A stretch of 40,581 bases of DNA from Armatimonadota bacterium (GTDB lineage Bacteria; Armatimonadota; Zipacnadia; Zipacnadales; FEN-943): NCBI GenBank assembly GCA_003170595.1, contig PMZA01000413.1:1-40581 (forward strand), written 5' to 3'. The position numbers were made by a program, and so were the translations under genes. Shown here in pieces: positions 1 through 40,581 of this stretch (position 1 is its first letter; each line of letters starts with the position of its first letter). The notes under the pieces are model-generated. The model was not told the origin of the DNA. It made no database searches and saw only the letters and a list, made by a program, of their open reading frames with translations.

Positions 1-1
1 G

Positions 2-1525
2 TTAGAGCAAGGAATCACTTAGCGGCGTGGGGCTAGCGGGATAGTGGATCGCGGTGAACACCCTCGTTCGCCTGCCCCAGACGCTGCCGTTATCGCCCCA
101 GACGCCCCGGCTCAAGACGCGGTCCTTGACCGTGACGGCGAGGGCGCCGAAGGCGTCGCACATATCGGCGAACTGGGGATGGTCAGCCTGACCGTCGTAA
201 TAGCCGTCGTTGGCGTAGACGTCGATCGACGCAAGGTCCATCGCCTTCCAGCAGGGGGCGGCGTCCTCGAGCACGGCGTGCCAGGCGTCGTCGGGCATGA
301 GCGGCGGGACGGCGAAGCCCATGCCTGCGCAGATGTCGCCGGTGACGAAGTAGTCGTTGGGCGTCGCGGAGGAGTAGTAGTAGTCGACGACGGCGGGAGC
401 CTGCTTTGCAAAGGCGGCGCACATCCCCCAGTTGATCGCGACCTTGCCCCGCGCGGGGTCGAGCCACGCGCCGTGCTGCATGCCATCGCCGGCGGCCTTC
501 TGGGTCGTGCACTCCGAGGCGAGGAAGGCCACGTAGCGGGTGTCCGCGGTCACGGAGGGACGAAGGGGCGTCGGCTGCTGGCGCCACGAGCTGCGGTCGG
601 AGGCGACGCGCGTGTGGAAGCTCCAGTTCTGGGAGGCGTTGGTCATCGAGTTGACGCCGCCATAGCGCGAGAGGGTCATCACGCCAGGGCGCTCAGGCGG
701 CTGAAGGCCGATGACCCAGAAGTACGGGCGGGACTTGTCGGTGCGGTCCTGATAGGCCTGCAGGATGCGCTCGAGAACTTGCTGTTCGGTCAACCCCTCG
801 CCAGCGTCCTGGTCGATGTACTGCAGATTCGTGCAGAGGGCGAAGTGCTGGGCCGCGTAGTCGGCGCCGTCGCCGTCGAGGTTGAAGAAGTAGTCGGGCG
901 AGCAGGCGGGCAGCAGATTCTTGATCGCCCACAACGCCGCCTGGGCCTTGTTCGTGAAGCCATACCGCGCGAGATCGCCGTGGACGGTCACGCCCGTGCG
1001 GCGGCCGCGGCAATCCCTCAGCTCGACCTCGTCGGGCGCGGGCAGGCCCCAGCGCTGCGCCAACTCGGCTCGTGCCTTCGAAGGCACCGGGAGCATGCCG
1101 GTCAGGGCGCCGACGGAGGTGGCCAGATATTCCTCGATGGGGAAGAACTTGCCGTCGCGCGCCATCTTCGGGCCGGGGGTAGCGTCGAACCCGATCAGGC
1201 CGCGGAGGTGAGGCTTGAAGCGCGCGATCAGGGCGTCGAAGTCCGTGACGTCCTCATACGCGAAGCCCCGCTTCGCCTGGTAGTAATCCAGCCACGCCTG
1301 GTTGACGGGCGGGTAATAGAAGAAGGGTGCGGCCAGGTAGAGGACCGGGCCGTCGCGGTTGACGATGCCCTGCAAGGTCGCCAAGGTGTGGCGCTGCGTA
1401 TACCACTCGATGGGTCCGCGGTAGACGACGACCGACTGCGCCGCCGCTGCCCTCTGGACAGTCTGGGCAGAAGGAAGGGCAAGTGCTGTGATCATCGGGA
1501 TCAGGCCCCATCGACTAGACGACAT
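2..1525 (-). CDS. Secreted hypothetical protein (507 aa), possibly a GxGYxYP-type putative glycoside hydrolase
   Basis: In-frame ATG at 1525 within ORF 2..1789, preceded by GGAGG (plus-strand cctcc at 1531-1535). The N-terminus MSSSRWGLIPMITALALPSAQT looks like a signal peptide. TLATLQGIVNRDGPVLYL near the N-terminus and AGMGFAVPP near the C-terminus resemble the GxGYxYP family as I remember it. Stop codon at 2-4. Confidence 0.6.
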   Translation of the reverse strand: MSSSRWGLIPMITALALPSAQTVQRAAAAQSVVVYRGPIEWYTQRHTLATLQGIVNRDGPVLYLAAPFFYYPPVNQAWLDYYQAKRGFAYEDVTDFDALIARFKPHLRGLIGFDATPGPKMARDGKFFPIEEYLATSVGALTGMLPVPSKARAELAQRWGLPAPDEVELRDCRGRRTGVTVHGDLARYGFTNKAQAALWAIKNLLPACSPDYFFNLDGDGADYAAQHFALCTNLQYIDQDAGEGLTEQQVLERILQAYQDRTDKSRPYFWVIGLQPPERPGVMTLSRYGGVNSMTNASQNWSFHTRVASDRSSWRQQPTPLRPSVTADTRYVAFLASECTTQKAAGDGMQHGAWLDPARGKVAINWGMCAAFAKQAPAVVDYYYSSATPNDYFVTGDICAGMGFAVPPLMPDDAWHAVLEDAAPCWKAMDLASIDVYANDGYYDGQADHPQFADMCDAFGALAVTVKDRVLSRGVWGDNGSVWGRRTRVFTAIHYPASPTPLSDSLL

Positions 1526-1686
1526 GCGGACCTCCTCAATCGACACGCCTTCGACGGGCGGTTTCCCGACATCGCCACCGGGGACCTCCGTGGTCAGGCC
1601 GTGAAGGGCGAGGGGCTGCCGTGTCGGAGGTCCCGCCGTGGCGCGGAGGAAGATGGACCAAACCTGCTCGACACGGGTGATGCCGG
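1526..1686. promoter_or_regulatory. Divergent intergenic region that must hold promoters for the 1525(-) and 1687(+) transcription units
   Basis: 161-bp gap between two divergently oriented start codons. No specific -35/-10 boxes could be assigned. Confidence 0.4.
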
Positions 1687-3660
1687 ATGAAAGAGACGCA
1701 CGACCTCGCGGATTTGCAGTGGACCCTCGAGGGGTACACCCCCTACATCTGGCTGCTCGAATGGAAGTACGGCCACGGCTTCGGAGCAACGGAGCGATGC
1801 ATCGACGTGCGGCCGGTGCCGGCGAAGGTGCCCGGGTCCGTGCAGGGGGCGCTGCGGGCGGCGGGCGTGATCCCCGACTGGAACGTGGGCGTGAACTCGC
1901 GCGAGGGCGAGTGGGTGGAGAACCGGCACTGGATGTTCCGGGCGCGAATACCCGACGATTGGATGGACGCGGAGGCGCGGTTTCGGCTGGAGTGTGAGGG
2001 GCTCGACTACGCGGGATGGGTGTACGTGAATGGGAAGGAAGTGGGCGAGTTCAAGGGCACGCACGTGCCCCATACCTTCGACCTCACCGAGCATCTCAAC
2101 GCGGCGGACAACGAGCTGGAGATCATCTTCGACCTCGCCCCGCGCTGGCTGGGGCAGTTCGGCTACACGTCGCGGATGAAGGAGTGGAAGACGCGCTTCA
2201 ACTATACGTGGGACTGGACGCCGCGGCTGGTGCAGGTGGGAATCTGGGATGATATCGCGCTAGTAGTGTCGAGGGGCAGCGAGTTCGGCACGCTGCGATG
2301 CCTGACCGACGCCGACCCAGTCGCGGGTGAGGGGATGCTCGAGCTGTCGGCCGAGATCACGGAGGGGGACGGTCAGATCGTGCGCGTCTCGCTGGAGAAG
2401 GATGGCGCGGTGATCCGCAGCGGGGAGTTCTCGGTCGCCGAGTTCGCGCGGGGCATCAATTGGACGGGGCTGCCGGTGGAGCTGTGGTGGCCGAATCTGC
2501 AAGGCGAGCAGCCGCTATATGACGTGACCTGCGTGCTGGTGGATGGGGAGCGGGTGGAGCTTGATCGGGTAACGCGGCGGGTCGGGTTCAAGCATGTGGA
2601 ATGGGAAGCGTGCGAAGGGGCCCCGGCTGAGGCCGATCCGCGGGTGTGCGTGGTGAACGGGCGGCCGGTCTTCCTCCAGGGCGTGAACTTCGCGCCGCTG
2701 GGCGCCAACTTCGCCGACCTGACGCGGGAGGACTATGAGCGGCGCCTCCGGCAATATCGGGAGCTGGGGCTCAACCTGTTCCGCATCAACGCCTGCCAGT
2801 TCCTGGAGCGAGAGTGGTTCTACGAGATATGCGACGAGCTTGGGCTGATGGTCTGGCAGGAGTTTCCGCTGACCTCGTCGGGCCTGGAGAACTGGCCGCC
2901 GGAGGATGAGGAAAGCATCGCGGGGATGGTGCGGATCGCGACGTCGTTCATCGAGCGTCGCCGTCACCATGTGTCGCTGTTGTTCTGGGGCGGCGGGAAT
3001 GAGCAGCAGGGCGACCTAGAGGGGCATAAGTACGGGATGGGCAAACCGTGCGACCTGTCGCATCCGATGCTCAAGCGGCTGGGGGAAGTGGCGGCGGAGC
3101 TGGACCCGACGCGGCGGTACATCCCCACGTCACCGCTTGGCCCGCGGGCCGGCGCCAATCCCGCTGAGTTCGGCCAGGGGAAGCACTGGGCGGTGCATGG
3201 CGGGGCGGCGCTGGGGACGCTCGCCGATGCCGAAGTGTACTGGGCGGCGGACGATGCCCTGTTCCGGCCGGAGGTCTACTGCCCGGGGGCAAGCCCGGTC
3301 GCGCTGATCGAAAAGTATGCGGGAAACTTCGCCACCTTCCCGGCGACTACGGACAACCCATACTGGACGCGGCTGACGACGTGGTGGATCGACTGGAGCC
3401 GGCTGGTGGCGATCCATGGGCGCGAGCCTACCGACCTCGCGGAATACGTCGAGTGGAGCCAGGCGAACCAGGCCGTGATGATCGCCGGCGAGATGAAGGC
3501 GTGCAAGAGGCGCTTCCCGAGGTGCGGCGGGGTGCTCATGTGGTCCGGGCACGATACCTTCCCGCTGACCATCAACACCTCACTCATCGACTTCGACGGG
3601 AACCTCAAGCCGGCGGCGCTGGCGGTGGCCGAGGTCTGGAAGTCGGAGGCGGGCCAATGA
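1687..3660 (+). CDS. Glycoside hydrolase family 2, beta-mannosidase-like (657 aa)
   Basis: The full ORF reads like a real protein. FRINACQFLEREWFYEICDELGLMVWQEFPLTSSG matches the GH2 beta-mannosidase core (FY..CDelG..VWQ-F). WGGGNEQ supplies the acid/base NE motif. The N-terminal sugar-binding jelly-roll region (GWVYVNGKEVGEFKGTHVPHTFDLT) is present. Confidence 0.8.
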   Translation: MKETHDLADLQWTLEGYTPYIWLLEWKYGHGFGATERCIDVRPVPAKVPGSVQGALRAAGVIPDWNVGVNSREGEWVENRHWMFRARIPDDWMDAEARFRLECEGLDYAGWVYVNGKEVGEFKGTHVPHTFDLTEHLNAADNELEIIFDLAPRWLGQFGYTSRMKEWKTRFNYTWDWTPRLVQVGIWDDIALVVSRGSEFGTLRCLTDADPVAGEGMLELSAEITEGDGQIVRVSLEKDGAVIRSGEFSVAEFARGINWTGLPVELWWPNLQGEQPLYDVTCVLVDGERVELDRVTRRVGFKHVEWEACEGAPAEADPRVCVVNGRPVFLQGVNFAPLGANFADLTREDYERRLRQYRELGLNLFRINACQFLEREWFYEICDELGLMVWQEFPLTSSGLENWPPEDEESIAGMVRIATSFIERRRHHVSLLFWGGGNEQQGDLEGHKYGMGKPCDLSHPMLKRLGEVAAELDPTRRYIPTSPLGPRAGANPAEFGQGKHWAVHGGAALGTLADAEVYWAADDALFRPEVYCPGASPVALIEKYAGNFATFPATTDNPYWTRLTTWWIDWSRLVAIHGREPTDLAEYVEWSQANQAVMIAGEMKACKRRFPRCGGVLMWSGHDTFPLTINTSLIDFDGNLKPAALAVAEVWKSEAGQ

Positions 3661-4853
3661 CCTCGGGCGAGCGAATGCTCACGGCGATGCGCAACGAGAT
3701 GGCCGACCGCGTGCCGGTCGCGCCGGACATCTCGACGTACATTCCGATGCGCCACAGCGGATGTACGCCGCAGGACTTCTGGATGGGCACGAAGAGCGGC
3801 GTCCCCCACTGGCAGGCGTACCTCGATGCGGCGGACTACTACGGCATCGATGCGTGGACCGCGCCGGCCTTTGGGCTGCCGATGGTTTATGAGGACGCCC
3901 CGGTGGAGTGGCAATACGCATCGGAGATCGACCCGCAGCGGGACGCACTGATCAGCAGGGCGACCGTGAGGACTCCCGACGGAGACCTGCACCAGGAGAC
4001 CGTGTGCTTCCGGGGCGATCAGGCCGCGACGACGGCCAAGTTGATCAAGGATCTCGCGACCGACTTCGCGAAGTTCAAGTACACGCAGCCGATGCCGCGG
4101 GACCTGGATCGCGCCGCGCTGGATACGTACAGAGAGGCCTGCCACGCGCGAGGCCACGCCTTCGGAGTGACTATCACCTACCCCGGCTTCCACATGTGGA
4201 ACGTGTACGTGCAAGGGGGCGTGCAGGCCTTGGCGTACGCGGAGATGGACACGCCGGGGATCCTGCAGGAATGGTTCGAACTGGACATGGAGCGAGGGAC
4301 GCGGGAGATGCGGCTGGCGCTGGAGGCGGGGCTCGACTACGTCCTCTTCGGCGGATCGGGCACGCTCACCCTGGCCTCGCCGAAACTGGTGGCCAAGTAT
4401 GCGCTGCCCGCGCTAAAGATGTGGTCGGCCATGGCGAAGGCCGCCGGGCTGCCGACGATGCTGCACAGTTGTGGGAAGAACCGCGTCCTCGCCGACATGC
4501 TGGTCGCGGAGACGGACGTGGGCATGCTGAACCCGCTGGAGCCGCCGCCCATGGGCGACATCGATCTGGCGGAGGTGAAGCGGGCACTCGGTGACCGGCT
4601 GGCTTTCATGGGGAACCTGCACACCACCGACGTGATGCTGCTGGGGAGCGTGGAGGACGTGCGCCGCGAAAGCCTAAAGGCTATCCGCGCGGCAGGAGAA
4701 GGGGGCGGCTTCATCCTATCCACCGGCGACCAGTGCGGGCGGGACACGCCGGACGCGAACATCTTCGAGATGGTGAGCACGGCGAGGGAGTTCGGCGACT
4801 ACCCGCTGGACTTCGACTGGATCGATGCTGAGATCGGGCGGCAGGAGCGCTAG
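3657..4853 (+). CDS. Uroporphyrinogen decarboxylase (URO-D) superfamily protein of the MtaA/MT2-like branch, with an H-x-C...C motif (398 aa)
   Basis: The ATG at 3657 overlaps the GH2 stop codon (ATGA at 3657-3660). The N-terminus MTSGERMLTAMRNEMADRVPVAPD is typical of URO-D-family proteins. LHSCGKN gives His270 and Cys272 (codons 4464-4472). STGDQCGRD gives Cys360 (4734-4736). The 92 codons upstream in ORF 3381..4853 are Arg/Gly-rich shadow sequence overlapping the GH2 gene. Confidence 0.75.
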   Translation: MTSGERMLTAMRNEMADRVPVAPDISTYIPMRHSGCTPQDFWMGTKSGVPHWQAYLDAADYYGIDAWTAPAFGLPMVYEDAPVEWQYASEIDPQRDALISRATVRTPDGDLHQETVCFRGDQAATTAKLIKDLATDFAKFKYTQPMPRDLDRAALDTYREACHARGHAFGVTITYPGFHMWNVYVQGGVQALAYAEMDTPGILQEWFELDMERGTREMRLALEAGLDYVLFGGSGTLTLASPKLVAKYALPALKMWSAMAKAAGLPTMLHSCGKNRVLADMLVAETDVGMLNPLEPPPMGDIDLAEVKRALGDRLAFMGNLHTTDVMLLGSVEDVRRESLKAIRAAGEGGGFILSTGDQCGRDTPDANIFEMVSTAREFGDYPLDFDWIDAEIGRQER

Positions 4854-4868
4854 GAGGCCAGTGGAGGT

Positions 4869-7800
4869 ATGACACCAGTGAACCAAGCAAGACACCGTCT
4901 TCGTGGCGCATTTCTGCTTCCGGCTCTGCTCGGGCTCGCGGCTGCGTCCTGGGCTCAGGTGCCAACCGCGCCCAGTCTGCAGGTTAGGCTGCAGAGCGCC
5001 ATCGCCGACCTGCGTGTTCTGGGGGGCGAGGGCCTCGGCTCCTGGCGCTTCCAGCATCCCGCTCAGCCCGGAGGCGAAAGCCCCGGCCTCGACGACAACT
5101 CCTGGCCCGAGGTGCGGCCCGAGCACCAGTGGCAGGGCGACAACACGGCCGCGTGGTACCGCATCAGGATCACTGTGCCTGAGAGGATCGGCGCCGCGCC
5201 CGTGCCCGGCGGGCCGCTGGTGTTGAGGATTGTCGTCGACGATGACGGCGAGATCTACGTGGATGGGAAGCTGGCGCAGAAGTTTCACTGGGACCAGGGG
5301 AAGGTCACTCTCACCGACGATGCCCGGCCAGGACAGACGTTCATGGTCGCGGTGAAGGTCATCAACCAGGGCGGGCCCGGAGCGCTGACGGCGGCGGCGC
5401 TGACCTATGAGAAGCTGGAGCCGGTGCGCCAGCCTGCCCTCGACCAGGCGGGGGAGCTGCAGCTCGCAGGGGCGCTTCTGAGTCAGGAGGCCAAGCCGTC
5501 GGCCGCGGCTATCGCTGCGGTCGAGGCATCCCTTTCTGCCCTCAACTCCACCACGATCACCGCCGATGCTGATCAGTGCCGGGCGGCCATCGAGGCGTCG
5601 GCGAAGGCCCTCGGACCCCTGGAGCCCCTCGCGAAGCAGTACTCCCTCTACCTCGTCGGCCACGCCCATATCGACATGAACTGGCTGTGGCTCTGGCCCG
5701 AGACCGTGCAGGTTTGCCACGACACCTGGTGGCAGGCGATCCGGTTCATGGAGGAGTTTCCGGACTTCCACTTCTCGCAGAGCCAGCCCGGCGCCTATGC
5801 CGCGATCAAGGAGAAGTACCCCGACCTCTTCGCCGAGATCCAGAAGTACGTCAAGGAGGGCCGGTGGGAACTCACTACGGCGACGTGGGTCGAGGGCGAT
5901 ACCAACATGGCCTCGGGCGAGGCTCTGGTCCGCCAGATGCTCGCGTCGAGGGGTTTCTGCGAGGCTAACTTCGGCAAGTGGACGCAGACGCTGTGGCTGC
6001 CAGACAACTTCGGGCATGCGTGGACCATACCGATGATCTTCAGCGACGGAGGGATCCGCAACTTCTACTTCATGCGCGGGGGGGCAGGCCCGCCGCTCTT
6101 CTGGTGGCAGAGCGCGGACGGGTCGAGGCTTGCGTGCTTCAACAACGACAACTACGACTGGACCATCACGCCCGACGTGCTGGGCGTGCCGCTCAGTGTG
6201 GCGAGCCAGGTGGGCGTCAAGGATGCCATGATCCCCTATGGGGTGGGCGATCATGGTGGTGGGCCGACGCGGCATGACATCAACACGGCCGTAGCTCTGG
6301 CGAAACGTCCACTGGCGCCGCAGATCAAGTTCGCGAGGGCCGACGAGTTCTTCCGGGCGGCGCTGGCGCAGGGCCAGACCTTGCCGACTGTCGGGCGGGA
6401 GATGGGGTTCCTGTGCCGCGGATGCTATACGGCTCACTCGGACATCAAGTACCAGAACCGCAAGCTGGAGAACCTGCTACCGACGGCTGAGACGGCGGCG
6501 GTGGCGGCGGGAATGCTGGCGGGGCGGCGGTATGACAACACGGCGTTCATGGGCGCGTGGCACAACGTCCTGTTCAACCAGTTCCACGACATCATGTGCG
6601 GCACGGCCATCCACGACAGCTACAAGTATTCGCTCGACATCGCCCACGAGTCCGAGGTGACGGCTGACCGCGAGATCAGTGAGAGCCTGGCAGCGCTGGC
6701 CGGGAAGGTGAAGACCTCCGGCGAGGGCGACGGGGTGCTTCTGTGGAACCGGCTGGGGTGGGAGCGGAAGGGGGTCGTCGAGGCGGCGGCGCCTGAGGGC
6801 GCTGAGGCCGGGGCGACGATGCTCGCCGTCGGCGCTGACGGGAAGGGCCGTGCGGCGCAGATTCTCGATATGCCGTCCGCCAACGGGCCGCGGAAGCTCG
6901 TCGCCATCGACGGGGCCGTGCCGGCGTGCGGGTGGGCGGTCTATCACTTGCAGACGGGGAAGGCCGCGGTATCCTCGTCTGAGGCGCCAGCCGTCGTCAG
7001 CGAAGACGGGGGCGGGGTAACCATCGATAACGGCCTGCTGCGCATCGTGGTCGATAAGGCCTCGGGGGCGATCAGCTCGGTCCAGGATCTGGCGGCGAGG
7101 CGTGAGCTGGTGCCCGCGGGCCAGATGGCGGGGCAGCTTCAGATACTCTGGGAGCATCCCGACGGCTCCGCCTGGGACATCGGCCCGATCCAGTGGACGA
7201 AGCCCATCGCGAAGGCGGACAGCGTCGAGATCGCCGCGTGGGGGCCTCTCGCCGGGGGCGTGCTCGTCAAGCAGACGTGGAACAAGTCGAGCTTCACGAC
7301 CTGGATCGGCCTGAAAGCCGGCGCCCACCAGGTTGACTTCCGCCTCGTGGCGGACTGGCAGGAGATCGGCACGCAGGCCGACGGCGGGCCGATGCTGAAG
7401 GTCGCCTTCCCGACGACCCTCAGCGCGCCAGTCTTCACGTGCGACATCCCCTTCGGCAGCGTCGCCCGCGCCGCCGACGGCCAGGACGTGCCGAGCCAGA
7501 TGTGGATGGACCTGACGGACGTGAAAACGAGCCGGTCGGGAGGGTACCGGCCGGTGACCGTGGACCTGACGCGATACTTCAACCAGGACGGCTTCGCCAC
7601 CGAGGAGAAGCCGGGGGACGGCGACTTCGACACCCAGGGCGTGAGCTTCCCGGCCGCCATCTTCGCCTCGGCTCGGGGCGGGCTCATGGACTTCCGGGGG
7701 CTGCCGTGGAGGGTGCCGCCCACCGGTCCCGGGCAGAACAACTGCGTGCGCTGCGACGGGCAGAGGATTGAGCTGCCGAAGGCGGCGGCAGGAGGAGTGA

Positions 7801-8654
7801 CGGTCTTCGGAGCGTCCGCTCCGAGCGCAGCGTCGGGCATGGCTCGGCTCGTGTTCTCGGACGGGACCGAAAAGGACGTGAACCTGGGCTTCGCCGACTG
7901 GTGCTTCCCGCCGGAGGAGGGCGAGGAGATCGCCGCCCGCGCGCCTTATCGCATGGGGCCCGCGGGTCATGCCCCCGCCGAATGCCACATCTTCGCGCGC
8001 ACGCTGAACATCCCGGCGGGCAAGACGGCGGTGGGGCTGGTGCTGCCGCGGGCCGCGAAGGTGCGGGTCATGGCGATCACCCTCGGCCCGGGCGTCGAGA
8101 CGCACGCGATTTATGGCGAGGCCGTGCTCAATGACTGCAAGTACGGCGTGGACTCGAGCGGCGGAACGATGCGGCTGTCGCTGCTGCGCTCGTCCTACTA
8201 CCCCGACCCGACACCCGACGTGGGCGTGCACGAGATCAACTACGCCCTCGTCCCGCACGCCGGCGACTGGACCGAGGGCGGGTGCGTCGAACGGCCGGCG
8301 TGGGAACTGAACAACCCCATGCCAACCGTCGCGGCGCAGGCGCATGAGGGCGACCTGGCGGGCGCGGGCAGCCTGGTGAGCCTCGAACCGGCGAACCTGG
8401 TTCTGGCGGCGGTGAAGCAGGCTGAGGACGGCAAGGGCCTCATCGTGCGCTGGTACGACTCGGCTGGACGAGACACTCTTGCCAGGCTGCGGTTCGGGTT
8501 TGAGGTGGCCGGTGCGCGCCTCACCAACGCAGTCGAGGCCGCCGACCGCGGGCCGATTCCCGTGCGCGGGCGCGAGGTCACCGTGAAGACGCGGGCCTAC
8601 GGAATGGTGACGGTCCGCGTGCAGCCTGCGCCGAAGCGGCAGGCGTTGCGGTAG
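4869..8654 (+). CDS. Glycoside hydrolase family 38 alpha-mannosidase, long form, with signal peptide, N-terminal jelly-roll and an internal ~190-aa insertion (1261 aa)
   Basis: GGAGG lies 5-6 nt upstream of the ATG. Signal peptide: FLLPALLGLAAASWAQ. GH38 hallmarks are present: LVGHAHIDMNWLWLWPET, WLPDNFGH, PYGVGDHGGGP, and the C-terminal LNDCKYG...LSLLRSSYYPDPTPDVGVHEINYALVPHAGDW. Confidence 0.92.
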   Translation: MTPVNQARHRLRGAFLLPALLGLAAASWAQVPTAPSLQVRLQSAIADLRVLGGEGLGSWRFQHPAQPGGESPGLDDNSWPEVRPEHQWQGDNTAAWYRIRITVPERIGAAPVPGGPLVLRIVVDDDGEIYVDGKLAQKFHWDQGKVTLTDDARPGQTFMVAVKVINQGGPGALTAAALTYEKLEPVRQPALDQAGELQLAGALLSQEAKPSAAAIAAVEASLSALNSTTITADADQCRAAIEASAKALGPLEPLAKQYSLYLVGHAHIDMNWLWLWPETVQVCHDTWWQAIRFMEEFPDFHFSQSQPGAYAAIKEKYPDLFAEIQKYVKEGRWELTTATWVEGDTNMASGEALVRQMLASRGFCEANFGKWTQTLWLPDNFGHAWTIPMIFSDGGIRNFYFMRGGAGPPLFWWQSADGSRLACFNNDNYDWTITPDVLGVPLSVASQVGVKDAMIPYGVGDHGGGPTRHDINTAVALAKRPLAPQIKFARADEFFRAALAQGQTLPTVGREMGFLCRGCYTAHSDIKYQNRKLENLLPTAETAAVAAGMLAGRRYDNTAFMGAWHNVLFNQFHDIMCGTAIHDSYKYSLDIAHESEVTADREISESLAALAGKVKTSGEGDGVLLWNRLGWERKGVVEAAAPEGAEAGATMLAVGADGKGRAAQILDMPSANGPRKLVAIDGAVPACGWAVYHLQTGKAAVSSSEAPAVVSEDGGGVTIDNGLLRIVVDKASGAISSVQDLAARRELVPAGQMAGQLQILWEHPDGSAWDIGPIQWTKPIAKADSVEIAAWGPLAGGVLVKQTWNKSSFTTWIGLKAGAHQVDFRLVADWQEIGTQADGGPMLKVAFPTTLSAPVFTCDIPFGSVARAADGQDVPSQMWMDLTDVKTSRSGGYRPVTVDLTRYFNQDGFATEEKPGDGDFDTQGVSFPAAIFASARGGLMDFRGLPWRVPPTGPGQNNCVRCDGQRIELPKAAAGGVTVFGASAPSAASGMARLVFSDGTEKDVNLGFADWCFPPEEGEEIAARAPYRMGPAGHAPAECHIFARTLNIPAGKTAVGLVLPRAAKVRVMAITLGPGVETHAIYGEAVLNDCKYGVDSSGGTMRLSLLRSSYYPDPTPDVGVHEINYALVPHAGDWTEGGCVERPAWELNNPMPTVAAQAHEGDLAGAGSLVSLEPANLVLAAVKQAEDGKGLIVRWYDSAGRDTLARLRFGFEVAGARLTNAVEAADRGPIPVRGREVTVKTRAYGMVTVRVQPAPKRQALR

Positions 8655-8674
8655 GCCAGATCAGATTGAGGAGG

Positions 8675-10162
8675 ATGAAGGCCGTGCCCAAGTCGACAAT
8701 CCGCATGGTGGTGCTTGGACTTGCGATCGGGACCGTGGCGGCGGCCGTGGCCCAGACATCGCCGGGCTACGTGCTGCGCTACTACCCCGCGCGCCAGATA
8801 GCGTGCGGGTATGCCAGCACGAGCACGGTGACCGGGATGCAGGTGAAGGAGTACGTGTTCTACCAACTCGCGCCACCCCCGACGCCGCGCCAGCACGTGA
8901 CGCTCGAGATGATCAAGCCGACGGCGTCGGCGGGGTTCTCGCAGGGCGGGGAGAAGCTGCCGCTTGTGTTCCTGCGGCAGGTCTTCGCCCAGCCGCAGGA
9001 CGGGGCGACGGTGGCGTACCAGCTCGTGTACAAGGGGCGGCTGTGCCGCACGGCCCTGGAGCCTTTGCAGGCAGGTGAGCAGCCGCCGAAGGTGCCCGAC
9101 CTGACCCCGGCGCAGAGGAAGCTGTATACCGCGCAGACCAACGTGGTCGACTATGGCTCGCCCATCGTGACCGGCTGGCTGGACGAAACGGGCCTGCGGA
9201 GGAAAGCCGGCGAGAGCGATCTGGACTTCGGCCGGCGCGTATTCCTCACCATGACCAAGACCTTCAAGTATGGCGGACATGGCGGCAACACGGCCTCGAA
9301 GGTTGTGAGCGAGAAGGCCGGCGTGTGCGTGGGGCTCTCGCTGGCCTTCGCGGCGGCGATGAGGGCGGGCGGGGTGCCGTGCCGGGTGCTGGACCTACAG
9401 CAGATCGGGCTGGGCGGCAACTATCGCGGGGCCGAGAAGGGTCATGCCAACAACGAGTTCTTCTGTCGGGGGATCGGGTGGGTGCCGTGCGACCTGACAG
9501 GCGGGTGCTCGAACCCCAAGGACGAGGTCGAGGCGCTGACGTACTTCGGCCAGGACCGGGGCGAGACTCTCATGCAATTCAATGGCGCGGACGACTTCAC
9601 GGTCGACACTGTGAAGTTCGGCTGCAGCCAGCCCCAGCCTGCGGCCGACTTCCGCGGCCAGTACGGGTGCGCCGTGCCGGATCAGTCCGACCAGTTCTGG
9701 GGCCTGATGTGGACCGGCAACGGGAACCAGGTGAAGTACAAGTATGACGACCACTTCTACGCGCGGATCTGGACGGACCCGGCGGCCTACGAGAAGGCCT
9801 CGCCCGACGGCGGCCCGGCGGACAGCGCGGCGAACGCGGTGGGGTTCTCCGTGTGGCGCGATGACCAAGGCTGGCATATCCGCAGCACGACGGACGGGCA
9901 GGCGCACAAGTATCAGATCAGCATCTTTCCGGAGATGGCGATCGGGCAGGGACAGCTCTTCGACCCGGGGCAGAGCGAGAAAGGGCAGGCGCAGGGGTAC
10001 CACCGGGCGCAAGCGCAGGACATGCCCGTGAAGGTGCCGGAGGGCGCGGTAGCGCTGCGGTTCCAGTTGAAGGTGGACGGGCGCGACCTGCCGAGCCTGG
10101 TGTCGATCGGCTCGCAGGGAGCGCATCCGGCGTGCCAGCCGTTCACGATGGCGGTGAAGTGA
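8675..10162 (+). CDS. Secreted transglutaminase-like (Cys-His-Asp) superfamily protein with an unassigned ~200-aa C-terminal domain (495 aa)
   Basis: Signal peptide: MKAVPKSTIRMVVLGLAIGTVAAAVAQ. The transglutaminase core is GVCVGLSLAFAAAMRAGGVPCRVL ... GHANNEFF ... GWVPCDLT, with Cys codon at 9326-9328, His at 9443-9445 and Asp at 9491-9493. The start is ambiguous: TTG 8666, ATG 8675 or GTG 8684, with GAGGAGG at 8668-8674. Confidence 0.75.
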   Translation: MKAVPKSTIRMVVLGLAIGTVAAAVAQTSPGYVLRYYPARQIACGYASTSTVTGMQVKEYVFYQLAPPPTPRQHVTLEMIKPTASAGFSQGGEKLPLVFLRQVFAQPQDGATVAYQLVYKGRLCRTALEPLQAGEQPPKVPDLTPAQRKLYTAQTNVVDYGSPIVTGWLDETGLRRKAGESDLDFGRRVFLTMTKTFKYGGHGGNTASKVVSEKAGVCVGLSLAFAAAMRAGGVPCRVLDLQQIGLGGNYRGAEKGHANNEFFCRGIGWVPCDLTGGCSNPKDEVEALTYFGQDRGETLMQFNGADDFTVDTVKFGCSQPQPAADFRGQYGCAVPDQSDQFWGLMWTGNGNQVKYKYDDHFYARIWTDPAAYEKASPDGGPADSAANAVGFSVWRDDQGWHIRSTTDGQAHKYQISIFPEMAIGQGQLFDPGQSEKGQAQGYHRAQAQDMPVKVPEGAVALRFQLKVDGRDLPSLVSIGSQGAHPACQPFTMAVK

Positions 10163-10170
10163 ACCTGGGG

Positions 10171-13100
10171 TCAGCGGCGCAGGAGGGTGACGGGCCCCAG
10201 GAGGCCCGAGGGCTGGAAGTCGCCGTAGTTGTTGTTCACCACGTTGCCGACGCGGACCCGGATGGTGTTTCGGCCGGGGCGGAGGGCTGAGGTTACGTCG
10301 AAGCGGTAGGGCGGCCAGAGCCGTGCGCCGACCTCCTTACCATTGACCCACACTTCCGCGACGTCCCGCACCTCGCCGAGGTCGAGGGTCACTGGGCCCT
10401 GCGTCGCAGGCGCGTCGACCGTGGTCTCGTAGTTGAGCAGGCCGGCGAAGCGGCGATCCAGCAGGCCCCACTCGCTCCACGGCCGGAGGTCCACGCGCAG
10501 GCCCTCAGCCCGCGTAAGCTCAGCCGGGATGGGCACCGGATGCTCGATCGGCGGCTGGACGGAGGGGTCGAGCCGGGCGATCCAGGGCCCTTCGAGGCGC
10601 GCGAAGGCGGTCCCGGTCGGGCGCTCCATCACCAGTGCGTCAGCGGGCTTCTGCATGGGATCGATGACCAGGAAGTAGGCTTCGTAGGGGTCGAAGGCCA
10701 GTTGCACCTCGGCCCCGCCCGGCTGGTTGGCCGAGGCGATGATCGAGACCCGGCCCGTCTCTGCATCCCACACGCTCGCCCGTCCGGCCAGTCCCGGCAG
10801 CCGCACGCGGCAGGTCTGCGCCTGCGCGGTGTTGTTCGCGAGCCAGAAGAAGTCGCGGCCGTCGATGCGGCGGTGGTGCTGGAGCAGGTCGAAGCCGCCG
10901 GCGAGGAACTCAAGATGACGCCGCAGGCCCGGGGCGCGCTTCTCGATCATGGGCGCGATGGTCCCCGGGCAGGCCGCGAAGGACGGGAGCTTCGCGAGGT
11001 CAGCCATGAGGCCGCGCATTGCGGGGTCGCGCATGCCTCGCTCGGCCGAGCCGGTGGGCAACTCGCCCAGCGCGTAGACCGCGCCTCCCGCCCGCGCGAA
11101 GGCCACGATTTTCTCCGCCACGTCCATCGGCAGGAGGTCCATCGGCGGGAGGACCACCGCCCGGAAGGCGTACTCGCCGTGGATGAGCCGCGGGCCCTTC
11201 ACCTGCATCTCCCGCACCTGCTTGCGGCCCGCGATCAGGTACTCGATCCGCCCGGCGGTCAGCTCGCGGATGGCCTGCGAGTACACGCGGTCGATGAGGT
11301 TGATCCGCCGGCCCTCGGGGCGGGCCTGGGAGTAGGACCACAGGTCGGGGAAGCTGGCCTGCGACGACGGGTCGAACATCTCATAGCCGCTCAGCGCCCA
11401 GAGACTGTCCATCGGGTAGAGGAGGAGCACATCGGCGGCCTCGTAGCCGTGCGCATTGACGTAGCTCGCCCGCCGCACGAAGTCGGTCCAGAGATGGAGG
11501 TAGGCGAACATCGGGCTGGTGTTGTACCAGTCGGGCGTCCACGGGTTGCCCTCGAGCTTGCGGGTCCAGAAGACGCCGTGGGGGATGACGTGGCTCATGC
11601 CCCAGGCAAAGATGGAGTTGGTGCAGCGCTTGACGTTGGGGGGGCTGAAGGTGGCCCAACTGCCCGCGCCCATGAACTCGGTCATGGCCCGCGAGCCCTG
11701 CCATTCGGCGGCCGACTGGCTTTCCTTGAAGTCGTGGACGTCTAGGGCCTTGTTGCCGAGGCAGTCCTGGCCGGGCATCGTGAGGGCGCCCTGCTGCTTG
11801 AGGTGATCGCCGACGAAGCGTAGCTGGGCGGGCAGGCTCTCCTCCCAGAAGTGGCCGGTCGTGTACATCCCACGCGCCTCGCTCCACTGGCCGACCTTGC
11901 GGTAGGTGCCCGCGTAGAGGTCGGACACGAGGTCGAACCATTCGAAGCGGGCGCGGCCGTAGACGCCCTCGGCATCCTCGTCGAGGAGGAGCGACATCCA
12001 CAGGCGAACGTCTCGGCCGTGGCGCTCGCGGTAGCGCTTGTCCAGCGACCCCGACCAGGCGAGCAGCGAACCATAGGCGCCCTCGTTGTCCATGAAATCG
12101 CCGGGGATGGAGCGGCCCATGCGCGCGCCGAAGCGCCTGGCGTAGGGCTCGACGGCGATCTTGAGGAAGGCCGGGGCGAGGCCCTCGTCGAGGTAGTTGA
12201 CCGTGCCGCCGCGGGTCTTGTGGAAGACGTAGAGGCGCCAGTCACCCTCGGCGGGGGCGGTCCAGGTGACGGGGCCGCCGTTGCCGACGATGCGCAAGGT
12301 GTCGCTGAGGATGGTGCGCGGGGTGTGCTTGCCCAGGGTGAGGCGCGAGGTGATGTTCCAGGGAGCGACGTCCGCTGCACCTATCACCTGCGGCGCGACC
12401 CAGCCCTCGGCTGCGCTCAGAGGCACGAAACCCGGCTTCATCCACCCCGCGGGAAGGTCTGTCGACGCCAGCCACGACCGGTCGGAGGGCACGCTGATCG
12501 TCTTGCCGCCCTCAAGCTGTACGGTCAGGCCGAAAATCAGCCCGGCCAGGCCGTCGTCGTTGTACGCCTGCACGGCGAGGATGTGATGCCCCGGCCCGAG
12601 GCGCGCCGTCAGGTCCCAGCCCCCGGGCACCATCCAGGGCTCGCCTTTCCCCACCTCCTCCCCGTCGAGGAAGAGGGTGTAGGCGTTGTCGACGGATATC
12701 CGCGCCCGCGCCGAGACGACCTTCGCACCGGCGGGGACGTCGAAAGTCTTGAGGAGGCCGATGGTCTGATGCTCGAGCATGGTGGGGTGCCAGATCCACG
12801 AGCCCAGCTTCACCTCGGGGCGTGGGCGCCATTCCTCGCCCGGAGGGAGCGGTTGGGCGAGGCGTGCGGCGACGGCGAAGAAGCTATCGGCCGAGCGGGC
12901 GGTCGTGCCGGGGCGGAGGTCCATCGCCTGCCACTGCAGGCTCTCCTCGGCAAGCTCGGGGTGGGCCTTGAGCACGCGCCCATGAGCCTGGAGGCAGGGC
13001 CACATGTACTCCTCGCAATAGCCGAGGTAGGCCTTGCGCGACTCGGCCTGCTTGAGGGCATCGTCGAAGGCGTCGAACCACTTGGGCGACAGCCACTCCT

Positions 13101-13425
13101 CATCCGGCAGGCTCGGCGTGCCGACCATGGACGTGCGGGCGTGGGCGTAGCCGGGGTTCATCCCTTGGGAGAGCATGACGCGCGCCATCTCGGCGGACTT
13201 GCCCTCCGTGAGGGGCTCGTCCCAGAACCAGAAGGCGAAGGGCGCGTAGATCATGTCCGGGTTGGCGAAGCCTGTCTGCAGGGAGTCGAAGGAGGCGACC
13301 TGGCGCTGGCCCCAGTTGGAGGGATTCGCAGCGTGTACGGACGGCCCGACCGTCAGCATGAGGGCCGCGGATGCCAGGACGAAGGGTCTCAGGAAGGTCC
13401 AAGTCGCGGTCACGAGGGGCGTCAT
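10171..13425 (-). CDS. GH106-like glycoside hydrolase (alpha-L-rhamnosidase-type, with jelly-roll domains), secreted (1084 aa)
   Basis: FANPDMIYAPFAFWFWDEPL follows a signal peptide (FVLASAALMLTVGPSVHA). There is an internal DNAYTLFLDGEEVGKG jelly-roll. The C-terminal LGEVRDVAEVWVNGKEVGARLWPPYRFDVTSALRPGRNTIRVRVGNVVNN is typical of this family. The ATG at 13425 is preferred over the GTG at 13518 because GC3 rises sharply after 13425. Confidence 0.7.
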   Translation of the reverse strand: MTPLVTATWTFLRPFVLASAALMLTVGPSVHAANPSNWGQRQVASFDSLQTGFANPDMIYAPFAFWFWDEPLTEGKSAEMARVMLSQGMNPGYAHARTSMVGTPSLPDEEWLSPKWFDAFDDALKQAESRKAYLGYCEEYMWPCLQAHGRVLKAHPELAEESLQWQAMDLRPGTTARSADSFFAVAARLAQPLPPGEEWRPRPEVKLGSWIWHPTMLEHQTIGLLKTFDVPAGAKVVSARARISVDNAYTLFLDGEEVGKGEPWMVPGGWDLTARLGPGHHILAVQAYNDDGLAGLIFGLTVQLEGGKTISVPSDRSWLASTDLPAGWMKPGFVPLSAAEGWVAPQVIGAADVAPWNITSRLTLGKHTPRTILSDTLRIVGNGGPVTWTAPAEGDWRLYVFHKTRGGTVNYLDEGLAPAFLKIAVEPYARRFGARMGRSIPGDFMDNEGAYGSLLAWSGSLDKRYRERHGRDVRLWMSLLLDEDAEGVYGRARFEWFDLVSDLYAGTYRKVGQWSEARGMYTTGHFWEESLPAQLRFVGDHLKQQGALTMPGQDCLGNKALDVHDFKESQSAAEWQGSRAMTEFMGAGSWATFSPPNVKRCTNSIFAWGMSHVIPHGVFWTRKLEGNPWTPDWYNTSPMFAYLHLWTDFVRRASYVNAHGYEAADVLLLYPMDSLWALSGYEMFDPSSQASFPDLWSYSQARPEGRRINLIDRVYSQAIRELTAGRIEYLIAGRKQVREMQVKGPRLIHGEYAFRAVVLPPMDLLPMDVAEKIVAFARAGGAVYALGELPTGSAERGMRDPAMRGLMADLAKLPSFAACPGTIAPMIEKRAPGLRRHLEFLAGGFDLLQHHRRIDGRDFFWLANNTAQAQTCRVRLPGLAGRASVWDAETGRVSIIASANQPGGAEVQLAFDPYEAYFLVIDPMQKPADALVMERPTGTAFARLEGPWIARLDPSVQPPIEHPVPIPAELTRAEGLRVDLRPWSEWGLLDRRFAGLLNYETTVDAPATQGPVTLDLGEVRDVAEVWVNGKEVGARLWPPYRFDVTSALRPGRNTIRVRVGNVVNNNYGDFQPSGLLGPVTLLRR

Positions 13426-13670
13426 CTCCCGGCGGAACAGCACTGTTGGGTGCAGATTCCACGCCAGCGGGAAGGCACCTGCGCCTCGGACGGCGAAGCT
13501 TGGCACGGGATGACTCACCTCTCGGCCAGATCCATGGGCTCATCCGGCCAGTAGTCGCGACGGTGGACGGCACGCAGGACGAGGCGTGGCTTGACACCCT
13601 CGCGCGGCCCCTTGGGGAGCATCAGGCGCTCAAGGCGAGGGTGGCGGGGTTAGTAGCCAAGTAGGGACTG

Positions 13671-14489
13671 CTACTTCCCTCCGGCTCCGGCGTCGGTCGC
13701 TGGAGTGCCCTGACCGTCGCCGACGGCGACCATCGCCTTGAGCAGACCATCGGCGATCACGGACATGCCATGGTCGCCCGGGTGGCCGGTGATAACGCCG
13801 GTGTAGAAGGGCTCGGCGCTGGCGAAGTTCTTGGGGTCCTGAGGGAAGGCGCTCAGGTCCACGAAGACGCGGTGGGACGGGTCCTCGGCGCAGATTTCGC
13901 GCTTGATGGGATCGATGGGGCCGCCGTCTCCGAGGAGCATGCTTGTCACGAAGATGTGCGGGTTGCTGGCGTCGCGGAGGCCGTTCATGAGCGCCCTCAG
14001 AGCGGTCCTGAAGGCGTCGGGCTTGAAGGCTGCCCTGTCCATGTTCTCGCCGAACTGGAGCACGACGATGTCCGGCTTGTAGTCGATCTGCCACTGCAGC
14101 CGCGCATTGGTGTAGGTGGGATACTGGCGCTCGAGGATGTCGGCGATGTTGACGACATTAGCGCCGTCGATGGAGGGGGCCTTGGCGGGGTCGGTGGGGC
14201 TGAGATGGAGGTGCCCACCAGTTCGGTCGTCAAGACCGGCCACAAGGAGATGGACGTAGTCCTTCTCCGGGGCGCTGGCTGCCATGCCGCAGTAGATCTT
14301 CCAGCCGCCCTCCGGCCAGATGCCGTGCAAGGTGATGCTGTTGCCGAGGATGAGGATGCGGTCGGCTTTCAGGGCGCTTAGGGTTGCAGAGGGATGCCCG
14401 TCATCGCCATGGCAAACGCACACCAGCAGACAGCCACACGCCAGGGCAGCAGAGATACGGATCAGTTCGAAGAAGCTCGCATGGATCAT
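13671..14489 (-). CDS. SGNH/GDSL-type hydrolase, probable carbohydrate esterase, secreted (272 aa)
   Basis: AGGAG lies 10 nt upstream of the ATG at 14489. The N-terminus is hydrophobic (ISAALACGCLLVCVC). Block I-like motif ILILGNSITLHG, block III-like LQFGENMD, and C-terminal GHPGDHGM. Confidence 0.7.
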   Translation of the reverse strand: MIHASFFELIRISAALACGCLLVCVCHGDDGHPSATLSALKADRILILGNSITLHGIWPEGGWKIYCGMAASAPEKDYVHLLVAGLDDRTGGHLHLSPTDPAKAPSIDGANVVNIADILERQYPTYTNARLQWQIDYKPDIVVLQFGENMDRAAFKPDAFRTALRALMNGLRDASNPHIFVTSMLLGDGGPIDPIKREICAEDPSHRVFVDLSAFPQDPKNFASAEPFYTGVITGHPGDHGMSVIADGLLKAMVAVGDGQGTPATDAGAGGK

Positions 14490-14589
14490 GGGTGATGGAC
14501 TCCTTGTATGGGTCTGGCGAGTGACCTGCCGCGACGAATGGTACCATGAATCCTGTCGGGCCCATGCTAGGACCGGGGTAACCCTAACG
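14490..14589. promoter_or_regulatory. Divergent intergenic region between the 14489(-) and 14590(+) starts
   Basis: 100-bp gap between divergent start codons. No boxes assigned. Confidence 0.35.
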
Positions 14590-16359
14590 ATGACCAGGTC
14601 GGTTCAAGTTCTTCTTGCAGGCGCACTCCTCCTGATCGCGGTCGGGCTTGCCGCTGCTGACACCGACCCCGACCACCTCTTTCCGCGTGACCAGGGCATT
14701 AGGCTTCCGGACGGGACGATGGCCGGGGCGTGGGTGACGGCGGAGAAGTACTCCCGCACGTACTACGTCGACCAGCGCAACCCCAGGGCCTCGGACGCGA
14801 GCGATGGGTCGGCGCAGCATCCCTTCCTGACGATCAATCGTGCGGCGAGGGAGGCGCAGGCCGGGGAGCGCGTGCTCGTCAGGGCGGGCATCTATCGCGA
14901 GGAAGTGCAGCCGGTGCAGGGCGGCGATGGGCCGGACCGTATGATCACCTACGAGGCCGAGGCGGGCCAGGCTGTCGTGATAAGGGGATCGTGCGTGCTG
15001 CCCAGGGCCTGGCAAAGGTCAGCGGCCTCGATATGGACGCTGCGGCTGCCGCAATCAGACTTCGCGGAGTACAACCCCTTTGCCTACGACAACATCGATG
15101 AGCGCGAGATCAACCCGGGCGACTGGAACGCTCTGCGGGACGGCCCAAAACTCCCGAGCTACACGCTCAAGCGGGGGCTGCTGTTCCAGGATGGCCGGCG
15201 ACTGAAGCAGGTCGCGCGGGCCGAGGATCTGGCCGCTGAAGAGGGGACGTACTGGGTGGATGAGGGCGGCTGGGTGCTCCGGGCGCACCTCTTCGGCGGG
15301 GCTGATCCCAACGCGTCGCTCATGGAAGCAACCAACCGCAGGCAGTGCTTCGCCCCGAAGCAGCCGGTGTCGTATGTGCGGCTGAAAGGCTTCGTCATCG
15401 AGCAGGTCGGCGACGCCTTTTCGTATCCGGTCGAGGCCGCCGTGTCGCCGATGGGTGGACACAACTGGATCATCGAGGATTGCGTCGTGCGGCATGTCAA
15501 CGCCGACGCGATCAACATCGGCAGCCGGGTCTGGACGTGGGGAGGCAACCGGACGTCCGGTGAAGGTTGGGATTGCATCGTGCGAGGCAACACCATCTCG
15601 GACTGCCGCGTCAGCGGCATCAAGGGCCTCACCCCCTTCAACTGCGTCATCGAGGACAACTGCCTCGACCACATCGGCTGGCAGGACGTCGAACTCGGCT
15701 ATGACAACGGGGGCATGAAGCTGCTGGTGTGCAGGAACCTCCTCGTCCGGCACAACCTGATCCGGGACATGATCGCGGCGCCGGGGGTCTGGCTGGACTG
15801 GGATAACGTCAACTGCCGCGTGACCCAGAACGTCTGCCTGGACATCCAGAACACGGGCGGGGCGATTTTCATCGAGGCGTCGCAGCAGACGAACTGGGTC
15901 GACCACAACGTGATCTGGAACGTCCGCGGCAACGGGGTCTACCAGCATGACACCGACGAACTGGTCGTCTTCAACAACCTGATCGGGCGGTGCACCGACG
16001 CGGCGGTGCGGATGCAGGTCTGCACGACAAGGAAGCTCAACGGGCGGCTCGTCACCTCCAAGCGGAACCAGCTGCGGGGCAATGTGATGGTGGACAACGG
16101 GGCGATCGTTTTCTTTGGCGATCCGGAGAATGGCTCTGACTACAACGTGGTTGGGAATGGGAGAGATGCGCAGGCGCTGGCGACGTGGCAGAAGGCGTCA
16201 GGCAAAGATGCCCACAGCCAACAGATACCTAGCCGGGCCGCAGTCGAGGGTTTGACCTTAAGGCTTGAGTGGACGCTACCGAAGGATTTCCTGCCCGGCC
16301 CGTTCAACCGGGACGCGGCATCCAAGAGGACGATGCGATTGTTCGCGCCGCGCAGCTGA
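14590..16359 (+). CDS. Right-handed parallel beta-helix repeat protein (DUF1565/pectate-lyase-fold), secreted (589 aa)
   Basis: Signal peptide: MTRSVQVLLAGALLLIAVGLAAA. HPFLTINRAAREAQAGERVLVRAGIYRE is typical of the beta-helix N-terminal cap. Repeated short N/G/I-rich rungs are present (NTISDCRVSGIKG, NCVIEDNCLDHIG, NLLVRHNLIRD, VFNNLIGRC). The upstream part of ORF 14320.. overlaps the divergent gene and its promoter region. Confidence 0.75.
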   Translation: MTRSVQVLLAGALLLIAVGLAAADTDPDHLFPRDQGIRLPDGTMAGAWVTAEKYSRTYYVDQRNPRASDASDGSAQHPFLTINRAAREAQAGERVLVRAGIYREEVQPVQGGDGPDRMITYEAEAGQAVVIRGSCVLPRAWQRSAASIWTLRLPQSDFAEYNPFAYDNIDEREINPGDWNALRDGPKLPSYTLKRGLLFQDGRRLKQVARAEDLAAEEGTYWVDEGGWVLRAHLFGGADPNASLMEATNRRQCFAPKQPVSYVRLKGFVIEQVGDAFSYPVEAAVSPMGGHNWIIEDCVVRHVNADAINIGSRVWTWGGNRTSGEGWDCIVRGNTISDCRVSGIKGLTPFNCVIEDNCLDHIGWQDVELGYDNGGMKLLVCRNLLVRHNLIRDMIAAPGVWLDWDNVNCRVTQNVCLDIQNTGGAIFIEASQQTNWVDHNVIWNVRGNGVYQHDTDELVVFNNLIGRCTDAAVRMQVCTTRKLNGRLVTSKRNQLRGNVMVDNGAIVFFGDPENGSDYNVVGNGRDAQALATWQKASGKDAHSQQIPSRAAVEGLTLRLEWTLPKDFLPGPFNRDAASKRTMRLFAPRS

Positions 16360-16370
16360 AGGAAGCCGCG

Positions 16371-16389
16371 GCGCGGGAAGAACCCGCGC
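16371..16389. terminator. GC hairpin between convergent genes; possible bidirectional terminator
   Basis: gcgcggg-aagaa-cccgcgc forms a 7-bp stem with a 5-nt loop. It sits 12 nt after the + gene stop (16357-16359) and 29 nt from the - gene stop (16418). No U-tract on either side. Confidence 0.3.
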
Positions 16390-16417
16390 TCTACAGAGAG
16401 CGGAAACCTAGACGCGC

Positions 16418-18568
16418 TCAGTGTGCTTGCGCTGCCTGGAGTGCTCTTCGGATTGCCTCGGGAGTTGAGCCCAGGGCCGGCCCCAGGGCCTTCAGCCCCG
16501 GCGGGAGCTGTGAGTAACATGCCCCCAGCCGCTTGGCCCTCTCCGCGTCGGCGGCGAAGGCGATCAGGCCCTGCAGCACGTCCGCCCGCTCGGCCGCTGG
16601 GAAGTCCAGCCGCACGACGTTGACCGGTGTCGCCGCGCCCGACGGCAGGGCGCTGACAGGCCGGTACTCCTTCCCCTGCAAGCGCATCATGAGCCGCGTC
16701 AGCTTGGGCACGGTGATCTGGTCGGCGACGATACCCCGCGCGAGAGCCCAGTCCATGAAGGGCGAGTAGGCCGGGTTGAACCAGTAGCAGAAATGCCCGG
16801 CCGCAGGCTGGGGCGGCCCCTCGTCGACCACGTCGATGCTCCACACGCGAGTCTTCGAGAAGGGCAGATCGAGCGCGGGCGCCTGCCCGGTCATCGGCTT
16901 GCCCGTGGTCAGTGATGGGGCCCCGGCGGGAAGCGGCAGGAGGAAGGTCTCGTAGGACGACTTGGGCAGTAGATCGAGCAGCCTCGCCCGGGTCTGGGGG
17001 CGCTTCATCAGGGCGGCGATGGACGAGGTGAAGCCGTCCGGATACACGCCCGGCTTCGGCGCGCGGAGGAACTGCGCCCCGACCTGATCCACCGGCACCA
17101 GCATGTCGCCCGTGGACCATACCACCTGCACCGGCGCGGTGATGCTATCGAGTTGGCTGAGCGGGGAGGCCATGAGCCACGAGTCGGCATCGGTGTCGTC
17201 GCCCAAGGTCTTCACACCGATCTCGGCGAGAGAGAGGACCACAGTGAGCACGGGCAGCGTCGGGTCCTTCCCGCCGGGCGGGATGGCGCGGGCCAGGGCG
17301 CTGTTGTGGAGGAAGTAGGCGGCGTTGTAGCCCCAGTTCACCGGCGGCACCATGGGCGTCGCACAGACGAGGGGGAAGCTCTCGGCGGTTAGCATGAGGG
17401 TCATGTATCCGCCAGCGCTGCCGCCCTGGATCATCACCTTCGCGTCATCCACGCAGGGGAGCGCCCGCGTCGCGTGGAGGAGCGCGACGTCGAGATTCGG
17501 GCCTCGGTCCATCGGATTGACCGGGTTCGCGTGCGGGGTCGAGACGATCCAGCCCTTCGCGGCGAGGCCCGTCGCGCTGCCGGCGTCGAGTTCGTAGCCC
17601 GCGTTGTACATGAGAGGCACGCGAGCTTTGGGATCGCGGCGCACCTGCGGCGGGAGGTAGACGCACGCCTGCGCCTTCTCCGTCTTGCCGTCGAAGGTGC
17701 GGTAGAGGAATTCGACGGTCAGCTGGCCGCCGAAGTCGTCGCCTATCGGGATCTCGGTGGAGTCGAGACGGCGGAAGCGGTGGGCGAAGGTGTCGGGCTC
17801 GGCGGTGTTGGGGAATAGCTTGACCAGCCACCCCGGCTCGGAGGCAGGCTTCTCCGGGCCGACATTACCGGCGAGAGCGAGGAAGCCCCAGCCGTTGGCA
17901 TCGTCGGCGCTGGGAGTGAACACGCCGCCGAACTCCGTGCCCTCGAGCTTGGGTGCGAAGTCGTCGGCGAAGACGAGGTTGAACTTGACCCGGTCGCCGG
18001 GCCTGGCCGCGAGGTCCTCGCCATCGCCGGAGTTCAAGGGGAAGCCATACTCGGCCGTCCACTGGCCCGCCTCCCACCGCATGGCGCCGTTGCCGTTCTT
18101 CACCTTGTCGTCCGCATCCTGGCCGGGGACGACGACGTGCTTATCCCCATACATCATGGGGAGGAGGATCTTGCGGTCGTCGCCGGCGGCGATCTTTTCG
18201 CCCCTGCAGAAGGCGAGGATCATCAGATCGCACTTGACCGGATCGAGGGAGGCCTGGCGCTCGGCATCCGGGACGCGGAGGGCGATGTAGAGGTTCGTGT
18301 CCGAGTTCATGACCCACAGCTCGGCCGGGCGGGGCTGGACGGGGCCGGTGGTGCGGTTCATCTGCATCGAGAAGGTGTAATGGGCGGCGGCATCCCACTC
18401 GCCGGGGTCGAGGCGGCCGTCGATGCGAGGTGCCTGCGGGCAGGGGGCGGAGCGGACGTCGACTCCGGACGGAAGCTGAGCGCAGGAGGTCTGCAGGCAC
18501 AGGACGATCGCCGCAAAGGCGAGGGCCAAGGTCATGCGGGTGCCTGGCTCGAAGTCGCTGAGGTCCAT
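16418..18568 (-). CDS. Secreted CBM9/DOMON-like N-terminal domain fused to an alpha/beta-hydrolase (S9 peptidase/esterase-like) (716 aa)
   Basis: Signal peptide: MTLALAFAAIVLCLQTSCAQ. APRIDGRLDPGEWDAAAHYTF is typical of CBM9-like domains. The nucleophile elbow is VMIQGGSAGGYMTLM (G-x-S-x-G). The start could be ATG 18568 or ATG 18535. Confidence 0.7.
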   Translation of the reverse strand: MDLSDFEPGTRMTLALAFAAIVLCLQTSCAQLPSGVDVRSAPCPQAPRIDGRLDPGEWDAAAHYTFSMQMNRTTGPVQPRPAELWVMNSDTNLYIALRVPDAERQASLDPVKCDLMILAFCRGEKIAAGDDRKILLPMMYGDKHVVVPGQDADDKVKNGNGAMRWEAGQWTAEYGFPLNSGDGEDLAARPGDRVKFNLVFADDFAPKLEGTEFGGVFTPSADDANGWGFLALAGNVGPEKPASEPGWLVKLFPNTAEPDTFAHRFRRLDSTEIPIGDDFGGQLTVEFLYRTFDGKTEKAQACVYLPPQVRRDPKARVPLMYNAGYELDAGSATGLAAKGWIVSTPHANPVNPMDRGPNLDVALLHATRALPCVDDAKVMIQGGSAGGYMTLMLTAESFPLVCATPMVPPVNWGYNAAYFLHNSALARAIPPGGKDPTLPVLTVVLSLAEIGVKTLGDDTDADSWLMASPLSQLDSITAPVQVVWSTGDMLVPVDQVGAQFLRAPKPGVYPDGFTSSIAALMKRPQTRARLLDLLPKSSYETFLLPLPAGAPSLTTGKPMTGQAPALDLPFSKTRVWSIDVVDEGPPQPAAGHFCYWFNPAYSPFMDWALARGIVADQITVPKLTRLMMRLQGKEYRPVSALPSGAATPVNVVRLDFPAAERADVLQGLIAFAADAERAKRLGACYSQLPPGLKALGPALGSTPEAIRRALQAAQAH

Positions 18569-18629
18569 GTGGTTTCCGTCCTGCGCTTAGTCTCGAAGGC
18601 CCCTTCTGTGGAACGATAGCACCCGCGAC

Positions 18630-18635
18630 ATTATC
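18630..18635 (-). promoter_or_regulatory. Possible -10 element (GATAAT on the minus strand) upstream of the 18568 gene
   Basis: An AT-rich hexamer in an otherwise GC-rich 84-bp gap, about 62 nt upstream of the ATG. I found no convincing -35. Confidence 0.2.
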
Positions 18636-18652
18636 CTACAGGATCTGGGCGC

Positions 18653-18988
18653 TCAGTGCTTGCCCGCCGCGAGGAGGCTCATACCTGCGGCGATGGCGAC
18701 GATGCCTACGTACTGGGTCGTCGCAAGGCCGGTTCGGTAGCCCACCGCCAGGGCGATCTGGGCCGCAAGGAACGCTCCGCCGAAGCATACGCCCAGGGCG
18801 ACGTTGGGGTTCATCGTCTTGTACAGCAGCATCAGGAGCACGATGCTGGTCACGCCGAAGGCCTGTCCGCTGATGAATCCCAGGACCGCGCGGCCCGGCG
18901 TGTCGCTGCCCCACTTGAAGAGCAACTGGGCTACCACCTGCATGGCCCAGAACAGGGCCACCATCGCGATTACCCTGGGCACATTCAT
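18653..18988 (-). CDS. Small 4-TM membrane protein, SMR/DMT-like fold (111 aa)
   Basis: Starting at MNVPRVIAMVALFWAMQVVAQLLF, there are four hydrophobic segments of about 20 aa in 111 aa. The ATG at 18988 overlaps the upstream stop codon (ATGA at 18985-18988). The upstream 77 codons of ORF 18653..19219 are Arg/Pro-rich shadow sequence. Confidence 0.65.
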   Translation of the reverse strand: MNVPRVIAMVALFWAMQVVAQLLFKWGSDTPGRAVLGFISGQAFGVTSIVLLMLLYKTMNPNVALGVCFGGAFLAAQIALAVGYRTGLATTQYVGIVAIAAGMSLLAAGKH

Positions 18989-20205
18989 TGCTTGCTCCTT
19001 TCTTCCGGGGACGGGACGCGCCGGCGTGCGGTCCTCTCGCGGACGGCGCGGACGAGGTCGGGCTTCCATCGGCCTTCCAGGTCGCGCAGGCCCGTGGGTT
19101 CCTGGGCGGAGTCCTGATAGGACCAGATCCACCATCCGCCAAAGCCGTACTCCGTAATCTTGTCGAAGTGCCAGCGCAGCACGTCCGCGTCGGAGAGGGC
19201 GCTCTTGTCGGCGATGCAAGGCTCGGCGGGGTGGCCGGCGCCCTTGAAGTCCGTGGAGATGATCCGGCTGGCGTTTTCCGGGCCAAGGATGCGCACGATC
19301 TCGCGGAGGTAGCGGAAGCCGTCAGTCGCTGGGTCGCAGCACGGATAGGTGCTCATCACCCAGTAGTCGGGTGGCAGCTTCAGATCCTCGACGAGCCACC
19401 GTTTGAGATTGCTGAAAGAACTCAGCCGCTGCAGGGGCGTCTTGTCGTGCCAATAAGGAACGTCGGCGAGGATGGGGAGCATGATCGGCGATCCGACCGG
19501 CCGTTGGGCGGCCCGGCGGAACCTGGGCCAGACCTCCTTGACGAACCGCTCGGTGTACGCCATGACCTCGGGCTGCTCGGGCCAGTCCCACGTCATCGGC
19601 TCCGCCCCGCCCCACTGATAGTTGCCCATCATCGTCCAGAAGGCGATGGAGTCGGGCGAGGCGACGGCCCCCTCGACGTAGCGGATTATCTGCTCGTACC
19701 AGATCGCCGCCTCGGTCCAGGGCGTGTCGTCGGGCTTGGGCCACCACTCGCTCTGGCCGATGTGGTGGGCGGTGTCGAGCCGGTACGGGATCCACAGATT
19801 GCAGGCGAGGTCGATCTCAACGCGGACGCCCGCCCGATGGCAGTCGTCGAGGAAGGCGACGAGGTTGTCGAGGGTCTGCATGTTCGCCCACTGGTGCACG
19901 TCCGTGGCGGTGTCGGAGGGGGCCGTCGCCTTTTCGCGCAGGGTGAGCGGGATGAGCAGCATTACGTCGAGGAAGTTGGCGCCGGTCTTCGCCACCAACT
20001 CGGACAGTTCCTGGCAGACCCTCGGCCGGATAAGGTGATAGTCATAGATCCAGTGGCCCGTGCCCGGGGGCGAGGGTGACACGGGGTTGAAGTAGACCCC
20101 CTGGAGCTTCTCGGGCACCGTCGTGGGCGCTGCCGAGGATGCTGCCACGGCCGCGAGCAGGAGAAGGCTCAGAGCAGCGAACCGTATCAGGGCTGCGTAT
20201 CGCAT
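18985..20205 (-). CDS. Secreted hypothetical protein, probable TIM-barrel glycoside hydrolase (406 aa)
   Basis: The ATG at 20205 gives the signal peptide MRYAALIRFAALSLLLLAAVAASSAA. The alternating beta/alpha pattern, with FLDDCHRAGVRVEIDL, WTMMGNYQWGGAEP and GFGGWWIWSYQD, is reminiscent of clan GH-A enzymes. The family is not identified. Confidence 0.55.
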   Translation of the reverse strand: MRYAALIRFAALSLLLLAAVAASSAAPTTVPEKLQGVYFNPVSPSPPGTGHWIYDYHLIRPRVCQELSELVAKTGANFLDVMLLIPLTLREKATAPSDTATDVHQWANMQTLDNLVAFLDDCHRAGVRVEIDLACNLWIPYRLDTAHHIGQSEWWPKPDDTPWTEAAIWYEQIIRYVEGAVASPDSIAFWTMMGNYQWGGAEPMTWDWPEQPEVMAYTERFVKEVWPRFRRAAQRPVGSPIMLPILADVPYWHDKTPLQRLSSFSNLKRWLVEDLKLPPDYWVMSTYPCCDPATDGFRYLREIVRILGPENASRIISTDFKGAGHPAEPCIADKSALSDADVLRWHFDKITEYGFGGWWIWSYQDSAQEPTGLRDLEGRWKPDLVRAVRERTARRRVPSPEERSKQ

Positions 20206-20329
20206 CTCTGGGGGCCGACTTCGCCGTGGGTGGGGCAGGCACCTTTCTCTCGGCCCTGCGCTTGAGGAGGGGTGGCGTCTGAGGTAACGTCTAGGGGCGG
20301 TATGGATCACCCGCTTGGAGAGCCCATCA
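20206..20329. promoter_or_regulatory. Divergent intergenic region between the 20205(-) and 20330(+) starts
   Basis: 124-bp gap. GGAG at 20317-20320 serves the ATG at 20330. Confidence 0.35.
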
Positions 20330-23300
20330 ATGAGAGCAAGGAACCGGGTCGTTGCGATCATGCTGCTGGCCGGCGGGGTGACGACCAGCGCGGTCGTGCA
20401 AGCGGCACCGCTGTCGATTCAGACCTCCGCCCTGCACGCTACCTTCGACCTCGGCGCCCTCACCAGCCTGGGTGACCTGCGGGGGCACAACTACGTTGGC
20501 GGGAAGATTGCGCCGGAGGGCGTCGCCATCCATCGCGTCGGCGAGGATCACGTCGCCCAGACCGCCAGCGGATCGACGTCGCTGGATGGGCAAGGCAAGG
20601 CCCAGTGTCGCTACGAGGGCTTCAAGGGCCTCCCCGGCGCGTCGGTGGACGGCGACTTCGAGCGCGACGACGCCTCGGGCGATGTGGCCCTGACGATGCG
20701 GTGCCAGTCGCCTGAGAAAGGCGTGGCGGGGGTCGAGTGGGCCGTCGGGCCCATCCCGTCGGACATGAACATCGTCGTGCCGGGTTGGGGTGGGTTCAAG
20801 ATGACGGCGCAGTCGCCGTCCACGGCGGCGGACCTGGAATACCCGATGGCCTGGGAGGCGCAGCTTGTCATCGTCGAGGGGAAGGGCCGCGGGTTCTATG
20901 TCTGGTCCGACGACGCGACGGGCAGGTACAAACGCCTCAGGATCAGGCTGAAGCCGGACGGCTGGTGGATCGGCTTCACCACGTGGAACAACGCGCCCTT
21001 CGACGACCTGGTCGAGTGCGAGACGGCGAAGTGGCGGGTCAATGTCTACGAGGGCGACTGGCGCGTGCCAGCGCGCAGATATCGCGAGTGGGCCGCGAAG
21101 AGCATGCCCCGGGTGATCGACCAGCAGCCGGCCTGGGTGAAGGACATCCGTTGCGCGGTGATCATGTTCGTCGGCCCGAGCGTCAAGGCGCTGGACATGC
21201 TGGCCCAACGCGTGGACCCGAAGCAGACGCTGCTCTACGTCCCCGACTGGCGGCCCGACGGGTATGACCGCCTGTACCCGAACTACGACGGCGTGGCGGA
21301 GTTCGGGCCCTTCGTCCAGCACGCCCACGACCTGGGCTTCCGGGTCATGCCGCACCTGAACTACTTCGCGATCGACCCGCAGCACCCGCTCTACGAGCAG
21401 TTCAAGGCCTATCACCTGCGCGACGCCTGGGGGACCCATGAGAAGCAGTGGTTCATCTGGGACGACCCCAGCAACCCCGCCAACAATCGCAAGCTCGCGT
21501 ACATCGACCCGGCCTGCAAGGCGTGGAGGGACCTGCTCCTTGGGCGCATAAAGAAGGTCTACGAGACCTACCACGTCGACGCCGTCTACCTCGACCAGAC
21601 GCTGAACATCTTCAACGACTACAACGGCCTCATCGACGGCGCGACGATGCTGCAGGGCAACCTCGCGCTCGGGCGTGAACTCCGGGCGGCGCTGCCGGGG
21701 CTGGCTGTTGGAGGCGAGTCGCTCAACGAGGTGACGGCGCGGTACCAGGATTTCTGCCAGCGGCATGCCTACGGGATCGACTTCGACCATAGCACATGGA
21801 ACAAACCGATGCTGAAGTTCGCGCACCCGATCAGCACGTACCTGCTGCAGCCGACGATCAAGTTCAACTACCTGGGCTGTCCGCCGCCGGATCGGGCGCA
21901 GTACTACGCGGCATGGAGGGAGGACTACACGCGGTGGGGCCTTATCCCGACGCTCATGGTGTTCGACGCCGAGGCGAAGCCGCAAACCGGCTTCCTGCGC
22001 CAGCTCTTCGATGAAATCAAGTTCTGGCAGACCGAGCGCGTGAGCCCTGACCTCGACGGACCATGGCCGGCGGACGTGCTGTTCCCCTACAAGACGGCGC
22101 GGGGCCAGCGGGCTGTGAGGACGGTCGACGGACGGCTCCTCTGCGGTGATCGGGAGATCAGCCGCACGGTCACGGAAGTCACTGAGGTGCGGACGCCGGG
22201 CACGATCGAGGGGGCGTTCTGCTATGACCGCGAGCGCATCTTCGGGCTCAGCCCCGACCGGTGGTACCCGTGCTTCGCCGAGCGAAGGGACATGGCGGCG
22301 TTCCACGTGGAGGCGCTCCCGGCGGGCGTCACGCTGAGCGCGTGTCGGCTGCAGGATGGGCTGGCGACGCTGATCGCAAAGGAGCCGGTCGTGGCGGACC
22401 TGCCGGCGATGATCGCCGAAGCGACGACGGGGGCGCTGCCCTTCGGCGGCCCGCCGACCGAGGTGCATGGGGCGCTGAACGGCGAGGATGGATCGCAGTT
22501 CGCGACCATGGGCGACGAGATCCACGCCCACCCGCCGTGGAAGCATGGGACGGGGATCGCCTACGCTCGATGGACCATCACCCTTCCCAGGCAGGGCCGG
22601 CTGCGCTTCATCAGCCAGGTCGCGATGGACACCGCGGTCGTGGGGCAGTCGGATGGCGTGCTGTTCGGGGTGACCGCGCGGGTGGGGGCGCAGATGGCGC
22701 ATGCCGAGGTGTTCAATGCGACGGCGGAGAAGCGGCCGCTGGAGCTTGACCTCACGCCCTTCGCCGGCAAGGAGGTCACGCTGGAGTTGACGGTCGACCC
22801 CGGGCCGCAGAGGAACGTGACCGGCGACTGGGCGCGGTGGTATGGCGCACGGGTGGTCGAGGCTGAGGTGACGAAGGGGCAGGTGGCGATCGTGGACCCG
22901 GCGCGGCGGGCGATCGCGCTGTCGGGGACGACGGCGTCGACTCCGGCGTACGTCGGCGATCGGGGTCAGGCGGAGGTGACCTTCCCCGGGACCGTGCTCA
23001 TCCTTCGGGATACCCCCCTCGGCGTTACCCTTCCCCTGGACCTTGCGGCGACCGCGTTCAAGGTGGGCTTCACCGACTACAATGGGCAGGCGCTCATCGC
23101 TCCGGCGTGGGCTTCCGCGACGACAGGCGCGGGCGTGGTGGGCGGCGTGCAGCGCCAAGGGCTGAAGGTGCAGCCACCGGATCTGGGCCAGACGTCCGCA
23201 TGGTACGCGCTGACCCTGCCGACTCGGCCGGCGACGATGCACTGCTTCGTGGGCATCGAGGATGGATCGACGTCGACGGGCGTGGAGTTCATCATCGAGG

Positions 23301-23488
23301 CCAATGGGATCGAGCTTGCGCGGCAGAAGATGATGCCCGGGATGCCGTGGCGCGAGATCAGCGCGGACCTCTCGCCGTGGGCCGGGAAGGTCGCCGTCCT
23401 GTCGCTGATCACCGACTCAGCCGGGGCCTTCGGCAGCGATTGGGCGCGGTGGGGCGAGCCGGTTGTGGTGGCCCGACCGACCAACTGA
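20330..23488 (+). CDS. Large secreted hypothetical protein with a glycoside-hydrolase-like TIM-barrel core (1052 aa)
   Basis: Signal peptide: MRARNRVVAIMLLAGGVTTSAVVQAAP. The central segment PDWRPDGYDRLYPNY...HDLGFRVMPHLNYF...YHVDAVYLDQTLNIF...LAVGGESLNEV looks like a (beta/alpha)8 catalytic core. The C-terminal part appears to be beta-sandwich. The family is unknown to me. Confidence 0.6.
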   Translation: MRARNRVVAIMLLAGGVTTSAVVQAAPLSIQTSALHATFDLGALTSLGDLRGHNYVGGKIAPEGVAIHRVGEDHVAQTASGSTSLDGQGKAQCRYEGFKGLPGASVDGDFERDDASGDVALTMRCQSPEKGVAGVEWAVGPIPSDMNIVVPGWGGFKMTAQSPSTAADLEYPMAWEAQLVIVEGKGRGFYVWSDDATGRYKRLRIRLKPDGWWIGFTTWNNAPFDDLVECETAKWRVNVYEGDWRVPARRYREWAAKSMPRVIDQQPAWVKDIRCAVIMFVGPSVKALDMLAQRVDPKQTLLYVPDWRPDGYDRLYPNYDGVAEFGPFVQHAHDLGFRVMPHLNYFAIDPQHPLYEQFKAYHLRDAWGTHEKQWFIWDDPSNPANNRKLAYIDPACKAWRDLLLGRIKKVYETYHVDAVYLDQTLNIFNDYNGLIDGATMLQGNLALGRELRAALPGLAVGGESLNEVTARYQDFCQRHAYGIDFDHSTWNKPMLKFAHPISTYLLQPTIKFNYLGCPPPDRAQYYAAWREDYTRWGLIPTLMVFDAEAKPQTGFLRQLFDEIKFWQTERVSPDLDGPWPADVLFPYKTARGQRAVRTVDGRLLCGDREISRTVTEVTEVRTPGTIEGAFCYDRERIFGLSPDRWYPCFAERRDMAAFHVEALPAGVTLSACRLQDGLATLIAKEPVVADLPAMIAEATTGALPFGGPPTEVHGALNGEDGSQFATMGDEIHAHPPWKHGTGIAYARWTITLPRQGRLRFISQVAMDTAVVGQSDGVLFGVTARVGAQMAHAEVFNATAEKRPLELDLTPFAGKEVTLELTVDPGPQRNVTGDWARWYGARVVEAEVTKGQVAIVDPARRAIALSGTTASTPAYVGDRGQAEVTFPGTVLILRDTPLGVTLPLDLAATAFKVGFTDYNGQALIAPAWASATTGAGVVGGVQRQGLKVQPPDLGQTSAWYALTLPTRPATMHCFVGIEDGSTSTGVEFIIEANGIELARQKMMPGMPWREISADLSPWAGKVAVLSLITDSAGAFGSDWARWGEPVVVARPTN

Positions 23489-23490
23489 CC

Positions 23491-24642
23491 TCAAGGTTTG
23501 GTCTTGTCGACCACGTCGCCGTTGGAGAGAACGTTCCCCGAGAGCGTGACGTCGTGCGAGTCGACGCCGATGTACACAGCCGGCCGCTTCGGCCCTTCGA
23601 CGCGCACGGTGTTGCCGGTGATCGCGATGACGCGGTGGCCGAGGTCCTTCGGGAACTTGGGCCGGTCGGGGTCGGTGAGCCAGATCCCGACGTAGGGCCA
23701 ACCCGGCTTGCCCTTCGTGTCGTCGTAGGGAAAGAGCGCCTTGACCGCAGCCTCGGTCTCCTCGGGGACGACCACCGTGTTGCCGGCAATCGTGATGTTC
23801 ATGCAACCGTAGAAGAGCGAGATGCCGGCGTTCTTGCCGTTGCGGACGGTGTTACCGACGATGCTGCTGTCGTCGCACCATTCGTAGTCGAGGCAGATGT
23901 CGCCCGCGCCGTCGACGGTGTTGCCGGTGACGGCGATGCGGACTCCGCCGGTGCCCCAGATGCCTCCACCGCCGACGTTGCGGATGACGTTGCCCGTGAA
24001 GGCGAGGTCGGAGACATCCTTCTGCTCGAAGTTCCAGTTCCCCCAGAACTGCATGCCGTGCATCTTCGCGTCCTCGACGAAGTTGCCCGAGATGATGCCG
24101 TGGTGGCTGAAGACGACCATCACGCCCGCCGCGACGCCCTTGAAGTGGCTGTCGGCGACGCGGAAGTACTCGGCGTGGTCGGTGATCACGCCGCAGCGGG
24201 GCGAGTTCTCCATCGTGAGACGGGCGAGCGAGACGCCGTGCACGTAGCGGAGGAGGACAAGGCCGTGGCCGATGGGACTGGCCTTGTCGTCGGGTGAGCC
24301 GACGAAGTGGAGGTCGGTGAGCGCGCAGTCGTTGCCCGGTAGCATCGCCGCCTCGACATCTGGCGGCATGGTGATGGTCGAGCGCACACCAACGCCGCGC
24401 ACCATCGTGCCGTCGGGGATCTTCAGGTTGGCGATCCGGTACTGGCCCTCGGGGATGAACAGCTCTCCCCCACCGGCGGCCAGGGCGCGCTGAAAGGCGG
24501 GCGTGTCGTCGGTCTTGCCGTCACCCTTCGCACCGAAATCGCGGACCGACACGGTCGCGTTGGCTGCGGCGGAACTGAGAAGAAGAAGCGCTGCCAGAAG
24601 CATCAGGGCCGTCTTGCCTGCGAAACGCCGATCGTTCGTCAT
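23491..24642 (-). CDS. Pectate-lyase-superfamily / GH28-related right-handed beta-helix protein, secreted (383 aa)
   Basis: The ATG at 24642 overlaps the upstream stop codon (ATGA at 24639-24642) and follows GGAGGGAAGG. Signal peptide: KTALMLLAALLLLSSAAANA. VRDFGAKGDGKTDDTPAFQRALAAG is the classic Pectate_lyase_3 N-terminal motif. Repeated G-N-x-I/V rungs are present. Confidence 0.8.
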   Translation of the reverse strand: MTNDRRFAGKTALMLLAALLLLSSAAANATVSVRDFGAKGDGKTDDTPAFQRALAAGGGELFIPEGQYRIANLKIPDGTMVRGVGVRSTITMPPDVEAAMLPGNDCALTDLHFVGSPDDKASPIGHGLVLLRYVHGVSLARLTMENSPRCGVITDHAEYFRVADSHFKGVAAGVMVVFSHHGIISGNFVEDAKMHGMQFWGNWNFEQKDVSDLAFTGNVIRNVGGGGIWGTGGVRIAVTGNTVDGAGDICLDYEWCDDSSIVGNTVRNGKNAGISLFYGCMNITIAGNTVVVPEETEAAVKALFPYDDTKGKPGWPYVGIWLTDPDRPKFPKDLGHRVIAITGNTVRVEGPKRPAVYIGVDSHDVTLSGNVLSNGDVVDKTKP

Positions 24643-25772
24643 CGCACCTTCCCTCCGAGGTCGTTGAACCATACGAAGATATTGCCCTTGTCGGGGCCGT
24701 GAAGCGGGCGGGAGGCGATGTCGAGCACGCCGGCGCCGCGGAAATCGGCGAGCCGAGCGTGGTGGGTGCCCATGCCCTGGTCGATGATGTGCCGATCGAA
24801 CCGTCCGCCGCCGAGGTTCTCGTAGAGAAGGAGGCGCGGGGGCCGCTCGTCGAGCTGATCCGCAAGGCCAATCTCGCCCACGACGAGGTCGAGGCGACCG
24901 CTGCCGCAGAGGTCCGCGACCTGGAGCGAGTGGGCGTCGAGGAGGCCGTCGTCGATGAGGTGCTTGGCCCAGGGCTCGCGGAGGTCTGCGCCCGGCTTGA
25001 ACCACGCGAGCTTGCCGCCCTCGGGATGGCCGTAGATGCACGGGTCGCCCTCGGAGAGGACGATCTCCGGCTTGCCGTCGCCATCGATGTCCCCCACCGC
25101 GATGACGGTGGTGATGTAGCCGGAGGCGTATCGATGCTGCTCCCACTCGCCGGCGACGAACTTGTACCAGTGGCAGCCGAAGACGACCTCGCTGCGGCCA
25201 TCGCCGTCGAGATCAGCGATCTCCAGGCCCTCTTCCGGCTGGCCATTCTCCTTCATGCCCTGCGCGATGTAGGTGAGGCCCGGCCACGGGCTCACCGTCG
25301 GGTCGGCGGGGAGAGGGATGCAGCCGAGGGCGCCCTGCTGCTGGTTCGTGAAGAGTAAGGAGAGGACGCCGGGCTCGTCGGTGACTTCCCCGATAGCCTC
25401 GTCGTGGAACTGGCCGAAGCCGGTCTTGGCGATGAGATGGCGCTGCCAACGTCCGCCGGCGGTGCCGGGACTGCGCCACCAGGAAAGCTCGTCGGACTGC
25501 CAGTCGCCGCCGTTGATGATATCGGGCCAGCCATCGCCGTCGAGGTCGTGGGCGAGGCCGCCGCACTCCTGGTTGGTGACCTCGTCGATGATGTGGCGCT
25601 CGAAGACGCCGAAGCCGACGTTCTCGAACCAGGCCATGAGCCCGTTGCGGCCGGCGGAGAAGATGTCAGGCCGGCCGTCGCGGTTGAGGTCGGCCACGTT
25701 GAAGAGCGTGTTCATGTCGGGCGCGTTGTCCAACTCGCCGATGCAGACGCGGGTGAAGGTGGGGACGCTCAT
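24639..25772 (-). CDS. FG-GAP/VCBS repeat beta-propeller protein with no obvious signal peptide (377 aa)
   Basis: Repeated Ca-binding loops: DLNRDGRPDIF, DLDGDGWPDII, DLDGDGRSEVV, DIDGDGKPEIV. The start lies 3 nt after the upstream stop codon (TAG at 25776-25778). Confidence 0.8.
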   Translation of the reverse strand: MSVPTFTRVCIGELDNAPDMNTLFNVADLNRDGRPDIFSAGRNGLMAWFENVGFGVFERHIIDEVTNQECGGLAHDLDGDGWPDIINGGDWQSDELSWWRSPGTAGGRWQRHLIAKTGFGQFHDEAIGEVTDEPGVLSLLFTNQQQGALGCIPLPADPTVSPWPGLTYIAQGMKENGQPEEGLEIADLDGDGRSEVVFGCHWYKFVAGEWEQHRYASGYITTVIAVGDIDGDGKPEIVLSEGDPCIYGHPEGGKLAWFKPGADLREPWAKHLIDDGLLDAHSLQVADLCGSGRLDLVVGEIGLADQLDERPPRLLLYENLGGGRFDRHIIDQGMGTHHARLADFRGAGVLDIASRPLHGPDKGNIFVWFNDLGGKVR

Positions 25773-25775
25773 GGG

Positions 25776-28634
25776 CTAGCGATCCTCCACGGCGAAGAGG
25801 CGTGTCTGCCCGGCGGCGAAGGGGCAGGTGAAGCGTGCGCCCTCCGCGGTCCAGCCGTCGAAGAGATCGCGGACGCGAACGGCCTTCGGGAACGATAGCT
25901 CGTAGTCGCCGGCGATGGCGGCGGTCATGGCGACGAGGCCCCGGGAGGCGTGGACGACGAAGTTGATGGGGGCGTATATGTGGACGCCAGCCTGCTCCAT
26001 CCATGCGCGCGTCTTCACTGGATCCAGTGGCGGCGCGCCGAACCAGAGGAGCCGGCCGCCGTTAGGCAGGGCGCGGTCGAGGGTCGCAGTGGCATCGCCG
26101 GCTGCGTCGGGCAGCGGAAGGCCCAATAGCGTCGCGGGCGCGTCAGGGTTCGACTTCTGGGCCACCGGATCGATGGCCCCGGGCCTGCCTAGCACGACCA
26201 CCGTCCGCCCGCCTTTCTGAAGCAGGCGACTCAGCTTCGCGACGTCGTCCGGCAGCGCCGCCGTGGCCTCGGCGATGACAACGAGCTTGATGCGGTCGGG
26301 CAGCTTGTCGAGGTCGCGCAGATACCACACGCCCACCGGCGCCCCTGTCCGCCCGAGGGCAAGGAGCATGCGGATGTTCGTCGCGTTGGGGCGCTTCGTC
26401 TCCGGCGGGAACCAGGCGAAGGAGGTGTCGTCCACCACGAAGGCCGTCTCCTCGATGGGCGAGCGGTCGTAGGTGGGCGCTGTGGACTGCAGCTTCATCT
26501 GGCGGCCAAGCTCATCCATCAGGGCGGCGTCGTGATGCCAACTGGAGAACAGCGAGAACCAGTGTGCGTCGACCCCGTAGACCATGTCTTCGGCCAGGCA
26601 GCGGCGGTGCATCGAGATGTCCGCGCCCCGCGGGTCGGCCGGGTCGTAGAGAGTGTGCCAGATCGTGTTGTGCAGCCACGAGAACAGGTCGTCCTCGTTC
26701 ACATACAGTTTGCCGGCGCGGAGGATGCTCTGGGTCGTCGCGCCGAGGATATCGCCGCCGTTGGTCAGGTCGCGGGAGTAGAACAGTGGCACCCCGGCGA
26801 GGAAGTCCACGTTCGGGCTGTCGAGGACGCGGCGGAAGCCGAACTGGCCGGAGGTGTGCTGGCGGGGCTCACCGGCGAGCTGGATGAGATAGGCGTAGAA
26901 GACGCCGACGAGGCTGCGGCCGCCCGTGGCATCCTTGATGACCTTGCCGAAGTAGTCGATGGTGTCGGCGGAGAGGTCTGACGAGTACTGGGCATAGGCG
27001 GCGGACTGCTTGCCGGCGTCGTCGGCCGGGTAGTAGTCGGCGCCCGGGCGCTGCTGGACCTCGGGGTCGGGGATCTTCCGCCAGGGATAGCCGCGCGCCT
27101 CACACCACTTGGCGAAGCCGGCCTCATTGACCGGCGAGTAGTCGGCGTAGAAGCCGTCGTTGGAGGCCCAGGTGAACCACTCCTCGGTGACCTCGCAGGT
27201 GGGCATGTAGCCAATCACGCGCGAGGCCCAGGGCTGGTGGGCGCAGTGGTCGATGAGAGCGCGGAGGCATACCGCCTGCTGCTTGCGCCACTCGTCCGAG
27301 GCCAGGGACGCCGCGAGGGTGCCGGTCTCCTCCCAGGCGATGTCTCCTTGAGGTGTGCGAACCTTGACGATGGCGTCGGGGTGCTGCTGAAGCCAGAAGA
27401 GCGGGAGAGCCAGCGACGCGCGGAGGATGAGCCAGGCGTTGGGATTGGCCTGAAGGGACATGCAGACGCGCTCGTCGACCTCGGAGAAGTCGTAGCGGTC
27501 GGGGGCGACCCAGGTGGGCGCGGAGACCTGGTGGATGTGCCGGCCCGCCGCCACCGGGACGACGAAGAGGTTGGCGCCAGCGCGGCCGAAGTCGCTGACA
27601 TTGCCGGGCGAGTAATCGTAGGACGAGTAGCCGCTCCAGGTCAGAGGCTTGCCGTTGACGAAGGCGGTGGGGCGGCCGTGATAGTCGCGGCGCTGGGTGA
27701 CCGGGAAGCCGGGGCGGGACGGGTTGGCGACGATGATCGACGGTTCCGGGCCGGCGGCGCGATAGCCATCGACCACGAGGCCGACGGTCAGCTTGCGGTC
27801 GGGCAGATACCAGGGCGTCGAGGCGCGGACCTCGCAACGACCGGTGGAGGAGAGGGACTGGCGCTGGTCTGCGTCGAGACGAAGGCGCCAGAGGATGTGG
27901 GGATCATCGCGGACCTCGAGGTCGACGACGGCATCGGCGCGGACGCCCGTCGCCTCGATGGCGAAGGTCGCGTCGGCGCCTGGGGTGAGGCGCTTGGGCG
28001 CGGTCAGGGAGGCCACCTTCACGCCCGGGGCGTCGGGGTAGAAGACCGTCCACTCACGCAGGTCGAGGCGGTACTCAACCCCGGCCTCGGGGCCGACGGA
28101 ATGGAAGTTGACGCTCAGCGGCGGGACGGGCTTTTGCCCCGGGACGGCCTTGTCGGCGCCGAGCCCGGTCAGGTCGAAGCGGACGATCCGCTCCTGCCCC
28201 GGGGGCACCGGCGCATCGCCGAGGACCGACCAGTTGAAGTACTGATGGGAGGCGTCGGGCGACCAGGGAATCTCCGGCGTCGACATGGCGAAGGTCGCCG
28301 GCTTGTCGCCCTCGTTGAAGACTCGCACGGTCACCGCCGAGGGCAGGTGACGGAAGGCGCTGGAGAAGCAGAGGACGGCGCCCTTGCCTGGCCGGCAGGT
28401 GAAACGCCAGCGGGCCCAGGGCTGGCCGTCGCGCGTGACGGCGCGGAGTTCGTCAAGCTCATAGTCGGCCAGGCGCTGGACCGGGTTGCCTGGCGGCTGG
28501 ACGCCGGTGACGGTCTCGAAGGACTGCCACCGGTCGACCTGCGGGCGGGAGAAGGCGTCGTCGGGATAAGTCGCGTTGTCGGCGGCCGGCGGCGCGCCAA
28601 GAACGATGATCGCGGTGAGAAGGATGCCTGTCAT
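25776..28634 (-). CDS. Large secreted hypothetical protein, possibly with a GH42/GH35-like fold (TIM barrel plus GATase-like domain) (952 aa)
   Basis: The ATG at 28634 gives MTGILLTAIIVLGAPPAADN; the ORF start at 28661 is a TTG. The middle region EEWFTWASNDGFYADYSPVNEAGFAKWCEARGY, and the later IKLVVIAEATAALPDD...TVVVLGRPG, resemble the beta-galactosidase A and B domains. The family call is weak. Confidence 0.55.
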   Translation of the reverse strand: MTGILLTAIIVLGAPPAADNATYPDDAFSRPQVDRWQSFETVTGVQPPGNPVQRLADYELDELRAVTRDGQPWARWRFTCRPGKGAVLCFSSAFRHLPSAVTVRVFNEGDKPATFAMSTPEIPWSPDASHQYFNWSVLGDAPVPPGQERIVRFDLTGLGADKAVPGQKPVPPLSVNFHSVGPEAGVEYRLDLREWTVFYPDAPGVKVASLTAPKRLTPGADATFAIEATGVRADAVVDLEVRDDPHILWRLRLDADQRQSLSSTGRCEVRASTPWYLPDRKLTVGLVVDGYRAAGPEPSIIVANPSRPGFPVTQRRDYHGRPTAFVNGKPLTWSGYSSYDYSPGNVSDFGRAGANLFVVPVAAGRHIHQVSAPTWVAPDRYDFSEVDERVCMSLQANPNAWLILRASLALPLFWLQQHPDAIVKVRTPQGDIAWEETGTLAASLASDEWRKQQAVCLRALIDHCAHQPWASRVIGYMPTCEVTEEWFTWASNDGFYADYSPVNEAGFAKWCEARGYPWRKIPDPEVQQRPGADYYPADDAGKQSAAYAQYSSDLSADTIDYFGKVIKDATGGRSLVGVFYAYLIQLAGEPRQHTSGQFGFRRVLDSPNVDFLAGVPLFYSRDLTNGGDILGATTQSILRAGKLYVNEDDLFSWLHNTIWHTLYDPADPRGADISMHRRCLAEDMVYGVDAHWFSLFSSWHHDAALMDELGRQMKLQSTAPTYDRSPIEETAFVVDDTSFAWFPPETKRPNATNIRMLLALGRTGAPVGVWYLRDLDKLPDRIKLVVIAEATAALPDDVAKLSRLLQKGGRTVVVLGRPGAIDPVAQKSNPDAPATLLGLPLPDAAGDATATLDRALPNGGRLLWFGAPPLDPVKTRAWMEQAGVHIYAPINFVVHASRGLVAMTAAIAGDYELSFPKAVRVRDLFDGWTAEGARFTCPFAAGQTRLFAVEDR

Positions 28635-28722
28635 GGATGACACCTCGTGCTGCTCCGGCAAGGCTCTTGAAACGTCTTAAGGGCGGCTGGTTCCCGCAAT
28701 CCCCACCACGAACCTCCCCGAT

Positions 28723-30825
28723 CTACGGCGCGCGCTTCAGACCTTCCCACTTCACCGTCCAGCTTCCATCGTGTGGGAAGCCGGGAGCCGGTCCATCGGG
28801 GCAGCCGTCCCAGCCCGCGGCCATCATCGCGACGGCATACAGCAGCCCGCCGTTGCCGGGCAGGTAGGGGCAGGGGCCGCCGGTGTTCACGCCACGCTGG
28901 TCGTACTGGTTGCGCGGGCTGTCCTTGAGCAGGGCCTCGACGGCGATCTGGGGCTCGCCGGTTCGTGCCGCGGCCATGGCCATCCACGGGAAGTCCCAGC
29001 CCCAGCAGCGGTTCCAGTCCCACGTCTCCCAGACCTTGCGAACCGTGCGATGGGCGGTCTCTGCGTCGACGCCATCGATCGGCGGCAGCATCCCGAGGAC
29101 GCCGATGGGATCGGGATGCTCCCAGGCGCGAGCCGTATAGGTGTCGAGCCATTCCGGCGAGTGAACGAAGACGCCGTCGTGCACCGGGAGGGGGGCGAGA
29201 TGGCGGCGGACGTCGTCCCAGTGGGGCTCGCGCGGGAGGCCCCTTCGCTGGCGCCAGACCTGCGCTTCATCGAGGCCCCAGCGCCAGTAGGCGAGGTCGA
29301 AGACGGTGTCGCGCGTGATGCCGATCTCGCTGGGAGGCATGTCGGGCCAGAGCGAATAGACGCCGGTCGCCGGGTCGAGGGTGGGGTAGTCGGCCATGTG
29401 CTCGGCGGTGCCAGAGACGATGTCCGCCCACTTGTCGAGGGTGGCGCGAGTGGGATGCAGGCGGTAATCCAACTCGGCGAAGAAGAGCGGGTGCGGCTCC
29501 TTCCAGAGGAGGACCTGATTGCCCTCCCACGGGGCGGTGCGGCCCTCCGGCCCGACCATCTTCTGCCATTTCAGCCCCTTGTACCCGAGCTGCTCAGCGA
29601 GCGCACGAGCTCCGGGCGCGAAGCGGTGATAGCAGCCGAGGGCCTTGTCCGCGAGGGGCCACCGATCCCAGAGCGCGTAGTGGGCGAGATGCCACCAGAC
29701 CATCTCCATGTGGAACTGCGTGCGCCAGGGGTCGAGGCCCATGAGCCCGGTCTCCGCCGAGGGGAAGCTGCCCGCAGACTGGGCGGCCATCAGGTACTGC
29801 GAGAGGACGATGCGCCGCTCCAGTTCGCGCCAGCGAGGGTCGGCGCTAGCGGAAAGATCGACCGCGCCGCCCGTGCTCCAGAAGCGTCGCCAGTGGTCGG
29901 CGGTCTGCTGGAGGGAGGCGCTGACCGTGGGAAGATCGGCGGGAATCTTCGTCGGCGAGAAGGCGAGAACGAACTCGAGGCGGTTCGTGCCGGCTGCCGA
30001 GAGAAGGAAGAGATGGGGCGAGGTGAGGCTGGGGACCGTTGACCTCTTGCCGCCGGGGGACCATGCGAGGGCGGCATGATAGGTGGTGGCGTCGACCGTG
30101 CGCAGGAAGTCGGCGCGCCTCTCGCCTATCATCGTGATCTCGGTCTTGTGGGCGTCGACGCGATCGAAGTCGCCAACCCAGGCGTCGTTGCGCAGGGATG
30201 GATAGGGGAAGTCCAGCGCGACCATCAGATCGCCGCGGGCGAGGAGGGGAGACTCGATGCGGACGGATACGGCGTCGAGCGAGGGATGGACGCAGGTGGT
30301 GACGGTGACCGGTTCGCCGCCGATCTGGTAGCGCGAAGTCTGCACGCCCGACCACAAGTCCAGCATGCGCGAGAGGCCGGTGATCTGGGATGCGTCGAGG
30401 GGGGCGCCGTTGGCCCGGCAGAGGCGGAGGCGGGCGAGGTTCATCGCGTGCGGATTGTCGAACATCCACGTGCGGATTGCGGCGGTATCGGGCGGAAAGA
30501 CATCGGGTCCCTGGTTGCGGCCGTGCTGGAAGGTGCCCGTCGAGGGAACGCGGTCGGGGGTCCAGCCGGCCGGGAGGGGGAAGGAATGCCAGGCCCAGTG
30601 CGACATGGTGTTGCCGCCGAAGGTCTGGAGCCCGGTGCCGTCCGCGTTGAAGCAGAACTCGCCGTTGCCCAGGGGGATCTGGCCGTTCAGGTCATCCCAG
30701 GCGATGTTGTGGCGCATCACGAGGGCGTGACGGTCGATGGACTTCGATGGCGACCCGGCGGCGGTCAGCGCGGCCAGAGGCACCAAGAGCAGAGCGGCGA
30801 CGATGGGCACAAGCGTATGACTCAC
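28723..30825 (-). CDS. Secreted hypothetical protein, probable (alpha/alpha)6 six-hairpin glycosidase (700 aa)
   Basis: GTG start at 30825, with GGAGGA about 8 nt upstream. Signal peptide: VPIVAALLLVPLAALTAAG. The N-terminus RHALVMRHNIAWDDLNGQIPLGNGEFCFNADGTGLQTF, and the Trp-rich helical C-terminal half (WWHLAHYALWDRW, NRCWGWDFPWMAMAAA), suggest a beta-sandwich plus six-hairpin architecture. Confidence 0.55.
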   Translation of the reverse strand: MSHTLVPIVAALLLVPLAALTAAGSPSKSIDRHALVMRHNIAWDDLNGQIPLGNGEFCFNADGTGLQTFGGNTMSHWAWHSFPLPAGWTPDRVPSTGTFQHGRNQGPDVFPPDTAAIRTWMFDNPHAMNLARLRLCRANGAPLDASQITGLSRMLDLWSGVQTSRYQIGGEPVTVTTCVHPSLDAVSVRIESPLLARGDLMVALDFPYPSLRNDAWVGDFDRVDAHKTEITMIGERRADFLRTVDATTYHAALAWSPGGKRSTVPSLTSPHLFLLSAAGTNRLEFVLAFSPTKIPADLPTVSASLQQTADHWRRFWSTGGAVDLSASADPRWRELERRIVLSQYLMAAQSAGSFPSAETGLMGLDPWRTQFHMEMVWWHLAHYALWDRWPLADKALGCYHRFAPGARALAEQLGYKGLKWQKMVGPEGRTAPWEGNQVLLWKEPHPLFFAELDYRLHPTRATLDKWADIVSGTAEHMADYPTLDPATGVYSLWPDMPPSEIGITRDTVFDLAYWRWGLDEAQVWRQRRGLPREPHWDDVRRHLAPLPVHDGVFVHSPEWLDTYTARAWEHPDPIGVLGMLPPIDGVDAETAHRTVRKVWETWDWNRCWGWDFPWMAMAAARTGEPQIAVEALLKDSPRNQYDQRGVNTGGPCPYLPGNGGLLYAVAMMAAGWDGCPDGPAPGFPHDGSWTVKWEGLKRAP

Positions 30826-30978
30826 GGTTGGGTCCTCCGCGTTCTTCGGTCGGAGCCGACGTTTGCAGCGGCTTCAGGCGCCGAGTTCCGGCCAGAGCCT
30901 GTGTGACCTGCACGCCGGGAGCAGGCAGCGGCTATACTGGGCTTCAGATTGGACCTGCGTCCCTCGGAGGATCAGATC
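30826..30978. promoter_or_regulatory. Divergent intergenic region; contains a TATACT -10-like hexamer at 30933-30938 (+)
   Basis: 153-bp gap between divergent start codons. TATACT lies 41 nt upstream of the ATG at 30979. GGAGG at 30966-30970 is the probable RBS. Confidence 0.35.
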
Positions 30979-31665
30979 ATGGCACACGGAGTCCTGCTGG
31001 TACTCGGCGGTCTGCTGCTGGCTTCTGCGGCGGTGGCTTCGGTTGAGCCCATCCCCGCCTTCACGCCCAACGCGCGGATTCTCTTCCAGGGCGACTCGAT
31101 CACCGACGGCAATCGCGGGCGGACCACCGACCCCAACCACATCCTCGGGCACGGCTATGTCTTCATCATCGCCGCCAGGCAGGGGGCGGCCTTCCCCGAA
31201 CTCAAGCTCGACTTCATGAACCGCGGCGTCAGCGGGAATACCGTGCTCGATCTGGAGAAGCGGTGGAAAGAGGATGCGCTCGACCTCAAACCCGACGTGC
31301 TCAGCATCCTCATCGGCGTGAATGACACCTTCCGAGGCGTGCCGCTCGACCACTACGAGCAGGTCTACGACAGGCTGATCACCGAGGCCCAGGCGGCGAA
31401 CCCGCAGCTCAAGCTGGTCCTCTGCGAGCCGTTCCTGACGCAGAAGAACGGTCCGAACGAGGACATCGTCGCGCGGCAGAAGATCGTCGCCAGGCTTGCG
31501 CAGAAGCATGGGGCGGCGCTGGTCCGCTTCCAGCACATCTTCGATGAGGCCGAGAAGCGCGCGCCGGCCGACTACTGGATCTGGGACACCGTGCACCCGA
31601 CCTATCGTGGCCACCAGCTCATGGCCGACGAGTGGGAGCGGGTGGTGCGGGCGTTCTGGGGTTAG
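30979..31665 (+). CDS. SGNH/GDSL hydrolase (lipase/acylhydrolase-type esterase), secreted (228 aa)
   Basis: All four SGNH blocks are present: ILFQGDSITDG, NRGVSGNT, ILIGVNDT, WDTVHPT. Signal peptide: MAHGVLLVLGGLLLASAAVAS. The RBS GGAGG lies 8 nt upstream. Confidence 0.88.
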   Translation: MAHGVLLVLGGLLLASAAVASVEPIPAFTPNARILFQGDSITDGNRGRTTDPNHILGHGYVFIIAARQGAAFPELKLDFMNRGVSGNTVLDLEKRWKEDALDLKPDVLSILIGVNDTFRGVPLDHYEQVYDRLITEAQAANPQLKLVLCEPFLTQKNGPNEDIVARQKIVARLAQKHGAALVRFQHIFDEAEKRAPADYWIWDTVHPTYRGHQLMADEWERVVRAFWG

Positions 31666-31758
31666 GAAGCGGCTACGGATGGAGGTCGGGGCGGCTACGG
31701 CCGCGAAGGTAGTGCGGCAGTCCCGCCTGCGGAAAGACCCAGTCACGGAGGAAATCCC

Positions 31759-33606
31759 ATGCACACCTGCGAGCCGGCCTTGGTCATCCTGGCGCTTGTC
31801 GCCACCGCGTGTGTCTGCCACAGCGCCACAACACCCGCCGCGTGGTCGAACACCCTCAAACCGTCAGGCACGGCCGCCGGTCCGTTGACCCTCGCGAAGG
31901 ACGGCGCGACTAGCTACGTCATCGTGATCCCGGCGAAGCCGACTTCGCAGGACAACAAGGCGGCCGAAGACCTCGCGCTCTGGCTCGGGAAGATGACCGA
32001 CGCAACCTTCGCCATCGTGCCTGACTCAACATCGCCGCGGGATACCGAGATCAGCATCGGGCGGACCAATCGCCTGACCGACGCCAGGGTCCCCCAGGCC
32101 GGAGCCGACCTCGGCAACGAGGGCTACGCGATCGGAGTGGAGGGCCAACGCCTCTTCCTCCTCGGAGGGAAGAAGCGCGGGGCGATCAATGCCGTTTACG
32201 CGCTCCTCGAGGAAGACTTCGGCTGCCGGTGGTACTCGCAGAGCTACACCAAGATCCCCCATCGCAGCGTCCTCCGGTTCGGGCCGGTGCCGCGGAGCTA
32301 CGTGCCGAGGCTGATGATCCGCGACCCGTTCTACCACGACGCCTTCGACGCCACCTGGTCGCTACACAACCGCACCAACGCGCCCAACGCCGCCGTGCCC
32401 GAGGAGTGGGGCGGACACGTGGACTACGATGGACTGTTCGTGCACACCTCCAACACGCTTGTGCCGCCCGACCAGTACTTCGCTAAGCACCCGGAGTACT
32501 ACATGATGAGCGGGGGCAAGCGCAGCCCTCAACAGCTATGCCTGACCAACCCCGACGTCGTCCGCATCGCCACCGAAAACCTCCTGCGCATCCTCAAGGA
32601 CAACCCGAACACGGAGATCGTGTCGGTCTCGCCCAACGATGGCGGCGGGCACTGCACCTGCCCGAACTGCAGGGCCATCGACGACGCCAACGGCAGCCCT
32701 TCCGGGACGCTGATCACCTTCCTGAACCAGATCGCGGAGGCGGTCGAGAAGGTGAGGCCGGAGGTCATGATCTCCACACTCGCCTACCTCGATACGATCG
32801 ACCCGCCGAAGATCGTTAGGCCGCGGCACAACGTCGCGATCCAACTGTGCAACGACCTGCACTCGTGGCGCTATCCCTTCACCTGCTTCGCCACCGACAC
32901 GAAGCCCGAGAGCAAGCGCTACCGGAACGCCATCATCGGGTGGGCGAAGATCACGAAGAACATCGACATCTGGGACTACTTCGTCAACTTCAGCCACTAC
33001 CTCGCGCCCATGCCGAACATGGACATCCTGCAGCCGACGGTGGACTTCTACGTCGCGCACAACTGCGCCGGCGTCATGATGCAGGCGGCCTACCAGGGCT
33101 TCGGGGGCGAGTTCGCGCCCCTAAGGTCGTGGGTGATGGCGAAGCTGCTCTGGGATCCGTCGCGACGAGTCGACACGCTGGTGGACGACTTCATCGGAGG
33201 CTACTACGGCACGGCGGCTGATGACGTGAGGGCCTACTGGAAGCTGCTCTATGCGACGAAGGCCAAGCATATGAACACGATGGCGGCGCCGCCGGAGGGC
33301 ATCCGCTACTCGATGACCTCGCCGTTCCTGTCGAAGGAATTCCTCGACCAGGCGACGGCGATCTTCGCGCACGCGGTGAGGCAGTGCGACTCGGAGGAGC
33401 TTCGGGATCGCGTGGAGCTTGCGGGGCTGCCGATCATGTACGTGAAGCTCATGCAGGGGCCGAGCGTGTGGGGCGATGGGTACAAGGCCATGATCGATGA
33501 CTTCGAGAGGATCGCGCGGCGGGAGCACATCGACTTCCTGCGCGAGGGCGGGCCCGATCTCGACGAAAAGCTGCAGGCGTGGCGGGCGAGCGTGCAGGCG
33601 AAGTAA
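31759..33606 (+). CDS. DUF4838-type (GH20-like) secreted protein (615 aa)
   Basis: RBS GGAGGA lies 6 nt upstream. The N-terminus is hydrophobic. LTLAKDGATSYVIVIPAKPTSQDNKAAEDLALWLGKMTDATF and GGGHCTCPNCRAID (a C-x-C-x-x-C motif) match my recollection of DUF4838 proteins. Confidence 0.7.
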   Translation: MHTCEPALVILALVATACVCHSATTPAAWSNTLKPSGTAAGPLTLAKDGATSYVIVIPAKPTSQDNKAAEDLALWLGKMTDATFAIVPDSTSPRDTEISIGRTNRLTDARVPQAGADLGNEGYAIGVEGQRLFLLGGKKRGAINAVYALLEEDFGCRWYSQSYTKIPHRSVLRFGPVPRSYVPRLMIRDPFYHDAFDATWSLHNRTNAPNAAVPEEWGGHVDYDGLFVHTSNTLVPPDQYFAKHPEYYMMSGGKRSPQQLCLTNPDVVRIATENLLRILKDNPNTEIVSVSPNDGGGHCTCPNCRAIDDANGSPSGTLITFLNQIAEAVEKVRPEVMISTLAYLDTIDPPKIVRPRHNVAIQLCNDLHSWRYPFTCFATDTKPESKRYRNAIIGWAKITKNIDIWDYFVNFSHYLAPMPNMDILQPTVDFYVAHNCAGVMMQAAYQGFGGEFAPLRSWVMAKLLWDPSRRVDTLVDDFIGGYYGTAADDVRAYWKLLYATKAKHMNTMAAPPEGIRYSMTSPFLSKEFLDQATAIFAHAVRQCDSEELRDRVELAGLPIMYVKLMQGPSVWGDGYKAMIDDFERIARREHIDFLREGGPDLDEKLQAWRASVQAK

Positions 33607-33612
33607 GGCTTC

Positions 33613-34833
33613 TCAGCGGGGCGAGGCAATCGGGCGCGGGTAGAGGATTGTCGCGGCGAAGGTCGCTTCGTCGCCGGCGTCCTGCACGCCGATGCCGAAC
33701 CAGAAGCGGCCGTCCCAGTCGGGCGGCGCCCACTTGCGCAGGTCGAGGCCGATGAGGTTCCCCAGGGGCAGGTCGTCATGAACCTGCTCCCAGTTCACCT
33801 CCAGCGTGCGGCTCGGGCGGGCGAGGTCCATCTGCCACGCCGGGGCGCGACGCTCGCAGCGGCGGTCGGGATGCTCGGGGCGCATGGGCGGGTGGTGGAG
33901 GAAGACGCGGCGAGCGTAGCCGCGCGGTGTGTGATAGTCGAGCACGATCCCCACGAAGCGATTGTTCTCCATCTCACCGTAGGCCGCCCACGGATGGTAG
34001 GTGTCGAACTCGGCGCGTAGCCAGAGGGTGTCGGCGCCGCAGGCCTCGAAGCCGGCGAAGGCGTAGCCGAGCCCCTGGCCGGTGCGGTTCATGCGCGTCT
34101 CGAGGCGGAGGGTGGCGGGGTCGAAGCGGGCCATCCCGCCCGGTGCGCCGCGATAGACCTCCTGGTCCCACGTGAAGATCGTGAAGTCGGAAGGGTAACT
34201 AGCGACGGGCAGAGTGGGAGGCGGCGGCGGCGGTTCGGGCGGGGCGTCGGGGAGGATGACGTCGAACTCAAAGCCCGCCCAACTGTGGAAGCCGTAGCAG
34301 AAGGGATGGCCGAAGAGGGCGGGCTCAGCCCAGGGGCCGGCCTGACCGTACTCGAAGTATCCGCCGGTGAAATCGTACTGGTCGGTCTTCAGCGGCCCCG
34401 ACTTCTCGGCGTCGAAGATGTAGCGGCGGCAGTCCTGGCCGAGGCGGAAGCGCTCGGTGAGATCGGCGACCAGGGCCGGGGCGGTCGAGCCATCGAGCGG
34501 GCCGGTGACCACGCGCGGCCGTCCCCAGAACAGGAAGCAGGCGTTGGAGAAGGCATAGGAGGCGATGGTCTGCAGGCGGATCTTAAGGGCCTGGCCGGCG
34601 AAGCGGCGGAGGTTGACGGCCTGGGGGAGCCACACGCCGGACTCGGCCCCCCAGACCGCGCGGTAGACGATCTCGCGGGTGGCGCCGTGCTTGATCGCGA
34701 TGACGAAGTTGCCGCCCTGGTTGTCGGGGGCGTAGATCGACTTGGCGATGTCGAAGACCAGCCATGGGCCGGAGTCATGCGCGGGCGGGGCTGCGGTCAG
34801 CAAGGCCAGGCAGAGCGGTAAGGCGGCCGTCAT
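33613..34833 (-). CDS. Secreted hypothetical two-domain protein with a poly-Pro linker (406 aa)
   Basis: The ATG at 34833 overlaps the upstream stop codon (ATGA at 34830-34833). Signal peptide: MTAALPLCLALLTAAPPA. The linker PPEPPPPPPT is encoded by the (GGC)n run at 34220-34233. No family recognised. Confidence 0.6.
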   Translation of the reverse strand: MTAALPLCLALLTAAPPAHDSGPWLVFDIAKSIYAPDNQGGNFVIAIKHGATREIVYRAVWGAESGVWLPQAVNLRRFAGQALKIRLQTIASYAFSNACFLFWGRPRVVTGPLDGSTAPALVADLTERFRLGQDCRRYIFDAEKSGPLKTDQYDFTGGYFEYGQAGPWAEPALFGHPFCYGFHSWAGFEFDVILPDAPPEPPPPPPTLPVASYPSDFTIFTWDQEVYRGAPGGMARFDPATLRLETRMNRTGQGLGYAFAGFEACGADTLWLRAEFDTYHPWAAYGEMENNRFVGIVLDYHTPRGYARRVFLHHPPMRPEHPDRRCERRAPAWQMDLARPSRTLEVNWEQVHDDLPLGNLIGLDLRKWAPPDWDGRFWFGIGVQDAGDEATFAATILYPRPIASPR

Positions 34834-36188
34834 TTCCCGCCGCCCTCCGGCTGCGAGAGGCTGACCGTGGTGAGAAGCATGGGGCGCGTCGGGAGGGTGA
34901 GGTCAAGGATGCGCGGGCAGGGCCTCGCCGCGAAAAGCTGCGAGCGCGTCACGGCCTCGGTGTTGCGCCAGACGCGGACCTGGCGCTTCGGGTCGGCGGG
35001 ATCGGGCTTGAGTTCGCTCGCCGTGTCGTTCATGAGCGCAAGCTCGGCGGTGATGGGGCGGCCGGCGACGAGGCCGAGCTTCGCCGTGTCGATGTGGATC
35101 GTGACCGTGCGCGGGGCGGGGTCGTGATCGAGGACGCTGACAACGGCCTGCGTTCCGTGGCGGAAGCCGAGGGCCTCGAAGTTGACGTCGGTGCGCCACC
35201 AGCGCGGCTCGACGGCGTCCTCGACGAGGCGGAGGTCGCGATAGTTGAGGGCTTCGCGCATCCACGGCAGGCGGCCCACCTCCGAGAGGCTTCCGCACCA
35301 GCCGTACAGGAGATCGTAGGCGGCCATGGACGGGTCGGCGGCGACGTTGCCGTAAGTCGGGACAACGACGAAGCCCGGCTCCTGGGAGAGCTTCGTGCGG
35401 AGCATGTCCACGGCGAGCTTCCGCCAGCCCGGGCCGGCGAGGGCCTGCCACTGCTCGTCGCGCCACTCGATGTAGCCGAGGTCGGTGTAGGGGAGGTTCG
35501 CGCCGTTGACGAAGATCGCGGCGTCGGGCTTGATCGACTGGAGACGCTCGCGGAGGGCGCGCATGTAGTCGAGCCAGTCGTAGCCCTGCGCGACCTGCCG
35601 CGTCGACCAGTCGGGGACCTCGCTCGAAAAGCCCGGGCCGTCCATGTAGTAGAAGTCGAAGCCCCAGGTCTTGAACTTGCCCGCGTGCATGTCGAGGAGG
35701 TACTCGCGGCAGGCTGGGTTGTCGATCTGAAAATAGAACGTCGGGCGGCCGCCGGAGTCGCTGGCAATGCCCGAGGTGATGAGGTTGCCCTCGAGGTCGC
35801 GGATGCCGAAGTCGGGATGCAGGCGATAGATGTCGGAGCGGTCGTCGAAGAGCGCGTTCGTGTACGCCGAGACGCGGGCGTTGGGGAACTCGTGGCGCCA
35901 GCCTGGGGCGATGCCGACGACGTCGGGATGGAGGTGCTTGGGCGGATCGCTGTCGGCCGCCCAGTTGCCCCAGGGCGGGTTGAGGAACCAGATGGTCGTC
36001 GTGACGAGGTCGGGCATGGCGGCGCGGTAGAAGGGATAGGTCTCGGGCGGGCCGAGGTACATGGCATCGCCGACGACGCGGTAGGGCCACTCGGGCTTGC
36101 GGAAATCCCAGAGCTTGCGGTAGTCCGGGAGCGACTGGTAATGGCGGTCGAGGGCGGTGAAGTCGCCGTCGAGGATGACCCAGCGCAT
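34830..36188 (-). CDS. Hypothetical protein with a glycoside-hydrolase-like TIM-barrel signature and no signal peptide. This is the conservative model from the first canonical ATG (452 aa); coding signal continues upstream to about 36431.
   Basis: KTWGFDFYYMDGPGF resembles the GH27/GH36-type (G-x-D-x-x-K-x-D) strand. This is the only protein-like part of the 1567-aa ORF 34830..39533. ATG 36188 is the first ATG/GTG/TTG in frame, yet the next 81 upstream codons have 89% GC3 and a protein-like translation with no canonical start. Confidence 0.6.
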   Translation of the reverse strand: MRWVILDGDFTALDRHYQSLPDYRKLWDFRKPEWPYRVVGDAMYLGPPETYPFYRAAMPDLVTTTIWFLNPPWGNWAADSDPPKHLHPDVVGIAPGWRHEFPNARVSAYTNALFDDRSDIYRLHPDFGIRDLEGNLITSGIASDSGGRPTFYFQIDNPACREYLLDMHAGKFKTWGFDFYYMDGPGFSSEVPDWSTRQVAQGYDWLDYMRALRERLQSIKPDAAIFVNGANLPYTDLGYIEWRDEQWQALAGPGWRKLAVDMLRTKLSQEPGFVVVPTYGNVAADPSMAAYDLLYGWCGSLSEVGRLPWMREALNYRDLRLVEDAVEPRWWRTDVNFEALGFRHGTQAVVSVLDHDPAPRTVTIHIDTAKLGLVAGRPITAELALMNDTASELKPDPADPKRQVRVWRNTEAVTRSQLFAARPCPRILDLTLPTRPMLLTTVSLSQPEGGGK

Positions 36189-36431
36189 CTCGGCGGAGAC
36201 CGGGCGGGAGGCTTTGAGATAGTCGACAAAGACGGTGTTGAGCCAACCCGCGGGCAGGGCTTTCGAGGCCCCGCGCAGGACGAAGCGGTCGTTGACCGAC
36301 CTGCGATAAGAGGCGAGGGTCAGGGAGAAGTCGGTGGCCGTCGCGAGCGGAGCGTCGCCGGTCGAGACCTGCTCCGCGATGACCTTCTCGGTCTTGGCGA
36401 CGACCTTGCCGGCGGCAACCTCGGCCGCCGG

Positions 36432-38870
36432 ATGCCGATAGTCAGCATGACCTCCGGCGGTCTGTGCTTCTCCAGGGACGGCCGCTTCCTCGTGGGCGCC
36501 GCCATGGATGAGATCGTAGTCTGCAGCATAGCGACCGGCGAGGTCGTGCGGAGGATGGAGTTCTCGCCCTACGGGACGACCGATATCGGCTTCGTGGCTG
36601 GGACCTACCTCGGCATGATGTCGGTCGAGATGGTCGGCGAGGCGCCGGAGAAGCAGCGCGGAACCGTGTATTTCGACCTCCAGACCGGGAAGCTGGGGCC
36701 GCGCAGCCAGGGCCTGCACCGGGCCGCCTTCGGCTCTCCCTTCGTCCTCAGCCCCCACTGGAAGATGCTGGCGGTCTTCTTGCCCGATGGGGCCCTGCAT
36801 TTGATGGACATGCTGACTTGGAAGGATGTCCCGGTGGCGGCGTCGCTGGCCCAGATGAAGGTCCAGGTTGTGGCGGTGTCTGACGACGGCGCCCGTCTGG
36901 CTGGGTTTGCGGGCGTGGACGGCAGGAATCTGTTCGGTTCCCTTCTCACAGCGAACGCGCCCCTCAAGGTCTGGGACGTTGCCACCGGCAAGGAGCTGTT
37001 CTCCCTGACTGGCATCGACTTCCTGGCGATGAGCGGCGACGGCAAGTTCGTCGCGGGCGTTGACGCTCGTGGGGCATGGAAGGACGCTGTGCCGGTCGTA
37101 GTGTGGGACGCGACAACCGGCAAAGAGAAGACGCGGTTCCGGGCGGCCATACCAGGGATGTACCAGGGCACGCTCCACTTCGACTTTGGGGGCTTCGGTC
37201 ACTTCACCCGGTGGGTGACCGCCGGGGCACTCAGCGATGACGGCGCGATCCTTGCGACGGCCTACGGCGGCGAGGTCGTCGTGGGGACGGTGGCGGACGG
37301 CAAGCAGACCGCCCGGTGGAAGGCGTCCGCCGGCACGTGTCAGTTGGCCATGAGCGCCGACGGCAAGCAGGTCGCCTCCCTGGACGTCGACGGACGAGTC
37401 GCCCTCTGGCGCGAGGGCAAGCCAGGCCCGATGGCGATCATGGCGGCCGTAGGCGTCGAGGACTACATCACCCTGCTCCCGGATTCCGGCTTCTACTGGG
37501 CCTCCAAGGGCGCCCTCGGGAAAGTGGCCTTCGCCCTCGGAACGCGGGCCCTGCCCTTCGATCAGTTCGACCTGACTCTGGATCGGCCGGACAAGGTCCT
37601 CGAGGCCTTCGGCTGCATTGATGAGCGGTACGTGGCGGCGGTCCGCCGGGCCTGCGATAAGCGCCGTCGGCAGGCGGGGTTGTCGGAGGACGAGCGCGCC
37701 GGTGCTGGGTCGAAGCTGCCCGAGGTCGAGGTCGACGCCACGGCCGTCCCGGTCTCCACGCCTGAGAGGCGGGTCAAGCTCGGCGTGAAGGCGCGCGCCG
37801 AGGACTGCCTGCTCGCGAAGCTCAACGTGTGGATGAATGGCGTCCCGATCTACGGCCGGGCGGGCATCGACCTGAGGGAACGCAAGACCCATGAGCACGC
37901 CCAGGACCTGGAGGTCGACCTCTCGGCGGGCCGCAACGAGATTCAGATATCGGCGCTCAACGAGCACGGCGTCGAGAGCCTCCGCGAGACCGTGGTCGTC
38001 AACTGCGAGGCGCAGGCGCAACCAGACCTCTACGTGCTGGCCATCGGTGTGGCCCACTATCGCGACCAGAAGCACAACCTGACCTATTCGGACAAGGACG
38101 CCAGGGACGTGGCGGCGTTCTTCAGGGACAACGCTGGCACCTTCGCCCACGTCTATGTCAAGACGATCCTCGACGAGGAGGCGACGCGCGAGAAGATCGC
38201 GGCGGCCAAGGAGTTCCTGGCCAAGGCGGGCGTGGACGACGAGGTCGTCGTGTTCTTCGCCGGCCACGGCCTGCTGGATAAGCAGTTGGACTACTACTTC
38301 GGCACCTGGGACATGGACTTCGCCGACCCGGCCAGGGGAGGGCTCTCTTATGAGGACATGGACGCCCTGCTTGACGGCCTTCGGGCGCGGCGGAAGCTCA
38401 TGCTCATCGATACCTGCCACGCGGGTGAGGTGGACAAAGACGACGCGGCGGCCCCGCTCGTGCCGCTGACAGGGCCGGGCGCCCAGAGGCGTGGTGACGA
38501 GGCCGCCCTGGGGCCGGGCGTGGTCGCCCGCGCAACGCTGGCGGGTGTGGTGCCGGTCGGCCTGAGCCACTCGCTGGAGCTGGTGAGCGATCTGTTCGTG
38601 GACGTGCGGCGAGGCACGGGCGCCCACGTCATATCGGCCGCCGGAGGCGCGGAATACGCTCTGGAGTCCGGCGAGTGGGGAAACGGGGTCTTTACCTCTT
38701 CGGTGTTGAGCGGACTCAAAGCAAAGGCCGCCGATGCCGATCACGACGGCGTGGTGACCGTGTCGGAGCTGCGCTCCTTCGTGGCCAAGATGGTCGAGAC
38801 GCTCACCCACGGGCGGCAACGGCCGACCTCGCGGCAGGAGAACCTCGAAGCGGACTTCGCCGTGTACTAG
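36432..38870 (+). CDS. WD40-like 7-blade beta-propeller + Ig-like domain + caspase-family (peptidase C14) protease, with no signal peptide (812 aa)
   Basis: GC3 switches to 88% exactly at ATG 36432; an alternative ATG lies at 36447. About seven blades are visible (e.g. LCFSRDGRFLVGAAMDEIVVCSIATGE, LKVWDVATGKE, VVVWDATTGKE, LAMSADGKQVASLDVDGRVALW). The caspase p20-like core is LYVLAIGVAHY...VVVFFAGHG (His612, codon 38265-38267) and LMLIDTCHAG (Cys662, codon 38415-38417). The p10-like tail is NGVFTSSVLSGLKAKAADADHDGVVTVSELRSFV. Confidence 0.85.
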   Translation: MPIVSMTSGGLCFSRDGRFLVGAAMDEIVVCSIATGEVVRRMEFSPYGTTDIGFVAGTYLGMMSVEMVGEAPEKQRGTVYFDLQTGKLGPRSQGLHRAAFGSPFVLSPHWKMLAVFLPDGALHLMDMLTWKDVPVAASLAQMKVQVVAVSDDGARLAGFAGVDGRNLFGSLLTANAPLKVWDVATGKELFSLTGIDFLAMSGDGKFVAGVDARGAWKDAVPVVVWDATTGKEKTRFRAAIPGMYQGTLHFDFGGFGHFTRWVTAGALSDDGAILATAYGGEVVVGTVADGKQTARWKASAGTCQLAMSADGKQVASLDVDGRVALWREGKPGPMAIMAAVGVEDYITLLPDSGFYWASKGALGKVAFALGTRALPFDQFDLTLDRPDKVLEAFGCIDERYVAAVRRACDKRRRQAGLSEDERAGAGSKLPEVEVDATAVPVSTPERRVKLGVKARAEDCLLAKLNVWMNGVPIYGRAGIDLRERKTHEHAQDLEVDLSAGRNEIQISALNEHGVESLRETVVVNCEAQAQPDLYVLAIGVAHYRDQKHNLTYSDKDARDVAAFFRDNAGTFAHVYVKTILDEEATREKIAAAKEFLAKAGVDDEVVVFFAGHGLLDKQLDYYFGTWDMDFADPARGGLSYEDMDALLDGLRARRKLMLIDTCHAGEVDKDDAAAPLVPLTGPGAQRRGDEAALGPGVVARATLAGVVPVGLSHSLELVSDLFVDVRRGTGAHVISAAGGAEYALESGEWGNGVFTSSVLSGLKAKAADADHDGVVTVSELRSFVAKMVETLTHGRQRPTSRQENLEADFAVY

Positions 38871-38889
38871 ACGCGGGAGGTTGGTGGCG

Positions 38890-40566
38890 ATGAAGCATGA
38901 CCACTGTCGGACCATGAGAACAACGCTCGCCGCGGCCGGGTCATGTCTGATAGCCACGCTGGTGCTCCTTGCAGCAGCCCTCGCGGCCGACACGTCGCCG
39001 CGCCAGGCAGCACGGCTCGTGGTGCAGACCGGCCACACTGATGTTGTTGCAACCGTCGCCTTCTCCCCCGACGGCAAGCTGATTCTCACCGGCAGCAACG
39101 ACGGCTCAGCCCGCCTCTGGGAAGTTCGCACGGGGCAGGAGATCCGCCGCCTCACGGGCCGCGGATGCCAGCGCGTGACTGCCGTAGCGTTCTCGCTAGA
39201 CGGCCAGTTGGCTGCCACCGCGGAACTCACCGAGCAGACCGATCCCATCGTAGACTTCTGGGATCCCGCCACGGGCGCCTCGAAGGGCCGGCTCGCCGTC
39301 GCTGGCGGACGAATGCTCTTTGCCCTGGCTTTCTCGCCGGACGGGCACACGGTGCTGGTGGGCGGAGTCGACAATACTGCTCGGCTCTGCGACATCGCCA
39401 CTGGCCGCGAGCTTCTCAAGTTGGCGGGCTTCACCATGGCGGTCACGAGTGCTTCGTTCTCGCCGGACGGGAAGTTGGCGCTGACCGCCGCCGAACTCGG
39501 CGAGGCCCTAGTCTGGGATGCGCGAACCGGCAAGCGGGTTAGCTTTGCCGATTACCGTCCGTCGTCGGAGTTGGGGCTTGGCGTAGCCTCTGCCGACGCC
39601 CGCTACACGGAGACCAGCGTTGACGACAACACGGTCAGGCTCTGGGACAACGCCACCGGCAGACCCGCGGCTCGTTTCTCGCCCCACCAGGAAGGCCTTC
39701 CTGCGGGACTGGCCGTCACTCCCGACGCCCGCACTCTGGCCGAACTCCACCCCACGGGCATCTCCCTCTATGACATCACCAGCGCTAGACTGCTTCGGGA
39801 GATCAAGTTCCCCACGGGTGCCTTCAAGTATAGGGATCATGCCATCTACTCCCCCGATGGGCGGTACCTGTTCATCTACGGCGGCAGTTCCGAGCCCCTG
39901 AACTCGCCACAACTATGGGATACGGAGACGGGTGCGAAGCTGCAGGACCTGGCCGGGCGCGTCACCCCTGTGGGCAGTCTGGCCTGGTGTGGCGGTGATG
40001 CGGACCTGCTGGCAACTGACTGGCGCGGCACGACCGTACGATGGGACGTGTCCTCCGCGCGCGCACTGCGCCGTTTCCAGACCTTCGGGTGGCGGTCTCC
40101 GACGGCGATGACACCCGACGGACGCCTCGTGCTGGTAGCCGCCGTGCTCTGTGACGCCCAGACCGGCCGCGAAGTCCGGCGCTTCCAGGACTCGGCGACG
40201 AAGACCATCAACGACCTCGCGCTGTCCCAGGACGGCCGCTGCGCCGCAGTCGTCTGGCCTCCCCCGGATTGGAAGCCGACGAACGGTCTGCCCGACACCG
40301 GCGACGCTTTGGTCATCTTCTGGGACACGGAGACCGGTCGAGAGCTGTGTCACTTCCGAGACGAAGACGGCCTGGGTCGCCTCAACTGTCCGCGCGCCTT
40401 CTCGTCTCAATGCCTTTTCGCTCAATCCGTCGGGCTCAATGGGCTCAGGGTTGTCGTCTGGGACCCCCGCCGCGCGCGTCAGGTGGCGCAGCTCGACGGG
40501 CACACGCAAACGGTCACGTACATCGCCTTCTGCCTCGACGGCACCAGCCTCCTGACCCAGGCCTAG
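38890..40566 (+). CDS. Signal-peptide/N-terminal-anchor WD40 repeat protein, about 12-14 blades (558 aa)
   Basis: GGGAGG (38874-38879) lies 10 nt upstream of the ATG at 38890, only 19 nt after the caspase gene stop. The hydrophobic N-terminus is LAAAGSCLIATLVLLAAALAAD. There are canonical repeats (GHTDVVATVAFSPDGKLILTGSNDGSARLWEV) and many degenerate ones (VRLWDN, ALVWDA, VIFWDT, VVVWDP). Stop codon TAG at 40564-40566. Confidence 0.85.
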   Translation: MKHDHCRTMRTTLAAAGSCLIATLVLLAAALAADTSPRQAARLVVQTGHTDVVATVAFSPDGKLILTGSNDGSARLWEVRTGQEIRRLTGRGCQRVTAVAFSLDGQLAATAELTEQTDPIVDFWDPATGASKGRLAVAGGRMLFALAFSPDGHTVLVGGVDNTARLCDIATGRELLKLAGFTMAVTSASFSPDGKLALTAAELGEALVWDARTGKRVSFADYRPSSELGLGVASADARYTETSVDDNTVRLWDNATGRPAARFSPHQEGLPAGLAVTPDARTLAELHPTGISLYDITSARLLREIKFPTGAFKYRDHAIYSPDGRYLFIYGGSSEPLNSPQLWDTETGAKLQDLAGRVTPVGSLAWCGGDADLLATDWRGTTVRWDVSSARALRRFQTFGWRSPTAMTPDGRLVLVAAVLCDAQTGREVRRFQDSATKTINDLALSQDGRCAAVVWPPPDWKPTNGLPDTGDALVIFWDTETGRELCHFRDEDGLGRLNCPRAFSSQCLFAQSVGLNGLRVVVWDPRRARQVAQLDGHTQTVTYIAFCLDGTSLLTQA

Positions 40567-40581
40567 CCCGGATTATGCATG

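What the first reader, a model, noticed from the sequence alone, without database searches (positions are those of the whole stretch)
36432..40566. Two-gene module: a cytosolic WD40-propeller/caspase protease and a co-transcribed, exported multi-blade WD40 protein
The glycan-degradation theme ends abruptly at 36431. The next gene encodes a complete 7-blade WD40-like propeller, an Ig-like spacer and a peptidase C14 (caspase-fold) domain. Its catalytic His (FFAGHG, codon 38265-38267) and Cys (DTCHAG, codon 38415-38417) are both intact, so it should be an active protease.

Nineteen nt downstream, behind its own GGGAGG, lies a 558-aa WD40 protein that does carry a hydrophobic signal or anchor. Bacterial caspase homologues fused to WD40 or other repeat sensors are a recognised class in comparative genomics, but they are essentially uncharacterised experimentally. 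They have been predicted to act in programmed cell death or biological-conflict responses, and caspase-like proteases are known activators in some bacterial immune operons.

Two features here deserve follow-up. The first is the pairing of a repeat-sensor protease with a second, differently localised repeat protein. The second is its placement at an abnormal junction (see the separate finding at 36189-36449). The window ends 15 nt after the second gene, so further partners may lie beyond it.
Basis: partly seen in the sequence, partly recalled or inferred. Interest (0 to 1): 0.7.

Follow-up and report, generated by a model that had tools for sequence, protein, structure and literature searches.

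The report
Truncated exported WD40-caspase gene at misjoin
The "812-residue cytosolic protease" is the back half of a much longer exported WD40-caspase gene, cut where this contig joins two unrelated loci, and its pairing with the neighbouring WD40 gene is not conserved, so the finding is largely ordinary.

Summary
The sequence features are real. There is a caspase-fold (Peptidase_C14) domain with an invariant His612/Cys662 dyad, an Ig-like domain, a beta-propeller, and 19 nt downstream a 558-aa WD40 protein with a signal-like N-terminus.

The gene model and the interpretation are not supported. At window 36400-36416 a 17-nt stretch is shared by two different loci. To the left, the window is identical to at least 4 other contigs, in which a 1124-aa gene runs through uninterrupted. 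To the right, it is identical to contig L001, in which the caspase gene is 1589 aa. With an upstream signal-peptide ORF separated by one in-frame TAG, that gene would be about 1788 aa. Both genes are therefore 5'-truncated in the window, most likely by a misassembly and less likely by a real rearrangement.

The true protein belongs to a very large, uncharacterised family with 9,698 cluster representatives. Its members have the layout signal peptide, WD40 propellers, linker, Ig-like domain, C-terminal caspase. A crude hydrophobicity test found a signal-like N-terminus in 65 of 71 full-length members, so the family is probably exported, not cytosolic.

A WD40 gene lies downstream in only 3 of 80 related loci, and gene 2 has no orthologues. 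No defence-system signature was met.

Verdict: a new member of a known kind, of low interest.

The parts
36400..36416 (.). Junction. A 17-nt stretch (ACGACCTTGCCGGCGGC) is shared by the two parent loci. Left of it the window follows the glycan locus; right of it, the caspase locus.
   Evidence: BLASTN: L001 is 100% identical to the window from 36400 to 40581. L002-L005 are 99.97-100% identical up to 36416.
34830..36416 (-). 3' part (last 528 codons) of a conserved 1124-aa hypothetical gene of the glycan cluster. Its first 596 codons are missing in the window.
   Evidence: The intact gene is L002 6630-10004. It is present on 4 contigs. Full-length homologues are 42-70% identical over 96-99% of its length.
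36400..38870 (+). 3' part of the exported multi-propeller WD40-Ig-caspase gene.
   Evidence: The L001 ORF 5212-9981 (1589 aa) reads through ...DLAGGNLGRRMPIVSMTSGG....
36432..37466 (+). Last beta-propeller region (aa 1-345 of the fragment), weakly WD40-like.
   Evidence: Pfam WD40 and Beta-prop hits are below their cut-offs. The AF2 model is all-beta with blade-like strands. Foldseek top hits are WD40 propellers.
37465..37706 (+). Conserved linker (YY-ASK...FDQFDL-NRPD motif plus helices), aa ~345-425.
   Evidence: Invariant R385, P386 and D387. Helices 377-414 in the model. No PDB or Pfam match.
37713..38012 (+). Ig/Fn3-like beta-sandwich, aa ~428-527.
   Evidence: AF2 strands with pLDDT around 90. 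Foldseek 3pdd Fn3-like module, E=3.9e-5. PDB profile hit to CBM 2w3j, E=0.025.
38034..38858 (+). Peptidase C14 (caspase/metacaspase-fold) domain, aa 535-809. His612 is at 38265-38267 and Cys662 at 38415-38417.
   Evidence: Pfam E=1.6e-13. Invariant H612, G613, D660, C662, G665 and E666. PDB profile hits to 6w8s and 3bij. Foldseek 3bij, E=2.4e-9.
38733..38768 (+). EF-hand-type loop DADHDGVVTVSE (aa 768-779) inside the caspase domain; a possible Ca2+ site.
   Evidence: Pfam EF-hand_5, E=0.0017, below its cut-off. The motif is present in 48 of 80 family loci.
38875..38880 (+). Shine-Dalgarno-like GGGAGG, 9 nt before the gene 2 ATG.
   Evidence: Read directly from the sequence.
38890..40566 (+). 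Gene 2: a 558-aa WD40-repeat protein with an N-terminal signal-peptide-like segment (aa ~13-34, ...LIATLVLLAAALA/AD).
   Evidence: Pfam WD40, E=1.6e-31. Hydrophobic 10-mer score of 2.93. The identical protein sits in the same position in L001.

Best explanation
Window 36400-40581 is the 3' end of a locus, probably from a planctomycete-like high-GC bacterium. The locus encodes (i) a giant exported caspase-like protease and (ii) an exported WD40-only protein 19 nt downstream.

The protease has this layout: signal peptide, several WD40 propellers, a conserved linker, an Ig-like domain and a C-terminal C14 domain. It is 1589 aa as an ORF in contig L001, or about 1788 aa if read through one TAG.

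In this contig the locus is joined, across 17 shared nucleotides, to an unrelated glycan-utilisation locus of the same or a very similar genome. The join cuts both flanking genes in the middle. The '812-aa cytosolic protease' is therefore an artefact of the join. The join is most likely a metagenome misassembly at the contig end. A real microhomology-mediated rearrangement is less likely.

Shown:
- the two-sided truncation;
- the caspase fold with an intact dyad;
- a signal-like N-terminus in most of the family (by a crude hydrophobicity test only);
- no conserved partner gene.

Inferred: the native protein acts outside the cytoplasm, in the periplasm or at the envelope (some relatives have lipoprotein-like N-termini). 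It would be an endopeptidase whose propellers recruit or gate protein substrates and whose activity may be Ca2+-dependent. It would probably cleave after Arg/Lys, as other non-metazoan C14 enzymes do. Gene 2 is probably co-transcribed but is a lineage-specific WD40 paralogue, not an obligate partner.
For: Junction:
- L001 is 100% identical to the window from 36400 onward and unrelated upstream of that point.
- L002-L005, from four different samples, are identical up to 36416 and then continue as an intact 1124-aa gene. That gene is on 4 contigs and has full-length homologues.
- The 807-aa product called from the window is recorded on one contig only, of length 40581, which is the window itself.
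- The shared stretch is 17 nt, or 20 nt if one mismatch is allowed.
- Tetranucleotide correlation between the two sides is 0.957-0.966, the same as within the window (0.962-0.973).

Native gene:
- 1589-aa ORF.
- An upstream same-frame ORF carries a signal peptide and WD40 blades, separated by a single TAG.

Family:
- 82 homologues at E<=1e-5; the closest (those fetched) are 605-1363 aa.
- At least 556 genome loci.
- 9,698 cluster representatives at E<=1e-30. The top 150 all carry the module at the extreme C-terminus of 539-1716-aa proteins.
- 65 of 71 full-length members have a hydrophobic N-terminus, against 5 of 71 for an internal control segment.

Protease.

No conserved partner.
Against: - Seventeen nucleotides is shorter than the usual de Bruijn k (21 or more), so a simple graph misjoin needs a sequencing error or a variant. 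A genuine rearrangement cannot be excluded without the reads.
- I could not identify the window's sample or assembler.
- Only one read-through contig on the caspase side could be inspected (L001). A second was reported as similar but not shown.
- In L001 the signal-peptide ORF is separated from the 1589-aa ORF by a TAG. If that stop is real, the protein made in that population may itself lack a signal peptide.
- Export was judged by a hydrophobicity heuristic, not by SignalP.
- Substrate, specificity and Ca2+ dependence are inference only.
Confidence: 0.8

Rival explanations
1. The junction is a genuine genomic rearrangement (illegitimate recombination at a 17-nt microhomology) in a sub-population. 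It leaves a 5'-truncated caspase gene that might still be translated from Met 36432 as a leaderless, cytoplasmic 812-aa protease.
For: - The overlap (17 nt) is shorter than typical assembler k-mers.
- Both sides have the same tetranucleotide signature, so both loci probably lie in one genome.
- The locus already shows decay or variation in the population: two in-frame TAGs in L001 and a 62-nt deletion in L003.
Against: - The junction is seen on this contig only.
- At least 4 contigs on one side and L001 (plus one contig not shown) on the other read through intact genes.
- The junction lies 4.2 kb from a contig end, a typical place for misjoins.
- No promoter-like site or RBS precedes 36432.
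- The rearrangement would also destroy a conserved 1124-aa gene.
Confidence: 0.17
2. One reading: a native two-gene conflict or programmed-cell-death module. A cytosolic WD40-sensor caspase would act together with a differently localised, exported WD40 partner.
For: - The dyad is intact, and repeat-fused bacterial caspases are a recognised class. WD40 is the commonest accessory domain of prokaryotic metacaspases (PMC3501461).
- Caspase-like proteases do act in defence (bioRxiv 10.1101/2024.10.24.620036; PMC12642450).
- The protease matches the PADLOC generic 'caspase' model at E=5e-13.
- The L001 locus holds a second C14 gene and a TPR gene.
Against: - The gene is truncated.
- The native protein and its family appear to be exported.
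- The pair is not syntenic in relatives, 3 of 80, and gene 2 has no orthologues.
- There is no EACC1 gene, STAND NTPase, gasdermin, TIR or hydrolase partner in the locus.
- The NCBIfam EACC1-type caspase score is 78.8 bits against a cut-off of 140.
Confidence: 0.03

Closest known systems
Prokaryotic metacaspase-like / orthocaspase C14 proteins with WD40 repeats (Asplund-Samuelsson et al. 2012, PMC3501461); NCBI annotation 'caspase family protein'
   Same: Both have a C14 p20-like domain with the His-Cys dyad (AGHG ... DxCHSGE). In both it is fused to WD40 repeats, the most frequent accessory domain (10.9% of 671 sequences in that survey). N-terminal hydrophobic helices taken as signal peptides were also noted there.
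   Different: Here the caspase is at the extreme C-terminus, after a family-specific linker and Ig-like domain. The widely distributed WD40-containing architecture named in the passages I read is Metacaspase-NACHT-WD40, with the protease at the N-terminus. No member of this particular family has been studied experimentally, as far as my literature searches showed.
GSU0716 of Geobacter sulfurreducens (PDB 3BIJ), a structural-genomics bacterial caspase-fold protein
   Same: It is the best structural match (Foldseek E=2.4e-9) and also a sequence-profile match (E=5e-4). The Cys-His-Ser-Gly motif aligns.
   Different: GSU0716 is a single-domain protein of about 285 aa with no propellers or Ig-like domain. 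Its function is also unknown.
Arabidopsis metacaspase-4 / metacaspase-9 (PDB 6W8S, 8A53), Ca2+-dependent type II metacaspases
   Same: Same fold, and the dyad aligns. The family often carries an EF-hand-type acidic loop (48 of 80 loci), which hints at Ca2+ control.
   Different: These are eukaryotic and cytosolic, with a long autoinhibitory linker between p20 and p10 and no WD40 or Ig domains. Sequence similarity is marginal (E=2e-4).
EACC1-caspase two-gene conflict system (Kaur et al. 2020, PMC7159879; PMC12642450)
   Same: Both have a caspase-superfamily protease fused to variable repeat domains and both act near a membrane. The weak NCBIfam hit NF047832 covers the p20 region.
   Different: That system needs a 5' EACC1 gene and has the caspase at the N-terminus. 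Here there is no EACC1 gene, the caspase is C-terminal, and the score is below the family cut-off.
Propeller-gated or adaptor-assisted extracytoplasmic and large proteases (tricorn, prolyl oligopeptidase/DPP-IV; Prc-NlpI). Analogy from general knowledge only.
   Same: A protease domain is combined with beta-propellers or repeat adaptors that select or funnel substrates. Prc-NlpI also works outside the cytoplasm.
   Different: The catalytic classes and folds are unrelated. The analogy was not tested here.

Membership tests
Peptidase family C14 (caspase/metacaspase/orthocaspase, clan CD) | Sequence match to the family model above the curated threshold | tested here: met
   Pfam PF00656: 51.3 bits against a cut-off of 21.4, E=1.6e-13, profile positions 4-232 of 233.
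Peptidase family C14 (caspase/metacaspase/orthocaspase, clan CD) | Catalytic His-Cys dyad at the canonical positions | tested here: met
   H612 and C662 are invariant in 28 sequences. They align with the YSGHG and DSC139HSG motifs of AtMC4, and the C139A entry has Ala at that column. The motifs are present in 79 of 80 genome loci.
Peptidase family C14 (caspase/metacaspase/orthocaspase, clan CD) | Caspase/hemoglobinase fold | tested here: met
   AF2 model with pTM 0.83. Foldseek hits to 3bij, MALT1, metacaspase 9 and 4 and caspases 3, 8 and 9, with probability 1.00.
Peptidase family C14 (caspase/metacaspase/orthocaspase, clan CD) | Peptidase activity and P1 specificity | not testable with these tools
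   Needs enzyme assays.
Exported WD40-linker-Ig-caspase family (the uncharacterised family delimited here) | Complete 458-position C-terminal module (linker, Ig-like domain, C14) at the extreme C-terminus | tested here: met
   The window protein is the first row of alignment A2. Relatives match positions 1-458.
Exported WD40-linker-Ig-caspase family (the uncharacterised family delimited here) | N-terminal signal peptide followed by one or more WD40 propellers (typical total length 1000-1700 aa) | tested here: not met
   The window ORF lacks this because it is cut at 36400. The native copy in L001 has it, but behind one in-frame TAG.
EACC1-caspase conflict system | Caspase domain scoring above the NCBIfam NF047832 cut-off | tested here: not met
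   78.8 bits against a cut-off of 140.
EACC1-caspase conflict system | A 5' neighbouring gene encoding the single-TM EACC1 domain, with the caspase at the N-terminus of the second protein | tested here: not met
   The upstream genes in L001 are a TPR protein and another C14 protein, and the caspase is C-terminal. No EACC1 model was among the matches returned by the NCBIfam and PADLOC scans.
Known anti-phage defence systems (PADLOC-DB v2) | Match to system-specific models for both genes | tested here: not met
   The protease matches only the generic 'caspase' PDLC02987 (E=5e-13) and a HEAT-ARM repeat model. Gene 2 has no match.
Conserved two-gene operon (protease plus WD40 partner) | The gene pair is kept as neighbours in relatives | tested here: not met
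   A downstream same-strand ORF similar to gene 2 occurs in 3 of 80 loci, and an upstream one in 5 of 80. Four inspected loci have unrelated neighbours. Gene 2 has no orthologue above 37% identity.

The most novel reading that the evidence does not exclude
The native, full-length protein represents a very large but experimentally untouched family of extracytoplasmic caspase-fold proteases: signal peptide, WD40 propellers, Ig-like domain and C14, often with an EF-hand-type loop. These could form a Ca2+-gated envelope proteolysis or cell-death system, widespread in Bacteroidota and present in several other phyla including Planctomycetota. In this lineage both caspase genes of the locus carry in-frame amber codons. 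That could mean controlled read-through, or ongoing counter-selection of a dangerous enzyme.
Probability: 0.1. Interest if true: 0.55.

Novelty: new member of a known kind. Interest (0 to 1): 0.22.

Why it matters
The main value is as a caution. The apparent "abrupt change of theme", the "cytosolic" protease and the "abnormal junction" all have one trivial cause: two loci joined at 17 shared bases, with both flanking genes truncated. Gene models or functional ideas built on this contig end would be wrong.

A secondary point concerns the family behind the fragment. It is very large (9,698 cluster representatives, at least 556 loci in species-representative genomes, including cultured Leeuwenhoekiella, Reichenbachiella and Labilibacter strains). 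Most members have signal-like N-termini. My literature searches found no study of any member. That makes it a reasonable target for anyone interested in what caspase-fold proteases do outside the bacterial cytoplasm. Nothing in this window singles out this copy.

Tried and rejected
- Single-sequence phmmer of the caspase domain against the PDB found nothing relevant. A 10-sequence profile was needed.
- Foldseek with the whole 812-aa model returned only WD40 propellers. A separate model of the C-terminal module was needed.
- The scan of JGI metagenome contigs for close relatives gave one 40%-identical caspase-only locus, L008, and no second copy of this organism's locus.
- Exact look-ups of the window's 812-aa and 807-aa products found no record. 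The window's sample and assembler stayed unknown, and no reads could be examined.
- I looked for a conserved neighbour among unannotated flanking ORFs of four relatives by all-against-all BLASTP. The only hit was between two extra C14 paralogues.
- The promoter and terminator scan of 36000-40581 found nothing above chance.
- I considered TAG reassignment as the reason for the in-frame ambers in L001 and rejected it. TAG ends gene 1 at the family's conserved C-terminus (...DFAVY*) and also ends gene 2.
- I considered a lipoprotein signal for gene 2 and rejected it. 'AGSC' is a poor lipobox, and the hydrophobic core continues after the Cys.

Full report
**1. What is in the sequence**

On the + strand an ORF can be read from ATG 36432 to TAG 38868-38870 (812 aa). 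After 19 nt, with a GGGAGG at 38875-38880, a second ORF runs from 38890 to 40566 (558 aa).

Pfam gives Peptidase_C14 for residues 535-809 of the first ORF, at E=1.6e-13 and 51.3 bits against a cut-off of 21.4. WD40 signals further upstream are sub-threshold. The second ORF gives strong WD40 matches, E=1.6e-31.

Both are invariant in an alignment with 27 homologues, as are G613, D660, G665 and E666.

A profile of the C-terminal 468 residues finds Arabidopsis metacaspase-4 (6w8s, E=2e-4) and Geobacter GSU0716 (3bij, E=5e-4). The family Cys falls on metacaspase-4 Cys139, and the C139A mutant entry 6w8r shows Ala at that column.

An AlphaFold2 model of this module (pLDDT 78.8, pTM 0.83) matches GSU0716 (E=2.4e-9), MALT1, metacaspases 9 and 4, and caspases. 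Its beta-sandwich matches Fn3/Ig-like modules.

**2. The gene model is wrong because the contig is a join of two loci**

The 558-aa protein is also encoded on another public contig, L001 (ENA ERZ27254118 k141_429973). L001 is 100% identical to the window from 36400 to the window's end and unrelated upstream of that point. In L001 the caspase reading frame runs a further 2.3 kb upstream, giving a 1589-aa ORF. It reads straight through the supposed start (...DLAGGNLGRR-MPIVSMTSGG...) and contains much stronger WD40 repeats.

The left side tells the same story. The window is 99.97-100% identical up to position 36416 to contigs from four other samples (L002-L005). In those contigs the minus-strand gene continues as a 1124-aa protein. 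That protein is found intact on four contigs. It has full-length homologues of 42-70% identity over 96-99% of its length.

The two parent sequences share exactly 17 nt, at 36400-36416 (20 nt if one mismatch is allowed). At this point the window loses two things:
- the first 596 codons of the 1124-aa gene;
- at least 766 codons of the caspase gene.

The 807-aa product called from the window is recorded on a single contig of 40,581 nt, which is the window itself. The junction therefore lies 4.2 kb from a contig end.

The two sides have the same G+C content. Their tetranucleotide correlation (0.957-0.966) is as high as between parts of the glycan side (0.962-0.973), and higher than to unrelated high-GC genomes. 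Both loci probably come from one genome or population.

I consider a misassembly the likelier cause and a genuine microhomology-mediated rearrangement the less likely one. Without reads this cannot be settled. Either way, the 812-aa ORF is not a native gene. This also explains the separate "abnormal junction" finding at 36189-36449.

**3. The native protein appears to be exported**

In L001, the frame of the 1589-aa ORF continues upstream across one TAG (5122-5124). That TAG sits inside a WD40 blade (DWVG*VAFSPKG). Beyond it lies a 169-codon ORF that begins with a typical signal peptide (RALLPALTLVVVTALAAAQS) followed by WD40 blades. The ancestral protein was thus about 1788 aa.

The homologues recovered by protein search reach 1363 aa, and most of those I read carry signal-peptide-like N-termini followed by a conserved "...V-Q-x-GH" motif. 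In the 80 best genome loci, 65 of 71 full-length genes have a strongly hydrophobic N-terminal segment. The same test on an internal control segment scores 5 of 71. Several have lipobox-like N-termini. This test is a crude hydrophobicity heuristic, not SignalP.

**4. The family**

The 468-aa C-terminal module consists of a conserved linker with the YY-ASK...FDQFDL-NRPD motif, an Ig-like domain and the C14 domain.
- It occurs in at least 556 loci of species-representative genomes. The best 80 are mostly Bacteroidota, together with Gemmata (51% identity), Isosphaeraceae, Myxococcales, Pyrinomonadaceae, Nitrospirota, Ignavibacteria and Gammaproteobacteria.
- They include the cultured Labilibacter marinus, Leeuwenhoekiella and Reichenbachiella strains.
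- A search of 1.84 billion cluster representatives gives 9,698 proteins at E<=1e-30.
- The top 150 all carry the complete module at the extreme C-terminus of proteins 539-1716 aa long.

Public records name these proteins only "caspase family protein" or "WD40 repeat protein". WD40 is already known as the commonest accessory domain of prokaryotic metacaspases (PMC3501461). My literature searches found no experimental work on this particular architecture.

An EF-hand-type loop (DADHDGVVTVSE, aa 768-779) is present in 48 of 80 loci.

**5. The "module" is not conserved**

In four inspected loci of relatives the flanking genes are unrelated to each other and to gene 2. Across the 80 genome loci, a same-strand downstream ORF similar to gene 2 occurs in 3, and an upstream one in 5.

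Gene 2 itself has no orthologue. Its best non-self hits are generic WD40 proteins of at most 37% identity. It is only about 25% identical to the propellers of its neighbour.

In L001 the locus also holds a second exported C14 gene, a TPR protein and no recognised defence component. The second C14 gene is interrupted by an in-frame TAG between its His and Cys motifs. PADLOC returns only its generic "caspase" model (plus a HEAT-ARM repeat model over the WD40 region) for the protease and nothing for gene 2. The NCBIfam EACC1-type caspase score (78.8 bits) is below its cut-off of 140. The defining layout of the EACC1 system is an upstream EACC1 gene with an N-terminal caspase (PMC7159879). That layout is absent here.

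**6. Most likely function**

Shown: a caspase-fold domain with an intact dyad, at the C-terminus of a multi-propeller protein whose family mostly has signal-like N-termini.

Inferred: an extracytoplasmic endopeptidase whose propellers bind or gate protein substrates. It may be Ca2+-controlled. By analogy with other non-metazoan C14 enzymes it would cleave after basic residues.

A role in conflict or cell death by envelope proteolysis is not excluded. It has no specific support here.

**7. Verdict**

The object is a truncated copy of a member of a known kind of protein, a WD40-fused bacterial caspase homologue. The junction is best explained as a misjoin. Interest is low. The only modestly interesting residue is the size and complete lack of characterisation of this probably exported family, and the amber-interrupted state of both caspase genes in the native locus.

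Noticed in passing
L001 787-789 and L001 5122-5124 (native caspase locus, outside the window): Both caspase genes of the native locus carry a single in-frame TAG inside a conserved domain. One lies between the His and Cys motifs of a stand-alone exported C14 gene. The other lies inside a WD40 blade, between the signal-peptide ORF and the 1589-aa ORF. TAG is also the ordinary stop of gene 1 and gene 2, so reassignment is unlikely. Pseudogenisation, strain variation or read-through remain open.
   Followed up: partly
window 34830-36416 (-): This is the C-terminal 528 codons of a conserved 1124-aa protein with no Pfam domain, embedded in the glycan-utilisation cluster. Full-length homologues of 42-70% identity exist in other metagenomes. 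Its function is unknown.
   Followed up: partly
window 34830-39533 (-) and 34764-38870 (+): Very long stop-free ORFs (1567 and 1368 aa) run across the junction on both strands. They are by-products of 67% G+C and could mislead gene callers.
   Followed up: yes
window 32762-32823: JGI contig L003 lacks these 62 nt. That splits the 615-aa DUF4838 gene into two ORFs in that sample, so there is population-level indel variation in the glycan cluster.
   Followed up: no
window 38733-38768: A canonical EF-hand-type loop (DADHDGVVTVSE) lies inside the caspase domain and is present in 48 of 80 related loci. This hints at Ca2+ binding, as in metacaspases.
   Followed up: partly
window 1687-23488: The glycan theme is confirmed: GH2 (1687-3660), GH38 alpha-mannosidase (4869-8654), a GH106-like rhamnosidase (10171-13518, minus strand), a beta-helix protein (14320-16359) and DUF6259 (20315-23488). 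There are also a transglutaminase-like protein (8666-10162) and a protein with a URO-D-like C-terminal domain (3381-4853).
   Followed up: partly
L001 2481-4634 and L001 394-2484: The native locus also encodes a 717-aa protein with a hydrophobic N-terminus and C-terminal TPRs. In addition it has a second exported C14 protease with a ~500-aa C-terminal extension that has no Pfam match and is weakly similar to a C14 paralogue next to P0003 (L010).
   Followed up: partly
L001 11678-11810 / window 40567-40581: All available contigs end within 133 nt downstream of gene 2, in a lower-GC stretch that looks non-coding. What follows the locus is unknown.
   Followed up: no
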